Notes under the pieces: generated by a model | Database searches by the model: none | What the model was told of the DNA's origin: nothing | The model's input: the letters and a program-made list of their open reading frames with translations, nothing else | Program-made: the position numbers and the translations under genes | Virus record (IMG/VR): IMGVR_UViG_3300029305_011318 | Reading direction: 5' to 3' (one strand) | Source of the DNA: a virus | Lineage: Duplodnaviria; Heunggongvirae; Uroviricota; Caudoviricetes | DNA length: 64,000 nucleotides | Shown: in pieces, positions 1 through 64,000 of the stretch | How positions within the stretch are numbered: position 1 is the first letter of the stretch | How the letters are laid out: every line of letters begins with the position of its first letter

Positions 1-105
1 AAAATCCGGAATGCCACTTTCTGTAGAAACTCCGGCTCCGCCAAAAAATACAATATTATTGGACTCATCAATAAACTTTAACAAAGTTTGAATTTTTGTA
101 TTCAT
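1..105 (-). CDS. Sir2-family NAD-dependent deacetylase, N-terminal 35 aa only; the gene continues beyond the window start
   Basis: Reverse-complement translation gives MNTKIQTLLKFIDESNNIVFFGGAGVSTESGIPDF, which contains the sirtuin GAGxSxxSGIPDF(R) motif. Start codon at 103..105. Confidence 0.6.
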   Translation of the reverse strand, partial: MNTKIQTLLKFIDESNNIVFFGGAGVSTESGIPDF

Positions 106-126
106 AACAATTACTCCTTATAGTAA

Positions 127-1192
127 TTAAGAATGTTTAAGTAAATATTCTCTGGAAACATTCTTAAAACTCTGCTGACCATCAATACTTCTATATACAA
201 ATCCTTCTCTTTTTACTTTTGGATTAATTTCACTGTAGCCATCAGCTTCTAGTTTCATCTCTTCCATAGTTTTAGGAAGTATATATTCTGTACTGATAAT
301 AGGTACATGGGTTAAATTATTCTGATTACAAAATTCAACCATTTCAATAGTTCCTAAACGAGTACCATTTACTACAAGGTTAAAAATAAATAATTGATTT
401 TCTGTAAACTTATATGGATTGCCTTGTACAGAACCAACTCCCTCACCTTGTAAAACAACTCTGTCGTAACCATTTTTTGTAGCAAAATTGATAAGAATAT
501 TTTCAATTCCATATTTATCTGCTAGTTCCCAATAAATATTAAAGTCGTGATAAGTTTCTTGATTTCTGTCTGCTTGTCTCTTTATCAGTGCTCTCAAGAT
601 AAAATGGTGCATTTTCAATTCGTGTCTCATCGGTCTTAACAATCCACTTTGGAAATTCCTTTGGATTGTCGTGCTTTTTGCCAAAAACCAAAAACATAAT
701 CTTACGACCTAACTTATATTTCATAATCTTTTGTACAAGTGGATGTTTGAATAATTTGGGGTTTCTGTTTGCCATCGCCTTATATTTTGCTTCTGGGTCA
801 ATCTTATTACTCTTTCTCTTAATATCTTTTTCACAAGAATATGTAATCTTGAGTGTTTCTGTAACATCAGTGCCAATAGCTTTATCCTTCAATTCTGGAA
901 ATAAAACAATTGGTAATGCTAATCCTTGACTAAAGACTTTAAATTTTCCTAATTTCATTGTCTTTACCTTATAATGTTTCGATTCAAGAAATGCAAATCG
1001 TTCATCAGTAGATGGACATTTACTGTCAATTTCAATATAGACTGCTGTATCCCCTACGTTAAATTCGCCTTTCTTTGCAATACATACCCAACCAAGAATA
1101 CCGATTAATTCAATATTATCTGCTCCTTCAATGGGTTTAATCCATTCGATTTTTTCAATATGTGCTAATGCTCTTTTAAATTCTTTATTCAT
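127..1192 (-). pseudogene. ATP-dependent RNA ligase-like (DRB0094/Rnl-type), disrupted by a frameshift
   Basis: ORFs 539..1192 and 127..684 overlap in different frames. N-terminal OB/tRNA-binding-like segment IEGADNIELIGILGWVCIAKKGEFNVGDTAVYIEIDS. KTDETR stands where nucleotidyltransferase motif I KxDGxR would be. C-terminal EGFVYRS...K region resembles ligase motifs V/VI. Confidence 0.45.
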
Positions 1193-1225
1193 ATATTACA
1201 ATTCTTTTTTAATTTCACTTTATAA

Positions 1226-1253
1226 TATTATATGTTTAAATTTTTCTCAAAAA
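1226..1253 (-). promoter_or_regulatory. Box-1 promoter-like motif (TTTTGAGAAAnTTTTAnnCATATAA in gene orientation)
   Basis: tattatatgtttaaatttttctcaaaaa on the + strand. This is one of about 20 near-identical copies upstream of minus-strand genes. Confidence 0.5.
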
Positions 1254-1317
1254 TTTCATTATCTCGTTAATATACAATTTCATTATTATTCAGTTTCTTT
1301 ATTGTTTAACAAACGGT

Positions 1318-1497
1318 TTATTTGATTAATACATCTGTAGCAATAAATATAATTGGCATAAATAAAACCATCATAATATTGTCTACAGGTCTATTTACAA
1401 TACATCCATCAATCAATTGTTCAAGCCAACTCCATACACCACAATATGCAAGTGTAATAACTAGAGTTAGACAAAATCTTATAATTAATCGCTCCAT
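1318..1497 (-). CDS. Small membrane protein, 59 aa
   Basis: ATG at 1497, TAA stop, hydrophobic helices. Preceded by a box-3 leader element at 1565..1588. Confidence 0.3.
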   Translation of the reverse strand: MERLIIRFCLTLVITLAYCGVWSWLEQLIDGCIVNRPVDNIMMVLFMPIIFIATDVLIK

Positions 1498-1981
1498 ATT
1501 TTAATACCTTTCAAAATCTCAAATTAAAACTCAAATGATTTTAGTTTCTATTTAAGTTTCTTCGCTAAAAGTCAGTCCTACGGTTTAGTTAATCTCTAAT
1601 TTTCTAAATACTCATCCCAAGCATTTGAAAGATAGTCTGCACCTTCTTTATCATCAGTAATAATGATTGTGTATTTTCCGAGTGTTATGGATGCAAAACC
1701 TGCACCAGATGTTTCCATAGCATCTATCATTGTTTTTATCGTTTCGTTCATTCTGTTATCCTCCTAACATTCAGTTAATCATCTAATTTATGAGTAGACC
1801 AAATGACATTTTCGTTTTCTTCTGCTAAGACTTTAATAATTACCTTAATCGCATTAGCAACACTTTTAGGTACTGTAAAATTGACAACTTCTTTACTTCC
1901 CCAATCGCAAAATTCTATATTAGTCTTTTTCATATTTACCTCTCTAAAATTCAGTTTACATTACATTATTACTGCTCTTCT

Positions 1982-2013
1982 TATACTATACGGTGTTTTT
2001 TTTATTTTGAAAG
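1982..2013 (-). promoter_or_regulatory. Box-2 promoter-like motif (CTTTCAAAAATAAAAAAnACCGTATAGTA in gene orientation)
   Basis: tatactatacggtgttttttttattttgaaag on the + strand. Sigma-A-like TTTCAA-16/17-TATAGT. Followed immediately by a box-1 copy at 2007..2034. Confidence 0.45.
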
Positions 2014-2096
2014 ATAATCATATATGTTTAAATTTTTCTCGAAATATAAAAAACACTTATTAAATACATAATAAGTGTTTCTTGAATTTTGATTTA

Positions 2097-2873
2097 TTAC
2101 ATAATTCTGATAATCTGCTCGTATAAAATAATATCTTTGTCATTGATAGCACGATTAATATGCATATGACCCATAAAATGTTTTTTATATTCGGTATTGA
2201 TTCGAATTTCTTCTAAATATTGTGTAAGCCTATCTTGTTCATATAAACCATGACCAAGTAATGCAGTCACACTTGCAGATGGACTATGTGTTATAATATA
2301 ATCTACTTTGTTATTATGTTTCTTGAGATTATCTAACCCATTTTGCATTTCTTCTTCTGTTGGAAGTTCTTCCGTCCACCAAGATAAGCCTTTAATACGA
2401 TACATGTATTTGCCTTGTTTTTCGAGATTACGGGCTTTTTCTTTCCAATCTGGGTCATTTTTGTCTAAAATACCATCAGAAATATCATGAGAAGAAGCTC
2501 CACCAAACGCAAAGAATTTTTTATCTCCTAAAGTAAATACTTCTCCACGCATTAAGTGTAATACATGTGGTCTGATTTCATGTACTTTTCCGCCATTCCA
2601 TTCTTTTACGGGATAAGTGGCTAAACGTTCATGATTTTCATGATTTCCATCTACAAATACGGTTGTAAAAGGTTTGTTTTCTAACCAATCTAACCAATTT
2701 TTTTCTTGATTGGATTCTTCCGGCATCCAAACTAATCCAAAATCACCATTAATAATTACAATATTTTCATTTTTATTGCCACTAAATTCTTTTTGTTCAT
2801 AAAAATTTTCTACATTTAATCGTCTTGGATTTCCATGAATATCTCCGGTGCTCCAAATAGATTTAATTGTCAT
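2097..2873 (-). CDS. Calcineurin-like metallophosphoesterase
   Basis: GDIHGN, GDFG, DGNHEN and GHMH phosphoesterase motifs. 258 aa. Confidence 0.75.
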   Translation of the reverse strand: MTIKSIWSTGDIHGNPRRLNVENFYEQKEFSGNKNENIVIINGDFGLVWMPEESNQEKNWLDWLENKPFTTVFVDGNHENHERLATYPVKEWNGGKVHEIRPHVLHLMRGEVFTLGDKKFFAFGGASSHDISDGILDKNDPDWKEKARNLEKQGKYMYRIKGLSWWTEELPTEEEMQNGLDNLKKHNNKVDYIITHSPSASVTALLGHGLYEQDRLTQYLEEIRINTEYKKHFMGHMHINRAINDKDIILYEQIIRIM

Positions 2874-2950
2874 ATATTCACTTCCTTTTTAAATCAATAT
2901 ACTTATTGAATCATTTTTTACACTCCTTAAACCTTGATGAAATGGAAAAT

Positions 2951-3271
2951 CTAAAGATATACGCCACTGAGTTTGAAAAACATTCTGGATACATCGCTCA
3001 TTCTTTCAATTAACTCCGTAGATTTCTTTTCTTTATCAATTATCTTCTTCATATCCTCTTCTGAAAGTTCAGTGTATTCGAGCAATCTTTTTACCCAATC
3101 TCTAAGCTTATAGAGTTCTTCTAAATCACTTGCAATACTTTCATTCTGTGATGCAATTATCTTTTCTTTTTCTTTTAGTTGTGATTCCAATTCTCTAATT
3201 CTCTTGTTATACTTTGCTCTTTCTTTATCAAACGCTAAATCTTTAGCAGATTTCTTATAATTTGATGCCAT
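2951..3271 (-). CDS. Coiled-coil hypothetical protein
   Basis: ORF with ATG at 3271 preceded by GGAGGG. K/E-rich heptad-like sequence. The tool-called TTG start at 3292 is less likely. Confidence 0.5.
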   Translation of the reverse strand: MASNYKKSAKDLAFDKERAKYNKRIRELESQLKEKEKIIASQNESIASDLEELYKLRDWVKRLLEYTELSEEDMKKIIDKEKKSTELIERMSDVSRMFFKLSGVYL

Positions 3272-3279
3272 AAACCCTC

Positions 3280-3429
3280 CTACCAAAACCAATAATCATC
3301 GTACCAATCGTCATAATAATCATCGTAATAACTGTAATATTCATCTTCACATTCATATGAATAAGGACAATCAAAATAACAATAATCGTCCCAATAATCA
3401 AAATCTCCAAAGCAACACGGACATGCCAT
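3280..3429 (-). CDS. 49-aa Cys/Tyr/Asp/Trp-rich peptide
   Basis: MACPCCFGDFDYWDDYCYFDCPYSYECEDEYYSYYDDYYDDWYDDYWFW. ATG 8 nt downstream of GTGAGGA. TAG stop abuts the RBS of the next gene. Confidence 0.35.
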   Translation of the reverse strand: MACPCCFGDFDYWDDYCYFDCPYSYECEDEYYSYYDDYYDDWYDDYWFW

Positions 3430-3672
3430 TTGTCTTATCCTCACTTTCTCTCAATAGAATTGAATTTTCAAAGACAAACTATTCGTCTTTCATTGCAACT
3501 TTTACAATTGTTCCAATAATCTGAATCAATAAATCTTCCTGTGTAATATTGTTTCTTCCAGTTAATAAAGTTCCTCTGTTAGCCATATTTTCAAAAGTTT
3601 CAATAAGTTCATATACATTAACTGTTTCGTTCATAACATATCCTCTATTTTCCTGTTAAAACTCGTGTTCTA

Positions 3673-3954
3673 TTACCAATTATATCCAAAAAGACCTACT
3701 CCAAAATCAAGTTCTTTAATCTTTTCATTTGCTTCTTCTTCAGTTTCAAACACATATTCGTTCATGTCAGAAAAGTCACAAAAGACAAACCCGCATGGTT
3801 GATTAATTTCAAATATAACAATCCCTTCATTTGGATTAATTTCATATACTTTAATAGGATATACACCATCATATGTTTGTCTAGAAACACCTATAATTCC
3901 ATATAGCGTCTGTCCAACCTCAATATTTGTGTGTATTTCATATACAAAATTCAT
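3673..3954 (-). CDS. Hypothetical protein
   Basis: 93-aa ORF, co-oriented and tightly packed. Confidence 0.4.
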   Translation of the reverse strand: MNFVYEIHTNIEVGQTLYGIIGVSRQTYDGVYPIKVYEINPNEGIVIFEINQPCGFVFCDFSDMNEYVFETEEEANEKIKELDFGVGLFGYNW

Positions 3955-3975
3955 ATCTTTAGTCTCCTTTTTGAA

Positions 3976-4941
3976 TTAAATAGCCATTTGAAACATTAAT
4001 TGCGGATTTTGTTTCATAATTTCTTCTTTTGGGTAATCAACCATTATAAAATCATCAATGGTAAAATTAAAAAAATCAGTTTTTCCATTATCTTTTAATT
4101 GTAGTCTCGGATTGTTGTTGGTGGCTTTTCGTATTAATAATTCTGCCGCGTTTCCAATGTGTCTATCATAAATTTGCACATTTTCTAATACGTGAGTAAA
4201 TTTACCAACCTTAAATCCACAATGTTTGGCGACCATCATCTGTAATGCTACATATTGTAATTCATTAATGCAAACAGATGTAGCATAATCGCTGCTTCTT
4301 TGATTCATAAGCATATCTAAATATAAGTCGTCGCCTACTTTTCTTACATTCCAAATGGTTTCATAGCAACAAGGATTTAATCCTTTTGTTGTACCTCCTG
4401 TTTCATCTTTAAAATCATCTTCTTGCCACATACACATAATATGTCTACGTCCAAATGGGTCTTTTTTGAGTCCATCTAATAATTTATTAATTAAATTATG
4501 ACGTTTTACAGTGGCTCCATAACGGCACCCAATTGTACCATCTCCAATATCCCATTCATCCCAATAATGAATGCCTAAATTATGTAAGTCTTCTAATTTA
4601 TTAGATTGCATTTGATAAATCCAAAAAATTTCTTTAATGGCACTTTTCCATGCAATTGGTCTAAGCGTAATCATTGGTGTTTCGTTTTTGGACAAATCAT
4701 AAGTTGTGATTTCATGATTAATAAAAAAAGTATGTGCCGGAGTATATAAATACCATTTATTATTTTTTTGAATTAATGACTGGTTTTCTTTCACTTTAAT
4801 GATATTGCCATCTAAGTCCATTACAGTTCTAACATCTACTAAAACTTCATCTTCATAATGTGGTCTTGGATTTTCGTCTTTATATCCTTCTGTTAATATT
4901 TTTTCTAAAATGTGTTTATGATATGTATCACCTTTCGTCAT
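3976..4941 (-). CDS. Thymidylate synthase-family enzyme; could be ThyA or a pyrimidine hydroxymethylase
   Basis: ThyA-like blocks: WKSAIKEIFWIY, GIHYWDEWD, FGRRHIMCMWQ, LNPCCY (catalytic Cys region), NQRSSDYATSVCINELQYVAL, GKFTHVLENVQIYDRH. The N-terminal R-x-DRTGTGT block is replaced by an insertion. Confidence 0.8.
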   Translation of the reverse strand: MTKGDTYHKHILEKILTEGYKDENPRPHYEDEVLVDVRTVMDLDGNIIKVKENQSLIQKNNKWYLYTPAHTFFINHEITTYDLSKNETPMITLRPIAWKSAIKEIFWIYQMQSNKLEDLHNLGIHYWDEWDIGDGTIGCRYGATVKRHNLINKLLDGLKKDPFGRRHIMCMWQEDDFKDETGGTTKGLNPCCYETIWNVRKVGDDLYLDMLMNQRSSDYATSVCINELQYVALQMMVAKHCGFKVGKFTHVLENVQIYDRHIGNAAELLIRKATNNNPRLQLKDNGKTDFFNFTIDDFIMVDYPKEEIMKQNPQLMFQMAI

Positions 4942-4965
4942 AATAATCTCCTGTTTTATTGTTTT

Positions 4966-4999
4966 ATTATATTGTACGATGTTTTTTATTTTTTGAAAG
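4966..4999 (-). promoter_or_regulatory. Box-2 variant upstream of the ThyA-family gene
   Basis: attatattgtacgatgttttttattttttgaaag. Confidence 0.35.
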
Positions 5000-5054
5000 A
5001 AAATAAAAAATATAGTGGCAAATGTTTTGATTTGCTACTATATTTTTCATGGTT

Positions 5055-6746
5055 TTATACAGAAAAATATTGAATTAAGTCAGATAAATTATTAGCAATC
5101 GCATTTACCTGTTGAATAGTATTATTAATTTGGACCACTGATTCGGCTATATCTTGAATTGTGGCTGTAATTTCTTGATTACTTGCTGCACTTTCTTGTG
5201 AAATAGCACTAAGGTCATCAATATTTTGAAGAATTGTTTGTTTACCTAAATCTAATTGAATAGTTTTATTTTGAATATTATTAGTAAGCACAATATTTTT
5301 TTGGATTGCTTCATTTAATTCTTGGAATGCTTGTGAAGCATTCATAATATTTTGTTGTTCTTGTGTAATAATATTTTTTATATTTTCGGATAAAGTAACA
5401 GAATCTGTTGATTTTTGCAATATGTCTTGAACAATATTTTGAATTGTTTCTGCGCCCAATTCACTTTGTTCGGATAATTTTTTAATTTCTTCTGCGACTA
5501 CTGCAAACCCTTTGCCTTGCTCTCCGGCACGAGCTGCTTCAATAGATGCATTTAAACTTAATAATTTTGTCTGATTGGAAATATCTAAAATTAATGCAAC
5601 TGCATCATTAATTTTTATAATTGCATTATTTGTATCGTCTATTTGTGTCGAAATTTTTGATACTGCATCTTGAGATTTTTGTGAACCTTCCAAAACAGTA
5701 TTGACAGACAAAGATGCTTGCTGATTTGCATCTTCCATAATCGTTGTTAATTGGTGTAAGGAAGAAATATCCGTATTAATTTCTGATATATGATTACTTA
5801 CAGAAATAATTTCTGTATTCATGTCTTGTGTTTCTTGTGCAATAGACGTTGCTGTAACGGATAATTCATCCATAGCAATACTTATTTGTTGCATTCCGGT
5901 AGAATTACTATCTGTAGCTTCTTGTAAATTCGTAATCATGTGGTTCATATTTAATACATTTGATTGAATATTTGTAATAATCTCATTTAATTTGTTTTTT
6001 AATATATGGGCTGTATTAATTAATTGTTGTGTTTCATTTAATATAGAATGTACTTCAATCGAATCTGTTAAAGAACCATTTGTTATATTTTCAATAATAT
6101 TTACAGTTTTTGACATTGGGGATTTTACTAATTTAGCGACTAATAATAAAATAATACTAAAAACGATTAGCAAAATGGTCCCAATTATAATGAAACCAAT
6201 CAACATTTGATTAATTGCATTTGTAACTAGTATTTCTTGTTCGCCGGCAAAAGCCATTCCAAATATTTCTCCATCCGCGTCATATACCGGAGTATAGTAA
6301 ACAAAATATTTTTTACCAGCAATATCAATATTGTGAGCTTGATAATCCTGCCCTGTTTTGACAACATCTCAAATTTCTGCATCTGCTTTGATGCCTTCAA
6401 CACGATTTCCTTTATCGTCTTTAATGGAGGAAATGAAACTTGTATCTTTTTCAAAAAGGGTTAAAACAATATCATCTTCCATTAAAGAATCAATAAATTC
6501 ATAACTGGTTTCATCTTTGCACAATATTTCTTCTGCAATGTCCCATTCAAAATATTGTTCAACTGATACTGCACATGTTTTTAATCTTAAATAAATATTA
6601 TTAACAATTTCTTTTTTTAATTGATTGGATGAATAAAATATTGTGACAAATAATGTAGTAATGAGTGGAATTAAACCAATTAAAAAAAAGGTAAAAAATA
6701 AATTCAATTTACGTTTTCTTTTCATAAATACCTCATTAATTCTCAT
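5055..6746 (-). pseudogene. Methyl-accepting chemotaxis protein gene interrupted by one in-frame TGA at 6369..6371
   Basis: ORFs 6369..6746 (TM1 plus Cache-like sensor) and 5055..6368 (TM2 plus MCP signalling domain [34 protein letters not shown]) are in the same frame, separated only by ...[17 protein letters not shown]... Confidence 0.7.
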
Positions 6747-7197
6747 TTGCAGTTAATTGTAATGATTGTTCTCTTTCTTCTAGCCATTGAATTGTTTCTT
6801 CTACCATATTATATACTTCGCTGGCTAAACCATATGTGTTTGCAATTTCTAAGATTTTTTTATCATAATCAATTTCTTCTCCAGATAAACTAATCTTCAT
6901 ATTTGCTTCTAAAAGTAAAATAAGTGATGGTGGCAAATCTTCTTTGGGTGTATATAATTTGTAATTCTGAGGTGATATAGTGTGCCAAAGTATTTCCCAA
7001 TTATAAACAAACCCCATTTTATGTAATAGTGCTTGTCCATTTTCTTCATGATTATAGTTTCCGCGCAAATGTCCTATATCATGAAGTAAGCCTAAAACAT
7101 ACATTTCTTCTTTATCAAGCCCATATTTTTCAGCATTTGCGTACATATATTCCGCAACACCATGCATATGGGCTATTCTCTCAGATGAAAGAACCAT
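6736..7197 (-). CDS. HD-domain phosphohydrolase
   Basis: LGLLHDIGH motif, 153 aa. Confidence 0.7.
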   Translation of the reverse strand: MVLSSERIAHMHGVAEYMYANAEKYGLDKEEMYVLGLLHDIGHLRGNYNHEENGQALLHKMGFVYNWEILWHTISPQNYKLYTPKEDLPPSLILLLEANMKISLSGEEIDYDKKILEIANTYGLASEVYNMVEETIQWLEEREQSLQLTANEN

Positions 7198-7214
7198 TTA
7201 TATACCTCCTATAT

Positions 7215-7418
7215 TTATACAATTTTAGTGACATTAATGGCTTTTAATTTACCATGTTCATTTGTCTCACTAAAAGACACTTGTTCGCCTTTATGTAATT
7301 TTTTATAGCGTTCATTACTGATAATATCTGAATAATGAACAAAATAATCTACACCATTATCGTTGGTAATAAAACCATAACCTTGTTTATTATTAAACCA
7401 TTTAATTTTTCCTGTCAT
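7215..7418 (-). CDS. csp: Cold-shock protein (CspA family)
   Basis: MTGKIKWFNNKQGYGFI...VHYSDI. RNP1/RNP2 cold-shock domain motifs, 67 aa. Confidence 0.9.
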   Translation of the reverse strand: MTGKIKWFNNKQGYGFITNDNGVDYFVHYSDIISNERYKKLHKGEQVSFSETNEHGKLKAINVTKIV

Positions 7419-7439
7419 TAAAAAATCTCCTTTGATATA

Positions 7440-7859
7440 TTATTTTTGCATTATTATATTGGTTTTTTGTATAAATTCTTTTCGTATATTATTGCATAAA
7501 TCATAATTTTTAGTAGAAAATAAATATTGTAAATACGAAACAGCTTCTATATAAATATCTGTTTGATTATCGTTTTGATAAAACCATTCAGTGTCTATTT
7601 TTCGGTTGCAATAAAAATGATTATGTATGGTTGTTTCTAAAGAATATAAATAAGTTGGTTTTGAAACAAAAATTTTTGTAAGATTATGTATTCCGGAATT
7701 ACTTCCTTGCAAAGATTGTATTCTTGCCGCTATATTTTTGGTTCTACCAATTTTAATATGCCCTTCATCATTTTGAACAATATAAATATAAAATTGATTA
7801 TCTGTTAATTCAGGTATATTTTTAATAAAAATTTTTCTATTATCATCAATTAATCGCAT
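7440..7859 (-). CDS. GIY-YIG nuclease (homing endonuclease-like)
   Basis: FYIYIVQNDEGHIKIGRTKNIAARIQSL GIY-YIG core. Sits directly after nrdG. Confidence 0.7.
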   Translation of the reverse strand: MRLIDDNRKIFIKNIPELTDNQFYIYIVQNDEGHIKIGRTKNIAARIQSLQGSNSGIHNLTKIFVSKPTYLYSLETTIHNHFYCNRKIDTEWFYQNDNQTDIYIEAVSYLQYLFSTKNYDLCNNIRKEFIQKTNIIMQK

Positions 7860-8524
7860 GGTTCCAAGTCTTCAATTAGTCCTTCTTCTTCTGCAAAATC
7901 TAATAAATCTACATCTTTGTAATTGGGAGCATTTTTAGTAATTAAATTATCAAAAAGTTCATCCATATCTTTATCTGCGTCGTAATAATCTTGTGCATGT
8001 AAAATAATCTGTTCCATATCTAATGTTTCCGGAACATTAATCACTCTTTGATTTTTACTGCCTTTCCATTGTAATTTAGTATCTCTTGCTTCTTCTATAT
8101 ATTCTCCATCTACAAAAACATCTGTATAATTTAAAATTTCTTTACATACAGACATATGTTCTTCATTAAGATTTTCAATATTATCTTTTCGTAAAATTTC
8201 TTCTAATGTATATCCAGAATATAACCAAATAGTTTTATTCGGATATTTCTCTTTGATTTCTTTTGCTAACGTTAAAATTTCCGGAGCGTTTGCATAATGT
8301 AGAGGGTCTCCTCCGGAAAAAGTAATGCCGGAAATATAATCTTGATTCAGTTGTGCAAAAATTTCTTGTTTTGCTGCATCATCAAATAAAATTCCACTGT
8401 TTTTATCCCATGTTTGTGGATTTTGACATCCTGCACAATGATGTGAACATCCACTAACCCATAAAACAACTCTTAGCCCATCACCATTTTTTAAATCATC
8501 ATGCGTAATATCGTGGTAATTCAT
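7850..8524 (-). CDS. nrdG: Anaerobic ribonucleotide reductase activating protein
   Basis: VLWVSGCSHHCAGCQNPQTW matches the NrdG cluster motif (compare VSGCVHECPGCYNKSTW). ATG at 8524 with AAGGAGG 8 nt upstream. Acidic C-terminal extension. Confidence 0.85.
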   Translation of the reverse strand: MNYHDITHDDLKNGDGLRVVLWVSGCSHHCAGCQNPQTWDKNSGILFDDAAKQEIFAQLNQDYISGITFSGGDPLHYANAPEILTLAKEIKEKYPNKTIWLYSGYTLEEILRKDNIENLNEEHMSVCKEILNYTDVFVDGEYIEEARDTKLQWKGSKNQRVINVPETLDMEQIILHAQDYYDADKDMDELFDNLITKNAPNYKDVDLLDFAEEEGLIEDLEPCD

Positions 8525-9053
8525 ATTCGTACTCCTCCTTATACATAAAAATATACCCACCTGTAGTTTTTCTTCGGTGTTTTAGAACTGCAATTACATT
8601 AGGTTGACAAAAACCAAAATCTTTAACTTTTTCAATAGCACTATATTCTCTAATAACATGAAAATCGGGGTCAAGCTGTACAATAATTTTTCGACACTTA
8701 TGGGGATTCATTCTGTTTTTTTTAGAAATTCGCTCTCCTCTCGTTCCATAATTGCTATTATATTTTGTGGTGCACCATTCTAAATTTGTTAATTTAGGAT
8801 TTTGTTTATTTTCATCTTTATGATTAATTTCTGGCAGGTGAAGTGGATTCGGAATAAAAACCTTTGCCACTAATCTGTGAACTTTAAAGCAATATTTAGA
8901 ACCGTTTTTAAATAGTTGTATTTGAAGATAACCTTTAGAATCCAACCAGGGTTTTAAAAATTTATTAGTTTTAGTCGAATAAATATCTCCATTTTGATTA
9001 ATTAAATAATCTTCAAATCCTGGTATGGGAATCATATTATTGTCATAACTCAT
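8499..9053 (-). CDS. HNH homing endonuclease (NUMOD4 plus HNH_3 type)
   Basis: IPGFEDYLINQNGDIYS, KVHRLVAKVFIPNP, NHKDENKQNPKLTNLEW. Ends with TGA. Its 3' end overlaps the nrdG RBS and start. Confidence 0.75.
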   Translation of the reverse strand: MSYDNNMIPIPGFEDYLINQNGDIYSTKTNKFLKPWLDSKGYLQIQLFKNGSKYCFKVHRLVAKVFIPNPLHLPEINHKDENKQNPKLTNLEWCTTKYNSNYGTRGERISKKNRMNPHKCRKIIVQLDPDFHVIREYSAIEKVKDFGFCQPNVIAVLKHRRKTTGGYIFMYKEEYEYELPRYYA

Positions 9054-9083
9054 GTGTGGTTTTTCCTTTTCATTTAAAATTGT

Positions 9084-9482
9084 TTATTTTCTTGTTGCTA
9101 AACCTATAGTTTTTAATAATTTATTTTGTCTATATAAACGTCTAAAAAACGCTTTTATAAAATCTAAATACAAAATATTATTTTTTAAAATTTTGACTTT
9201 ATCTTTAAATATAATAGTTGTGGATTTTTTACGATTACATTGTTTACACAATGGTTGTAAATTATATAAAGCGTCACTTCCGCCATGATACCAAGGGCGA
9301 ATATGGTCGATTTCTACTCTATTTTCTATCGGTATATCAATATTTTCGTTTCCTGGTCTTCCACACCATTTTTTACAATGTGAGCATCGATACCAATATC
9401 CCTTGGTCCCTTTTCTTCGAACTCCGGGATTATAATGTATATAATTTATTCGTACTTCTGTTTGAGTCATTTCGTATTCCAT
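9084..9482 (-). CDS. HNH endonuclease
   Basis: CSHCKKWC ... EIDHIRPWYHGGSDALYNLQPLCKQCNRKK. Confidence 0.8.
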   Translation of the reverse strand: MEYEMTQTEVRINYIHYNPGVRRKGTKGYWYRCSHCKKWCGRPGNENIDIPIENRVEIDHIRPWYHGGSDALYNLQPLCKQCNRKKSTTIIFKDKVKILKNNILYLDFIKAFFRRLYRQNKLLKTIGLATRK

Positions 9483-9517
9483 TCTTGTTTGAGTTAATAT
9501 ATAAAAATGATTTCTAT

Positions 9518-9544
9518 CTTTATATGGTTAAAAAATTCTCAAAA
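9518..9544 (-). promoter_or_regulatory. Box-1 promoter-like motif
   Basis: ctttatatggttaaaaaattctcaaaa. Lies after a hairpin at about 9590..9620 that terminates the ATPase gene. Confidence 0.5.
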
Positions 9545-9647
9545 AAGATGAAAATTGAATATGACTATATTTTTATAAAGAAAAACCCACTATTCATAAT
9601 GAATAATGGGTAACGTTTATTATTATACATTTTAGTTTTTTCAAAAA

Positions 9648-10376
9648 TTATGAATTTCGTTCTTGTTCTAATGGTGTAATATCTCGTTCTCTTTTCCATT
9701 CTTTACTTTGTAAAACAAAATTACGATATTCTTCATAATCATTAAAAGTAATATATTTACCATTATAAACATCAAAACATTGCTCGTTTCGTGCCATTTC
9801 ATATTCGTTGGCGGAGATTAAAATATAAATCTTATTGCCATAATTATTTTCTAAAATCGTTTTAAACAATAGTTCTTTAATATCAACAATATTATCTACA
9901 CTTAATCCACTATCTACAGCATCTAATAATATCCAACGTTCTTTGGATGGTTCTGATTCTATTATTTCTTCTCCTCTGGCTTTTGCAAAACTTGCAATGA
10001 GTTTTTTGTGTTGTCTATTTTTAGGGTCTTCTCCTGTTTTAACAAAAACACCTAATCGTGCGGCTAAATTTTCAATATTTAAAATAATATTTTCTCCTTC
10101 AGAGGAACACATTGCTGTTGTCATAAATGATAAGTCGCCATAAAATCCTGCTTCAGAAATGGATTTGCTTCCTCCATCATGTAGATTATCAAATAAAATA
10201 TATGGCGTATCATCTTGATTAAATTTATCCCTTAATTGGTGTAATAATGTTGTTTTCCCAATACCATTACAACCAACTAGTACCGTCACGCCCGGTTGAA
10301 TTAAAATTGTGGATTTTTTAAATAAATCAAAGTTTTCTTCATAATAATTTTTTAATAGTTTTATTTTTTTGCTCAT
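9648..10376 (-). CDS. Compact ABC/SMC-type ATPase, 242 aa
   Basis: Walker A GCNGIGKTT. Degenerate signature CSSEGEN. Walker B/D-loop ILLDAVDSGLS. Confidence 0.7.
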   Translation of the reverse strand: MSKKIKLLKNYYEENFDLFKKSTILIQPGVTVLVGCNGIGKTTLLHQLRDKFNQDDTPYILFDNLHDGGSKSISEAGFYGDLSFMTTAMCSSEGENIILNIENLAARLGVFVKTGEDPKNRQHKKLIASFAKARGEEIIESEPSKERWILLDAVDSGLSVDNIVDIKELLFKTILENNYGNKIYILISANEYEMARNEQCFDVYNGKYITFNDYEEYRNFVLQSKEWKRERDITPLEQERNS

Positions 10377-10385
10377 ATATATCTC

Positions 10386-10934
10386 CTATATATAATCATA
10401 TCGGGTTTTATCTCCATATCTATCTTCTCGATATGCCGGATATAAAAAACCGTGCAAAATTTCATCATTTTTATCCGTTAAAACACAAATTAAATGAGGA
10501 TAAATTTCTCCACTTTCATTTTCTATAACAGAATTACTACTACCTTGTTCGTAAATACGTTTTTGTGGAATTTCATATACTCCATAATAAAAATGTACAT
10601 ATTTTGTACCTTTACATTTTTTTGCTAATTCTTCTGCAGTAAAGTTAATTATAGCGTCATTTTTTAATTCTGCTGTTAAAATAGCGTTTAATATTTTTTG
10701 ATAATCTTTCCCTTTTGATGTAAACAATTTTTCTTTTAATGCTTTTGAAAATGGGATGTTTTTAGCTAATGTAATTTCTTTGTTTTGTATTTTAGGGTCT
10801 ATACTGCCTATTGCAAAATTATTATAGCGATTTACTTTTTTGTTCGTAATTTCAGAAATATGTACTCGATGTAAGCAATGCTTTTTAAGCGACATTTTCC
10901 TTGTGTATTCTAAAAAAATTTCTCGTTTAATCAT
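10386..10934 (-). CDS. Hypothetical protein, co-operonic partner of the ABC-type ATPase
   Basis: 182-aa ORF ending 9 nt before the ATPase start. No recognisable motifs. Confidence 0.5.
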   Translation of the reverse strand: MIKREIFLEYTRKMSLKKHCLHRVHISEITNKKVNRYNNFAIGSIDPKIQNKEITLAKNIPFSKALKEKLFTSKGKDYQKILNAILTAELKNDAIINFTAEELAKKCKGTKYVHFYYGVYEIPQKRIYEQGSSNSVIENESGEIYPHLICVLTDKNDEILHGFLYPAYREDRYGDKTRYDYI

Positions 10935-11292
10935 AATACTTATACCTTTATAGCGTTTCTTTATAATAAAATCATAATAATATTAAAAGAAATGTATTAT
11001 GCTACTTATTATAGTAATAATCAAAATACCGACTGCAATTGCTAATTGATTCATCAGGAATTCCGGGTTTGCTGTTCCGGATTCTTTTTTATTGATATGG
11101 CTCATATTTTTCTCTCCTATTCATGTGTAATATATTTAGTGTAGAAAATAACTCAATAAATTAGTATAAAAATTTATAATGTATTTATTAAAAAATATTA
11201 ATAATATGGTCATTATAAATACCGGTATCCAAAAATGAGCAACATAATTAATTTCTCCGGATTCTAATTTAAAATAATGTTTATTTTTCATA

Positions 11293-11886
11293 CTAGTCAT
11301 CTCCTTTTTTTAAATCACTGGTTAATATTGCATAATTCGATGGGAAAATAAATGTATGTAAAATATTAATAATTTCATTTTTTTGTATATTCCGATGATA
11401 TGGGCGTAATGTGAACCATAAATTATATTTTTCAGAATAAACTTCACAAAGATAATTATTGTTTTGAGTAGAAATAATAACATTCCATTCAATATCTACT
11501 AAAATATTATTCAAATTAATTTTTGGTGTGGTTACAGTATAAGAAACTAATTCAGTATTTGTGGCTGTTTGTCCTAATTGAAATAATACATTCATATCTT
11601 CCCAATTAATATTTGGAACATTAATTGTAACCGTGCAAATGTTATTATTAAAATCGTATCCTAATTTTCTATTAAACCCAACCAAATAATAATTTCCATA
11701 TTGTGTTTGGACTGGTAAATTATGTTTGTTTTGTATATTATTTGTTTCCGATATATTTTCTGCTATTGGGAGAATAACAGATTTTGTTTTTGCATAAGTA
11801 ACATATAACGGCAATATACAAAGGATAGCAATATTGATAATACAACCGAAAATGATACAATAAATAAATTTATTATAACGAAGCAT
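11293..11886 (-). CDS. Membrane-anchored hypothetical protein
   Basis: N-terminal TM helix, 197 aa. Confidence 0.5.
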   Translation of the reverse strand: MLRYNKFIYCIIFGCIINIAILCILPLYVTYAKTKSVILPIAENISETNNIQNKHNLPVQTQYGNYYLVGFNRKLGYDFNNNICTVTINVPNINWEDMNVLFQLGQTATNTELVSYTVTTPKINLNNILVDIEWNVIISTQNNNYLCEVYSEKYNLWFTLRPYHRNIQKNEIINILHTFIFPSNYAILTSDLKKGDD

Positions 11887-11915
11887 TATAACTCCTTTTT
11901 ATACATTAATCGTTA

Positions 11916-11943
11916 TTTATATATGTCTAAAAAATTCTCAAAA
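11916..11943 (-). promoter_or_regulatory. Box-1 promoter-like motif
   Basis: tttatatatgtctaaaaaattctcaaaa. Confidence 0.5.
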
Positions 11944-11996
11944 CTTGATATTTTTATATAAAAACCCCTCCTGTTATTAGGAAGGGTTGAAAAAAA

Positions 11997-12395
11997 TTAT
12001 CTGTATTCTTCTTTTAGTTCTTCTGACGGTAAGATAGATTTTAATAATGCAATATATTTTGGTTGCATATATTTTGCATATAGTTTATTAAATTTATCTT
12101 TTGCTTCTTGTTGCTCAATATCTAATGGTGTAAACATGGCATAATTGTTATATAATGGTTTTGTTTCTATACTAAATCCAAAATTTAGCAATATGCATTT
12201 TAATCCCGATTCATTAATTGCTTTTTCTAATTCTTCAGTATCTGCTTTTTTATAATTACTGCCGAACTTCATTTTACTTTCATAAAAATCATGTAAATAA
12301 ATTTGTTCTAAAATCGTTAAATCTTCTATATCTGCAGTTAAACCATCCGGGTCTGATATTTTATATCCATTAAAAGCTTTATAATATTTTGACAT
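11997..12395 (-). CDS. Hypothetical protein
   Basis: 132-aa ORF, 2-nt gap to the upstream gene. Confidence 0.5.
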   Translation of the reverse strand: MSKYYKAFNGYKISDPDGLTADIEDLTILEQIYLHDFYESKMKFGSNYKKADTEELEKAINESGLKCILLNFGFSIETKPLYNNYAMFTPLDIEQQEAKDKFNKLYAKYMQPKYIALLKSILPSEELKEEYR

Positions 12396-12397
12396 GT

Positions 12398-13900
12398 TTA
12401 TATCCTTTCTTCCTCTGAATAATTATCAAAATAACTTTGAATCAGACTTTCATTATGTTCATTTAAGGTAGTAAATTGTAACGAATTGATAAAGTTTTTA
12501 TTTGTTCTTAGTTCCGCTGCATGATTAACGATTTTTTGTATTGTACTATTATCCATATTTGGAAAATCCGGATAATGTTTTTCTATATTTTCCTTAATAA
12601 TTTCATTACGACTAAAAATTACCATATTTTGAAAAACTTCTGTACAAAAATGTTCAAATTCATCTATATTCATTGTTTTATAAGAATTAATTTCATTGGA
12701 TGGGTTTCCTTTATCATAAGTGACTATACCTATTTGCGTTTTACCATTATGTTCTCCGAAAACAACTGAAACTGCTTCATATGTGTTATCTTCGGTTTGT
12801 TTATATGTAGATATTTGAATGGATAATGATTGATGATTTAATAATGCATAAGACGATAATATATTGTATATGTTTTTAAAATTCTTCTCTTTATAATTAT
12901 CTTCAATAATACTTTGAACTTGAACGTTATTAAATTCCCGCAAAAAGTTGTTATTTGGGGTTTTATATTCTGTAATAACCGGAGCATTACTATACCAAGA
13001 AAGCATGGTTTTTACTGTGTCTTCACTAACTTTACTACCGTGATTATCATACCAAGTAAATCCTTTATGAAACGTATTTTTATGAGCATGAAGATGAATA
13101 TCGCCAAATTGCAATACCTTAACTGAATTTTGTTCCATGCCTGCATATAAAGCGTTAATTTGTTGCTGTGCGTGAGTTGATATAGAATATTTTCCAATTA
13201 CTCCATATGTCATATTATCACAGACAGAATTATAAAAATTCTGCATATCTTCTACATTACTAAATTCAAGATTGGTAAATTGTCTTTTTTGAAAATCTTT
13301 TAATTTAGGGTTTTTGGGATTTGTGCAAACACTGGATAAAGAACATCCAGATATATGATTTTCTTCTAAGGTATACATTCTACCATTATTAAAGATAAGC
13401 GTGTCACCTGGTTTCATATATTGTAAATGTGTAACTAATGATTGTGGATATTTATAACCAATACCTAATCCTGTATCTTGTAAAGCTTTTGAATAACCAC
13501 GTAATTCAATATACTCTTTTTTATATGAATCTTCTTTTGTAATAACATTATGCCATATTGTTTGTCTTGGTTTATCTTTATCTTCAATTTGTTGATATGC
13601 TCGTAATTCTTCTAAAGTATTAAATTGATTTTTATGTTCTATTTTTTTATGACCAATATCAACAGTAGAATATTTCTTATAAAAAGACATTCTAAAAATA
13701 GTTCCATTTTCTAATGGTACATCAAAAAAATCACCTTCTTGAAGTTGATTATTTGATAAATATTTCTTGGAAATTTGTTCTAATTCTATATATAAATATA
13801 CTAAATCATGTTTGTATTGTGGGTTGCTTCTGGCTTCTCTGGCTTTGTGCCACATCTCTTTTTCCCAAGTTTTTAAATTATTAAATTCGTTGGTGTTCAT
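12398..13900 (-). CDS. Hypothetical protein, 500 aa
   Basis: Long ORF with no Walker or terminase motifs. Confidence 0.55.
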   Translation of the reverse strand: MNTNEFNNLKTWEKEMWHKAREARSNPQYKHDLVYLYIELEQISKKYLSNNQLQEGDFFDVPLENGTIFRMSFYKKYSTVDIGHKKIEHKNQFNTLEELRAYQQIEDKDKPRQTIWHNVITKEDSYKKEYIELRGYSKALQDTGLGIGYKYPQSLVTHLQYMKPGDTLIFNNGRMYTLEENHISGCSLSSVCTNPKNPKLKDFQKRQFTNLEFSNVEDMQNFYNSVCDNMTYGVIGKYSISTHAQQQINALYAGMEQNSVKVLQFGDIHLHAHKNTFHKGFTWYDNHGSKVSEDTVKTMLSWYSNAPVITEYKTPNNNFLREFNNVQVQSIIEDNYKEKNFKNIYNILSSYALLNHQSLSIQISTYKQTEDNTYEAVSVVFGEHNGKTQIGIVTYDKGNPSNEINSYKTMNIDEFEHFCTEVFQNMVIFSRNEIIKENIEKHYPDFPNMDNSTIQKIVNHAAELRTNKNFINSLQFTTLNEHNESLIQSYFDNYSEEERI

Positions 13901-13944
13901 AAGATACTCCTCATATTAATCAAACTAATATAAAAATTTATATA

Positions 13945-13970
13945 TTTATATGTTTAAAATTTTGTCAAAA
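13945..13970 (-). promoter_or_regulatory. Box-1 promoter-like motif
   Basis: tttatatgtttaaaattttgtcaaaa. Confidence 0.5.
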
Positions 13971-14019
13971 ATTCTAGCCTTATTATAATATAATAAAGAA
14001 AAAACCACTATGAAAAAAA

Positions 14020-14220
14020 TCATAATGGTTTTATAAAAACAGGATATATGCTGCAAATCATATACCCTAACATACCTATACCAAAAATAAATTCTCCTAG
14101 TTTATCTACAAAATCAGCATATGGTTCTTCACGATATTGAATGCTAATCAGCAACAAAACAAATCCAACCATTAACAAGGAGACACAAAATAATTTCATA
14201 CAAAGTAAAAGTGGTATCAT
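14020..14220 (-). CDS. Small membrane protein
   Basis: 66 aa, two hydrophobic helices. 1-nt overlap with the cca stop. Confidence 0.4.
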   Translation of the reverse strand: MIPLLLCMKLFCVSLLMVGFVLLLISIQYREEPYADFVDKLGEFIFGIGMLGYMICSIYPVFIKPL

Positions 14221-15611
14221 TATCTTTCAAAATCCATCTCAAAATCTTTTTCTATTTGTAGATATTGTTGCACTTCATTTAATAAATTTGGTTTGGTGTT
14301 AGGCACTTCATCATTGATTACTTTTTCTAATAAATGATTTAATATCTCTCCAATCATAGGTCCAGAGGACAATTGATATGTATTTATTAAGTCTTTTCCG
14401 TTAATTGCTAAATCATTTAATTTGAAAGCAGCATCTTCGTCTTTAATTTGTTGTAAATATGTATCAATTTCAAAAATTTCGCCCCATGTAGGTATAATAT
14501 TGTCCGGAAAAATATGGTCTTTGACATCTGCATGATGTATTTTCATTAAAGCTTGTAAATTTTCTTCCCCAAATTTATTTAGATTTTTTTTGACAAATCG
14601 TAAAGAGTTTTCAAAATTATAATCATGGTATTGAACTAATATTAATAGTTTCTCTTTTTCTTTTTTGGTTAAAGTTAAATCATATTGACAAATGTTTTCA
14701 GTAATTTCTTTACTTTTTTCCGGATGACCGTGAAAAGTTCCTTTGCCATTAATTTGTTCATAACACGCTGGTTTTCCTATATCATGAAATAATCCTGCTA
14801 ATTTAGTAATAAAATCATCAGATTCAATAGCATCGGTTACACACAAACAATGTTCATACACATCATGTTCATGGTATGGATTATTTTGCTGGAAATTAAA
14901 TGATGGTCTAAAATCAGTGATAAGACTGCCAATAACATCTTTATATTCTAAAAAAATATCATGAATAGGTTGTCCACAAGTTAATATTTTGCGAAATTCT
15001 TCTGTTACTCGTTCTTTGGAAATGTTACTTAACAAATATACATTTCTATGAATCGCTTCTGCTGTTTCTTTTTCAATTGTAAAGCCATATTTAATAGCAA
15101 AACGTAATGCTCGTAGTATTCGTAAAGCATCTTCTTCAAATCTTTGGTCCGGATTACCTACAGCTCGAATGATACCATTTTTTAAATCTTCTCTTGCTCC
15201 TTCTACTTCTACATATCCTTTTGTTGGATGATAAGCAATTGCATTAATCGTAAAATCACGTCGTTTTAAATCTTCCATAATATCTTTTGTAAATTCAATG
15301 TTATCCGGATGGCGATTATCTGCATATCCATTCTCTTTACGATATGTGGTAATTTCATAATCATCATTTACACCTTGTATTATAAGGGTTCCGAATTTAG
15401 TGCTATTATTATTTTCATAAAAGGACATATTATTATGTTGGAATAATTCTTTCATTTCATCCGGTGTTAAATTTGTGCATAAATCAAAATCATTAGGTGT
15501 TTTATGTAGTAACATATCTCTTACAAATCCACCAACAAAATATAATTCTGTGTCCTTATTCCATTTCTCAAACATTGGAAATAAATCTAATGGTCCATGA
15601 AGAAAAATCAT
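14220..15611 (-). CDS. cca: CCA-adding tRNA nucleotidyltransferase with HD domain
   Basis: GGFVRD, RDFTINA, HD block LFHDIGK. ATG at 15611 preceded by AAGGAGAG. Box-1 variant at 15663..15688. Confidence 0.85.
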   Translation of the reverse strand: MIFLHGPLDLFPMFEKWNKDTELYFVGGFVRDMLLHKTPNDFDLCTNLTPDEMKELFQHNNMSFYENNNSTKFGTLIIQGVNDDYEITTYRKENGYADNRHPDNIEFTKDIMEDLKRRDFTINAIAYHPTKGYVEVEGAREDLKNGIIRAVGNPDQRFEEDALRILRALRFAIKYGFTIEKETAEAIHRNVYLLSNISKERVTEEFRKILTCGQPIHDIFLEYKDVIGSLITDFRPSFNFQQNNPYHEHDVYEHCLCVTDAIESDDFITKLAGLFHDIGKPACYEQINGKGTFHGHPEKSKEITENICQYDLTLTKKEKEKLLILVQYHDYNFENSLRFVKKNLNKFGEENLQALMKIHHADVKDHIFPDNIIPTWGEIFEIDTYLQQIKDEDAAFKLNDLAINGKDLINTYQLSSGPMIGEILNHLLEKVINDEVPNTKPNLLNEVQQYLQIEKDFEMDFER

Positions 15612-15721
15612 ATAACTCTCTCCTTTATTGTTCATTTATAAAAACTTACACTTCTATATGTATAAATTTTCTTCAAAAATAATAAGCCACTAACATAATA
15701 ATGTTAATGACTTAAAATAAA

Positions 15722-17356
15722 TTATTCTTGTTGGTATGGTTTTTCTAATTCATTATCAAGAACTTGTTGAATAGTTTCGGATAAAGAAAAATTAGGTTCT
15801 TTTTTGTTTTTATATAATTGGATTAAAAACTTACTGGTATCAATTCTAGGAATCTCAGATGTAATATCGGTTACTCCATTATATAACACTACCCGTTGTT
15901 TGATTGGTCCAAATTCTTCTTCTACATATTGTAAAAACTCTGGATTTTCTAAATGTTTACTTTGTTGAGAAACATTTTGTGAGGAATGTTTTACTTCAAA
16001 TAAATATGTGTCTTTTGTTTCCTTATCGAAAACTAAAACATCTGCTTCGCATGACCGGTCATTAATAATACAATTAAGTTTAGATACATAATAACGACCA
16101 GAATTATTACCCGTTGCGTCAAATTGGTAAACTTCTTTTCCATCGCATAATAAATAATACATATCAGCAATTACTACATTTTCCATAATTTTACCCATTG
16201 CTGATTCATAGGCTTTATTTAAAAACAATTGCTTTTCAGCCTTCGTTGCGTCTATCCATGATGAATCTTCTATAAGTTTATCTAAAACATATCGAATATT
16301 AGCATGAAACATTCCTGGATGGCAAATCATTTCTAAAGTCTTGTCCGGTGTTTGTGTTTCATATGATTTATAAACCGGAATATTCATAAAAACTCCAATT
16401 TTTTGTAAATACTTATAAATCGTATTAATATCATCATCTTCAATATTTGATAATATCTCACAACCTAATAAGGATGCAATTTTAGCATTAACTTCTTGAT
16501 ATTTTAAATTGTTTGTAATTTCAATACCATTATCATAATGTTTTCTAATAACATCTTTAGCATCACCTAATGGTGCTGATTTAAATTGTTGAGTAATAGC
16601 TTGATAAGTACGTGTTTGACTATATCGATTTACTATACGCTCAATTTCATTTTTTAATTGCGATGTTTTATATCGTTCTGTTAACGTTCCTGGATACCGA
16701 CGTATTCCTTTACTTTTTTCAACAGAACGAATAATATTACCAACAATTGCTGTAGACACAAAGCTTTTAGTAGAATCATATGATTCAAAACTATCTGTTT
16801 GTAATACACTACCTTTTTGGATATATTCATTAATAGTTTCTATACCGGTTAAACGGGAATATTCTCCAAATGTTGTATATGTTGTATTGACAAATTGAAT
16901 TCTATCATACATTTCTTCAAGAGAAGATAAATATAACCCTAATGAATCGGTTCCTGTAACAACTACTTTTGCATTATTAAAATTAACAAAAATATCAGAC
17001 AAAACTGTTGCTGCGCGTTGAAAATCATCGGTATAAGTAATTTCATCTACAAAAAAATACTTATATCCATTGTTTAATTTATCTTTCATATAAATTAAAA
17101 TATCATCAAAAGTTGTTTTGCCATTAATACAATTAATATAAACTGTTTTTTGTTTTTGTTCATCTGATAATGATTCAATTGCTTGCTGTAATAATGTTGT
17201 TTTTCCAGTTCTTCTTAAACCATATATAGCACAAATTCGATGTTCATGTTTTGTTGATTGCAAATATTGGGTAATTTGTGAAAAACAATCACGTTTTAAA
17301 TATTGATTACCTTCAAAATTTTGAGTTGTAGAATATAATTCAAAATTATTAGTCAT
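15722..17356 (-). CDS. AAA+ ATPase with C-terminal DUF4143-like PD-(D/E)xK domain (COG1373-type)
   Basis: Walker A GLRRTGKTT, Walker B FFVDE. C-terminal EADVLVFDK...FEVKHS. Confidence 0.7.
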   Translation of the reverse strand: MTNNFELYSTTQNFEGNQYLKRDCFSQITQYLQSTKHEHRICAIYGLRRTGKTTLLQQAIESLSDEQKQKTVYINCINGKTTFDDILIYMKDKLNNGYKYFFVDEITYTDDFQRAATVLSDIFVNFNNAKVVVTGTDSLGLYLSSLEEMYDRIQFVNTTYTTFGEYSRLTGIETINEYIQKGSVLQTDSFESYDSTKSFVSTAIVGNIIRSVEKSKGIRRYPGTLTERYKTSQLKNEIERIVNRYSQTRTYQAITQQFKSAPLGDAKDVIRKHYDNGIEITNNLKYQEVNAKIASLLGCEILSNIEDDDINTIYKYLQKIGVFMNIPVYKSYETQTPDKTLEMICHPGMFHANIRYVLDKLIEDSSWIDATKAEKQLFLNKAYESAMGKIMENVVIADMYYLLCDGKEVYQFDATGNNSGRYYVSKLNCIINDRSCEADVLVFDKETKDTYLFEVKHSSQNVSQQSKHLENPEFLQYVEEEFGPIKQRVVLYNGVTDITSEIPRIDTSKFLIQLYKNKKEPNFSLSETIQQVLDNELEKPYQQE

Positions 17357-17404
17357 GATACACCTCCGATGCAGTTAGATAAAAGAATTATAACACATTC
17401 TATA

Positions 17405-17432
17405 TTTTTATATGTCCAAAATTTTTTAAAAA
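17405..17432 (-). promoter_or_regulatory. Box-1 promoter-like motif
   Basis: ttttatatgtccaaaattttttaaaaaa, downstream of a hairpin at about 17441..17468. Confidence 0.45.
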
Positions 17433-17479
17433 ACATATAAAAAAAATAAAAGGGCTAAAAAAATAGTCCTTTTATTATA

Positions 17480-17704
17480 TTATGGAAATTTTTCCTCGAT
17501 TAAATAATTTTGTGTATCATTTATATTATATTGATATTGTTGTTCTAATTCTTCAATTTGATGTTCTATTTGTATGATTCGAATTCCTAAATATAGACTA
17601 AATAATAATAGTCCAATTGCCGTCCAAAACATGATTTTTTGTGGTTTTGTCATGATATTTACTTCACTTCTATCATTAATATATTCCCTAATACATAAAT
17701 ACAA
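17480..17704 (-). CDS. Small membrane protein
   Basis: 74 aa with one TM segment. Confidence 0.4.
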   Translation of the reverse strand: MYLCIREYINDRSEVNIMTKPQKIMFWTAIGLLLFSLYLGIRIIQIEHQIEELEQQYQYNINDTQNYLIEEKFP

Positions 17705-18089
17705 TCCACAGAATAATTTAACATATCTATAAAGGCTTCATTACTATTCGTTGATAAATCATAAATAAAATGACGTTCCATATTATTATATATAATTGTA
17801 ATTTTTGTTCCAAATTGTGTTATCGAAAGTAATTGTTCTAAGTTCATATGAATTTTGAAATTGCAAAATACCCCTTAATACAAAAGATAAACCTAATATG
17901 AAAGATTCTTTCATAAAAAAATATTAAGGGGTATAAAACAATTTGTAATAGATTTTACTATTGTTTCAGTCATATTATACCAAAATTTAGAATTAATGCA
18001 AGAATAGAATATATAATTTTATCTATAAATATTGGAATAAAAAAATAGGGTCGTATTTATCTACAACCCTATTTTTACAATTATAAACT

Positions 18090-18917
18090 TTAATTGAACA
18101 TATCCATGTCGTCCATCTCGATGTCGTTGTTTTCAAATCCACTACCCTGTGCAGGTTGTGACTGAGGTGGAGTTTGTGTTGGCGCAGTTTGAGAAGGAGC
18201 AGGTTTATCTCCATTATTTCTTTCTCTTGTCTTTTCGTCTATATATGTAATATCAATTGCTTTATAACCCATATGGTCACAGTATTTATTTAAATACTCT
18301 TTTCCATCTTCGCCTGTTGACGGAATTGTATAATCTCTACCAGGCTGTGTTACAACACTTACATACATACGATTATTATCTTTATCAAACTTGCCAAACA
18401 TGGCTTTTGCTCTGTCAATTGGTGTTTTCTTTCCGGCTTCTACATTGTTGCCATCATAAATTTTAATTCTATGATTAACGTAAGAGCCATCTGGTTCTTT
18501 TGTTGTAATAGTTACATCAAAGTGAGGTTTCTTTGGCTTACCTTCTTTATTTACCTTTGGTGTACCATCTTCGTTCTTTTCTTCATTAAGTTTAGCTCTT
18601 TTTACAAATCCTGTAACAATTGCTAAATCTTCAACTGTAAATGAACTATTGCCCATTAAAATTGCATCTGCGTTAATTGTGTTCTTTCCGGACTGATAGC
18701 CGGTACATGTTACAGTTTTGCCTACTCTGTAATTTTCATCTGTTAATGGATATGCAGAATTGATTGTAAAATCAATTGGATGAACGCCCTGTGTATCTCT
18801 TGTTTCAGAAGATACTACCATTGATAATCCATCATCAGAAATAGATTTGATTGGTCCAATAATTGTCTGTAATCCGGATGCTTGATTTTTGTAAACTCTC
18901 ATAATTTTTTCCTCCAT
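18090..18917 (-). CDS. Putative single-stranded DNA-binding protein with acidic C-terminal tail
   Basis: Ends ...ENNDIEMDDMDMFN, an acidic tail with a penultimate Phe as in T7 gp2.5 and SSB C-termini. Pro/Gln-rich linker before the tail. Confidence 0.4.
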   Translation of the reverse strand: MEEKIMRVYKNQASGLQTIIGPIKSISDDGLSMVVSSETRDTQGVHPIDFTINSAYPLTDENYRVGKTVTCTGYQSGKNTINADAILMGNSSFTVEDLAIVTGFVKRAKLNEEKNEDGTPKVNKEGKPKKPHFDVTITTKEPDGSYVNHRIKIYDGNNVEAGKKTPIDRAKAMFGKFDKDNNRMYVSVVTQPGRDYTIPSTGEDGKEYLNKYCDHMGYKAIDITYIDEKTRERNNGDKPAPSQTAPTQTPPQSQPAQGSGFENNDIEMDDMDMFN

Positions 18918-18983
18918 AATTGGGTACTCGCCCTAAAAATAAATAATATAATAAGTAATATTGACGAAAAATAGTCGTCTATC

Positions 18984-19009
18984 TTTATATGGAAAAAGAC
19001 TTCTCAAAA
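18984..19009 (-). promoter_or_regulatory. Box-1 promoter-like motif
   Basis: tttatatggaaaaagacttctcaaaa, with a terminator hairpin at about 19040..19065 upstream in gene order. Confidence 0.5.
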
Positions 19010-19116
19010 ATGGTCTAAATTAAAAATAAAATTCAAAAAAGAGAGAAAATTTATTCTCTCTTCTTTGAATTTCTATTCTTTTTTGATTGTTGAAATTGCT
19101 TATTTTTGTTTGAATA

Positions 19117-29326: not shown

Positions 29327-29902
29327 ATGAAAGAGGTGGTAATTATTCGTTATGAATTAAATCAAAAACAACAAGATTTAGTTACGCAAAATATAGGATT
29401 GGTATATGATTTTATATATCAATGTAAAAATATAAATGAGTATTCAACCGGTAATAACATAGATTATTTTGGAATAGCAATGGAGGCGTTATGTCTTGCT
29501 GCCTATACCTATGATGCACAAAAAAGTAATTTTTCGACTTATGCTTATAAATGTATGGAATCTAAATATATTTCCGCAAAAAATAGTGAATTTATTGAGA
29601 GAAAAATACCAACTTATTTATTGGTATCATTAGACATAATCGATGATGAATATGAGTTGGATAATTTTTATGGTAATTTTGAAAAGCAGATAGAAATCAA
29701 AGATATATATAGTAGAATTCGAGCATTATTAACTGATATGGAACAAATCATTTTTTCTTATTATTTGTGTGGATATACTATGCGTGAAATCGCATACATA
29801 ATTAAATGCAGTCACCAAAATATATATAAAATTATTAATCGATGTAAAAAGAAGATTAAAGAATATTTTCAATATACAAACATTTATCAAGAATATTGTT
29901 AA
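29327..29902 (+). CDS. Sigma-70 family sigma factor, ECF-sized (sigma2 plus sigma4)
   Basis: Region 2: NIGLVYDFIYQ ... FSTYAYKCMESKYIS. Region 4 HTH: IIFSYYLCGYTMREIAYIIKCSHQNIYKIINRCKKKI. The only convincing + strand gene in the element. Confidence 0.7.
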   Translation: MKEVVIIRYELNQKQQDLVTQNIGLVYDFIYQCKNINEYSTGNNIDYFGIAMEALCLAAYTYDAQKSNFSTYAYKCMESKYISAKNSEFIERKIPTYLLVSLDIIDDEYELDNFYGNFEKQIEIKDIYSRIRALLTDMEQIIFSYYLCGYTMREIAYIIKCSHQNIYKIINRCKKKIKEYFQYTNIYQEYC

Positions 29903-29906
29903 TAAA

Positions 29907-29938
29907 ATATCCACTCTCTATTCAACGAGGGTGGATAT
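29907..29938. terminator. Bidirectional hairpin terminator between convergent genes
   Basis: atatccactctc-tattcaac-gagggtggatat followed by T-run. Confidence 0.5.
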
Positions 29939-29946
29939 TTTATTAA

Positions 29947-30570
29947 TTATTCTATCCGGATTCGGTATTCGAAAACAAATAGATTTAATAGTTTCTGAAA
30001 TTCATAATCAAAACGCCATTTGTCAATAATTTTAGGTGCACCAATTAATTCATCTAATAATGAAAAATATTTTGTTGCGTAATGATGTTTGTCTATTCGA
30101 AAACATTTTTCATAAAATTCACAATCTTCTTTATTTATCGTTGGAATGAGATTTGATAAAGGATAAGAAAGATATTCTTTTATTTGTAAATATTGTAAAT
30201 AGTTCTTTTGAGATGCAAAAATTACGTTGTCGGATAATGTTAATGTATATCCAAAATGTTGGCATAAAGTTAAATAATGATAAGCTACTATGTAAAATAT
30301 TTTATCAATATTATTTTCAAATAAAACTTCATTATGTAAGAAATCTACATAAAGTCTTCCTAAACGAAAACGTACCATATCAGAATTATCATAAGTATAT
30401 CGTTCTCTGATATTATATATACTATATTGAAAATCAGAATTATTCATAGCTATTTTATTATTATTGTCTAAAATAAAATCTTCTAGAGTATAATTTTGTG
30501 CTAATCGTTCAATTTGTGTTTTAATCATTGGATATTCGTTTAAAATAATATCAATATCTTCTTTTACCAT
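29947..30570 (-). CDS. Hypothetical protein
   Basis: 207-aa ORF. Confidence 0.5.
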   Translation of the reverse strand: MVKEDIDIILNEYPMIKTQIERLAQNYTLEDFILDNNNKIAMNNSDFQYSIYNIRERYTYDNSDMVRFRLGRLYVDFLHNEVLFENNIDKIFYIVAYHYLTLCQHFGYTLTLSDNVIFASQKNYLQYLQIKEYLSYPLSNLIPTINKEDCEFYEKCFRIDKHHYATKYFSLLDELIGAPKIIDKWRFDYEFQKLLNLFVFEYRIRIE

Positions 30571-30683
30571 GCTGTTTCTCCATTATCTTTTTCTATTAAG
30601 TTTTTCTTCTTTAAAATCACGTTTTATGAATGAAATGCGATTAATTTACTAAATGTTTTATTGTACTAATATTCGGTTTAGCA

Positions 30684-30884
30684 CTATAATTCAATAAGTT
30701 CTCCACCAACTTCAATTACGTTAATCGGTATTTCATCCTGAACAATATCCAACATGCCTTCAAACCCCTCTGCTTCGCAAAGTTTCATTGCTTTCTTTGC
30801 TTTCTCATAAGTAGTGCATCTTGCGAAAACAGTTCCTTCTAAATCGTCAATTCCTACTACGTTAAATAATCTCATTTCGTCCAT
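30684..30884 (-). CDS. Small hypothetical protein
   Basis: 66-aa ORF with GGAG RBS. Confidence 0.4.
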   Translation of the reverse strand: MDEMRLFNVVGIDDLEGTVFARCTTYEKAKKAMKLCEAEGFEGMLDIVQDEIPINVIEVGGELIEL

Positions 30885-31087
30885 TTTTTATTTTTCTCCT
30901 TTTTCTTAATTAACAATTAGATTTTCTACGGTTTAGCATTCCAACTGATTATCTAAATACATGGCTTGCATTTCCATATATTCTCGTTGTGCATCATGGT
31001 AGCGTTGTTCGCTTTCTTCCAGCGCTAATGCATATTCATAATCTTCATCAGAATAAAAATCGCATCTTTCAGCCATTTCGTTATCCT

Positions 31088-31113
31088 CCTAAAAATCAGT
31101 CCTACGGTTTAAA
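31088..31113 (-). promoter_or_regulatory. Box-3 5'-leader element (CCGTAGGACTGAyTTTTAG) immediately upstream of RBS
   Basis: cctaaaaatcagtcctacggtttaaa. Nearly the same sequence appears at 1565..1588 and 45011..45031. Confidence 0.35.
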
Positions 31114-31296
31114 TAGTTGCTTTAAATTGTCGTCTGATGTGTTGGGTTTTTCGATTACACAAGTCTGTTCACTACTTCTGCTTGCCCATTTATTTAGTAT
31201 TTCACAATAAATGCCCTCTTCTGTAATAAAGGCATCGTCACAATTTACACATTTTTTCATATCTGTTTCCTTTCTAAAAATTATGAGATGTTTCAT
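31102..31296 (-). CDS. Small Cys-rich protein
   Basis: CVNCDD...C pattern, 64 aa. Confidence 0.4.
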   Translation of the reverse strand: MKHLIIFRKETDMKKCVNCDDAFITEEGIYCEILNKWASRSSEQTCVIEKPNTSDDNLKQLFKP

Positions 31297-31517
31297 TGAT
31301 TAAATTACCACCACATTCGGGACAATCATTGTCAAAATCATCTTCGTCCTCAGTGTAATGACCGCAATCTTCACACTCTGCGCTAATAATAAAATCTTCC
31401 TCAAAAACAAAATCATTTGTTTTATATTTACTCATATGTCATTTATCCTTTTTTCTTCATCAAAACCGATTTTTATGACTTTACTAATAATCAGTTTACA
31501 AAACTACGATTTGCTAT

Positions 31518-31549
31518 ATTACTATACGGTTTTTATATATTTTTGAAAG
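31518..31549 (-). promoter_or_regulatory. Box-2 promoter-like motif
   Basis: attactatacggtttttatatatttttgaaag. Confidence 0.45.
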
Positions 31550-31657
31550 GTTTATAATAAAAAACACTTAACTAATTTATATGGTTAAGTGCTTTAATTA
31601 TTAATTTGAATTTATGTTATTTTTTGTTTTTAATATTTTTTTGTGTCTCTATCTAAA

Positions 31658-31900
31658 TTAAAAATTTGATTTGTTTTCTAAGATTTCTTTAATAAATGCA
31701 ACTACATTTTCTTTTCTGTAATAGTCACATATTGTATTAAAATCTTTGAGTTCAAATCTTCCTGTATCATCTAAAAAAGGATTTGCAATCCATGTGCCTT
31801 TAAATTCAAATCCAATTCTACCATCATTTTCCCAATTTTCATAAGCTAATTCTTTTGCCTTATTTAATTCCTCTGTTATAAACATATTATTTTTCTCCAA
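31658..31900 (-). CDS. Hypothetical protein
   Basis: 80-aa ORF. Confidence 0.45.
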   Translation of the reverse strand: MEKNNMFITEELNKAKELAYENWENDGRIGFEFKGTWIANPFLDDTGRFELKDFNTICDYYRKENVVAFIKEILENKSNF

Positions 31901-31904
31901 ATCA

Positions 31905-32303
31905 CATTAGATTTTCACATTCATAATCTTCCACCGGTATGCATAATTCAGGATTATCATAAACCTTTGTAATAATTCCAGTAGCATAATCTACGAGTAA
32001 AAATGCTTTTAATTCTTTAAAACTTTCGCAACTTAAACCATTTCGCTTCTATTGCTATAATTTTAGTAACTTTCCAAATGTAATTGACTGCATAACCATT
32101 TCTTTTTTAGTGTCCCAATTAGTTGTTTTACATTCAGTTAAAACTGCTATTGTTCCATAATCATCAGGAAATGTTTTGTTAATCGCCTCAATCAAATCTC
32201 TCTTACTTAATCTTAACATTGATGTACTACCAATACTAAATTCTTCTTTTTGTATTTCTGTTCCATATTCCTTTTCCCAAGCTGCGCCATCAGCTAATCC
32301 CAT
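31905..32303 (-). pseudogene. Degraded paralog of the 40430..40840 gene (frameshift plus stop)
   Basis: The ~70-nt segment 31978..32046 is about 85% identical to 40517..40586 (encoding GLSCESFKEL(K/R)AFLLVDYATGIITK). Its N- and C-terminal parts are in different frames. Confidence 0.4.
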
Positions 32304-32338
32304 ATCCTAATCCTCCTTATCTTGATAAAACTGAATTT

Positions 32339-32743
32339 TTAAAGAGATTCTTCATAACAAAATACCCAATAAGGGAATCCTGACCACTGATTGCATCCAC
32401 GAAGAATTGCTGTTAATCTAATTTCTTTATCAAAGTATATACTGAGAAATCTCTGTATACCTTCTGGATTTCTACCACTAAACATTTGTCCTGTATTTTT
32501 GAATACTTCTTGACAACATTTATCATACTTTTGCGAATCCCATTGCCATAGTCTATCAGAATATACAGCAGAATTATCTTTCTGATAACCAGATTGCCAT
32601 TCAACATATTCATCAAAATTATATGGGTTTGTAATCGGATTTCTTTTAACTTCATTACCATCTAAGTCTGCATATTTTGGTCTTAGTTCATAACCACACA
32701 TATCCATGTAATAGTCTTCATTATATGCTACTTTACTTTCCAT
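32339..32743 (-). CDS. Hypothetical protein
   Basis: 134-aa ORF. Confidence 0.5.
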   Translation of the reverse strand: MESKVAYNEDYYMDMCGYELRPKYADLDGNEVKRNPITNPYNFDEYVEWQSGYQKDNSAVYSDRLWQWDSQKYDKCCQEVFKNTGQMFSGRNPEGIQRFLSIYFDKEIRLTAILRGCNQWSGFPYWVFCYEESL

Positions 32744-32778
32744 ATTTTTACCTCCAAAACGACCTTAAAACTAGAATT

Positions 32779-33072
32779 CTATTGACATCCAAACCAATCA
32801 TTTTCTTCACAACACTCGATTATCTTCTCAATAAGATGCTGAAAGTCTTGCACTTCACCATTTTCCACATCAAATCCCATTGTATCTTTTGCATATTTTG
32901 CAAATCGTTTTGATACTTCCAATAACAATTCTTCATCATCATCTAAAATATCTCTACATATATTTCCTTTTATTTCACCTGCTATACAAACACCATTGAG
33001 CATCTGATTAGCTCCCCACGCACAATCTTTAGCAAATCTCGTAAGTTCTGATTTCTTATATTTCATTTGCAA
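32779..33072 (-). CDS. Hypothetical protein
   Basis: 97-aa ORF. Confidence 0.45.
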   Translation of the reverse strand: MQMKYKKSELTRFAKDCAWGANQMLNGVCIAGEIKGNICRDILDDDEELLLEVSKRFAKYAKDTMGFDVENGEVQDFQHLIEKIIECCEENDWFGCQ

Positions 33073-33287
33073 TCCTCTTACTTTAATTTCTCAACTGCCT
33101 CCTTTGGTATCAAATAAAAATCTCCGCAAACTTCTGCAATATGTTCGTCCGTCCACACAGGAGGGTCAGTATCTAATACTGAATTTTGATACCAGTCTTG
33201 TAAAAATCCTTCACCAACTGAATTATCTTCTATAAATTTCTTTATTTCACTCATATTTACACCTCATTTTGCTTTAAAACCAGCCTT

Positions 33288-33611
33288 TTAACGCTTTTTT
33301 ATAGGACACCATTTAGGTGTATTCTTAGTTAAATAATTTTTTCTTATGCACTGCATCTTTATTCTTCTATCATCTCTATCAAATTCAGCAGATGCTTGAC
33401 AATAAGGACTACTATTATAATCCAATAACTTAGGTGGAGTTATGCAATAAGTACAGTTGCCACAACAATCTACAGGTTCTATTCTTTCTTTAAACTCTGC
33501 ATTTTCTCCATTACCTATGCTATCAATACGGAAACATATCTCACATACTGAGTTTTCATGAAGTTCTGCATCTTCTGAATGTATGCACTTTTTACACAAT
33601 TCTCTATCCAT
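33288..33611 (-). CDS. Cys-rich zinc-finger-like protein
   Basis: Multiple CxxC pairs: CKKC, CEIC, CCGNCTYC. Confidence 0.5.
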   Translation of the reverse strand: MDRELCKKCIHSEDAELHENSVCEICFRIDSIGNGENAEFKERIEPVDCCGNCTYCITPPKLLDYNSSPYCQASAEFDRDDRRIKMQCIRKNYLTKNTPKWCPIKKR

Positions 33612-33652
33612 AATTTACACCTCATTTCCACTTTAAAAACAGCATTTCAAAG

Positions 33653-34027
33653 TTATCTCTGAAACAAATCTCTCACTTGCTCAAAGTCAACCCATCTTAA
33701 ATATTTCTTAAAATCATTTAGTTCTTCAAACACAAATTCTTCTATGTCTGATTCTTCATAATCTACTTCCGTATATCTTAATACATCTGTGTCGCAACCA
33801 AACTCACCTCTTACGTCATAACAACAACCAGAAATCTTATTGCGTAAATAACAATGAACCATTCCATTTTCGTGATTATATCGTTCCATAATAGCAACAA
33901 TTTCTAATCCATTTTCAAAGTTATTTAAAACCCAACGGTCACATTCTCCATACAAATAACGTTGTAATTCTTCACCCAACTCATTTATATGTCTAATGTC
34001 TTCTGCTAAAAGTTCTTTATCTATCAA
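33653..34027 (-). CDS. Hypothetical protein
   Basis: 124-aa ORF. Confidence 0.5.
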   Translation of the reverse strand: MIDKELLAEDIRHINELGEELQRYLYGECDRWVLNNFENGLEIVAIMERYNHENGMVHCYLRNKISGCCYDVRGEFGCDTDVLRYTEVDYEESDIEEFVFEELNDFKKYLRWVDFEQVRDLFQR

Positions 34028-34062
34028 ATTTATACCTCCATTTTGCCAATAGAAACCAGATT

Positions 34063-34269
34063 CTATTTACGCATTTCATGTTCATATAATTGTATATATG
34101 ACCTAACCCCTTTTAATTTAACAATATAAAGTGTAGATTCATCGTCATCTGGAAACGCTTTTCTGATTGTTCTTTCAACAATTTTTCCATTCATACTTTG
34201 AAGACATTCGCTTGTTGACAACACTTTACATCCCGTAAAATCTTTCATGCTTGACATATGATACCTCAT
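34063..34269 (-). CDS. Small hypothetical protein
   Basis: 68-aa ORF downstream of a box-2 copy (34364..34395). Confidence 0.4.
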   Translation of the reverse strand: MRYHMSSMKDFTGCKVLSTSECLQSMNGKIVERTIRKAFPDDDESTLYIVKLKGVRSYIQLYEHEMRK

Positions 34270-34495
34270 TTTTATATATTATTTTTATTTAATCAAACCT
34301 ATTTGTTGTATGCTTTAACTTAATTTATTCTGTTTTCTATATAAAAGTTTTTCTTTTTCTGATTTATTATACGGTGTTTTTGGTTTTTTTGAAAGAAAAA
34401 CCTCATCTATTTTTAGATGAGGTTAATAAACATAAAATATTAAAATTTTAATAATCGAATTATATTCTAAACGTGAATGAATCTAATTCTCTTAT

Positions 34496-34792
34496 TTATT
34501 CGTATTCTAATTCTTCTATCTCTTTTTCTTTATGTCGTGGATAATATGTATGTTCAAATACTTTAACTGCATCATTCATGTCATAAATGTCATCTAAACT
34601 ATATTTATCAATTTCGGTTTGAATAAAATCGGCGGCTAATTCAATTTTGGCTTCAGACCAATTTGGATATTTTTCTGTTAAAAAATCAGCAATTATATTA
34701 ATTTGATAAAAATGAGCAATTGCTTTGATTTGTTCTTCGGAGATTAAAGCCGTTTTTTTATTGGGTAATTCTAATTTATAAGTTTTTGTCAT
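34496..34792 (-). CDS. Hypothetical protein
   Basis: 98-aa ORF. Confidence 0.45.
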   Translation of the reverse strand: MTKTYKLELPNKKTALISEEQIKAIAHFYQINIIADFLTEKYPNWSEAKIELAADFIQTEIDKYSLDDIYDMNDAVKVFEHTYYPRHKEKEIEELEYE

Positions 34793-34983
34793 AGATTTTA
34801 TTTCCTTTTCTATATTAATAATTTTTTAGTCTAAGTCTGGTGTTATTTCTATATCTTCTAATAACTATTTATTAGATTCATCAATCATAATATCAATATT
34901 TGATGGTCGTTCTTTTGTATTGTCGTGTTTATTTGTATCCCACTTTATATGGGAGAGTTTTAATAGGATATTATTTTTCATGA

Positions 34984-35622
34984 TTAAACTTCTATTTCTA
35001 TGTCTTCTTGTATATTTTCATAATTCATTAATTTTTGGTTATCTAAGTATTTTGTGACTGTTCCATACTCATTCATACTTTGAATAATATGATAAGCAAT
35101 TAAATGACTCGAATTATCATATGGAACAGTATCGCCTTTCCATGTACCTTTTGTGGCATTTACTCCATTTAATACTTTGATACCATATCCCCCGGAATTT
35201 GCCCAATGAGATAAGTTTTTACTATAATCATCTAATAAAAAATCGTTTTTGGAAACTCCACCGGGAACATAAAATACTTTGTTATTGCCATCTGGTACAA
35301 AGATTCTATGTGCTTCATCAATTTCTGGAAGATATTTATCTAACCATCTGTTTTTGTCTTGTTTTGCTGGACAATTAGGGATAGTTGCTGATAATGTATA
35401 AATTTCAATATCATCTTTAAATCTTTCCGCAATTAATTTTACCGCTTCAATAACTTTATTTTGTGGGGCTAAATTATAATAATATCCTTCTTTTTTTAGA
35501 TAATTTTCATATAAATAATGTTGTGCTTCATTGGCATCTTCAAATTGTTCAATCGGTAAATTTAATGTTTTCCATTCGGCTAATGTGCCATCCATATCAA
35601 CAAATAATCGTAATTTAGACAT
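34984..35622 (-). CDS. HAD-superfamily 5'(3')-deoxyribonucleotidase (NT5C-like)
   Basis: N-terminal LFVDMDGTLAEW (DxDGT nucleophile motif) and NT5C-type architecture, 212 aa. Confidence 0.7.
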   Translation of the reverse strand: MSKLRLFVDMDGTLAEWKTLNLPIEQFEDANEAQHYLYENYLKKEGYYYNLAPQNKVIEAVKLIAERFKDDIEIYTLSATIPNCPAKQDKNRWLDKYLPEIDEAHRIFVPDGNNKVFYVPGGVSKNDFLLDDYSKNLSHWANSGGYGIKVLNGVNATKGTWKGDTVPYDNSSHLIAYHIIQSMNEYGTVTKYLDNQKLMNYENIQEDIEIEV

Positions 35623-35642
35623 ATTATTTATTCCTTTCGTAT

Positions 35643-35996
35643 TTAATCAAAATCAATTCTGCTATCCCATGCTTCGTCATAATCCGGTTCTGGTGCTTGA
35701 GAAAGTATGTATTGCATTTTGTCTTGTTCTTCTTCTTTATAATCTCGCAAATAGTCTTGATATGCGTCTTCTAAATCATCATCCGGATTTAATTTTTCTA
35801 ATAAAAATTGACTATATGCATATTCTTTAAAATCCATTTCATCAATTGGTTCATCATAATCTTTTTCTCGTTCTTTATAATCTAAATAATCGAAAGTAAG
35901 ATTAAAATTATTTTGATTTTTTTGTTTTTCTACAAAGGTTGAAATAGATTTATTAAAAATGTGATTGTTTTCTTCTTTTGTCAAGGTATAAATCAT
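35643..35996 (-). CDS. Acidic hypothetical protein
   Basis: 117 aa, D/E-rich. Confidence 0.45.
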   Translation of the reverse strand: MIYTLTKEENNHIFNKSISTFVEKQKNQNNFNLTFDYLDYKEREKDYDEPIDEMDFKEYAYSQFLLEKLNPDDDLEDAYQDYLRDYKEEEQDKMQYILSQAPEPDYDEAWDSRIDFD

Positions 35997-36034
35997 ATGT
36001 ATACTCCTATAAAATTGTGATAAATAATTTTCAC

Positions 36035-36060
36035 TTTTATATGTCTAAAAATTTGTCAAA
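36035..36060 (-). promoter_or_regulatory. Box-1 promoter-like motif
   Basis: ttttatatgtctaaaaatttgtcaaa, next to a perfect hairpin aagactgtat-aaaa-atacagtctt (about 36079..36102). Confidence 0.5.
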
Positions 36061-36107
36061 GATAGTCTTTAAAATATAAAAAAAGACTGTATAAAATACA
36101 GTCTTAG

Positions 36108-36368
36108 TTATATTGGTTTTTTCCATTCAGTTTGAATTAATACAGTTAATCCATTTGGTACATCTTGTGAAGACCATTCTTCATATGATAAAATTTCTGT
36201 ATTTTCATCATAAGTATCATAATCTAATTCTATAAGTTTACCATTTTCACTCTTACATGCTCCAAAAAAAATACCATTGGGATTTTCTGTCGCTAAATCT
36301 GGTGGTGAAGTTAATCTAATACTAATATAATCATAGTCTTTTTGTGAAATAAGGTCTTTTATCTTCAT
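36108..36368 (-). CDS. Small hypothetical protein
   Basis: 86-aa ORF. Confidence 0.4.
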   Translation of the reverse strand: MKIKDLISQKDYDYISIRLTSPPDLATENPNGIFFGACKSENGKLIELDYDTYDENTEILSYEEWSSQDVPNGLTVLIQTEWKKPI

Positions 36369-36967
36369 GATTTATTTTCCTTTATGATTTCTTCTAATGT
36401 GCGTGGTATATAATTCATATATGAAATCATTGCACCAACATTATACATATTACATGGTGTTGTATATAACTCTTCCATTTCAAAGCGAATATGTTGCATC
36501 ATATTTTCTTCAAAACTATTATGAACATGTCTATATAAATGATATGACCCATAATAATGTTTATTGAAACATGGAATTGGATAATGTGACAAAACAATAA
36601 TTTTGTTATCTGGTAATATAATTTCTTTATAATCTTTTATTTCAACAAATAAATCTCTAATTGATTTGTTTTTAAGTTGACTTTTATCATGATTGCCAAT
36701 AATCAGATGCTTTTTGCCATGTAGGGATTGAAAAATCTTAATTGTATCATCAATATTATGCCAACTGATGTCGCCTAAAATATAAATATCATCATCTGGG
36801 GTTACTGTTTTATTCCAATTATTAATAATTGTATTATCATGTTCTTCAATTGTTTTAAATGGTCGATTATCATATGATAAAATATTTTTATGACCTAAAT
36901 GTAAATCTGCAATAAAAAATGTTTTTGTTGTAGTTGTTTCAAAATTATTACTCATTATATTTCTCAT
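36365..36967 (-). CDS. Calcineurin-like metallophosphoesterase
   Basis: IADLHLGH, ILGDISWHN, GNHD motifs. Confidence 0.75.
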   Translation of the reverse strand: MRNIMSNNFETTTTKTFFIADLHLGHKNILSYDNRPFKTIEEHDNTIINNWNKTVTPDDDIYILGDISWHNIDDTIKIFQSLHGKKHLIIGNHDKSQLKNKSIRDLFVEIKDYKEIILPDNKIIVLSHYPIPCFNKHYYGSYHLYRHVHNSFEENMMQHIRFEMEELYTTPCNMYNVGAMISYMNYIPRTLEEIIKENKS

Positions 36968-36984
36968 ACTTATATCCTGGTTAA

Positions 36985-37305
36985 TTATGATTTATCTATA
37001 TTTTTTAATCGATAAATAAATTCATTTATTTGCTCAATATCATTTTTTGTAATATCAATTACTACAAATTCTGTGTTTAAATTAGGTAAAATATATTCTT
37101 CATTTTCTATATCATTTTGAACATCTTGATACATTTTATCTAAAGCATCTGAAATTGCAGTATTAAAATTATTATCATTTTTAATAAATCGTATTGGTGT
37201 GATTAATGTATCATTCCAAATCATTCGTAATAAATATTGTAATCCTACTATTTCTTCGTTATGAAGAAATAAATGTTCATCTCTGCATTCACTTAATTTA
37301 ATCAT
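36985..37305 (-). CDS. Hypothetical protein
   Basis: 106-aa ORF. Confidence 0.45.
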   Translation of the reverse strand: MIKLSECRDEHLFLHNEEIVGLQYLLRMIWNDTLITPIRFIKNDNNFNTAISDALDKMYQDVQNDIENEEYILPNLNTEFVVIDITKNDIEQINEFIYRLKNIDKS

Positions 37306-37626
37306 AATATTTTCCTTCTTATTTATTTTGATATGATATATTAGTATTTTGTATTTTTTTATTTACTAAATGTTGATTGAGTTCTTTGCAAATGCCTCTA
37401 CAACAATATTTTTCAGTGCAATGTAAGCAAATAATATTTTTTGCTTTTTCAATTTCTTTTTTATTAATAACCATATTATATTTCCTATGTTTATTTTTTT
37501 ATTTTTATATGTATAAAATATTCTCAAAAGTGTAATAAAAAATATTTTTGTTATAATTCCTTATTCCGGAATAAACAAATCTTCTGTATTATTGAATGCT
37601 TTATCTTATATCACTAGATTTCTTAT

Positions 37627-37926
37627 TTAACAATAAATTATTTTACTTTTAATATTTTGATTTTGCTTCTCAATCAAATCAACAATTTGCTCAAAAGTTC
37701 CAACAAACTGTTGTACTTGTTTTCCTTTATAAATCACAATCCAATTTTCTTTGTCATAACTATATGCCCAATAATATTCTACAACATCATAAGGTCTTGC
37801 TTTGAATGTTTGGTATTTATTATCATGTGTTGGGTATTTATCGCATTTTGGATAATAATTTAATTTATATCCTTTGTATTCTTCCATTGTATCAACCTCT
37901 TTATAGTCTTCAAATATGAGTTTCAT
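37627..37926 (-). CDS. Hypothetical protein
   Basis: 99-aa ORF. Confidence 0.45.
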   Translation of the reverse strand: MKLIFEDYKEVDTMEEYKGYKLNYYPKCDKYPTHDNKYQTFKARPYDVVEYYWAYSYDKENWIVIYKGKQVQQFVGTFEQIVDLIEKQNQNIKSKIIYC

Positions 37927-38449
37927 TTATTTTTTTTCAATAAGACCTGCTTCTGTTAAGTCCATAATCGTTTCAGATATAATATCTAAGTCACTACCGC
38001 CAATATGATAAGTTCCTTCTACTGCTACATCAATATAAACATCTCTCTCCAGCATCTGCCCATTCTTTACCTTTCTTAAAACCGAAAGCTCTTAATACTT
38101 CAAAGTCTACACCGTCTTTAATCCTAATCATATCAATTCCTCCTATTCAAATTCCGATTCTATTGATGTTTACAATCCTATTATCATCAAGACAATTGAA
38201 AATAATAAACTTAGCAACGAACACAATATAAATATTGTTGCTATACCTTTGTTTTTATCTGAATTCATATTTGTTGCAATATAAAAACATACAAAACTAA
38301 TTAACACACAGCAAATTGCTCTCATAATATATACTCTCCCTTTAAAATCCTGATTCCAAAGCTACTTTTTAAGCATTTCTTTTCTAAGCCGTTCACACAT
38401 TTTATAATCCATTCATCCATTTCTGCTTTGAAATTGTGTATTTATTGCC

Positions 38450-38677
38450 TTATGAATGAATAGTTGCTCCAAATCTATTTCCGCATACACATCTGAGTTC
38501 TAATGTAATTTTCTGTGGATTCTTATACTCTCCATCTTCATAATGGTGTGTAGGAACTAATCTTGCTTCCTTTCCACAATGACAACACACAATCTTAAAT
38601 CCATCTTTATTTCCATATTCTTCTGTTCCAAAACTCTGCATACTATTTCCTCCAATCCGTATTAAAACTTTCTTCAA
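38450..38677 (-). CDS. Zn-ribbon-like small protein
   Basis: CCHCG ... CVCG pairs. Confidence 0.45.
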   Translation of the reverse strand: MKKVLIRIGGNSMQSFGTEEYGNKDGFKIVCCHCGKEARLVPTHHYEDGEYKNPQKITLELRCVCGNRFGATIHS

Positions 38678-38680
38678 TGG

Positions 38681-38944
38681 CTAAAATAACCTTACATCCG
38701 TTTCAATATTTCCAGCAGGTATTCCGTACCACTTCCAATAACTCTTAATGGTTTCAGCATTCCATTCAAGTTCACTACTAACCCTAATATCCAACACTTC
38801 CTTATGCCATTCAGAATCAAATACTGTACTTATGGCTTCTTTTTCATCTTTTGCATAACCTTTGTAGCAAATAGGTGGATGCTCTCTATGTCTCGGTTCT
38901 ACAATTACACAAAATTCTGTTATTCTTTCTTCTGATTTAATCAT
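38681..38944 (-). CDS. Hypothetical protein
   Basis: 87-aa ORF. Confidence 0.45.
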   Translation of the reverse strand: MIKSEERITEFCVIVEPRHREHPPICYKGYAKDEKEAISTVFDSEWHKEVLDIRVSSELEWNAETIKSYWKWYGIPAGNIETDVRLF

Positions 38945-38990
38945 ATTTACTACCTCCGATTTACTGTTAAAATCACTCTTTCATTGATAT

Positions 38991-39296
38991 TTAGTCTTCA
39001 TCTTCTTCATCATCTTCTGATACTTCAAATCCGTTCAAATCTCCAACGTCTAATCCCATATCCTTCAATTTCTCATATAGGATATTTTTTGCTTCCGATA
39101 AACTATTGGCTTTTACCTCTAATTCAACGGTTGTTCCAACAACATATCTCTTCTCTTCGACTTTGATTTTTCCACTATTCAAATCATCAAGTACATTTCT
39201 AACACTTCTGTACTTCTTTCCAAGCCATATTGAATATGCTCTATATCCACACTCAATCCATGTCCCACCATTACAAATATAATATCTATAATTCAT
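38991..39296 (-). CDS. Hypothetical protein with acidic tail
   Basis: 101-aa ORF ending DDEEDED. Confidence 0.45.
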   Translation of the reverse strand: MNYRYYICNGGTWIECGYRAYSIWLGKKYRSVRNVLDDLNSGKIKVEEKRYVVGTTVELEVKANSLSEAKNILYEKLKDMGLDVGDLNGFEVSEDDEEDED

Positions 39297-39445
39297 ATTA
39301 AAACCTCCTCAAAATTGTGTATTTATTTTCTATGTTGTTTATTTTTTATTTCATACGCTATAGGATTAACAATTTATCAAAATCTTCTTGTGATTTTTCC
39401 AATGATTCATGTATTGAGTATAACTATTCATTACTATTCCCCCAA

Positions 39446-39637
39446 TCAATCATAAGGTCTACTGCAATAACTTCCACTATCTAACACAATCTTTCGATTA
39501 CAGTTAGGACAGATAATGTAATCCTCATATTCATGTCTAAAGGTATCTCCACTGTGTTTTATATCATCATTATTAAATTCCAATTCTGCTCCACAACTGC
39601 AAGTTTTTCTTCTTATTGGATTATTTACAATCTTCAT
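39446..39637 (-). CDS. Zn-ribbon small protein
   Basis: CSCG ... CPNC. Confidence 0.45.
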   Translation of the reverse strand: MKIVNNPIRRKTCSCGAELEFNNDDIKHSGDTFRHEYEDYIICPNCNRKIVLDSGSYCSRPYD

Positions 39638-39688
39638 AAAATTTCCTCCAATTCGTTATTTTTTCTTTGTGTTGTTCTTATTTCGTAT

Positions 39689-39721
39689 AATTACTATACG
39701 GTAATTTGATAAAAATGAAAG
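39689..39721 (-). promoter_or_regulatory. Box-2 promoter-like motif
   Basis: aattactatacggtaatttgataaaaatgaaag. Confidence 0.4.
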
Positions 39722-39795
39722 GCTTATAATCTATTTCTGAAGATATTTTTATATAAAAAAAGACCGAAAACTTAATGTTTTCAGCCTTATAAAAA

Positions 39796-40113
39796 CTAAT
39801 CTCGTGTTGGTCCTTCGTGTTCTTGATGATAGGAAATACCTTGGAATATTTTTTGCCATTCATTTATAATAGTTGGAGAAAAATCAGTAATAGCTCGAAG
39901 AATTTTATTTAAAACTTTATTAGGAATATTGTCTTGATTATTTGCTAATGAACAAGACCCATCTTCATGTATCCAAATTTTAGTGGAATGTTGATGTGGC
40001 GTTTTAGATACATGAACATGTATTGGTTCAATAGGAGAACCTTCATTACTCCAAAAATAAACTTTATATCCATACAAACTTAATAGTTGTGGCATAATTC
40101 TTCCTCCATACAT
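39796..40113 (-). CDS. DUF4160-family protein
   Basis: N-terminal MPQLLSLYGYKVYFWSNEGSPIEPIHVHV matches the DUF4160 signature. Confidence 0.55.
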   Translation of the reverse strand: MYGGRIMPQLLSLYGYKVYFWSNEGSPIEPIHVHVSKTPHQHSTKIWIHEDGSCSLANNQDNIPNKVLNKILRAITDFSPTIINEWQKIFQGISYHQEHEGPTRD

Positions 40114-40358
40114 TCTTTTACAAAATCAGTAATATCTTGTTGTAAATTTGTAATATGTTGAAAAATTTCATCACGGTCTTTGTCGGAATATCCTTTGGAT
40201 TCAATAATTACTAATTCTGGCATTTGAACAGTAAAATGGTCAAAATCATCATGTTCAACACTCCATTTTTCTACATAAATTTGATATTGTCCATTTTCTT
40301 CTATCATTGATGCTGTAATTTCTGTTTCGTCAATTAGTGTCATTACTGGGTATCGCAT
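40080..40358 (-). CDS. Small acidic protein, probable DUF2442-type partner of the DUF4160 protein
   Basis: 92 aa, 34-nt overlap with the downstream DUF4160 gene. Confidence 0.4.
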   Translation of the reverse strand: MRYPVMTLIDETEITASMIEENGQYQIYVEKWSVEHDDFDHFTVQMPELVIIESKGYSDKDRDEIFQHITNLQQDITDFVKECMEEELCHNY

Positions 40359-40429
40359 ATTATATTCTCCTTGTATTACTATATTTACTATATTTACTAT
40401 AACGAAAAACCGATATAATGTAAAATGAT

Positions 40430-40840
40430 TTATTCACGTTCTTCTTGTATCAAATCATCAGTTGAAGATATTGATAATTCTGATAATTTGTTTGGTTCAG
40501 ATAGATGTGCTTTTGTAATAATTCCAGTCGCATAATCCACAAGTAAGAATGCTCTTAATTCCTTAAAACTTTCACAACTTAAACCATATATGTGGTTCTC
40601 TTCATTCACTACTTTCAAATCCCAACTACTATCAGCTTCTTTTATGGGGAGATATGTTTTAGTTTTTCCATGTACTTCCATTACAATTTCTTTGTCTTCT
40701 GTTAAACTTAATATGTTTTGTTCATTTATGTCTAAATTCAAAATGTTTTCCTCCTTAAATTTAACTTTATTATTTTTTCTGTTTATCAAAAAAAGCTTTT
40801 GGAGATGTATCTGCATAACATTGTACACATTTTCCATCAA
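40430..40840 (-). CDS. Hypothetical protein; the true start is probably an internal Met
   Basis: 136-aa ORF whose 5' end overlaps the bactofilin gene. A degraded paralog lies at 31905..32303. Confidence 0.45.
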   Translation of the reverse strand: MMENVYNVMQIHLQKLFLINRKNNKVKFKEENILNLDINEQNILSLTEDKEIVMEVHGKTKTYLPIKEADSSWDLKVVNEENHIYGLSCESFKELRAFLLVDYATGIITKAHLSEPNKLSELSISSTDDLIQEERE

Positions 40841-41735
40841 TTGCTGCTCCCGGATTCATTTGTATCATACCGGACATAATATCGCCTAAAATAATAGCAG
40901 AACTATCTAATACTACATTTCCTTTTATATCTAAAGTTCCTTGTACTGCACCGGCAATAGCTGCTGTTTTTGCTTTAATATTTCCATATACAATTGAACC
41001 TGTATCTAATTTAACCGCTTCTTTACTATTAATATTACCATAGATAATCGAATTGGCAACATATAATTCATTTACGTCAATATCTCCATATAATGCACCG
41101 AAAACATTTAATTTTCCATTACAGGAAACATTACCTTTAACGGCTCCATATAAATCTAAAGCACCAGATGTAATAATATTTCCTTCAATAATCATGTCAC
41201 TTGAAATAATACTTTGTTGTGTATTTAAAGTTGTAACATTTGTAGTTTGTGGCAATATATTTTCTGGTTGTGATAATTGTTTTTGTTCTGGTAATGATTC
41301 GAGTTTATTTTCTTCTTTTTTGCGTAAAAATGATTTTTCAATTACTTCTTTTGTTTTTGCATTTTTTTTACGAGGAACTAAAGATTTTTCAGATGATTCA
41401 ACAATTGATTTTGTTTTTTGGGGTGTTGATTCATTTAACGATTCTTCAACAATGGATTTTTCTGATTGTTCTGTGTCTTCTATTGTTTGATAATTTTCAT
41501 ATTCTTCGGGAGAAAATAAATCATCATCAAAAATCAAATCGTCTAAACTGTCTTCATTGTCTGAGATATTCTCCAAATTGTCTTCATCAATATCCGGGTT
41601 AAAATCATCTTCTAATACATCATCCATATAAACATCATCACTAAATTCAACTTCTGATGCATTATCTTCTATTGCTATATCATCTGTAAAAAAATCTTGT
41701 TCTGCTTCATTTTGCATATCATTAAAAAATCCCAT
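40770..41735 (-). CDS. Bactofilin-domain protein with long acidic N-terminal region
   Basis: C-terminal ~150 aa of repetitive beta-helix-type segments: IIEGNIITSGALDLYGAVKGNVSCNGKLNVFGALYGDIDVN...GNIKAKTAAIAGAVQGTLDIKGNVVL. N-terminal D/E-rich region. Confidence 0.6.
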   Translation of the reverse strand: MGFFNDMQNEAEQDFFTDDIAIEDNASEVEFSDDVYMDDVLEDDFNPDIDEDNLENISDNEDSLDDLIFDDDLFSPEEYENYQTIEDTEQSEKSIVEESLNESTPQKTKSIVESSEKSLVPRKKNAKTKEVIEKSFLRKKEENKLESLPEQKQLSQPENILPQTTNVTTLNTQQSIISSDMIIEGNIITSGALDLYGAVKGNVSCNGKLNVFGALYGDIDVNELYVANSIIYGNINSKEAVKLDTGSIVYGNIKAKTAAIAGAVQGTLDIKGNVVLDSSAIILGDIMSGMIQMNPGAAIDGKCVQCYADTSPKAFFDKQKK

Positions 41736-42080
41736 ATATATATCCTTTCTATATATAATTTATAAAATACTTCTATTTATATATGTGAAAAAATAAGATA
41801 AATTTAATAAAAATATAAATGATGTTTCATAAAACATATGCATATATTAAAATAATAAAAATAAGTTAATTTTGTATTAATATAGTGGTTAAAATAAATT
41901 TGAAAATATACTATATTGAGTGTTAAAATTATAATAATATTAAAACATTATTTCGTTGTGTATAACTTATTACACAAGATAGAATTAAAAAAAACACTCA
42001 ATAAATTTTGAGTGTTTTTTCAATTAAAAAGAGTTCTATCAAAAATGTTAATTCTATAATACCAAACATAAAGATACTTC

Positions 42081-42962
42081 TTAATAGAATAATTTGGCGA
42101 ATTCGGAATCTTTATCAAGAACAATTTTCTTTTCTTTTGTGCCGGAAATGCTATCTTTTAGTGAATCTAATTGGAGAAGATAATTATAAAATTCTGCTTT
42201 GTCTTCATTATTATATGCATCTTGTAAAATTCGCATATATTCTGCTTCACCTTCTGCTTCTAAAACACTTGCTTCTTTTTCTGCCTGTGCAAGCATTACG
42301 GTAACTTTTTTATCGGCTTCATTGCGGATTTTCTGTGCTTCTGATTCTCCTTGCGCTTTATAAGAGGCGGCAATGTTTTCACGTTCAGAAATCATTCTCT
42401 GATATACCGCTTGTTTATTTCCTTCCGGTAAATCTAATAATTTAATTTCTGCTTTTACAATTTCGATACCATAGCCGGTTACTGCATTATTGGAAATATT
42501 CGTAATTTTATCTGTTAATGTTGTACCTCTTGATGCTACGACATCATCTTGTGTCATCGAACTAATAATGTTTTTTGTTGCATTGTAAACTGCAACACTG
42601 GTTCTGCTTTCTGCATTTCCAATAGATGCATTTAATGTTTGTGAAAATTTAATCGGGTCTGTGACTCTCCACAAAACATAATTATCAGTTACCATTGATT
42701 TTTTATCACTGGTAATAACATCTGATTTTGTTACATCATAAAATTGAACACTTTTAGGGCAACGAATAATTTTATCTACAATAGGTGTTTTAAAATATGG
42801 TCCTGCTTCTGTTTTTACTTCATAAATTTTTCCAAATCGAGAAACTAAGGCATATTCATTTTCTTTTACTTTATAAAAAGATGTAAAAAATGCCAATGTT
42901 CCGATAATGAATAAAGTTAAAAATGTTAAAATGAAATATTTATTCTTCATAATAGCCTCCAA
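42081..42962 (-). CDS. hflC: SPFH/band-7 protein, HflC-like
   Basis: N-terminal TM then YKVKENEYALVSRFGKIYEV..GPYFKTPIVDKI. Coiled-coil C-terminus. Confidence 0.8.
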   Translation of the reverse strand: MEAIMKNKYFILTFLTLFIIGTLAFFTSFYKVKENEYALVSRFGKIYEVKTEAGPYFKTPIVDKIIRCPKSVQFYDVTKSDVITSDKKSMVTDNYVLWRVTDPIKFSQTLNASIGNAESRTSVAVYNATKNIISSMTQDDVVASRGTTLTDKITNISNNAVTGYGIEIVKAEIKLLDLPEGNKQAVYQRMISERENIAASYKAQGESEAQKIRNEADKKVTVMLAQAEKEASVLEAEGEAEYMRILQDAYNNEDKAEFYNYLLQLDSLKDSISGTKEKKIVLDKDSEFAKLFY

Positions 42963-43976
42963 TTACTGTGCGAAATCATCTAATGGCAATAATGTTTCAG
43001 AAGTCCCGTCTGTAATGATTAAATCTGCTTTAGGTAAAATTTCATTCATAGATTCATAAAACATACGTTGCTTGGTAATCGCCGGATATTTAATATATTC
43101 TTCATACATATTATTAAATCTGGCAACTTGTCCTTCTGCTTCACTAATACGAGCTGCTTTATTAGCTTCTGCCGTCTGCATAATTTTGTCATATTCGGCT
43201 TCTGCTTGTGGAATGCGTTCATTTGCATATTTTTTGGCATTATTAATAGTAGTGTCTTTATTTTGACGTTCTTGTTCTACTGATTCAAATGCTACCATAA
43301 TTTCTTGTGATGGTGGTTCCGCATCTTGAATTTGTAAATTAACAATTTGGACACCAATATCGTTTTTAGCAAGTTCATTAATAATCATATCTTTTACATC
43401 AGATTGAATCTGATTTTTACCAGTTGTAATAACATCATCTACTGTGTAATTACTTACTATGGTACGAATACATGCTTGTGCAATATTTCGTAAAATATTT
43501 TCCGGTTCATCAGATGTATATAAATACGTGGCTGCATCACTTACTTTATATTCCAAATAAAAATCAACATTAACAAAATTAAAATCGGATGTAATCATTA
43601 GTGATTCTTCCGGTACGCTAATAATATCCTCTGAAGGACGAGAACCAAATAGTTCTGATAAAGATGATTTTTCTGATTCCTCAACTTCTCGATAACCAAT
43701 TTGTAATCCTTGTGTTGTAGTATTAACCTTTTGAATTTTATCAACAAAAGGAATTTTTAAATGTGGTCCTGCTGTTTCTGTTTTTACAACTTTTCCAAAT
43801 CGAGTAATTACTGCTTGTTCTTGTTCATTTACTTTATAAAAAGATGTAAATAGACAAATAGCACATATAATTACGATACAACCTAATAAAATTTTACCAA
43901 TTAAAAATTTGTCTTCTGATGGCGAATTAAGATTTGGTCCATCGAATGAAATTATTACATCTCCGAAAAATGACAT
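42963..43976 (-). CDS. hflK: SPFH/band-7 protein, HflK-like
   Basis: TM then YKVNEQEQAVITRFGKVVKTETAGPHLKIPFVDKI. Adjacent to the hflC-like gene with no gap. Confidence 0.8.
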   Translation of the reverse strand: MSFFGDVIISFDGPNLNSPSEDKFLIGKILLGCIVIICAICLFTSFYKVNEQEQAVITRFGKVVKTETAGPHLKIPFVDKIQKVNTTTQGLQIGYREVEESEKSSLSELFGSRPSEDIISVPEESLMITSDFNFVNVDFYLEYKVSDAATYLYTSDEPENILRNIAQACIRTIVSNYTVDDVITTGKNQIQSDVKDMIINELAKNDIGVQIVNLQIQDAEPPSQEIMVAFESVEQERQNKDTTINNAKKYANERIPQAEAEYDKIMQTAEANKAARISEAEGQVARFNNMYEEYIKYPAITKQRMFYESMNEILPKADLIITDGTSETLLPLDDFAQ

Positions 43977-44011
43977 ATAAAACCTCCTAAATATAATTAT
44001 CTTTCATTATA

Positions 44012-44037
44012 TTTATATGGATAAAACTTTCTCAAAA
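44012..44037 (-). promoter_or_regulatory. Box-1 promoter-like motif (a near-consensus copy)
   Basis: tttatatggataaaactttctcaaaa. Gene-orientation reading: TTTTGAGAAAGTTTTATCCATATAAATATAAT, then AGGAGG-N7-ATG. Preceded by hairpin aagccac..gtggctt (44052..44083). Confidence 0.55.
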
Positions 44038-44094
44038 CTATCAAAATATAAAAAGCCACTTATTATTATTTATGTGGCTTTATCTAAAAATCTA

Positions 44095-44484
44095 TTATGT
44101 GTTTGGAATTTCATTATAATATATCCCCACTTGAATTCTTTTTATAGAATTTACACTAATGGTTATATCTTGATTTTCTATATATGGGTGTTTTATTGTA
44201 ATCGTTCCTTTTAATGTTCCATTTTGATATGCGTTATAATCATCTTGATGAATATATCCATAATATGCACTATAATCATTATGTATAGAAATATCTGTGT
44301 CAATATTCGCAATTAGATAATGCTCTGGTTCTAAGTAGGATTGATTTACAGATTTTTGTTCCCATAATTGCTTGGATTTTATAATTTGTACTCCTTTATA
44401 AATAAAACCAAATACAAAAATACTGAAAATGATTAATATACATACAATTGTGAAAATGTTTTTATCTATTGTTTTTTGATTCAT
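44095..44484 (-). CDS. Membrane-anchored hypothetical protein
   Basis: N-terminal TM, 129 aa. Confidence 0.5.
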   Translation of the reverse strand: MNQKTIDKNIFTIVCILIIFSIFVFGFIYKGVQIIKSKQLWEQKSVNQSYLEPEHYLIANIDTDISIHNDYSAYYGYIHQDDYNAYQNGTLKGTITIKHPYIENQDITISVNSIKRIQVGIYYNEIPNT

Positions 44485-44529
44485 AATTTTACTTCCATAT
44501 TAAAAATTTAGGAATAAATAATCCTATAT

Positions 44530-44557
44530 CATTATATGGTGAAAGTTTTCTCAAAAA
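44530..44557 (-). promoter_or_regulatory. Box-1 promoter-like motif
   Basis: cattatatggtgaaagttttctcaaaaa. Confidence 0.5.
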
Positions 44558-44656
44558 TAAAAAACATCAAGATATAAATTTGATGTTTTTAAAACTTTTT
44601 ATTATTTAATTTTTGAATCGTTTTATCTTTCTTTTTTTTACTAAACTACGGTTTAG

Positions 44657-44995
44657 TTACGCATTCCATTCTTCATAAGAACAAGTAATAGGACTTTCCA
44701 AAAACAATTCCATAAAAGCAACTTTGGTGTTGTTAAGGCAATTATTTTTTTCTTCCCACTCTTCCTGTTCTTCTTCATTAAGGTTGTTTGGTGCTAAGAT
44801 TTCTAAGCCCATTTGCAGTGCTTTTGCCCGAATATTCTCATAAGGTTCGTCATAATAACTCTCCTTATATACTTGAACATCAATTTCAGCAAGTCGCTCT
44901 TCGCAACATAAACATGGCTGTTCATAAGCATCTCCACATACATCAATAAGCGGACACTTCCCGCATTTTTGTTTGTCAATATCTTTTATTTTCAT
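44657..44995 (-). CDS. Cys-rich hypothetical protein
   Basis: CGKCPLIDVCGD...CLCCEE. Confidence 0.45.
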   Translation of the reverse strand: MKIKDIDKQKCGKCPLIDVCGDAYEQPCLCCEERLAEIDVQVYKESYYDEPYENIRAKALQMGLEILAPNNLNEEEQEEWEEKNNCLNNTKVAFMELFLESPITCSYEEWNA

Positions 44996-45025
44996 GACAT
45001 TTCCTTTCCACGCTAAAAGTCAGTT

Positions 45026-45355
45026 TTAACGACAATATCTTTGTATTATCGAAGCTTCTTTTTCAAATTTCATTGCCAATCGGTCAAAATGTTCATCATT
45101 CATAAAAGAACCGCATTTCGGGCTGACTAGTTTATTAATTGACGAAGGTATTCCATAACAAAATTGAAATTCTTCATCATTAACCCATACGGTTACTGTA
45201 TATGATGGTATAGGAAATAGGCTTTTATTTTGTTTTTCGTCTGTTTCAAAGATAAAAGAAATATTAATTAAGTCATTGTTATTTCTGGTTTCTAAGAGTT
45301 TGCTATAACCTCTTTCTTTCATTTTTTCAATTATAATTTCTTTCTTTTCAATCAT
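45026..45355 (-). CDS. Hypothetical protein
   Basis: 109-aa ORF. Confidence 0.45.
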   Translation of the reverse strand: MIEKKEIIIEKMKERGYSKLLETRNNNDLINISFIFETDEKQNKSLFPIPSYTVTVWVNDEEFQFCYGIPSSINKLVSPKCGSFMNDEHFDRLAMKFEKEASIIQRYCR

Positions 45356-45488
45356 ATGTTGCCTCTCGAAAGTTTTTGTTACCGCTTTTCTTTGATAAAA
45401 AATTACTTAATTATTATACGATATTTTCCTTAAAATGAAAGAAAAAAGGATAAGAGAATATAAAAATATTTTCTTATCCTTTAATACA

Positions 45489-48400
45489 TTAATGATAATC
45501 ATTATTAGTTTGATGTGTTGTACGATAATGTACTTCGTCTACTAATGGCTCGATAATGATATAATGATTATCTGTAATCGCATTATGTATGCCGGTGCTT
45601 CCAATAATTTCATATTTCCAATATTCGGGAATGTCTACTTTGGAACCTTCCGGAATAATAATATTTGTGCCATCTTCTCCAAACATATCTGCATTTACAT
45701 AGGTTGCAAAAGCATATTGAGCTGTTGCACCATTAACAATTTTGGTTATATCATTCATGTCTGTAACATCAATTTTTGTAGCAATTTTTGTATCAATAGG
45801 TACAATATGTAATGAGAGATTTCGTTTAAATGCTTCATACCCATTAATATTGTCTACGCCCAAATTAAAGATAGCGTCTAATTTACCATTTTTAATATCT
45901 TCTGCAGATTGAATACCTGGGGCAAATGTACCATCTAATTTATAACCAAGAAAATTGAATTTTACGTTTTCAACATATCCAATTGTCCATATTTCAACAT
46001 GTCCATTGTTTCCTGCTGCAAAATATACTTGGTCGTCATAATTAAATACATCATTTTCATTATAAATAACTGTTTTTAATGAAAAATTATACAAATATCC
46101 TTTCGCTGTTCCACCATTAAACGGGTTGGTATTCATTGGGTCGGTTGAAAAATCACCAATAGGGTATCCATCCTCTGTAATACCTTGTGAACCAGTATAA
46201 TTAGAACCTGTTTGTAATTTAGTATGATTTCCTGCATTATCAACTACAATAATAGTATAACCTAAATAGTTTACGCCTTTAAATTCTTTGTAGAGATTAA
46301 TGGTTGTATTATAATTATAAGTATCTCCAGACGCAGAAGTTTGTGCCATTTCATATGTATGGTTTGTAATTGGATTATCAACATCCCATACATATAATAA
46401 TACTTCTTTAATGCCAGAAATAGAATCATTACTTCCTGCAGCAATTGAATCATCTTTTCTATCTGAAACTTTAACATCAAATGTAGTCGTAAAATCATTA
46501 TCTTTAATAATGTTTTCCATTTCTGTTCGTAACGCTTCTTTTGTTAAACCATTACTTATGACAGGAAATTCATCTAAAGTTTTTTGATTAACAGAAAAAT
46601 ATTCAATTGTTGGTGCAGTCTTATCTAATTTAATATGGGAAATATTATCATTGATGCTATATCCACCATATCCATATGTTACTTTTCGAATATTGAATGG
46701 GTCATTTAAAACATTGTTTTCAATACAATCTTTAATATTGTTTCGTGCCCAGTTTAACGTAGCTGCTTCCGGAATTACATAATATTCGCCTTGTACCATA
46801 TAATCTACGGTATTAATAACCGTTCCTGTTGGATATGCTGCTTTCAAATGATAAATATCATCTGTATTGTTTTGAATGTAATTTTTTAATAAATCTGTAC
46901 GTAAAATCTTTTCATCATTTTCTTTGATTTCTGTACGATATTCTGAATATTTTGTCATCGGTATTGTTCCGGATATATCTTCATGTGACATACCTAAATA
47001 TATTAATGAGGAAGCGTCTATATCAATTCCAGAATACGAATCTTTATAAAATGGTCCAAATGGTTCATAAGTTGGTAATTTATAATTACTAACATTATTT
47101 TTTTGTGGTAATAAATATTGTGCAATAGCATATAAACCATGTGATTTTGATGATAATATTTGTGACACAGATGCTGTCTTTGACCAATAAGATGGATTTG
47201 TTGGTTTAGACAATGATTCAATAAATAATGTTTTACGAATTAAATTCCAGCCACCATTATCATTTGGTATGGTTAATAATTCACCCATATTGATATTAGA
47301 AATACGATTCGTAATAGTATTATATCCGGATGTATCATCATCTATAGATGAATATACTGAAACAACATTTCCATTTTCATCAATTAACTCATATTGTGTA
47401 AGTAAAACAGAAAAATCATCATTTCCGCTTTGATAGTAATTAGTGTCTGCTTCTTTAATAACGGTACTTACTTCATATGTAGTATATGTAAAATTCTGAT
47501 AAAAAGTTTCATTTGTCCAAATAGCATATACTTCAATTTGAGGTATATCTTTTATATCTTGATATGTAAAATCATACTCTTGTTTTGTTTTGCCTAAGCT
47601 TTCAACAATAGAATCAAAAGTTGTATTTTTTACGTCAATATTATAAGTTGTATTATCAACAACATTTGTAAATGTTATTAATTCGCCATTTGGATTTGAT
47701 GTTAGGAAAATACCAGTTCCATCTGGTTTCGTATTCCAACCTAAGAAAGTAAATCCGGTAATGGACGTTGTTGGTAAACTTCCGCCATAATCTAATTCTA
47801 AATTATCAATATCATTTAAATTTTCATAGGTATATTCAATACCATTTGTTCCCCAATAACCAGAAATACCAGTCATGTCTTGTCCAGTATGTTTATTGAT
47901 TCTTGTAAAATCAATAGATTCATTATATGCCGGTACATTTTGTGGTTTTCTTACTATGACACTAGGGTTACTTGTACTTGTACCATAATGATATAAATAA
48001 TCTAAATTAGTATTGAAATTAATTTGATATATTTCTGGTTTCCATTGTGCATAAAGCGTCATAATGGTTCCATATTTTTCTAAAATATAGTCATATGTAA
48101 TTTCAGTACCTGGTGCAATTGTGTCTCCTGTTCCATCTGGTTTGGTATTCCAACCAATAAATATGAAACCTTTTTTAGTTAATTCAATATCTTCATTTAT
48201 TGTTTTATTTTCTTTTACAAAAACACTGGTCCCCGGAATAAGTTCTTGTGTAACAATCTCACCTTCTGTTGCAATATTTGCACCCCCGTATTTGTTACAA
48301 TATTCATCGTTGGTACTGTATTCTAAGAAAGATGATAATGGAATTTCAAATGTTACCGTTTCACTAACATTTCCGCTATTATCTACAGTAGCAACATGAA

Positions 48401-50924
48401 CATAATATACTTCATCTTGCCTTTCCATAATAAAATTAGCGGATTCTGTAAAATTAAAAACATTTTGATATGCAGATGTTGTTCCACCTGGGGCATTAGC
48501 ATTGATAATATCAAGTTCTGTTTTAATATCACATGCTGTTTCTTTTTGGTCTACATAGTAATAATATCCTTTTGTACCGGAACAACCGTCCATTTCCAAT
48601 ACATTACTTTCATATAATAACTCATTAGAATTTGCACTATCTTCATAAGCTTCTAATTTATATAAAAACGTACCACCGTTGTCTTTACAATTATTCCAAC
48701 CAATTGACATTTCTGTATCGGATGCACGTTTTAAAATTCGTTTTTCCGGTGCGTCCGGTGCCCATATATCATTTGGATTAATTTTAAAATCAGCGTCTAA
48801 AGCAGTAATTTTGCAATCTGTATCTAAGAATTGTAAAGTAGCTGAACCATTACCTGCATTTACAACATCTTGAGTAGAAATAATTTTTGCTTGTAAAAAC
48901 TCATTTGTATTAACGCCATTGGTTCCTGGTCTGATGCGGGAGCCTCCATACCAGCCACCACCGCCACCACCATAAATTCTTCTGGCGTTACCTTCATTAT
49001 TAACTATATAATTCGCACCAATACTATTTGTCATGCCACCTGTTGAGTTAACGCTACCATTAGCACTGTTATATGTAGATATACAATGTACATAATAAAT
49101 AGAAGAAATGGCACTTCCGCCACCTCCACCTCCTGCAACTACAATACGATTGCCTTGTGAAGTTCCATTTAAACGAAAATCAGTAGCACCACCACCACCA
49201 CCAGAACCGGCATACCATGTGGTATTTTTTGCATATTTATCCCATGCACTACCACTTGTTTTTGATTTAAAATAGGCCTCTAAATTATGTTCACAATCAT
49301 CCCAACATCCATTATATTTACGTACTGTACGATTTGCTGTGGTTGCTCCTAATCCGCCACCATTATAACCAGCATTTCCAGTTCCTGCTGCTCCTCCTAC
49401 ATAAACATATATGGTATCTCCATATTGCAAATGTACATTAGCTTGAATTTTTCCTCCATTACTGCCAACACCTTGTTTATCATAAATTCTTTGATTACAA
49501 TGTTCGCATTTGATAGAAGATTGTGCATATGCATCTCCACCACGACCACCTAATGCTGTTAATTGATAAGTTCCGGTTGCTTTTACTTTATATGTGTAAT
49601 ATCCATTACCGGTATAAGCATAAGATTTACTGATTTCATTTTCATCAAAACTATATCCATTGACATTGATTTTATCATAAGTAAGTCCATCATCCATGCT
49701 CGCATAAAAAACATAGTATTTTGGTATACCATCATCAATAGCATCAACGTGAATCGTATTTTCTGAACTTTCAGAAATATTAATAGGACCATCAAATAAA
49801 TAATGGGCAAGATAATAATTATCTTCTAAACCAAATACATAAGATGTTCCTGTCATAATTCGATTTGGATTAGCAGAAATATCTTTTCTATCTGTCCAAT
49901 ATCTAAATTTGTAGCCATCTCTTTTGGCTTCTTCTAAAATAATTTCTGTACCATATTCACAGGTAATTTCTACATCTCCGGTATTTCCATTATAACTACC
50001 ATGTTCTCCTGTTGATAATATTAATGTACTTTTTAAAGTTTCTTTATAAGTAATTGTGGCTTTTCCATGTCCGAAATGAGTTCCTTCTTCTATATGTTCA
50101 TCTGAAATTTTATCTGAAAAATAACTAATTCCACCATATCCATCAGATGCTCCATACCAAAAACATGGACCACCATAATAACCACCACCGGATGCAGCTG
50201 TATACCATGCAGTAAAATGCCCACAATCGCCTTGATTTAATTGTGAATCTGTTCCTTTACCTAATATATCATTGCCAGAAGATAAAAAGTTACCATATGT
50301 AATTTGGTCTTCATTGGGTACATCAACATGTGATTCTACTAAACCACCACCTCCTCCGGCAACTAAAATTCTACTTTCTAAACTATTGGTATCATTCCAA
50401 TTTCCGGATATAAGTCTAAAATCACTTGCTCCTCCTCCAGAACCTGTTTTGTATTCAATATACTCAATATCATCTGGGTCGGCACATAAAGCATCACTAT
50501 GTTTAGTATGACCGCTTTTTCCTAATCCACCACCATTAAAAGTCGCTGGATTTTCAACTAAATCAATATTTCCGTGTTCACCAAGATAAATGTATAAGGT
50601 ATCATTTTGTAATAATTTTATTTCACCTGCCGTATATCCGCCATAACCTTTTCTGGAATTAGAAGTGGCTCCACCACCAGATGCTCCCCATGCTTCTAAT
50701 TCATATATTCCATTTGCGGGACATGTCCATTTATATACATGGTCACTAATTTGTTCAATTTCGTTTACATTGTCTGCCACATCATAGTTAAAATTCCATT
50801 CCGTAACAGATAAGTTTTCTGCAGCATAAACAGGGATGGGTACTGAAATACTAGCCCCAATCATTGCAATAGATAAAATAGTTGATAATAATCTATTGAT
50901 GTTTATTTTTGTAATATGCTTCAT
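45489..50924 (-). CDS. Giant secreted Gly-rich surface protein with Listeria-Bacteroides (Flg_new) repeats
   Basis: Signal peptide MKHITKININRLLSTILSIAMIGASISVPIPVYA. Multiple poly-Gly blocks (GGGGGLVESH, AGGGGGGSA, GGGGGGWYGG). Two F(I/L)GWNTKPDGTG repeats. 1811 aa. Confidence 0.7.
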   Translation of the reverse strand: MKHITKININRLLSTILSIAMIGASISVPIPVYAAENLSVTEWNFNYDVADNVNEIEQISDHVYKWTCPANGIYELEAWGASGGGATSNSRKGYGGYTAGEIKLLQNDTLYIYLGEHGNIDLVENPATFNGGGLGKSGHTKHSDALCADPDDIEYIEYKTGSGGGASDFRLISGNWNDTNSLESRILVAGGGGGLVESHVDVPNEDQITYGNFLSSGNDILGKGTDSQLNQGDCGHFTAWYTAASGGGYYGGPCFWYGASDGYGGISYFSDKISDEHIEEGTHFGHGKATITYKETLKSTLILSTGEHGSYNGNTGDVEITCEYGTEIILEEAKRDGYKFRYWTDRKDISANPNRIMTGTSYVFGLEDNYYLAHYLFDGPINISESSENTIHVDAIDDGIPKYYVFYASMDDGLTYDKINVNGYSFDENEISKSYAYTGNGYYTYKVKATGTYQLTALGGRGGDAYAQSSIKCEHCNQRIYDKQGVGSNGGKIQANVHLQYGDTIYVYVGGAAGTGNAGYNGGGLGATTANRTVRKYNGCWDDCEHNLEAYFKSKTSGSAWDKYAKNTTWYAGSGGGGGATDFRLNGTSQGNRIVVAGGGGGGSAISSIYYVHCISTYNSANGSVNSTGGMTNSIGANYIVNNEGNARRIYGGGGGGWYGGSRIRPGTNGVNTNEFLQAKIISTQDVVNAGNGSATLQFLDTDCKITALDADFKINPNDIWAPDAPEKRILKRASDTEMSIGWNNCKDNGGTFLYKLEAYEDSANSNELLYESNVLEMDGCSGTKGYYYYVDQKETACDIKTELDIINANAPGGTTSAYQNVFNFTESANFIMERQDEVYYVHVATVDNSGNVSETVTFEIPLSSFLEYSTNDEYCNKYGGANIATEGEIVTQELIPGTSVFVKENKTINEDIELTKKGFIFIGWNTKPDGTGDTIAPGTEITYDYILEKYGTIMTLYAQWKPEIYQINFNTNLDYLYHYGTSTSNPSVIVRKPQNVPAYNESIDFTRINKHTGQDMTGISGYWGTNGIEYTYENLNDIDNLELDYGGSLPTTSITGFTFLGWNTKPDGTGIFLTSNPNGELITFTNVVDNTTYNIDVKNTTFDSIVESLGKTKQEYDFTYQDIKDIPQIEVYAIWTNETFYQNFTYTTYEVSTVIKEADTNYYQSGNDDFSVLLTQYELIDENGNVVSVYSSIDDDTSGYNTITNRISNINMGELLTIPNDNGGWNLIRKTLFIESLSKPTNPSYWSKTASVSQILSSKSHGLYAIAQYLLPQKNNVSNYKLPTYEPFGPFYKDSYSGIDIDASSLIYLGMSHEDISGTIPMTKYSEYRTEIKENDEKILRTDLLKNYIQNNTDDIYHLKAAYPTGTVINTVDYMVQGEYYVIPEAATLNWARNNIKDCIENNVLNDPFNIRKVTYGYGGYSINDNISHIKLDKTAPTIEYFSVNQKTLDEFPVISNGLTKEALRTEMENIIKDNDFTTTFDVKVSDRKDDSIAAGSNDSISGIKEVLLYVWDVDNPITNHTYEMAQTSASGDTYNYNTTINLYKEFKGVNYLGYTIIVVDNAGNHTKLQTGSNYTGSQGITEDGYPIGDFSTDPMNTNPFNGGTAKGYLYNFSLKTVIYNENDVFNYDDQVYFAAGNNGHVEIWTIGYVENVKFNFLGYKLDGTFAPGIQSAEDIKNGKLDAIFNLGVDNINGYEAFKRNLSLHIVPIDTKIATKIDVTDMNDITKIVNGATAQYAFATYVNADMFGEDGTNIIIPEGSKVDIPEYWKYEIIGSTGIHNAITDNHYIIIEPLVDEVHYRTTHQTNNDYH

Positions 50925-51071
50925 TATACTTCTCCTTGTTATATATATATAAATAATGTTTTGTTATAAAATCTCTATTTTTATATGTATAAAATATTGT
51001 TAAAAACAATAAAAAAATAAGATTGGATTTATCCAATCTTATATAATATCTCATTTTTATTTTTTTAAATA

Positions 51072-51527
51072 TTAAGTATTTTCTTTAAAACAATTACTCA
51101 TACATTTTATGAAAATAGAAATAATTATAATTATCGCTAATAAAATGATTGTAATGGGATTTGTAATACATAAAAGAAAATAACCGACATATGGAATATA
51201 AAATATTATTTTTCCTTGAAAATTTTTTTCTGTTACATATATTTTATCTGGATTATCATTATTATCCCCTTTGGTTTCAAATCCTTCATTAGTAATAGCG
51301 ATAACCCGATGTATCACCATTGTATTAGTTGAAGTATTAAAGGCTATAATATCGTCTTTTTTAATATCATTATATTGATAATTCATATCTACGAAACAAA
51401 TACTACCTGTTTTGATAATCGGTTCCATAGACTTAGATAATACTTTATATGGGCGAATGCCTATTAATGATGCTATTGTAATTATTATGATTAATAATAA
51501 AATAATAAAGCAAATAGTATAAGACAC
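51072..51527 (-). CDS. Signal peptidase I, SipW/ER-type (Ser-His)
   Basis: SKSMEP box, VIHRVIAI (His where P-type enzymes have Lys), KGDNNDNPD box E. N-terminal TM. Confidence 0.7.
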   Translation of the reverse strand: MSYTICFIILLLIIIITIASLIGIRPYKVLSKSMEPIIKTGSICFVDMNYQYNDIKKDDIIAFNTSTNTMVIHRVIAITNEGFETKGDNNDNPDKIYVTEKNFQGKIIFYIPYVGYFLLCITNPITIILLAIIIIISIFIKCMSNCFKENT

Positions 51528-51586
51528 TATTTTACATATTTTTTCACGTAATTTTCTCCTAAAAGTTTGTTTTTTTAATATATATA

Positions 51587-51793
51587 TTAATTATTTTTAA
51601 TTATAGTCAATCCACGATTTTCTAATTCGTGAATTAATATTTGCGTATCAATTTTATTAATGGAGTAAGGATTTAAATCTTCATTACATACAAAATTTGA
51701 TTTATTAACGTCTTTTTTGCCTAAACAGCAATTATTAATTTTTCCTTTTGTATTTCTATAATAATGACTACAATATTGACAATTTTCTATCAT
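51587..51793 (-). CDS. Small Cys-rich protein
   Basis: CQYCSHYY...CC pattern. Confidence 0.4.
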   Translation of the reverse strand: MIENCQYCSHYYRNTKGKINNCCLGKKDVNKSNFVCNEDLNPYSINKIDTQILIHELENRGLTIIKNN

Positions 51794-52005
51794 ATTTATA
51801 ATTTTCCTTTTTATTTATATTTTATATATGGTACAATTCATATCTATTCCGTATCCCGGATACTGCATTATTCTCTAAAAGTCTCATAAACATTTTTCTA
51901 TTTTTATATGTATAAAATATAATTAAGTTTTTTATATTTTAAAACAAAAATAAAACCTCTATATATTGAAATATATAGGGGTTTAACATTTTTTATAAAG
52001 AAATA

Positions 52006-52281
52006 TTATAAATCTAATTTGTTTGATTGTATTTCTTGATTATTTAATTTATTTTCTTTGGATTTACATTCTTTCTGTATTTCTAAGAAAGTTAAACCAA
52101 ATAATATACTTGCCAAGACAATATTAAGAACACAAATCGACATATTCCCATTTTTACCTTGTATAAAAGCAAATAATATCATGAGAAAAATCATAATAAT
52201 TGGCAATAATTTTTTTAAAGCATCTCTATTTTGTGAAGATTTTTGTATTGATAGTTTTTGGTTTTTTTTAAACAATTTCAT
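52006..52281 (-). CDS. Small two-TM membrane protein (holin-like size)
   Basis: 91 aa with two hydrophobic helices and a charged C-terminus. Confidence 0.35.
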   Translation of the reverse strand: MKLFKKNQKLSIQKSSQNRDALKKLLPIIMIFLMILFAFIQGKNGNMSICVLNIVLASILFGLTFLEIQKECKSKENKLNNQEIQSNKLDL

Positions 52282-52384
52282 TTTTGATTCTCCTTTGCAA
52301 AATTAATATTATTGGCAAAAAAAGACTGTAAAAAAATAGTCTGTTTTTTTGTTCTTTTGAGCAATATTGATATAATACCCTGAT

Positions 52385-52627
52385 TTAAAATAATTCATGT
52401 TCGGTTTGGTACGATATAGTATAAGAAATTTCAGTTTCTTGTTGTGTATTTACATCAATAATAAAACAATTACCATTTGTAAAATTAATAATTTTATTAG
52501 CAGTTTGATTGGCTAAGTAATTACGCATTCTATAGGCGTATTCTTCTTTTTCGGTAAAAGTTAAATCCCCAAAAGAATTCCATCCGGCAAAATATAAACC
52601 ATTTTGTATTTTAATAATATAATTCAA
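52385..52627 (-). CDS. Hypothetical protein
   Basis: 80-aa ORF. Confidence 0.4.
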   Translation of the reverse strand: MNYIIKIQNGLYFAGWNSFGDLTFTEKEEYAYRMRNYLANQTANKIINFTNGNCFIIDVNTQQETEISYTISYQTEHELF

Positions 52628-52665
52628 ATTGAACTCCTTATTTTATAAGTATTTTGTATAATAAA

Positions 52666-52739
52666 ATGGACCCTCTGGGACTCGAACCCAGGACCATCCG
52701 GTTATGAGCCGGACGCTCTAACCAACTGAGCTAAAGGTC
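52666..52739 (-). tRNA. tRNA-Met (anticodon CAU), elongator type
   Basis: Folds as GGACCTT-TA-GCTC/GAGC-TCCGG-CTCATAA-CCGGA-TGGTC-CTGGG-TTCGAGT-CCCAG-AGGGTCC-A. G1-C72 pair, no encoded CCA. Confidence 0.85.
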
Positions 52740-52785
52740 CTTATTACAAGGGAATTCTGTCACATTCCCTTGCAATATATTTTTA

Positions 52786-52962
52786 TTCAATATATTTTGT
52801 TTTTTCTTTATGTCGTTTCGCATTACCAATAGACTTATATCCCGGTCTTGGTCTATAACCATTACAGGTTTGACAAAGTTTATTGTAATCAGCGTCACGA
52901 TTTTTTTTACATTCTCCATGACAAATATAAAATTCACATGGAGCTTCTCTAAATTTTGCCAT
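52786..52962 (-). CDS. 58-aa Cys-rich basic protein
   Basis: MAKFREAPCEFYICHGECKK...CQTCNGYRPRP, TGA stop. Between a box-2 copy (52993..53025) and tRNA-Met. Confidence 0.35.
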
Positions 52963-53040
52963 AATATTTCTCTTCTTTCATTGTTTGATTAATATTACTA
53001 TACGGCAATTTATTATTTTTGAAAGAAAAACATTAAAAAA

Positions 53041-54201
53041 TTATCCATTGTAGTTATAAATAATTTGCATATTAGATGGACATTCGTAATTCCAATAATC
53101 TCCAAATGTGATTGCATTCCATTGTTCTTCTGTTCCTTCATAATAAATTGTAGTTAAACCGCTACAATAAGCAAACGTAACACGACCAATAGAAGTCACG
53201 CCAACAGGAATATTGATGCTGGTTAAGCCTTCACACTCATAAAATGCATTATTTCCAATACTTGTAACACCTTCTGGAATGGTGATGCTGGTTAAACCTG
53301 TACAACCGTCAAATGCATTATTTCCAATACTTGTAACACCTTCTGGAAGGATAATACTGGTTAAACCTGTACAGCCAGCAAATGCCCAATTCCCAATGCT
53401 GGCAACACTGTCTGGAATGTTTATGCTGGTTAAACTCCTACAACTGATAAATGCACGACTCCCAATACTGGTTATTCCTTCTGGGATTACGACCTTTGTT
53501 ATTGTTGTTGGACAGGAGCCAATAATATCACTTGCATTTGAACACATTTCATCAATTCCACTTTCTTCCCAAGACGCAACCATCACACCATCTGCATCAT
53601 ATAAACCAGCTTCAAGAGTTGCAATGGATTCACTTGATTCAATCACAATTTCCCAATCTAATGTAGTTGTCCATGTACCAGGTGTAAGTTTTTCCGGTAC
53701 AGGGAACATTTCATCTGAAGATAAGGTAATTGCCCATGTTTCATTACTAGTAGTTGCTGTACAATGTAAATCATTATCAAAATAAGAAGTTTTTGACTTA
53801 GATATAGCATTTACAGTAATTGGTCTATAATCCCAGACAACTTGTTGACCGCCTACTTCAATCATTTGTTCAAGTATACGGGTAAATGTTGCATCTTGTG
53901 GTATATCTGGTGGTATATTTTGGTCTTCCCATAAATTAACTGATAAAACAGTATCCGGTTTTAATGCATATTTTCCATTAATATCAAAAGTTACTTGGTC
54001 TGTGTCTGCTAACGCAGAACCATCTACAACTGTTGGAAATGAAAATTCCACATATTCATCAATAGAAAAATTTAAAACAGTTTCCATTTCTGCAGTATTA
54101 GGGCTATCAAATTGAATTGTACTATCATTTGCATATACACAAATGGTATTGCTTATCATGATAAAAATTATTAATAATAAACTAAATAATTTCTTTTTCA
54201 T
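53041..54201 (-). CDS. Secreted BspA-type leucine-rich-repeat protein with N-terminal beta-rich domain
   Basis: Signal peptide. Repeats ITSIGNNAFDGCTGLTSITIPEGVTSIGNNAF. The N-terminal domain is paralogous to 54244..54780. Confidence 0.7.
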   Translation of the reverse strand: MKKKLFSLLLIIFIMISNTICVYANDSTIQFDSPNTAEMETVLNFSIDEYVEFSFPTVVDGSALADTDQVTFDINGKYALKPDTVLSVNLWEDQNIPPDIPQDATFTRILEQMIEVGGQQVVWDYRPITVNAISKSKTSYFDNDLHCTATTSNETWAITLSSDEMFPVPEKLTPGTWTTTLDWEIVIESSESIATLEAGLYDADGVMVASWEESGIDEMCSNASDIIGSCPTTITKVVIPEGITSIGSRAFISCRSLTSINIPDSVASIGNWAFAGCTGLTSIILPEGVTSIGNNAFDGCTGLTSITIPEGVTSIGNNAFYECEGLTSINIPVGVTSIGRVTFAYCSGLTTIYYEGTEEQWNAITFGDYWNYECPSNMQIIYNYNG

Positions 54202-54243
54202 ATATTAAACTCCTTGTGCAAACGAATTGTTTATTAGGTGTTG

Positions 54244-54780
54244 TTATTCGATTATGATTTCCCAATTTAAAATAGTGTTCCATATTCCGGGTGTAAATTT
54301 AGTGTCTTCATTAGTAAAAGAAATAAGACCTATCATTTCTATTGGTTCTCCATTTGGACCGCCCAATATGGCATCACATGAATAAATTACAGATGGAAGT
54401 TCAACATTTAAAGGAATTTCTTCTGAAGTTTCTGTGTTCGTCAAATTGATTTCAGAAAAAATAAAACCGTTAGTTTCATTATTAAGGACAGGTTCTGTAT
54501 CACTTGTAATTTTTAATAAAAGATTATGATTACTTTGAATTTCTCCTTTTGCTGTATATGTAAAAGGAATAACATCACCATCTGTTAATTCAGAACAATC
54601 AATCATTGCCGGAACAGACACTTCTACCCATTCCTCTATTTCTGCAATTACATCTGTTTGTGCTGTGCCATAACCACTTTCGTCTAAAACAATAGTGGTT
54701 TCTTCAGCAGACACTAATAACGTGCTGCTCATAAGTAATGATAAAATTAATAATAGTCCACATATTTTTCTTGTTTTCAT
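54244..54780 (-). CDS. Secreted protein, paralog of the N-terminal domain of the LRR protein
   Basis: Signal peptide. Ends TPGIWNTILNWEIIIE; compare TPGTWTTTLDWEIVIE in the neighbour. Confidence 0.6.
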   Translation of the reverse strand: MKTRKICGLLLILSLLMSSTLLVSAEETTIVLDESGYGTAQTDVIAEIEEWVEVSVPAMIDCSELTDGDVIPFTYTAKGEIQSNHNLLLKITSDTEPVLNNETNGFIFSEINLTNTETSEEIPLNVELPSVIYSCDAILGGPNGEPIEMIGLISFTNEDTKFTPGIWNTILNWEIIIE

Positions 54781-54785
54781 AGTTT

Positions 54786-55280
54786 TTAACTCCTTGTTAT
54801 TGTGATTTTTTTAATAGTTACACTGGTTGCTTTTTCATATGTATCAGTTAAATATCCTGTTATAATAAAATTAACAGTAGTTTCATCCGAAATTTTATCT
54901 AAACAATCCCAATTATAAACATGTCCTTGCTTTATTAATTCGGTTTCGTCTAATAAAATTTCATTTGTATTCATATCTACAATTTGGTATGTAATATAGT
55001 ATGGATTTTTTTCATCATTTACTAACTGTACATATGGTGTAGACTCATCTACATAATATTTTGTTTTTGTTTTAACAATAATATTGGGTAATTGTTTGAT
55101 TTCCGGTTTATAATATTCCCCATCCCAATTTTCAGTATCGGCAAAGGCTGGTGTTTTTGTGTCTGTTGGCAGTGTATTTTCTAATGAATTATCAGATGAT
55201 ATATTGGATGGTGCATTGGATGATAAAAATAATAAAATAATAATTCCAATAAAAAGACAACTACTGAAAATACCACACAT
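54786..55280 (-). CDS. Membrane-anchored hypothetical protein
   Basis: N-terminal TM helix, 164 aa. Confidence 0.5.
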   Translation of the reverse strand: MCGIFSSCLFIGIIILLFLSSNAPSNISSDNSLENTLPTDTKTPAFADTENWDGEYYKPEIKQLPNIIVKTKTKYYVDESTPYVQLVNDEKNPYYITYQIVDMNTNEILLDETELIKQGHVYNWDCLDKISDETTVNFIITGYLTDTYEKATSVTIKKITITRS

Positions 55281-55949
55281 AATAGGTAATAGTGCAGATT
55301 GTTGTTCAATAACTTCTGCATACGTATCATTTCCTAAATATACATATCCAATATGTTTACTAAATAAATATTTTTTTGTTTTACGGTAGAATAAATGGTA
55401 TCCGTAATAAAAATAATATTATCAGTTTCTGTTGTTTCTAAAGGTGTATCCGTACATTCATTCAAATCAATATATCCAATGACTTTTGCTGTTTTTGGTA
55501 AGTCATTTAATAAATAATAAGGAACATCAATATCATAAGAAGAAACATGATAAGATAAATTATTTGTATTGATTAATTTTGTAATTTGCATAAAAAGCTC
55601 CTTTTTTATTTTTATATGTATAAAAAAATTTAAAAAATCATATAAAATAAAAACAATCTCGAAAATTTTTAATCCGAGATTGTTGAAATATATAAGTATT
55701 TTTTTAATCTAATGTTGGAAAATCTTGTTATATAATGTTCGATTGTGATGTGACGGGTGTTTGAATGGTTTGTAATTGTTCTTTTTGTTGTAAATAATTT
55801 ATAGTAAAATTTCTACTGTTCTTGTAATGTCATAACTATAAATTCTTTTTATAAATATTAATTACAATATCATAATTTTGATTTGCTAAAAATAAATAAT
55901 CTAATTGCTGTTTCATTATAAAATCCTTTCATTTTTATAATGTAGTGAT

Positions 55950-56234
55950 TTATTTTTCCCACACTACTGTTACTAAGTTTTCTTGAATAAAATGAGCAAA
56001 TTCTTTAGAATCTGTATTATAAATATAACACATTGGACATCCGGGTGCATCCATTAATTCATTAATTGTGTGTTCAAAAAAAACTTCCTCATATACAGGT
56101 ATCTTTTTCTCATCTACATCATAAAAAAAATAAAATGCCGATTTTTTAGGAAAGCCATATAATGTTTCAATATATTTATTACAAAATTCTGTTTGGGTAA
56201 TTTGACGAATTGCATAATCAAATAAATGAGTCAT
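55950..56234 (-). CDS. Hypothetical protein
   Basis: 94-aa ORF. Confidence 0.45.
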   Translation of the reverse strand: MTHLFDYAIRQITQTEFCNKYIETLYGFPKKSAFYFFYDVDEKKIPVYEEVFFEHTINELMDAPGCPMCYIYNTDSKEFAHFIQENLVTVVWEK

Positions 56235-56321
56235 TTTTATATCCTTTCAAATAAAAAAATATGAATCATAAAAACCCCAAAAGATTGTTTCGGGGTTTAT
56301 TATACGTTCAGTTATATAAAA

Positions 56322-56828
56322 TTACGCCTCTAATTCAAGTTCTTCATTTAACTCTGCGTCTTTTTCTAATTCTTTTGTATCTTGTTCTTTTACGAAAATA
56401 CCATTTCTGCTTTCTTGTAATTCAATACCATTTTTATATAAAAAATTACACAATTCAATAGTAGTATTTGGAGCATATACAAAAATATTTTCCGGATTAA
56501 TTTTTAAACGATAATTCATCGCTGTTTGTAATAATACAGAGCCATAGCCAACATTTCTGTTTTCTTCTGTAATAAATAAATCTTTTACCATTAAAGAATT
56601 TGGATTGTAATCAAGATAGTCTATATTTGATAATATATCTTTTAATTCATCTGCAAAGCCTATTGAACAATATCCAATTAATTCATTATCTAAAAATGCA
56701 CCCCAAGCATAATCATAATTATCTTCTAACCAAGACATTAAGTCATTACCGGATAAATCATCTAATGTTTGCACGCCTTGCATATCTTCTAAATTCAATG
56801 GTCGAATTGTTAATGCTTTTACTCTCAT
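56322..56828 (-). CDS. GNAT-family N-acetyltransferase
   Basis: VKDLFITEENRNVGYGSVLLQTA acetyl-CoA binding motif A. Confidence 0.65.
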   Translation of the reverse strand: MRVKALTIRPLNLEDMQGVQTLDDLSGNDLMSWLEDNYDYAWGAFLDNELIGYCSIGFADELKDILSNIDYLDYNPNSLMVKDLFITEENRNVGYGSVLLQTAMNYRLKINPENIFVYAPNTTIELCNFLYKNGIELQESRNGIFVKEQDTKELEKDAELNEELELEA

Positions 56829-56871
56829 AAATATTCTCCTTTGTTATAAATAGTAATATATTTAATTTATA

Positions 56872-56897
56872 TTTATATGGATAAAATTTTCTCAAAA
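56872..56897 (-). promoter_or_regulatory. Box-1 promoter-like motif
   Basis: tttatatggataaaattttctcaaaa, with hairpin cctctataa-aaaa-ttatagagg (56909..56931) just upstream in gene order. Confidence 0.55.
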
Positions 56898-56949
56898 ATA
56901 GGTAAATAAAAACCTCTATAAAAAATTATAGAGGTCAAGTTCATATATT

Positions 56950-57453
56950 TTAATGTGTTGGTAAAAATATTGCTTTCCCAATAATATCTTTCTTTTTTAC
57001 AAGCCCAACTTCCGGAAATCGACTATCAACACTATTATTGCGATTATCGCCTAAAACAAAATATTCGTTTTGCTTTATATAAATTGGTTCTGAAGCGATA
57101 CCAGTATATAAAATCGTATCTAAATCTAATTTTTCTTGATATATTTGATTATTAATAATTATATCGCCATTTTGATTAATTTGTATGGTATCTCCCGGCA
57201 ATCCAATAATACGTTTAATAAAATATACGCCTCGTGAACAACTTTGTGGATGAAAAGCAATAATATCATTTCTTTGTGGTTCTTCAATATGATAAATAAA
57301 CTTATTAGCAATAAAATTATCCCCATCATGTAATGTTGGGTACATAGAACTTCCAGAAACTTTACCTCTTTGGGCAACAAAAACGGTAATAATAAAAGTT
57401 AAAAAAATTATACTATAAAATAAAATATCAAAAATTTTATGTTTTTTTCTCAT
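56950..57453 (-). CDS. lepB: Signal peptidase I, bacterial P-type (LepB)
   Basis: SGSSMYPTL, KRIIGLPGD, GDNRNNSVDSR boxes. N-terminal TM. Confidence 0.8.
   Translation of the reverse strand: MRKKHKIFDILFYSIIFLTFIITVFVAQRGKVSGSSMYPTLHDGDNFIANKFIYHIEEPQRNDIIAFHPQSCSRGVYFIKRIIGLPGDTIQINQNGDIIINNQIYQEKLDLDTILYTGIASEPIYIKQNEYFVLGDNRNNSVDSRFPEVGLVKKKDIIGKAIFLPTH

Positions 57454-64000: not shown

What the first reader, a model, noticed from the sequence alone, without database searches (positions are those of the whole stretch)
7440..9482. Orphan nrdG wrapped in three homing endonuclease genes, with no nrdD anywhere in the window
NrdG (the radical-SAM activase) normally follows nrdD. Here its upstream neighbours are two HNH endonucleases (8499..9053, 9084..9482), and a GIY-YIG nuclease (7440..7859) follows it. 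The 3' end of the first HNH gene overlaps the nrdG RBS and start, which is typical of homing-endonuclease insertion next to conserved phage nrd genes. Either nrdD was lost, or this NrdG activates the host NrdD or another glycyl-radical enzyme.
Basis: partly seen in the sequence, partly recalled or inferred. Interest (0 to 1): 0.55.

Follow-up and report, generated by a model that had tools for sequence, protein, structure and literature searches.

The report
nrdG flanked by nucleases; nrdD nearby
The activase gene nrdG is not an orphan: its partner nrdD lies 13 kb downstream on the same strand, just outside the window, so this is an ordinary case of selfish nuclease genes and an intein gathered around ribonucleotide reductase genes.

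Summary
They are nrdG (7850..8524, minus strand; NrdG equivalog model above its cut-off), an I-HmuI-like HNH gene (8499..9053), a small HNH gene (9084..9482) and a T5orf172/MUG113 gene of the GIY-YIG clan (7440..7859). The first HNH gene does overlap the nrdG ribosome-binding site and its first 26 nt. The window holds no nrdD.

The "orphan" reading fails. The window matches JGI contig Ga0318466_10002936 at 100% identity over the 18.5 kb compared. On that contig a 1087-aa NrdD sits 5.1-8.4 kb left of the window, on the same strand, 12.9 kb downstream of nrdG. It has an ATP-cone, a zinc ribbon and a glycyl-radical motif. A 368-aa LAGLIDADG intein interrupts it directly before the cysteine that aligns with T4 NrdD Cys290.

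The likeliest working model is that NrdG activates the element's own NrdD once the intein has spliced out.

Free-standing HNH and GIY-YIG genes at nrdG/nrdD (T4 mobC, segH) and nrdD inteins (Clostridium phage c-st) are already described. Among 170 loci with NrdG homologues, 33 have no nrdD within at least 5 kb.

This is a new member of a known kind and of low interest.

The parts
7850..8524 (-). nrdG, the radical-SAM activase of the anaerobic (class III) ribonucleotide reductase. It is 224 aa, with a roughly 60-aa acidic C-terminal tail beyond the 154-position family model.
   Evidence: TIGR02491 scores 180.9 bits (cut-off 126.1) over model positions 1-153 of 154. Fer4_12 E=1.4e-49. phrog_626. 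CSHHCAGC motif, and ATG at 8524 with an RBS 7 nt upstream.
8532..8540 (-). Shine-Dalgarno sequence AAGGAGGAG of nrdG, lying inside the 3' end of the upstream HNH gene.
   Evidence: Read directly from the sequence.
8499..9053 (-). Free-standing I-HmuI-like HNH endonuclease gene (184 aa; NUMOD4, HNH_3 and NUMOD-like regions). Its last 26 nt overlap nrdG.
   Evidence: phrog_59 E=1.3e-40 and phrog_959 E=6e-32. Three sub-threshold Pfam hits in the expected order. A homologue with 41% identity sits immediately after nrdD in L010, L011, L171 and L172.
9084..9482 (-). Small HNH (PF01844-type) endonuclease gene, 132 aa. JGI calls its start at 9470, giving 128 aa.
   Evidence: PF01844 scores 48.8 bits against a cut-off of 21.4. 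Many PHROG HNH families match. CSHC..C and CKQC zinc motifs and DH..N..N are visible in the translation.
7440..7859 (-). T5orf172/MUG113 gene (GIY-YIG clan), 139 aa. Its start overlaps the end of nrdG by 10 nt.
   Evidence: PF10544 scores 37 bits (cut-off 20) and PF13455 scores 33.1 bits (cut-off 22.3). PF01541 GIY-YIG scores only 17.2 bits, below its cut-off of 22.6. phrog_18411 'homing endonuclease' E=1.9e-6; the better PHROG hits have unknown function.
9585..9611 (-). Terminator-like hairpin followed by a T-run, after the upstream AAA-ATPase gene. It lies upstream of the tightly packed gene run from the small HNH gene to the T5orf172 gene.
   Evidence: It is the only terminator-like site in 6500..10500, with 12 pairs. 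One site is no more than the shuffles give (mean 1.3), so this is weak evidence.
60049..61434 (-). Tyrosine integrase at the right end of the low-GC element. TetR and an AcrB fragment follow at 38.6% GC and look like host flank. This is context for where the element ends.
   Evidence: PF00589 E=2e-27, with TetR_N and ACR_tran beyond it. GC is 27.8% inside the element and 38.6% outside.

Best explanation
nrdG belongs to a complete class III ribonucleotide reductase system carried by a large, low-GC, integrase-bearing element.

Its partner nrdD lies 12.9 kb downstream on the same strand, at window coordinates about -5094 to -8357 (locus L007 16287..19550).

nrdD is translated as a 1087-aa precursor. 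A 368-aa intein with a two-motif LAGLIDADG endonuclease domain sits directly before the cysteine that aligns with T4 NrdD Cys290. From my own knowledge, that residue is the thiyl-radical cysteine.

Protein splicing would give a 719-aa NrdD. NrdG, a [4Fe-4S]/SAM enzyme, would then generate the glycyl radical in its C-terminal RMNGY motif.

The two HNH genes and the T5orf172 gene around nrdG are most likely free-standing selfish nuclease genes. They would have lodged beside a conserved gene and be expressed as part of its transcript, in the manner of T4 mobC and segH.

Shown here: gene identities, positions, overlaps, motifs and the intein junctions.
Inferred: splicing, activation and nuclease activity.
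For: Location of nrdD:
- The window is 100% identical over 18.5 kb to JGI contig Ga0318466_10002936.
- Locus L007 from that contig carries a 1087-aa gene annotated ATP-cone, NRDD, Intein_splicing, LAGLIDADG_3, NRDD.

Identity and intactness of NrdD:
- TIGR02487 NrdD scores 532 bits (cut-off 326) in two stretches, residues up to 401 and from 756.
- The junctions read PMG|CVDG...SHN|CRAFL. A TEDH block B, the motifs LLGFMLCDG and LAGMIDADG, a CDDC..CPKC zinc ribbon and RMNGY are all present.
- Residue 401 aligns with position 290 of the T4 NrdD structure 1h78.

NrdG:
- The NrdG equivalog model is passed. The activase models for pyruvate formate-lyase and other glycyl-radical enzymes score far below their cut-offs.

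Relatives:
- nrdD and nrdG are adjacent in 114 of 170 homologue loci, in either order.
- In the nearest NrdG relative, L097, a NUMOD3-repeat ORF lies between nrdD and nrdG and overlaps the nrdG start by 17 nt.
- A homologue of the first HNH gene follows nrdD in four loci.

Literature:
- T4 mobC (HNH) lies between nrdG and nrdD. [quoted passage not shown]
- The nrdD of Clostridium phage c-st carries a putative intein, and phage nrd genes are sometimes located far apart (PMC3653736).
Against: - nrdG and nrdD are not adjacent and are probably not co-transcribed; about 20 called genes lie between them.
- Intein splicing and nuclease activity are untested.
- No close relative lacking the nuclease genes was found, so their status as insertions rests on family membership and on analogy.
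- T5orf172 proteins have no established homing activity.
- The left half of the contig (about 54 kb) could not be read, so a second nrdG or nrdD there is not excluded.
Confidence: 0.85

Rival explanations
1. nrdG is functionally orphan. It activates the host's NrdD or a different glycyl-radical enzyme, and the element's nrdD plays no part.
For: The two genes lie 12.9 kb apart. Stand-alone nrdG is common in Blautia-type genomes: 33 of 170 loci, where nrdG follows pnp. That shows NrdG can act on an NrdD encoded far away.
Against: The element encodes its own NrdD with every catalytic motif. NrdG passes the NrdG equivalog model, and all other activase models fall far below their cut-offs. No other glycyl-radical enzyme was seen among the 88 window ORFs.
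Confidence: 0.05
2. The intein-bearing nrdD is a dead gene because it cannot splice, so NrdG survives only because it serves the host enzyme, or because it is itself decaying.
For: The intein sits directly before the cysteine that aligns with T4 NrdD Cys290, so an unspliced precursor would probably be inactive (the effect on activity is my inference). TIGR01445 intein_Nterm is below its cut-off at 20.5 bits against 24.5.
Against: The 1087-codon frame is uninterrupted. Cys1, block B TxxH, the terminal HN and the +1 Cys are all present, as are both LAGLIDADG motifs. The stretches around nrdG and around the integrase are 100% identical in contigs from three further samples. A related intein (36% identity) sits in the annotated nrdD of Eggerthella phage EL753P1.
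Confidence: 0.08
3. The three nuclease-like genes are not homing endonucleases. They serve the element in another way, for example DNA processing, host DNA degradation, exclusion of competitors or regulation. Their position beside nrdG would then reflect a shared early or nucleotide-metabolism module.
For: T5orf172/MUG113 has no proven homing role, and its best PHROG hits have unknown function. The small PF01844 HNH protein has no recognisable DNA-binding extension. No presence/absence polymorphism could be shown.
Against: The first HNH gene has the NUMOD4, HNH_3, NUMOD-like architecture of I-HmuI-type homing enzymes. It recurs beside nrdD in four unrelated loci. An overlap with the neighbouring gene and the lack of an own promoter match T4 mob and seg genes (PMC2988022).
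Confidence: 0.25

Closest known systems
Phage T4 nrdG/nrdD region with mobC (free-standing HNH), segH (GIY-YIG) in its place in related phages, and the I-TevII-encoding intron in nrdD
   Same: Free-standing HNH and GIY-YIG-clan genes sit directly next to nrdG. They overlap their neighbours by tens of nucleotides and no own promoter was detected. nrdD carries a mobile intervening sequence that encodes an endonuclease.
   Different: Here nrdG and nrdD lie 12.9 kb apart. There are three nuclease-like genes instead of one. The GIY-YIG-clan member is of the T5orf172 type. nrdD carries an intein with a LAGLIDADG domain instead of a group I intron with a GIY-YIG gene. The host is apparently a low-GC anaerobe, and the element carries an integrase.
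nrdD with a putative intein in Clostridium phage c-st / D-1873 (PMC3653736); the nrdD of Eggerthella phage EL753P1 holds a homologue of this intein
   Same: A class III reductase large-subunit gene of a phage of anaerobes, interrupted by an intein. The EL753P1 sequence is 36% identical to this intein over 88% of its length.
   Different: I did not compare the insertion site in c-st. The sequences are distant.
Stand-alone nrdG of Blautia and other Lachnospiraceae (nrdG downstream of pnp)
   Same: nrdG is encoded more than 10 kb from any nrdD. These NrdG proteins are 59-62% identical to this one.
   Different: They are chromosomal housekeeping loci without flanking nuclease genes. In a neighbour-joining tree the window's NrdG groups with L096, L097 and L098; in L097 and L098 nrdD lies 744 nt upstream of nrdG.

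Membership tests
NrdG (class III RNR activase, TIGR02491) | Full-length match to the equivalog model above its curated cut-off | tested here: met
   180.9 bits against a cut-off of 126.1, over model positions 1-153 of 154.
NrdG (class III RNR activase, TIGR02491) | Radical-SAM CX3CX2C cluster motif near the N-terminus | tested here: met
   GCSHHCAGC in the translation. Fer4_12 and Radical_SAM Pfam hits.
NrdG (class III RNR activase, TIGR02491) | A cognate NrdD in the same genome | tested here: met
   NrdD at L007 16287..19550 on the same contig and strand, 12.9 kb downstream.
NrdG (class III RNR activase, TIGR02491) | Generates the glycyl radical on NrdD | not testable with these tools
   This is a biochemical activity.
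NrdD (TIGR02487) | Match above cut-off, C-terminal zinc ribbon, RxxGY glycyl-radical motif and the cysteine aligning with T4 NrdD Cys290 | tested here: met
   532 bits against a cut-off of 326. CDDC..CPKC, RMNGY and PMG|..|CRAFL are present. Aligned to T4 NrdD structure 1h78 up to position 290.
Intein with LAGLIDADG homing endonuclease domain | In-frame insertion with Cys/Ser at position 1, block B TxxH, C-terminal HN, a +1 Cys/Ser/Thr and two LAGLIDADG motifs | tested here: met
   C401, TEDH, SHN768 and C769, with LLGFMLCDG and LAGMIDADG. JGI Pfam calls Intein_splicing and LAGLIDADG_3. TIGR01445 is just below its cut-off.
Intein with LAGLIDADG homing endonuclease domain | Protein splicing and homing activity | not testable with these tools
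   This needs an experiment.
Free-standing HNH homing endonuclease (I-HmuI / mob-like) | HNH_3 catalytic motif together with NUMOD-type DNA-binding modules | tested here: inconclusive
   The Pfam hits to NUMOD4, HNH_3 and I-HmuI_NUMOD-like are all below gathering scores. phrog_59 'HNH endonuclease' E=1.3e-40.
Free-standing HNH homing endonuclease (I-HmuI / mob-like) | Presence/absence polymorphism between close relatives, with cleavage of the allele that lacks the gene | tested here: inconclusive
   No close relative was found in IMG/VR, GTDB genomes or metagenome contigs. The only support is recurrence of homologues beside nrdD in four distant loci.
GIY-YIG homing endonuclease (seg / I-TevI-like) | Match to the canonical GIY-YIG catalytic domain (PF01541) | tested here: not met
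   17.2 bits against a cut-off of 22.6. The protein matches T5orf172 and MUG113 of the same clan instead.

The most novel reading that the evidence does not exclude
The block of two HNH genes, nrdG and the T5orf172 gene is a mobile cassette. Nuclease-driven double-strand-break repair would have moved nrdG away from nrdD, so that free-standing homing endonucleases here carried a cargo gene to a new site and broke up the nrdDG operon.
Probability: 0.07. Interest if true: 0.45.

Novelty: new member of a known kind. Interest (0 to 1): 0.18.

Why it matters
It matters little beyond correct annotation. It shows that a gene can look orphaned simply because the window ends before its partner, here by 5 kb. 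It also adds one more example, from an uncultured low-GC integrated element, of class III ribonucleotide reductase genes acting as a hot spot for selfish elements. In this one element there are free-standing HNH and GIY-YIG-clan genes around nrdG and an intein in nrdD. In relatives, intervening sequences occupy the same PMG|C site.

Tried and rejected
- megablast of window 4000..14000 against phage records found no match.
- tblastn of SP27 NrdD against the window gave only a spurious E=0.006 hit. That hit lies in what proved to be the integrase gene.
- An exact-protein look-up of the leftmost ORF failed, apparently because of its non-ATG start. The neighbouring ORF worked.
- Walking further left on the contig was not possible. 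Look-ups accept only proteins encoded in the window, and NrdG, the only query that would have found it, did not retrieve the contig from IMG/VR.
- The metagenome scan (best match 62% identity) and the IMG/VR scans with the flanking AAA-ATPase and the 500-aa ORF found no close relatives. I therefore could not test whether the nuclease genes are insertions.
- Rfam found no group I intron in the intervening sequences at the PMG|C site of L008 and L012. The 275-nt L012 insert folds no better than shuffled sequence (z = -1.4). Their intron nature stays unproven.
- I considered a separate origin for nrdG, from the stand-alone Blautia-type clade. The neighbour-joining tree does not support it: the window's NrdG groups with L096, L097 and L098.
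- The promoter scan gave no more sites than shuffled sequence, 32 against 29.3.

Full report
**1. The observation**

The region 7440..9482 holds four tightly packed ORFs on the minus strand.

- nrdG (7850..8524):
  - It passes the NCBIfam NrdG equivalog model TIGR02491, at 180.9 bits against a cut-off of 126.1 over model positions 1-153 of 154.
  - The activase models for pyruvate formate-lyase and other glycyl-radical enzymes score far below their cut-offs.
  - Pfam Fer4_12 (E=1.4e-49) and Radical_SAM agree, as does phrog_626.
  - The real start is the ATG at 8524, preceded 7 nt upstream by AAGGAGGAG at 8540..8532. The listed GTG at 8560 is not the start.
- HNH gene 8499..9053:
  - It has sub-threshold Pfam hits to NUMOD4, HNH_3 and the I-HmuI NUMOD-like domain, in the right order.
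  - It has a strong hit to phrog_59 'HNH endonuclease', E=1.3e-40.
- HNH gene 9084..9482: a PF01844 HNH protein, 48.8 bits against a cut-off of 21.4.
- ORF 7440..7859:
  - It matches T5orf172 and MUG113 above their cut-offs, but the canonical GIY-YIG model only below its cut-off.
  - It is therefore a GIY-YIG-clan protein and not a proven GIY-YIG homing endonuclease.
  - It overlaps the end of nrdG by 10 nt.

**2. No nrdD in the window, but one just outside it**

- tblastn with phage SP27 NrdD and with the element's own NrdD finds nothing credible in the window.
- A Pfam scan of 88 window ORFs shows no NRDD family.
- An exact-protein look-up placed nrdG on JGI contig Ga0318466_10002936 (127,223 bp). 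The window is 100% identical to that contig over the 18.5 kb compared, and window position 1 corresponds to record position 64,059.
- A second look-up, from the ORF at 539..1192, reached 9.5 kb to the left of the window (locus L007). It revealed a 1087-aa gene with precomputed Pfam hits ATP-cone, NRDD, Intein_splicing, LAGLIDADG_3, NRDD.
- That gene sits at L007 16287..19550, which is window coordinates about -5094 to -8357. It is on the same strand as nrdG and 12.9 kb downstream of it.
- It scores 532 bits on TIGR02487 NrdD (cut-off 326), in two stretches.

**3. The NrdD protein**

- The translation shows an uninterrupted frame.
- The insertion runs from residue 401 to residue 768. Its junctions read ...VVSPMG|CVDGKEI...GIYSHN|CRAFLSPW...
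- It has Cys1, a TEDH block B, a terminal HN and a +1 Cys. It also has two LAGLIDADG motifs (LLGFMLCDG and LAGMIDADG). These are the features of a complete intein with a homing-endonuclease domain.
- The alignment to the T4 NrdD structure 1h78 ends exactly at chain position 290. From my own knowledge, Cys290 is the thiyl-radical cysteine of T4 NrdD. On that basis the intein sits directly before the catalytic cysteine, and that cysteine doubles as the +1 splicing nucleophile.
- The C-terminus keeps the zinc ribbon (CDDC...CPKC) and the glycyl-radical motif RMNGY.
- The closest phage homologue of the intein (36% identity) lies in the annotated nrdD of Eggerthella phage EL753P1.

**4. Context from relatives**

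I compared 170 loci that encode NrdG homologues of 33-62% identity. They came from phage records, IMG/VR, GTDB genomes and metagenomes. The position of nrdD relative to nrdG was as follows:

| Position of nrdD relative to nrdG | Loci |
|---|---|
| Immediately upstream | 109 |
| Immediately downstream | 5 |
| Upstream, within 3 kb | 2 |
| 9 kb upstream (L058) | 1 |
| None found, with at least 5 kb of flank on both sides | 33 |
| None found, flank too short to judge | 20 |

- In the unlinked class, for example Blautia producta DSM 2950, nrdG follows pnp. Physical separation of nrdG from nrdD is a common minority arrangement.
- Mobile insertions recur at this locus:
  - L008 and L009 have a 946-nt intervening sequence with a GIY-YIG ORF at the same PMG|C site. 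L012 has a 275-nt ORF-less one there. Rfam does not recognise either as a group I intron.
  - L097 is the nearest NrdG relative in a neighbour-joining tree. Its nrdD holds an intein-like in-frame insertion at another site. A NUMOD3-repeat ORF lies between its nrdD and nrdG and overlaps the nrdG start by 17 nt.
  - A homologue of the first HNH gene (41% identity) follows nrdD in L010, L011, L171 and L172.

**5. The element**

- Nearly all genes are on the minus strand, at 27.8% GC.
- A tyrosine integrase at 60049..61434 is followed by TetR and an AcrB fragment at 38.6% GC. The window therefore contains the right-hand junction of an integrated element of at least 70 kb, and probably about 125 kb.
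- The stretch around nrdG and the integrase-TetR junction are each 100% identical in short contigs from three further JGI samples.
- No phage structural family appeared among the window's ORFs, and NrdG did not retrieve the contig from IMG/VR. The element's phage nature is plausible but not shown. In favour are thyA, nrdDG, an RNA ligase, a CCA-adding enzyme, R2K ATP-grasp proteins, tRNAs and the HNH genes.

**6. Mechanism**

- The simplest model is that the element encodes a complete class III reductase. NrdD would be made as an intein-containing precursor, splice, and then be activated by NrdG.
- The nuclease genes are best read as free-standing selfish genes that ride on the nrdG transcript. 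A terminator-like hairpin at 9611..9585 precedes the cluster, and no promoter signal above chance was found.
- Splicing, activation and nuclease activity are all inferred.

**7. Comparison with what is known**

- Phage T4 has mobC, a free-standing HNH gene inserted between nrdG and nrdD, and I-TevII is encoded in the T4 nrdD intron.
[quoted passage not shown] The paper cited for this is titled as describing SegH and Hef, whose genes replace mobC and mobE in several T4-related phages.
- Overlaps of 11-24 bp with neighbouring genes, and promoter-less endonuclease cassettes, are described for T4 (all from PMC2988022).
- A survey of phage RNR genes found nrdD to be the most often split RNR gene. 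[quoted passage not shown]
- This locus is therefore a new member of a known kind.

**8. Verdict**

The ORF calls are right and the "orphan" interpretation is wrong. The finding is ordinary.

Noticed in passing
L007 16287..19550 (window about -8357..-5094): nrdD carries a 368-aa LAGLIDADG intein directly before the cysteine that aligns with T4 NrdD Cys290 (PMG|C). In relatives L008 and L009 the same site holds a 946-nt sequence with a GIY-YIG ORF, and in L012 a 275-nt ORF-less sequence. This may be a case of an intron and an intein sharing one site. Rfam did not recognise either sequence as a group I intron.
   Followed up: partly
window 5055..6746 (-): There is a methyl-accepting chemotaxis protein gene inside the low-GC element. 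It appears split into a 125-aa piece with a transmembrane segment and a sCache domain (6369..6746) and a 400-aa piece with the MCP signalling domain (5055..6257). That is odd cargo for a phage-like element. The MCP-domain ORF is 31-36% identical to sequences a few kb from nrdG in several Lachnospiraceae and related Firmicutes loci.
   Followed up: no
window 127..1192 (-): An RNA ligase seems split by a frameshift. The PHA02142 OB-fold ORF (539..1192) overlaps the RNA_ligase-domain ORF (127..684) by 146 nt. The JGI contig has identical sequence here.
   Followed up: no
window 60049..64000: This is the right-hand junction of the element. A tyrosine integrase is followed by TetR and an AcrB fragment at 38.6% GC, against 27.8% inside the element. 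The same junction is 100% identical in a 4-kb contig from another sample (L006).
   Followed up: partly
window 14220..15635, 52667..52740, 58307..58380: The element carries a CCA-adding enzyme gene plus tRNA-Met and tRNA-Gln genes. Together with the RNA ligase and two metallophosphatases, this could be a tRNA repair or supply module.
   Followed up: no
L007 11088..12222 (window about -1029..105): A Sir2-type NAD-dependent deacylase gene is followed by an N-terminally truncated PnuC (131 aa, matching model positions 69-187 of 187). Both lie between nrdG and nrdD.
   Followed up: no
window 40770..50924 and 53041..57453: This stretch holds cell-surface or cell-biology cargo: an 1811-aa protein with an ALK/LTK glycine-rich domain and a Listeria-Bacteroides repeat, two SPFH proteins, a bactofilin, a BspA-type LRR protein and two S26 signal peptidases. 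No phage structural family was detected anywhere in the window.
   Followed up: no
window 1..64000 against contig Ga0318466_10002936: Window position 1 maps to record position 64,059 of a 127,223-bp contig, so the window would overrun that contig by 835 bp. The window therefore probably comes from the second long contig that the look-up reported but did not show.
   Followed up: no
L023 and L017, 7686..10489: In Blautia producta and its relatives, nrdG sits directly after pnp (polynucleotide phosphorylase), with no nrdD within 10 kb. This arrangement is conserved across many genomes.
   Followed up: partly

What the first reader, a model, noticed from the sequence alone, without database searches (positions are those of the whole stretch)
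40430..43976. Element-encoded HflK/HflC pair followed by a bactofilin with a long acidic N-terminus
SPFH proteins HflK and HflC form the membrane cage that gates the FtsH protease. In lambda biology the host HflKC-FtsH axis controls CII stability and the lysis-lysogeny decision. Here a mobile element brings its own pair, expressed from a box-1 promoter. Immediately downstream is a bactofilin-domain polymer-forming protein with a ~170-aa D/E-rich disordered N-terminus. A prophage-borne cytoskeletal/scaffold module of this kind is unusual. It could remodel membrane microdomains or manipulate FtsH-dependent proteolysis.
Basis: partly seen in the sequence, partly recalled or inferred. Interest (0 to 1): 0.6.

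Follow-up and report, generated by a model that had tools for sequence, protein, structure and literature searches.

The report
Phage-like element carrying hflKC and bactofilin
A low-GC, phage-like element integrated into a tRNA-Thr gene of a gut or rumen Clostridia bacterium carries a real, long-resident copy of the membrane-protease regulator pair HflK/HflC. Next to that pair sits a separately transcribed bactofilin gene of ordinary host type, and the two do not form a conserved module.

Summary
**Observation.** The genes are real.
- hflK (42963-43976, minus strand) and hflC (42081-42950, minus strand) both pass NCBI's equivalog cut-offs.
- The bactofilin (40770-41735, minus strand) has a disordered, acidic N-terminus of about 160-170 aa.

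**Setting.** They lie in a roughly 27% GC element. It has a tyrosine integrase and a 47-nt tRNA-Thr fragment at its junction with roughly 39% GC host DNA. The hflKC operon has its own copy of an element-specific promoter motif (10 copies in the window, 0 expected by chance).

**Origin of hflKC.** It is not a recent capture.
- GC3 is 0.14-0.18, against 0.38-0.41 in the host flank.
- Synonymous sites are saturated.
- The pair sits in a 99%-bootstrap clade of low-GC contigs. Two of the other three have a phage-like or plasmid-like context; the third is ambiguous.
- That clade is 60-65% identical to chromosomal Lachnospiraceae HflK.

**No module.** The "HflKC plus bactofilin" module idea fails.
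- A hairpin terminator and a 345-nt spacer separate the two units.
- None of about 90 other hflKC loci has a bactofilin nearby.
- The acidic N-terminus is a trait of the whole bactofilin family.

**Precedent.** hflKC pairs on mobile elements already exist on annotated plasmids and on four IMG/VR contigs. An element-borne bactofilin does look rare.

**Function.** The most likely function is modulation of host FtsH. This is inferred, not shown.

The parts
42963..43976 (-). hflK, 337 aa: N-terminal transmembrane segment (about residues 25-45) followed by an SPFH domain and a coiled-coil region
   Evidence: TIGR01933 at 220 bits, cut-off 159; best PDB match is E. coli HflK 7vhp_E, E 5e-42.
42081..42950 (-). 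hflC, 289 aa, starting at the ATG behind a GGAGG site 13 nt after the hflK stop codon. The longest ORF starts at a TTG at 42962.
   Evidence: TIGR01932 at 166 bits, cut-off 134; the JGI gene call is 289 aa; best PDB match is E. coli HflC, E 1e-35.
44006..44035 (-). hflKC promoter: TTGAGA, an 18-nt spacer, then TATAAT (11 of 12 consensus positions). It contains the element-specific motif TTGAGAA-N9-CATATA ('box-1').
   Evidence: 10 copies in the window, 0 expected by chance; the motif occurs only in loci from this element.
44046..44081 (-). Hairpin plus U tract between orf129 and the hflK promoter. It insulates the hflKC unit on its upstream side.
   Evidence: -9.8 kcal/mol, z-score -2.3.
41983..42019 (-). 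12-bp hairpin plus U tract directly after hflC. This is the likely end of the hflKC transcript.
   Evidence: z-score -3.0; 0 of 200 shuffles fold as well.
41736..42080 (-). 345-nt AT-rich spacer between hflC and the bactofilin. It has no box-1 motif and holds a perfect palindrome at 41956-41977.
40770..41735 (-). Bactofilin, 321 aa: MGFF N-terminal motif, acidic then mixed-charge disordered linker (up to about residue 160), beta-helix at 163-305, and a C-terminal CxQCYAD...FFD motif
40430..40840 (-). ORF of 128-136 aa that overlaps the 3' end of the bactofilin gene. No family match, function unknown.
44095..44484 (-). orf129, a small protein with an N-terminal membrane anchor and its own box-1 promoter (44533-44554), directly upstream of hflK
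   Evidence: A protein of similar architecture lies upstream of hflK in L153, but homology is not significant (E 0.12).
60049..61434 (-). Tyrosine integrase at the right end of the element
   Evidence: phrog_1; PF00589 at 96 bits.
61642..61688 (+). 47-nt 3' fragment of tRNA-Thr(GGT). It marks the att junction between the element (about 27% GC) and the host flank holding TetR and AcrB (about 39% GC).
   Evidence: The fragment is 97.9% identical to the 3' part of the intact tRNA-Thr in L095, which has no element.

Best explanation
**What it is (shown).**
- A large, low-GC, phage-like element is integrated at a tRNA-Thr gene of an uncultured Clostridia host, probably a Lachnospiraceae-like organism.
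- It carries a two-gene hflK-hflC operon. The operon is driven by one of the element's own sigma-A-like promoters, which are highly similar to each other, and is bracketed by hairpin terminators.
- The pair belongs to a distinct low-GC HflKC lineage. That lineage descends from Clostridial HflKC, has been resident long enough to match the element's codon composition, and is under purifying selection.
- Besides the window, two of the lineage's three other members (L153, L004) have a phage-like or plasmid-like context. The third (L003) is ambiguous.

**How it most likely works (inferred).**
- Both subunits keep the single N-terminal membrane anchor, the SPFH domain and the coiled-coil region of canonical HflK/HflC.
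- They therefore most likely assemble an HflKC-type cage in the host membrane. That cage would engage the host's FtsH and change which membrane or element-encoded proteins FtsH degrades while the element is active.
- The element also encodes two signal peptidases and several large secreted proteins. Protecting the secretion machinery or the element's own membrane proteins from FtsH is therefore a plausible purpose.

**The bactofilin.**
- It is a separate transcription unit and an independent acquisition of the ordinary Clostridial chromosomal bactofilin.
- That family's chromosomal home is the gene order polysaccharide deacetylase, bactofilin, pyrH, frr.
- Its position next to hflKC is incidental, within an accessory region rich in host-derived cell-envelope genes.
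For: **Identity**
- Equivalog HMM cut-offs are passed for both subunits.
- PDB best hits are reciprocal.
- Each subunit has a single transmembrane segment.
- The window's HflK keeps all 76 invariant columns of the 28-sequence HflK alignment.

**Operon structure**
- RBS-coupled hflK and hflC, an 11/12 sigma-70-type promoter, and flanking hairpins.
- The promoter class has 10 copies against 0 expected and is confined to this element.

**Integration**
- Integrase plus a tRNA-Thr 3' fragment lie at the GC break. A related genome has an empty site.

**Phage-like content**
- In the window: thymidylate synthase, an NrdG-like radical SAM protein, a CCA-adding enzyme, two tRNAs, a RuvC-like resolvase and homing/HNH endonucleases.
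- Across the window's left edge and continuing into L093: an RNA ligase.
- Just left of the window, in L093 only: SIR2, PnuC and an intein-containing NrdD.

**Old residency and selection**
- GC3 is 0.14-0.18 against 0.38-0.41 in the flank.
- dN 0.21 and dS 1.49 against L003. dS is not computable (saturated) against chromosomal relatives.

**Lineage**
- The clade {window, L153, L003, L004} has 99% NJ bootstrap support and 26-31% GC.
- L153 is flanked by a phage-type PhoH and an HNH endonuclease. L004 has Rep3, a RecD-like helicase and LigA.

**Bactofilin independence**
-.

**Bactofilin family and chromosomal home**
-.
Against: - No FtsH interaction, cage assembly or expression data exist for these proteins. 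The FtsH step rests only on membership of the HflK/HflC family, which has been characterised in E. coli.
- Whether the host has its own hflKC and ftsH could not be checked, because the host is known only from a 2.3-kb flank.
- No capsid, terminase, portal or tail gene was seen in the 64-kb window or in the 8 kb to its left. The element could therefore be a non-phage integrative element.
- L003, one member of the low-GC clade, lies next to a Tad-like pilus cluster and could be chromosomal DNA of a low-GC organism. The clade is thus not proven to be restricted to mobile elements.
- The trees are neighbour-joining only, and the sister group is unresolved (45%).
Confidence: 0.55

Rival explanations
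1. HflKC and the bactofilin form one functional scaffold module. In this view the bactofilin polymer on the cytoplasmic face organises or positions the HflKC cages, or the reverse, to remodel membrane domains.
For: - The genes are neighbours on the same strand.
- Both products are membrane-associated scaffolds according to established knowledge of their families.
- Both genes have composition matching the element.
Against: - A hairpin terminator and a 345-nt spacer lie between them, and the bactofilin has no box-1 promoter.
- None of 88 other hflKC loci has a bactofilin within 10 kb by tblastn, and an HMM search of 90 hflKC loci finds only the window's own.
- The close relative L153 has an unrelated 296-aa gene after hflC.
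- Cellular copies of this bactofilin family pair with a polysaccharide deacetylase, not with hflKC.
Confidence: 0.07
2. The element's HflKC acts independently of FtsH. It would serve as a general SPFH membrane-microdomain or membrane-stress scaffold that keeps the host membrane functional, or organises element processes at the membrane, during induction and heavy secretion.
For: - Single SPFH/prohibitin genes without a partner occur in many phages: phrog_200, Fusobacterium and Rhizobium phages, CSP3 orf75 (PMC10269572) and satellite AH14b (PMC4936722).
- E. coli HflKC has roles in respiration and stress tolerance beyond lambda CII, according to the titles and abstracts of PMC12005517 and PMC10434171.
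- The element encodes many exported proteins and two signal peptidases.
Against: - The proteins are specifically HflK and HflC equivalogs kept as a pair, not generic SPFH proteins.
- In the solved structures the pair is built around FtsH (7vhp and 7wi3 are the best matches).
Confidence: 0.22
3. The pair is a superinfection-exclusion or anti-phage factor expressed from the resident element.
For: - The operon has moron-like architecture, with its own promoter and flanking terminators.
- Its products are membrane proteins.
Against: - There is no PADLOC match for any of nine proteins in the neighbourhood, apart from one very weak SIR2 hit in orf112.
- The promoter belongs to the same class that drives the tRNA-Gln, the RNA-ligase region and other housekeeping-type element genes. 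That does not suggest a lysogeny-only moron.
Confidence: 0.06
4. The genes are passively captured host genes with no role for the element.
For: The closest named relatives are chromosomal Lachnospiraceae and Clostridiales HflK.
Against: - Identity to the nearest chromosomal copies is only about 62%.
- GC3 is fully ameliorated to the element.
- dN/dS is about 0.14 within the low-GC clade.
- All family-invariant residues are kept.
- The same lineage is found on other contigs with phage-like or plasmid-like context.
Confidence: 0.03
5. The carrier is not a prophage but another kind of integrative element, such as a genomic island or an ICE-like element.
For: - No virion genes occur in 64 kb plus 8 kb.
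- A PcfJ-like protein is present.
- There are no DNA matches and almost no protein matches to 50,697 phage records.
- The contig is absent from IMG/VR.
Against: - The window holds nucleotide-metabolism and RNA-repair genes, tRNAs and homing endonucleases. An intein-containing NrdD lies just left of the window (L093). All of these are typical of large phages.
- Genes are shared with IMG/VR contigs that have a primase-helicase, an endolysin-like gene and RNA ligases.
- The left 56 kb of the contig was not readable here.
Confidence: 0.25

Closest known systems
E. coli HflK/HflC, the FtsH-modulating SPFH cage (PDB 7vhp, 7wi3)
   Same: - An adjacent hflK-hflC gene pair.
- Each subunit has one N-terminal transmembrane segment, an SPFH domain and a coiled-coil region.
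- Both pass the TIGR01933 and TIGR01932 equivalog cut-offs.
- The best PDB matches are reciprocal.
   Different: - Only about 29% identical to enterobacterial HflK.
- The cytoplasmic N-terminus is short.
- The pair is encoded on an integrated low-GC element in a Clostridial host.
- FtsH binding was not tested.
Chromosomal HflKC of Lachnospiraceae and Clostridiales (for example Kineothrix alysoides and Oribacterium)
   Same: - 55-62% identical by tblastn best segment.
- Same domain layout and same gene order.
   Different: - The chromosomal copies sit in 44-57% GC DNA, in housekeeping contexts such as rpmF-hflK-hflC-copZ-copA.
- The window's pair falls in a separate, 99%-supported low-GC clade.
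hflKC pairs and single SPFH genes on mobile elements
   Same: - A mobile element carries HflK/C-family genes. Earlier authors also speculated about a link to lysis-lysogeny control.
- Examples: plasmid pVs58 of Vibrio coralliilyticus with annotated hflK-hflC; four IMG/VR contigs, L089-L092; and single SPFH/prohibitin genes in phages CSP3 (PMC10269572), AH14b (PMC4936722), and Fusobacterium and Rhizobium phages.
   Different: - The described phage examples are single SPFH genes. Here both subunits are present.
- The window's pair is a different lineage from the IMG/VR ones (48-52% identity; L090, L091 and the L089+L092 pair sit on separate branches). This points to repeated acquisitions.
Clostridial chromosomal bactofilin family (MGFF motif, acidic linker, bactofilin domain)
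   Same: - MGFF start, an acidic N-terminal extension, a beta-helix and a C-terminal CSQCYAD...FFD motif.
- 30-35% identity over the full length and 41-48% over the domain.
- For the 149 nearest cluster representatives, the N-terminal extension has a median length of 205 aa and 29% D/E. The window's extension is 171 aa with 29% D/E.
   Different: - Chromosomal copies sit in the order polysaccharide deacetylase, bactofilin, pyrH, frr. The window's copy is alone on a mobile element.
- After the two phenylalanines the N-terminal motif is acidic, unlike the lysine-rich membrane-targeting consensus MFSKKKK described in PMC12448750.

Membership tests
HflK/HflC (FtsH protease modulators, SPFH superfamily) | SPFH/Band 7 domain in both proteins | tested here: met
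   PF01145: E 1.2e-30 for HflK and 8.1e-30 for HflC.
HflK/HflC (FtsH protease modulators, SPFH superfamily) | Scores above the curated equivalog cut-offs that separate HflK from HflC and from other SPFH proteins | tested here: met
   TIGR01933: 220.4 bits against a cut-off of 159.4. TIGR01932: 165.6 bits against 134.4. Cross-scores are far lower at 66 and 51 bits.
HflK/HflC (FtsH protease modulators, SPFH superfamily) | Adjacent, co-oriented hflK-hflC gene pair | tested here: met
   The hflK stop and the hflC ATG are 12 nt apart, with a GGAGG site between them. Nearly all other hflK loci examined show the same order.
HflK/HflC (FtsH protease modulators, SPFH superfamily) | Single N-terminal membrane anchor, with the bulk of the protein on one side of the membrane | tested here: met
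   Each protein has one hydrophobic window: HflK around residues 21-51 and HflC around residues 7-32. This rests on hydropathy only.
HflK/HflC (FtsH protease modulators, SPFH superfamily) | Forms a hetero-oligomeric cage that binds FtsH | not testable with these tools
   There is only sequence similarity to the chains of 7vhp and 7wi3. No multimer prediction or experiment was done.
Bactofilin | Bactofilin (DUF583) domain above the Pfam threshold | tested here: met
   PF04519 at 74.5 bits against a cut-off of 27.9.
Bactofilin | Right-handed beta-helix core flanked by disordered tails | tested here: met
   The AlphaFold2 model has strands across residues 163-305 with pLDDT of 91-98, and pLDDT below 50 for residues 14-159.
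Bactofilin | N-terminal membrane-targeting sequence of the MFSKKKK type | tested here: inconclusive
   The protein starts MGFFNDMQNEAE. It has two hydrophobic residues, as in the consensus, but acidic residues in place of lysines (consensus from PMC12448750).
Bactofilin | Nucleotide-independent polymerisation | not testable with these tools
   This needs biochemistry.
Hypothetical HflKC-bactofilin module | Conserved genomic linkage | tested here: not met
   None of 88 other hflKC loci has a bactofilin by tblastn. An HMM search over 90 hflKC loci finds only the window's own. There is none in the close relative L153.
Hypothetical HflKC-bactofilin module | Co-transcription | tested here: not met
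   A 12-bp hairpin plus U tract follows hflC, then a 345-nt spacer. No box-1 motif precedes the bactofilin. This is prediction only, with no RNA data.
Temperate phage (prophage) | Integrase and an att site at a tRNA gene, with a composition break from the host | tested here: met
Temperate phage (prophage) | Virion genes (capsid, portal, terminase, tail) | tested here: inconclusive
   No virion gene was found among the annotated ORFs of the window or in L093. The other 56 kb of the contig could not be read.

The most novel reading that the evidence does not exclude
This could be the first mobile-element-borne bactofilin. In this reading, a large temperate phage of rumen or gut Lachnospiraceae uses its own bactofilin polymer as a viral cytoskeletal or host-takeover device. 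It could co-polymerise with, or displace, the host bactofilin that normally partners a cell-wall deacetylase. The phage's own HflKC cage would act alongside it. Together they would rewire cell-wall growth, cell division or membrane proteostasis during infection.
Probability: 0.12. Interest if true: 0.7.

Novelty: new member of a known kind. Interest (0 to 1): 0.4.

Why it matters
**HflKC.**
- It is a classic host factor in the phage lambda lysis-lysogeny decision, and what it does outside E. coli is poorly understood.
- The same low-GC HflKC lineage turns up on several contigs with phage-like or plasmid-like context, kept under purifying selection. At least three further viral-contig lineages carry their own pairs.
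- This suggests that manipulating FtsH, or membrane quality control more broadly, pays off repeatedly for large phages of gut and rumen Clostridia.
- It also offers a natural set of divergent HflKC variants for testing what the cage does.

**Bactofilin.**
- The element-borne bactofilin appears to have no counterpart in PHROGs, INPHARED or IMG/VR. It would be a cheap target for localisation and dominant-negative experiments.

**Limits.**
- Neither point overturns current understanding. hflKC on mobile elements and SPFH genes in phages are already on record.

Tried and rejected
1. Megablast of 40000-45000 against the phage and plasmid collections gave no match.
2. PADLOC found no defence-system match for the neighbourhood.
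3. An IMG/VR scan with the single HflK protein found nothing, so the contig is not in IMG/VR. The alignment-based scan found four more distant viral loci.
4. The word-indexed protein search with the bactofilin returned only two hits. The exhaustive HMMER search was needed to see the family.
5. I used the single metagenome scan on the promoter motif, hoping to recover the left half of the contig and related elements. It returned 51 single matches that look like chance, and the source contig is not in that collection.
6. tblastn of two large element proteins against phages gave one weak hit and no hit. No link to any described phage was found.
7. Walking left along the contig stopped 8 kb beyond the window, because only window-encoded proteins may be looked up.
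8. I tested whether the small membrane proteins upstream of hflK in the window and in L153 are homologous. The result was not significant (E 0.12).
9. The palindrome at 41956-41977 does not recur in the window as an operator family.
10. The hits that looked like phage-borne bactofilins (MT835953, MT835670, IMG/VR 3300029413_000008) were rejected. All show the chromosomal deacetylase-bactofilin synteny, in two cases continuing into pyrH and frr.

Full report
**1. What is at the coordinates**

All genes in this part of the window are on the minus strand.

- **hflK.** The ORF at 42963-43976 (337 aa) has an SPFH/Band 7 domain (E 1.2e-30). It scores 220.4 bits on the HflK equivalog model TIGR01933, whose cut-off is 159.4.
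- **hflC.** The next ORF scores 165.6 bits on the HflC equivalog TIGR01932, whose cut-off is 134.4. The cross-scores are far lower, at 66 and 51 bits.
- **hflC start.** Its real start is the ATG at 42950, behind a GGAGG site 12 nt after the hflK stop. This gives 289 aa and agrees with the JGI gene call.
- **Topology and structure matches.** Each protein has one N-terminal hydrophobic segment. Against solved structures, the first protein matches E. coli HflK best (7vhp_E, E 5e-42) and the second matches E. coli HflC best (E 1e-35).
- **Bactofilin.** The ORF at 40770-41735 (321 aa) has a bactofilin domain at 74.5 bits, against a cut-off of 27.9. An AlphaFold2 model gives a confident beta-helix at residues 163-305 (pLDDT 91-98), and pLDDT below 50 for residues 14-159.
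- **Charge pattern.** Residues 1-100 are 39% D/E with a net charge of -38. Residues 100-145 are lysine-rich.

**2. Transcription units**

- **hflKC promoter.** Upstream of hflK lies TTGAGA, an 18-nt spacer and TATAAT (44006-44035). This is the best sigma-70-type match in the region, at 11 of 12 positions.
- **Box-1 motif.** The promoter contains a longer motif, TTTTGAGAA-N9-CATATAA. That motif occurs 10 times in the window, always on the minus strand and in intergenic DNA, against 0 expected. Among all loci fetched, it occurs only in those from this same element.
- **Other box-1 copies.** They precede the tRNA-Gln, a GNAT gene, orf129, the RNA-ligase region and other genes.
- **Upstream boundary.** A hairpin plus U tract separates orf129 from the hflK promoter.
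- **Downstream boundary.** A 12-bp hairpin plus U tract follows hflC directly (z-score -3.0; 0 of 200 shuffles fold as well).
- **Spacer.** The bactofilin starts 345 nt further on, after an AT-rich spacer that has no box-1 motif.

By prediction, hflKC and the bactofilin are separate units.

**3. The carrier**

- **Source.** The window is the last 64 kb of a JGI metagenome contig of roughly 127-128 kb. The same genes occur in a second metagenome.
- **Composition.** GC is about 0.27 up to roughly 61 kb and about 0.39 in the last 2.3 kb, which encodes TetR and a fragment of AcrB.
- **Junction.** A tyrosine integrase (60049-61434) lies next to the junction.
- **att remnant.** At 61642-61688 there is a 47-nt stretch 97.9% identical to the 3' part of tRNA-Thr(GGT). 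In a related genome (L095, AcrB 81% identical) that tRNA is intact, and the region shows only ordinary chromosomal genes with no integrase.
- **Conclusion on integration.** The element is integrated at a tRNA-Thr gene in a Clostridia host. Beyond three unnamed metagenome proteins at 81-94% identity, the closest AcrB relatives are only about 60% identical, and the few that carry names are Clostridium or Lachnospiraceae MAGs.
- **Gene content in the window.** Thymidylate synthase, an NrdG-like radical SAM protein, a CCA-adding enzyme, two tRNAs, a RuvC-like resolvase, and homing and HNH endonucleases.
- **Gene content at and beyond the left edge.** An RNA ligase spans the window's left edge. Just left of the window lie SIR2, PnuC and an NrdD that carries an intein. 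This profile is typical of a large phage.
- **Host-like envelope genes.** Two signal peptidases, an MCP, a CAP-domain protein, a BspA-type LRR protein and an 1811-aa secreted protein.
- **What is missing.** No virion gene was seen. There is no DNA match and almost no protein match to known phages or plasmids, and the contig is not in IMG/VR.

'Prophage' is therefore likely but not shown.

**4. Origin of hflKC**

- **Closest relatives.** Among 6,498 homologues, the closest are unnamed metagenome proteins at about 70% identity. Next come Clostridiales, Lachnospiraceae and Oribacterium HflK at 55-64%.
- **GTDB genomes.** The best hit is Kineothrix alysoides at 62%.
- **Chromosomal context.** The Oribacterium locus examined has a housekeeping context and no bactofilin. 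The closest chromosomal relatives lie in DNA of 44-57% GC.
- **Low-GC clade.** The window's HflK forms a clade with L153, L003 and L004 with 99% NJ bootstrap support. All four are 26-31% GC.
- **Contexts within the clade.**
  - L153 (HflK 73% and HflC 76% identical to the window's) is flanked by a phage-type PhoH (phrog_2765, 356 bits) and an HNH endonuclease (phrog_5200).
  - L004 has a 5'-3' exonuclease, LigA, a RecD-like helicase and Rep3.
  - L003 is ambiguous, lying next to a Tad-like cluster.
- **Composition.** GC3 of hflK and hflC is 0.14 and 0.18. This matches the rest of the element (0.15) and not the host flank (0.38-0.41).
- **Selection.** Against L003, dN is 0.21 and dS 1.49. Against chromosomal relatives, dS is saturated.
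- **Conservation.** The window's HflK keeps all 76 invariant columns of the 28-sequence alignment.

The pair is an old, selected resident of a low-GC lineage. Two of that lineage's other three members have a phage-like or plasmid-like context.

**5. Precedent for hflKC on mobile elements**

- **IMG/VR contigs.** Four carry hflK, and three of them show hflC directly after it; L090 ends at hflK. They are 48-52% identical to the window's HflK over the trimmed alignment. L089 and L092 pair together (89-93% bootstrap), while L090 and L091 sit elsewhere in the tree.
- **Their contexts are phage-like.** A primase-helicase in L092. An RNA ligase, an endolysin-like gene and GyrB in L091. A Pnkp/Rnl1 fusion and PIF1 in L089. 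Some share other genes with the window.
- **Plasmids.** 71 plasmid records hold a near-full-length HflK. The 52-kb Vibrio plasmid pVs58 has annotated hflK-hflC.
- **Literature.** Single SPFH or HflK/C-family genes are described in phage CSP3 and satellite AH14b, with speculation about lysis-lysogeny control (PMC10269572, PMC4936722). I found no paper describing a phage-borne HflK plus HflC pair. That is the only sense in which the hflKC part is new.

**6. The bactofilin**

- **Family size.** The exhaustive search gives 2,561 cluster representatives at E up to 1e-3.
- **Shared architecture.** Full-length relatives share an MGFFxDLKEDLSQAV start, a variable acidic linker, the bactofilin domain and a C-terminal CSQCYADVNPxSFFD motif.
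- **Family statistics.** Among the 149 nearest representatives, the N-terminal extension has a median of 205 aa and 29% D/E, and 126 start with MGFF or MSFF. The window's protein has 171 aa, 29% D/E and an MGFF start. The long acidic N-terminus is therefore a family trait.
- **Chromosomal home.** The family normally sits in the order polysaccharide deacetylase, bactofilin, pyrH, frr.
- **Apparent viral hits.** The two INPHARED hits and one of the two IMG/VR hits show that same chromosomal synteny, so they are not phage genes. The other IMG/VR hit (L098, a 5.9-kb contig) showed none of these neighbours, and its context was not examined further.
- **PHROGs.** No PHROG family matches the bactofilin.
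- **Linkage.** Among the hflKC loci examined, none besides the window's own has a bactofilin within 10 kb, by tblastn or by profile HMM. The close relative L153 also lacks one.

The adjacency is therefore unique to this element and best read as incidental. An element-borne copy of this bactofilin does seem rare.

**7. Mechanism**

- **Shown:** identity of the genes, operon layout, integration of the element, long residency of the pair, and purifying selection.
- **Inferred for HflKC:** from family membership, the pair assembles an HflKC-type cage that engages host FtsH and shifts which substrates FtsH degrades. In this secretion-heavy element those substrates may be the translocon or the element's own membrane proteins.
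- **Rivals:** FtsH-independent membrane scaffolding, superinfection exclusion, and passive cargo. Passive cargo is effectively excluded.
- **Inferred for the bactofilin:** it may polymerise on its own or with the host homologue, to which it is 41-48% identical in the domain. Its N-terminal motif has the two hydrophobic residues of the known membrane-targeting sequence but acidic residues instead of lysines (PMC12448750). Membrane binding is therefore uncertain.

**8. Verdict**

The 'module' claim and the degree of unusualness are not supported.
- The finding is a new member of a known kind: HflK/C-family genes borne on mobile elements. It comes with a rare element-borne bactofilin as a side point.
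- Interest is moderate.

Noticed in passing
window 61642-61688 (+), 60049-61434 (-), 61739-63985 (-): The att junction. A 47-nt 3' fragment of tRNA-Thr(GGT) lies between the element's tyrosine integrase and host TetR/AcrB genes, with a GC jump from about 0.27 to about 0.39. The related contig L095 has the intact tRNA and no element.
   Followed up: yes
window 1229-1250, 9521-9542, 11920-11941, 18986-19007, 37506-37527, 44014-44035, 44533-44554, 56874-56895, 58612-58633, 59949-59970 (all -): An element-specific promoter class, TTTTGAGAA-N9-CATATAA followed by a TATAnA-like -10 element. There are 10 copies against 0 expected, and two more just left of the window in L093. One copy precedes the tRNA-Gln. 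The conserved CATATAA lies inside the spacer and might be a regulator site.
   Followed up: partly
window 45489-50924 (-): An 1811-aa protein with a signal peptide, two ALK/LTK-type glycine-rich domains and a Listeria-Bacteroides repeat. It matches PHROGs of unknown function (7388, 1589, 5811).
   Followed up: no
window 56950-57453 (-) and 51072-51527 (-): The element encodes a clear signal peptidase I (PF10502 at 142 bits) and a second, weaker S26/S24-like protein. Nearby lie a BspA-type LRR protein (53041-54201) and a CAP-domain protein (28274-28915).
   Followed up: no
window 5055-6257 (-): A protein with a methyl-accepting chemotaxis signalling domain on a phage-like element (PF00015 at 101 bits; phrog_8572).
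   Followed up: no
window 127-1192 (-), 14220-15635 (-), 52667-52740, 58307-58380; L093 17968-20777: An RNA-repair and nucleotide toolkit. It includes an RNA ligase with a PHA02142 OB domain, a CCA-adding enzyme, tRNA-Met and tRNA-Gln. Left of the window lie SIR2, PnuC and an NrdD interrupted by an intein with a LAGLIDADG domain.
   Followed up: partly
L089 11947-14148; L091 5582-6820: In two IMG/VR phage contigs the hflKC pair also lies next to RNA-repair genes. In L089 a Pnkp/Rnl1 fusion sits directly downstream. In L091 an RNA ligase sits 3 kb upstream. This may be coincidence or a shared early-gene region.
   Followed up: no
window 42768-42887 vs 43734-43850: The 5' parts of hflC and hflK are 78-85% identical at the DNA level over about 120 nt, covering the FTSFYKV...RFGK...KIPFVDKI region. 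That is high for paralogues and may indicate gene conversion or strong constraint.
   Followed up: no
window 41956-41977: A perfect palindrome, TTGTGTATAACTTATTACACAA, in the spacer between hflC and the bactofilin. It is unique in the window and could be an operator for the bactofilin unit.
   Followed up: partly
window 39796-40113 (-) and 40080-40358 (-): A DUF4160 gene overlapped by an upstream 92-aa ORF. This is the arrangement of small toxin-antitoxin-like pairs. A HipA-like kinase lies at 20898-21902.
   Followed up: no
L097 (IMGVR_UViG_3300029413_000008), L099 (MT835953), L100 (MT835670): These 'viral' records carry the chromosomal order polysaccharide deacetylase, bactofilin, followed in L097 and L099 by pyrH and in L099 also by frr. 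They are probably host DNA, provirus flanks or misclassified contigs.
   Followed up: partly
L016, L022, L026, L029, L033, L036, L060: MAGs labelled Synergistaceae or Synergistales carry HflK proteins that cluster inside the Lachnospiraceae-type diversity (53-57% identical to the window's). This could reflect horizontal transfer or mis-binning.
   Followed up: no

What the first reader, a model, noticed from the sequence alone, without database searches (positions are those of the whole stretch)
45489..51527. SipW-type (Ser-His) signal peptidase immediately upstream of an 1811-aa Gly-rich, Flg_new-repeat surface protein
The 151-aa peptidase has the ER/archaeal-type boxes (SMEP, HRV, GDNN). In Firmicutes this type is dedicated to cognate substrates such as TasA-like fibre proteins. 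The adjacent giant protein has a signal peptide, several poly-Gly blocks and two Listeria-Bacteroides repeats, which suggests an adhesin, fibre or receptor-binding protein processed by its private peptidase. It could be a tail-fibre-like structural protein or a lysogenic-conversion adhesin.
Basis: partly seen in the sequence, partly recalled or inferred. Interest (0 to 1): 0.55.

Follow-up and report, generated by a model that had tools for sequence, protein, structure and literature searches.

The report
Orphan SipW-type peptidase beside exported giant protein
A large integrated phage-like element carries an ER/SipW-type signal peptidase next to a 1811-residue exported protein built from phage tail-fibre-type glycine-rich binding domains, but the evidence indicates that the two are neighbours in a cargo region, not a dedicated enzyme-substrate pair.

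Summary
Both ORFs exist exactly as described. The 151-aa protein is an ER/archaeal (SipW-type) signal peptidase: TIGR02228 108.8 bits against a cutoff of 51.85, and its best solved relatives are human SEC11C/A. The 1811-aa protein has a Sec-type signal peptide, two ALK/LTK-type glycine-rich domains (GRDs) and Listeria-Bacteroides repeats.

The "private peptidase" reading is not supported:
- In 84 loci encoding relatives of the peptidase, a GRD protein lies within 10 kb once. TasA/BsaA-like proteins with the SipW-cognate signal peptide lie nearby in 71, with a median gap of 17 bp.
- The window has no TasA-like gene.
- None of 15 GRD-protein loci has such a peptidase.
- The giant's signal peptide fails TIGR04088.
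- A stable terminator-like hairpin separates the two genes.
- The peptidase's 5' end is disrupted, and the called ORF lacks the Lys/Arg N-terminus that all 56 homologues have.

Most likely this is an exported binding protein carried as prophage cargo, next to an orphaned peptidase.

The parts
51072..51527 (-). ER/archaeal (SipW-type) signal peptidase I ORF, 151 aa as called. Ser33 (SMEP), His73 (HRV), GDNN at 87-90; hydrophobic segments at both the N- and C-terminus.
51527..51560 (-). Anomalous 5' end of the peptidase gene. RBS AGGAG at 51556-51560; GTG at 51545-51547 opens a 6-codon mini-ORF (VKKYVK*) whose TAG (51527-51529) overlaps the called GTG start (TAGTG). One extra A in the AAAA run at 51530-51533 would restore MKKYVKIVSYTICF..., the Lys-rich N-terminus typical of the family.
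   Evidence: 56 of 56 homologues have K/R before the anchor and the window ORF has none; identical in a second contig of the same sample
51007..51042 (-). Terminator-like hairpin (11-bp stem, 4-nt loop) followed by a T-run, lying between the peptidase stop codon and the giant's start codon.
   Evidence: fold -14 kcal/mol, z -3.38, 0 of 200 shuffles as stable
45489..50924 (-). Giant exported protein, 1811 aa, with its own RBS (AAGGAGAAG, 7 nt upstream of the ATG). No LPXTG motif and no transmembrane segment after the signal peptide.
50823..50924 (-). Predicted Sec signal peptide (aa 1-34), with inferred cleavage at VYA|AE. It is not of the SipW-cognate class.
50025..50810 (-). GRD1 (aa 39-300): ALK/LTK-type glycine-rich domain. 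It starts with TEWNFNY, as does the N-terminus of C. difficile phage PtsM-type receptor-binding proteins.
48807..49640 (-). GRD2 (aa 429-706): a second glycine-rich domain.
48330..48806 (-). FN3-like unit (aa 707-865), conserved across the giant-protein family (motifs ..GYYY.. and ..VDNSGN..). Assigned from alignment only.
47514..48242 (-). Two Listeria-Bacteroides (Flg_new) repeats (aa about 895-965 and 1040-1137; motifs GFIFIGWNTKPDGTG and GFTFLGWNTKPDGTG). A third, degenerate copy lies near aa 340.
45492..46652 (-). Conserved C-terminal module (aa 1425-1811) that defines a rare family of giant secreted Firmicute proteins. It models as tandem beta-sandwiches.
56950..57453 (-). Second signal peptidase on the element, a bacterial LepB/P-type enzyme (SGSSMYPTL ... 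GDNRNNSVDSR). It is an alternative enzyme for processing the giant.
53041..54780 (-). Two further signal-peptide proteins (386 aa with BspA-type LRR_5, and 178 aa) that share an N-terminal domain. They belong to the same export-related cargo cluster.
60049..61434 (-). Tyrosine integrase at the edge of the element.
61650..61720 (+). tRNA/tmRNA-like 3'-end fragment followed by a GC-rich terminator hairpin. Probable attachment-site remnant marking the right boundary. GC rises to 0.395 beyond it, where TetR-like and AcrB-like host genes lie.

Best explanation
The two genes are neighbours in the integrase-proximal accessory region of a large (about 125 kb or more) phage-like element integrated in a low-GC Firmicute. 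They are not a cognate enzyme-substrate pair.

The giant gene encodes a Sec-exported, non-anchored protein with many domains: signal peptide, GRD1, a Flg_new-like unit, GRD2, an FN3-like unit, two Flg_new repeats and a conserved C-terminal beta-sandwich module. Its glycine-rich domains have the TNF-like/polyglycine fold that phage tail fibres and ALK/LTK receptors use to recognise ligands. GRD1 is of the type found at the N-terminus of C. difficile phage receptor-binding proteins.

Inferred mechanism: the giant is transcribed from its own start, exported through Sec, and cleaved after VYA(34) by whichever type I signal peptidase is available (the host's, the element's LepB-type enzyme, or possibly the SipW-type one). 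It then acts outside the cell as a binding or adhesive protein of the lysogen.

The SipW-type peptidase belongs to a clade whose members sit directly beside TasA/BsaA-like matrix-fibre genes. Here those partners are missing and the gene's 5' end is disrupted. It is best read as an orphaned and possibly decaying remnant of such an operon, or at most a generalist helper.

Shown: the domain identities, the fold, the lack of conserved linkage, the hairpin and the 5' lesion. Inferred: export, the cleavage site, extracellular binding, and the functional state of the peptidase.
For: Peptidase type.

Canonical partners of the clade:
- TasA-like genes lie within 10 kb in 58 of 84 loci with the seed HMM, and in 71 of 84 after iteration.
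- In all 71 the nearest one is on the same strand; the median gap is 17 bp and 57 lie within 100 bp.
- Of those 71 neighbours, 54 match PF12389, 47 match TIGR04090 (BsaA) and 45 match TIGR04088.
- The same arrangement is seen in single look-ups and on an unverified phage scaffold.
- The window has no TasA-like ORF at E<=1.

No conserved link between the two genes:
- A GRD protein lies near the peptidase in 1 of 84 loci.
- A SipW-type peptidase lies near a GRD protein in 0 of 15 loci, even at weak thresholds.
- The closest full-length homolog, P0002, has none within 10 kb upstream.

Other points against a dedicated pair:
- The giant's signal peptide is not TIGR04088.
- Hairpin between the genes, and the giant has its own RBS.
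- 5' lesion of the peptidase gene.
- Second, LepB-type peptidase on the element: Pfam S26, 142.5 bits.

Nature of the giant:
- PF12810 twice.
- Profile hits to ALK, LTK and SCD-2 structures.
- 32 C. difficile phage records carry the domain in the slot after the tail-fibre gene and before the lysis genes.
- PtsHN10M of that family is an experimentally shown receptor-binding protein (PMC9615553). The Pam3 glycine-rich domain is the distal receptor-recognising tip of its fibre (PMC9608196).
- All 18 family relatives have signal peptides.

Accessory, non-structural surroundings in a phage-like element.
Against: - Adjacency on the same strand with only a 147-nt gap is what an operon would look like, and AT-rich hairpins can be leaky.
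- One locus (L056) has a SipW-type peptidase 1.5 kb upstream of a 2341-aa GRD giant. Another (L098) has TasA-like genes directly after a 2399-aa GRD giant. A loose association between GRD giants and these operons therefore cannot be excluded.
- SipW-type enzymes are not known to be restricted to TIGR04088 signal peptides (my own knowledge, not tested here).
- The mini-ORF/TAGTG arrangement could support translational coupling, so the peptidase may still be made. The apparent frameshift could also be an assembly error.
- The signal peptide and cleavage site are heuristic calls.
- The other half of the element was not examined, so phage identity rests on non-structural genes only.
- The 80 genome loci are the best-scoring of 525 or more relatives, not a random sample.
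Confidence: 0.58

Rival explanations
1. One reading: the SipW-type peptidase is a private processing enzyme for the adjacent giant protein. The two are co-expressed, and the peptidase removes the giant's signal peptide to release or assemble a fibre or adhesin.
For: - Same strand with a 147-nt gap.
- The clade is typically dedicated to neighbouring substrates.
- L056 has a related peptidase 1.5 kb upstream of a GRD giant.
- L098 has TasA-like genes abutting a GRD giant.
Against: - No TIGR04088-type signal peptide (with the positive control).
- Linkage in 1 of 84 and 0 of 15 loci.
- In L056 and L098 the GRD is C-terminal, so those giants are not orthologues of this one, and L056 has its own three TasA-like genes.
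- Terminator-like hairpin, and the giant has its own RBS.
- Peptidase 5' lesion.
- The closest homolog P0002 lacks a peptidase nearby.
Confidence: 0.14
2. The peptidase serves the other exported proteins of the cluster (the 178-aa protein and the 386-aa BspA-LRR protein 1.5-3.7 kb upstream), as a captured LRR-protein-plus-SipW module. The giant is unrelated cargo.
For: - One of the closest homologues (P0047, 51% identity) sits immediately downstream of an LRR_5/SLH protein in L005 and L006.
- The window has an LRR_5 protein with a signal peptide upstream on the same strand.
- In L051 an LRR_5 protein carries an AYLQ-type N-terminus.
Against: - LRR_5 proteins lie near the peptidase in only 4 of 84 loci.
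- The window's LRR protein has an ordinary signal peptide with no TIGR04088 hit.
- A tRNA gene and four small ORFs lie between them.
- Similarity to the L005 protein is confined to the LRR repeats.
- The peptidase 5' lesion applies here too.
Confidence: 0.12
3. The giant is a virion structural protein (a giant tail fibre or receptor-binding protein) and its hydrophobic N-terminus is not a cleaved signal peptide.
For: - GRD1 is 33-39% identical to the N-terminal GRD of PtsM-type receptor-binding proteins and shares the TEWNFNY start.
- The fold matches the solved Pam3 tail fibre and Bxb1 tail brush.
- Large phages often have very large fibres (my own knowledge).
Against: - The phage homologues start at the GRD with no leader, whereas this protein has a 40-residue K/R-plus-hydrophobic-plus-VYA extension.
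- All 18 family relatives also have signal peptides.
- Neighbours are accessory genes (signal peptidases, SPFH pair, GNAT, ORFans) with no tail or lysis genes.
- No family member was found in 2.9 million IMG/VR contigs.
- Only residues 41-199 match phage proteins.
Confidence: 0.08

Closest known systems
SipW of Bacillus subtilis and SipW-BsaA of Clostridium perfringens (ER-type signal peptidases in tapA-sipW-tasA-like operons)
   Same: Same enzyme type: TIGR02228 above cutoff, Ser-His boxes, best solved relatives SEC11A/C, and a C-terminal hydrophobic anchor. Its closest relatives lie in TasA/BsaA-like operons.
   Different: No TasA/BsaA-like gene in the 64-kb window. Below the Bacillus SipW equivalog cutoff (88.7 against 190). 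Carried on a phage-like element. The 5' end is disrupted and the Lys/Arg N-terminus is missing.
PtsM-type receptor-binding proteins of C. difficile myophages and diffocins (e.g. PtsHN10M, phiCDMH1 gp30)
   Same: Homologous glycine-rich domain beginning TEWNFNY, 33-39% identical over about 150 residues. The PtsM family binds the S-layer protein SlpA (PMC9615553).
   Different: PtsM proteins are about 565 aa, have no signal peptide, sit between the tail-fibre gene and the lysis genes, and bind their receptor through a C-terminal domain that has no counterpart here. The window protein is 1811 aa, has a signal peptide and two GRDs, and lies in an accessory region.
ALK/LTK/SCD-2 extracellular glycine-rich domain; Pam3 gp24 tail-fibre tip; Bxb1 gp33
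   Different: Sequence identity is only 20-25%. The Gly-rich insert of the model (residues 164-231) is low-confidence, so the polyglycine lattice itself was not confirmed. The protein context is entirely different.
Giant secreted GRD-containing surface proteins of Firmicutes and other bacteria (uncharacterised; P0002-P0040, P0112-P0127)
   Same: A signal peptide or pilin-like leader, a GRD, and Flg_new, Cna_B or Ig-type repeats. The window protein shares its whole architecture and C-terminal module with 18 representatives.
   Different: The window protein and P0002 form a subfamily with two N-terminal GRDs of the phage receptor-binding type. It is carried on an integrated phage-like element.

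Membership tests
ER/archaeal-type (SipW-type) signal peptidase I | Curated family model matched above its cutoff, in preference to the bacterial P-type model | tested here: met
   TIGR02228 108.8 bits (cutoff 51.85); TIGR02227 46.2 (cutoff 47). Profile against PDB: SEC11C 1.7e-21 against bacterial SPase I 6e-4.
ER/archaeal-type (SipW-type) signal peptidase I | Catalytic Ser (SMxP box) and His (HRV box) in place of the Ser-Lys dyad, plus conserved Asp residues (GDNN...D) | tested here: met
   S33, H73, D88 and D94 are invariant in alignment A1, which includes named SipW proteins; box positions.
ER/archaeal-type (SipW-type) signal peptidase I | Intact N-terminal membrane anchor preceded by a positively charged region | tested here: not met
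   The called ORF starts directly in the hydrophobic segment. All 56 homologues have K/R there (median 3). The ancestral start appears to be cut off by a 1-nt frame change.
Bacillus SipW (equivalog NF046067) | Score at or above the equivalog cutoff | tested here: not met
   88.7 bits against a cutoff of 190. It is of the same type but is not an orthologue of Bacillus SipW.
SipW-TasA/BsaA matrix-fibre operon | A TasA/camelysin/BsaA-family gene (PF12389, TIGR04090) adjacent to the peptidase | tested here: not met
   No hit in the window at E<=1, against 71 of 84 related loci with a median gap of 17 bp.
SipW-cognate substrate (TIGR04088 signal peptide class) | The giant's N-terminus matches the SipW-dependent-type signal peptide model | tested here: not met
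   No TIGR04088 hit for residues 1-60 at E<=10. The model detects 45 of 71 true neighbours.
SipW-cognate substrate | Cleavage of the giant's signal peptide depends on this peptidase | not testable with these tools
   Needs genetics or an in vitro cleavage assay.
ALK_LTK_GRD (PF12810) glycine-rich domain | Family HMM above the gathering score | tested here: met
   131.8 bits against 24.5, two stretches; profile hits to solved ALK, LTK and SCD-2 structures.
ALK_LTK_GRD (PF12810) glycine-rich domain | TNF-like beta-sandwich plus glycine-rich subdomain fold | tested here: met
ALK_LTK_GRD (PF12810) glycine-rich domain | Lattice of polyglycine-II helices | tested here: inconclusive
   The Gly-rich insert (model residues 164-231) has pLDDT below 50.
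Phage receptor-binding protein of the PtsM type | N-terminal GRD homologous to PtsM-family proteins | tested here: met
   33-39% identity over query residues 41-199, E down to 3e-16, in 32 C. difficile phage records; shared TEWNFNY start.
Phage receptor-binding protein of the PtsM type | Gene in the tail module, after the tail-fibre gene and before holin/endolysin | tested here: not met
   Neighbours are a signal peptidase, ORFans and an SPFH pair. Compare.
Phage receptor-binding protein of the PtsM type | Cytoplasmic protein with no signal peptide | tested here: not met
   A 40-residue leader with signal-peptide features precedes the GRD.
Phage receptor-binding protein of the PtsM type | Present in virions | not testable with these tools
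   Needs particle proteomics.
Sortase-anchored (LPXTG) or SLH-anchored surface adhesin | C-terminal LPXTG-type sorting signal, SLH domain or membrane anchor | tested here: not met
   No LPXTG-like motif and no hydrophobic 19-mer after residue 60; no such Pfam or NCBIfam hit.
Listeria-Bacteroides repeat (Flg_new, PF09479) proteins | Repeat model above the gathering score | tested here: met
   29 bits against 27, two stretches. TIGR02543 is below its cutoff at 16.8 against 20.95, so this is marginal.
Integrated temperate phage | Integrase next to an att-type boundary, with phage-typical gene content | tested here: met
   Integrase; tRNA/tmRNA-like fragment and GC step; ThyA, NrdG, NrdD with intein, RNA ligase, HNH, T5orf172, tRNAs and ROOL.
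Integrated temperate phage | Capsid, portal, terminase and tail genes | not tested
   None in the window. The other roughly 54 kb of the contig was out of reach of the tools.

The most novel reading that the evidence does not exclude
The prophage exports a giant protein built from its own tail-fibre-type receptor-recognition heads. This protein could coat or mask the receptor on the lysogen's own surface, giving superinfection exclusion by a secreted decoy. Alternatively it could bind other cells or host surfaces as a conversion adhesin. The element would bring its own signal-peptidase capacity (one LepB-type and one ER-type enzyme) to process this and the other exported cargo proteins.
Probability: 0.1. 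Interest if true: 0.7.

Novelty: new member of a known kind. Interest (0 to 1): 0.33.

Why it matters
If the pairing had held, it would have extended SipW-type 'private peptidase' biology from TasA-like fibres to a new class of giant substrates, on a phage. It does not hold, which is useful in itself: adjacency to a SipW-type peptidase is not enough to call a cognate substrate. A quick test is available, namely the presence of a TasA/BsaA-like neighbour with a TIGR04088 signal peptide, which applies to about 85% of the relatives sampled here.

Three things of moderate interest remain:
(i) A rare family of giant secreted Firmicute proteins (18 representatives among 1.84 billion proteins), one of which rides on a prophage. 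Its N-terminal domains are of the type that phages use for host recognition, which suggests traffic of binding modules between virion and cell-surface proteins.
(ii) A large temperate phage-like element that carries two evolutionarily distinct signal peptidases. Either type is found in fewer than 0.05% of phage records.
(iii) The same cargo region holds a full-length ROOL RNA.

Tried and rejected
- TIGR04088 on the giant's and the LRR protein's N-termini: no hit.
- Megablast of 20 kb against phages and plasmids: only a tRNA match.
- Single-protein scans of IMG/VR: one truncated GRD protein for the giant and nothing for the peptidase. Alignment-based scans for the giant's family found nothing.
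- The first peptidase alignment (A1) was too diverse for pattern extraction, so it was replaced by A3.
- PHROG scan of the genes upstream of the closest homolog P0002, to test for a tail module: only LysM hits, inconclusive.
- The third large protein search, with the C-terminal 432 aa, returned nothing, not even the query protein itself. As a result the genomic contexts of P0112-P0127 could not be retrieved.
- phmmer of the whole giant against PDB sequences: no hit. The GRD profile was needed to find ALK/LTK.
- LRR_5 as a conserved partner of the peptidase: 4 of 84 loci, rejected. The N-terminal domain shared by the 178-aa and 386-aa proteins has no relatives in the peptidase loci.
- Consensus promoter scan: 67 sites against 67.6 expected, uninformative in this AT-rich DNA.
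- Literature search for phage-borne SipW found nothing specific.
Full report
OBSERVATION

Both ORFs are present at the stated coordinates on the minus strand: 51072-51527 (151 aa, GTG start) and 45489-50924 (1811 aa).

The small protein carries SMEP, HRV and GDNN at residues 33, 73 and 87. It scores 108.8 bits on TIGR02228 (archaeal/ER-type signal peptidase I, cutoff 51.85), and falls just below the cutoff of the bacterial model TIGR02227 (46.2 against 47). In an alignment with named SipW proteins, S33, H73, D88 and D94 are invariant. A profile of that alignment finds human SEC11C and SEC11A as the best solved relatives (E 1.7e-21 and 1e-19), against 6e-4 for bacterial SPase I. The enzyme type is therefore confirmed. 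It is not an orthologue of Bacillus SipW in the strict sense, because the equivalog model scores 88.7 bits against a cutoff of 190.

The giant protein starts MKHITKININRLLSTILSIAMIGASISVPIPVYA|AENL. This has three basic residues, a hydrophobic core and V-Y-A at positions -3 to -1. It has four runs of 5-6 glycines, no LPXTG-like motif and no later hydrophobic segment. Pfam gives two Flg_new stretches (29 bits, cutoff 27).

CONTEXT

The window is the right-hand half of a JGI metagenome contig of about 127-128 kb. All genes run on one strand and GC is about 27%.
- A tyrosine integrase lies at 60049-61434.
- Next comes a tRNA/tmRNA-like 3' fragment with a GC-rich terminator hairpin at 61650-61720.
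- Beyond that lie TetR-like and AcrB-like genes, where GC rises to 0.395.
- Inside the element are ThyA, NrdG, HNH and T5orf172 nucleases, a CCA-adding enzyme, RNA ligase, SIR2, an NMN transporter, NrdD with an intein, two tRNAs, a full-length ROOL RNA and long runs of small ORFans.

This is the non-structural part of a large temperate phage-like element. No capsid, tail or lysis genes occur in the window, and the rest of the contig was out of reach.

The pair lies 9-15 kb from the integrase, in a cluster of export- and membrane-related cargo:
- a LepB-type signal peptidase (56950-57453; Pfam S26, 142.5 bits);
- a GNAT acetyltransferase;
- two secreted paralogues, one with BspA-type LRRs (53041-54780);
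- an SPFH pair (42081-43976).

IS THE GIANT THE PEPTIDASE'S COGNATE SUBSTRATE?

Five independent lines of evidence say probably not.

(1) What relatives of the peptidase sit next to. I collected 84 loci that encode relatives: 80 from species-representative genomes, mostly rumen or gut Lachnospiraceae, Erysipelotrichaceae, Bacilli and Saccharibacteria, plus 4 weak ones from IMG/VR.
- A GRD protein lies within 10 kb in one locus only, L056.
- TasA/camelysin-like genes lie within 10 kb in 58 loci using an HMM built from only two Pfam-annotated seeds, and in 71 after iteration.
- In all 71 the nearest one is on the peptidase's strand. The median gap is 17 bp, and 57 lie within 100 bp.
- Curated libraries confirm the identity of those 71 neighbours: 54 match PF12389, 47 match TIGR04090 (BsaA family SipW-dependent matrix protein), 45 match TIGR04088 (SipW-dependent-type signal peptide) and 23 match TasA.
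- Individual look-ups show the same picture. So does the only long phage-labelled scaffold with such a peptidase, where three TasA-like genes follow it directly.
- The window contains no TasA-like ORF, even at E<=1.

(2) The reverse direction. None of 15 loci with GRD proteins has a SipW-type peptidase in the available flanks, even at very weak thresholds. The closest full-length homolog, P0002 (31% identity over both ends, with its own signal peptide), has none within 10 kb upstream.

The giant's N-terminus gives no TIGR04088 match at E<=10. The 45 of 71 positive controls show that the model is present and sensitive.

(4) A hairpin between the genes. An 11-bp hairpin followed by a T-run (51042-51007) lies between the peptidase's stop codon and the giant's start codon. 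It folds at -14 kcal/mol, z = -3.38, and none of 200 shuffles folds as well. The giant has its own strong RBS.

(5) A disrupted 5' end. The only good RBS (AGGAG, 51556-51560) serves a GTG at 51547 that opens a 6-codon ORF, VKKYVK*. Its TAG overlaps the called GTG start (TAGTG). One additional A in the AAAA run would give MKKYVKIVSYTICF..., which is the N-terminus seen in relatives. All 56 homologues with a recognisable catalytic motif have Lys/Arg residues before the membrane anchor (median 3), while the called ORF has none. A second contig from the same sample is identical, so this is not independent confirmation. The lesion could be an assembly error, a recent inactivating mutation, or be rescued by translational coupling. 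I cannot tell which.

Two observations temper this conclusion. In L056 a 2341-aa GRD giant starts 1.5 kb downstream of the peptidase. In L098 TasA-like genes follow a 2399-aa GRD giant. However, in both the GRD is near the C-terminus, so these giants are not orthologues of the window's protein. L056 also has three TasA-like genes around its peptidase. BspA-type LRR proteins, which precede the peptidase in one of its closest homologues, recur in only 4 of 84 loci.

WHAT THE GIANT IS

The match of the giant to phage records starts at residue 41, just after the predicted cleavage site. Thirty-two C. difficile phage records carry a protein of about 565 aa that begins MTTEWNFNY... (the giant has TEWNFNY at residues 41-47). 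That gene lies directly after the 'tail fiber protein' gene and before holin/endolysin. A member of that family, PtsHN10M, is 54% identical to the phiCDMH1 protein. It has been shown experimentally to be the receptor-binding protein, with a conserved N-terminal Pfam glycine-rich domain and a C-terminal part that binds SlpA (PMC9615553).

Cellular proteins with this domain are large surface proteins that start with Sec or pilin-like leaders and carry Flg_new, Cna_B, cadherin-like, dockerin or T9SS domains.

The C-terminal 387 residues define a rare family: 18 representatives among 1.84 billion proteins. Nearly all are 1.6-2.7 thousand residues long, all have signal peptides, and they carry the module at the extreme C-terminus, usually ending DVHYR(V/T)THE(S/N). 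The module models as tandem beta-sandwiches with no specific structural match. No member of the family was found in IMG/VR.

INTERPRETATION

The giant is best read as a Sec-exported extracellular binding protein of a cellular type, with no recognisable cell-wall or membrane anchor. Its recognition heads are shared with phage receptor-binding proteins, and it is carried as cargo by a temperate phage-like element. Its ordinary signal peptide could be cut by any type I signal peptidase, including the intact LepB-type enzyme 5.4 kb upstream.

The SipW-type gene looks like an orphan from a TasA/BsaA-type operon. Export, the cleavage site, extracellular binding and the activity of the peptidase are inferences. 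What is shown is the domain and fold identities, the statistics of gene linkage, the hairpin and the 5' lesion.

NOVELTY AND SCORE

Each component is a new member of a known kind. Signal peptidases are rare in phage records: 4 of 50,697 for the SipW type and 21 of 50,697 for the LepB type, mostly in unverified fragments. An element with both types is unusual but not conceptually new.

The most novel reading still open is that the prophage secretes a decoy or adhesin built from tail-fibre-type heads, and supplies its own processing enzymes. I give this about 10% probability. Overall interest is about 0.33.

Noticed in passing
window 57748-58321 (-), abutting tRNA-Gln 58308-58379 (-): Full-length ROOL RNA (RF03087, model positions 1-574 of 574, 294 bits against a gathering score of 99.1), directly downstream of and overlapping the end of a tRNA-Gln gene, inside the element's cargo region.
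   Followed up: partly
window 56950-57453 (-): A second signal peptidase, of the bacterial LepB/P-type (Pfam S26, 142.5 bits; SGSSMYPTL ... GDNRNNSVDSR), so the element carries two evolutionarily distinct type I signal peptidases. Relatives occur in only 21 of 50,697 phage records.
   Followed up: partly
window 51527-51560 (-): A 6-codon mini-ORF with a good RBS, whose stop codon overlaps the peptidase's GTG start (TAGTG). One extra A would restore the family-typical N-terminus MKKYVKIV.... This could be a homopolymer error, a real frameshift or translational coupling.
   Followed up: yes
window 61650-61720 (+): tRNA/tmRNA-like 3' fragment (T-arm CGGGTCCGATTCCCG; faint tmRNA 3'-end hit, E 0.25) followed by the hairpin GGTCCGGATTTCCGGACC and a T-run. 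Probable att remnant next to the integrase. ARAGORN and Rfam at gathering thresholds report no gene here.
   Followed up: partly
window 42081-43976 (-): Two adjacent SPFH/Band 7 (HflK/HflC-like) membrane proteins, 26% identical to each other, just downstream of the giant gene cluster.
   Followed up: no
window 53041-54201 and 54244-54780 (-): Two signal-peptide proteins share an N-terminal domain ending ..TPGxWxTxLxWEIxIE. The larger one adds BspA-type LRR_5 repeats. The shared domain has no Pfam hit and no relatives in the 84 peptidase loci.
   Followed up: partly
L056 3148-12103 and L098 3548-12964: Two unrelated genomes place a giant protein (about 2300-2400 aa) with a C-terminal GRD directly beside a TasA-like operon, with a SipW-type peptidase in L056 and without one in L098. 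This may be a loose recurrent association between GRD giants and matrix-fibre operons.
   Followed up: partly
P0007, P0009, P0010, P0013, P0016, P0017, P0024, P0027: Many cellular GRD giants begin with a type IV pilin-like leader (..KGFTLVE.. or ..KGFVVSAVLYPLL..) and not a Sec signal peptide, which suggests GRD heads mounted on pilus-like fibres.
   Followed up: no
L108 16287-19550 (contig region about 6-9 kb to the left of the window): Anaerobic ribonucleotide reductase NrdD interrupted by an intein with a LAGLIDADG endonuclease. A HipA_C-like gene follows it.
   Followed up: no
window 5055-6257, 14220-15635 and 28274-28915 (-): Unusual cargo for a phage-like element: a protein with a methyl-accepting chemotaxis signalling domain, a full CCA-adding tRNA nucleotidyltransferase with an HD domain, and a CAP-domain (PF00188) protein.
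   Followed up: no
window 62369-63985 (-): The AcrB-like ORF in the host flank matches only the C-terminal half of the AcrB profile (positions 487-1020 of 1021) yet is bounded by a stop codon close to the window's end. It may be a split or truncated efflux pump gene.
   Followed up: no
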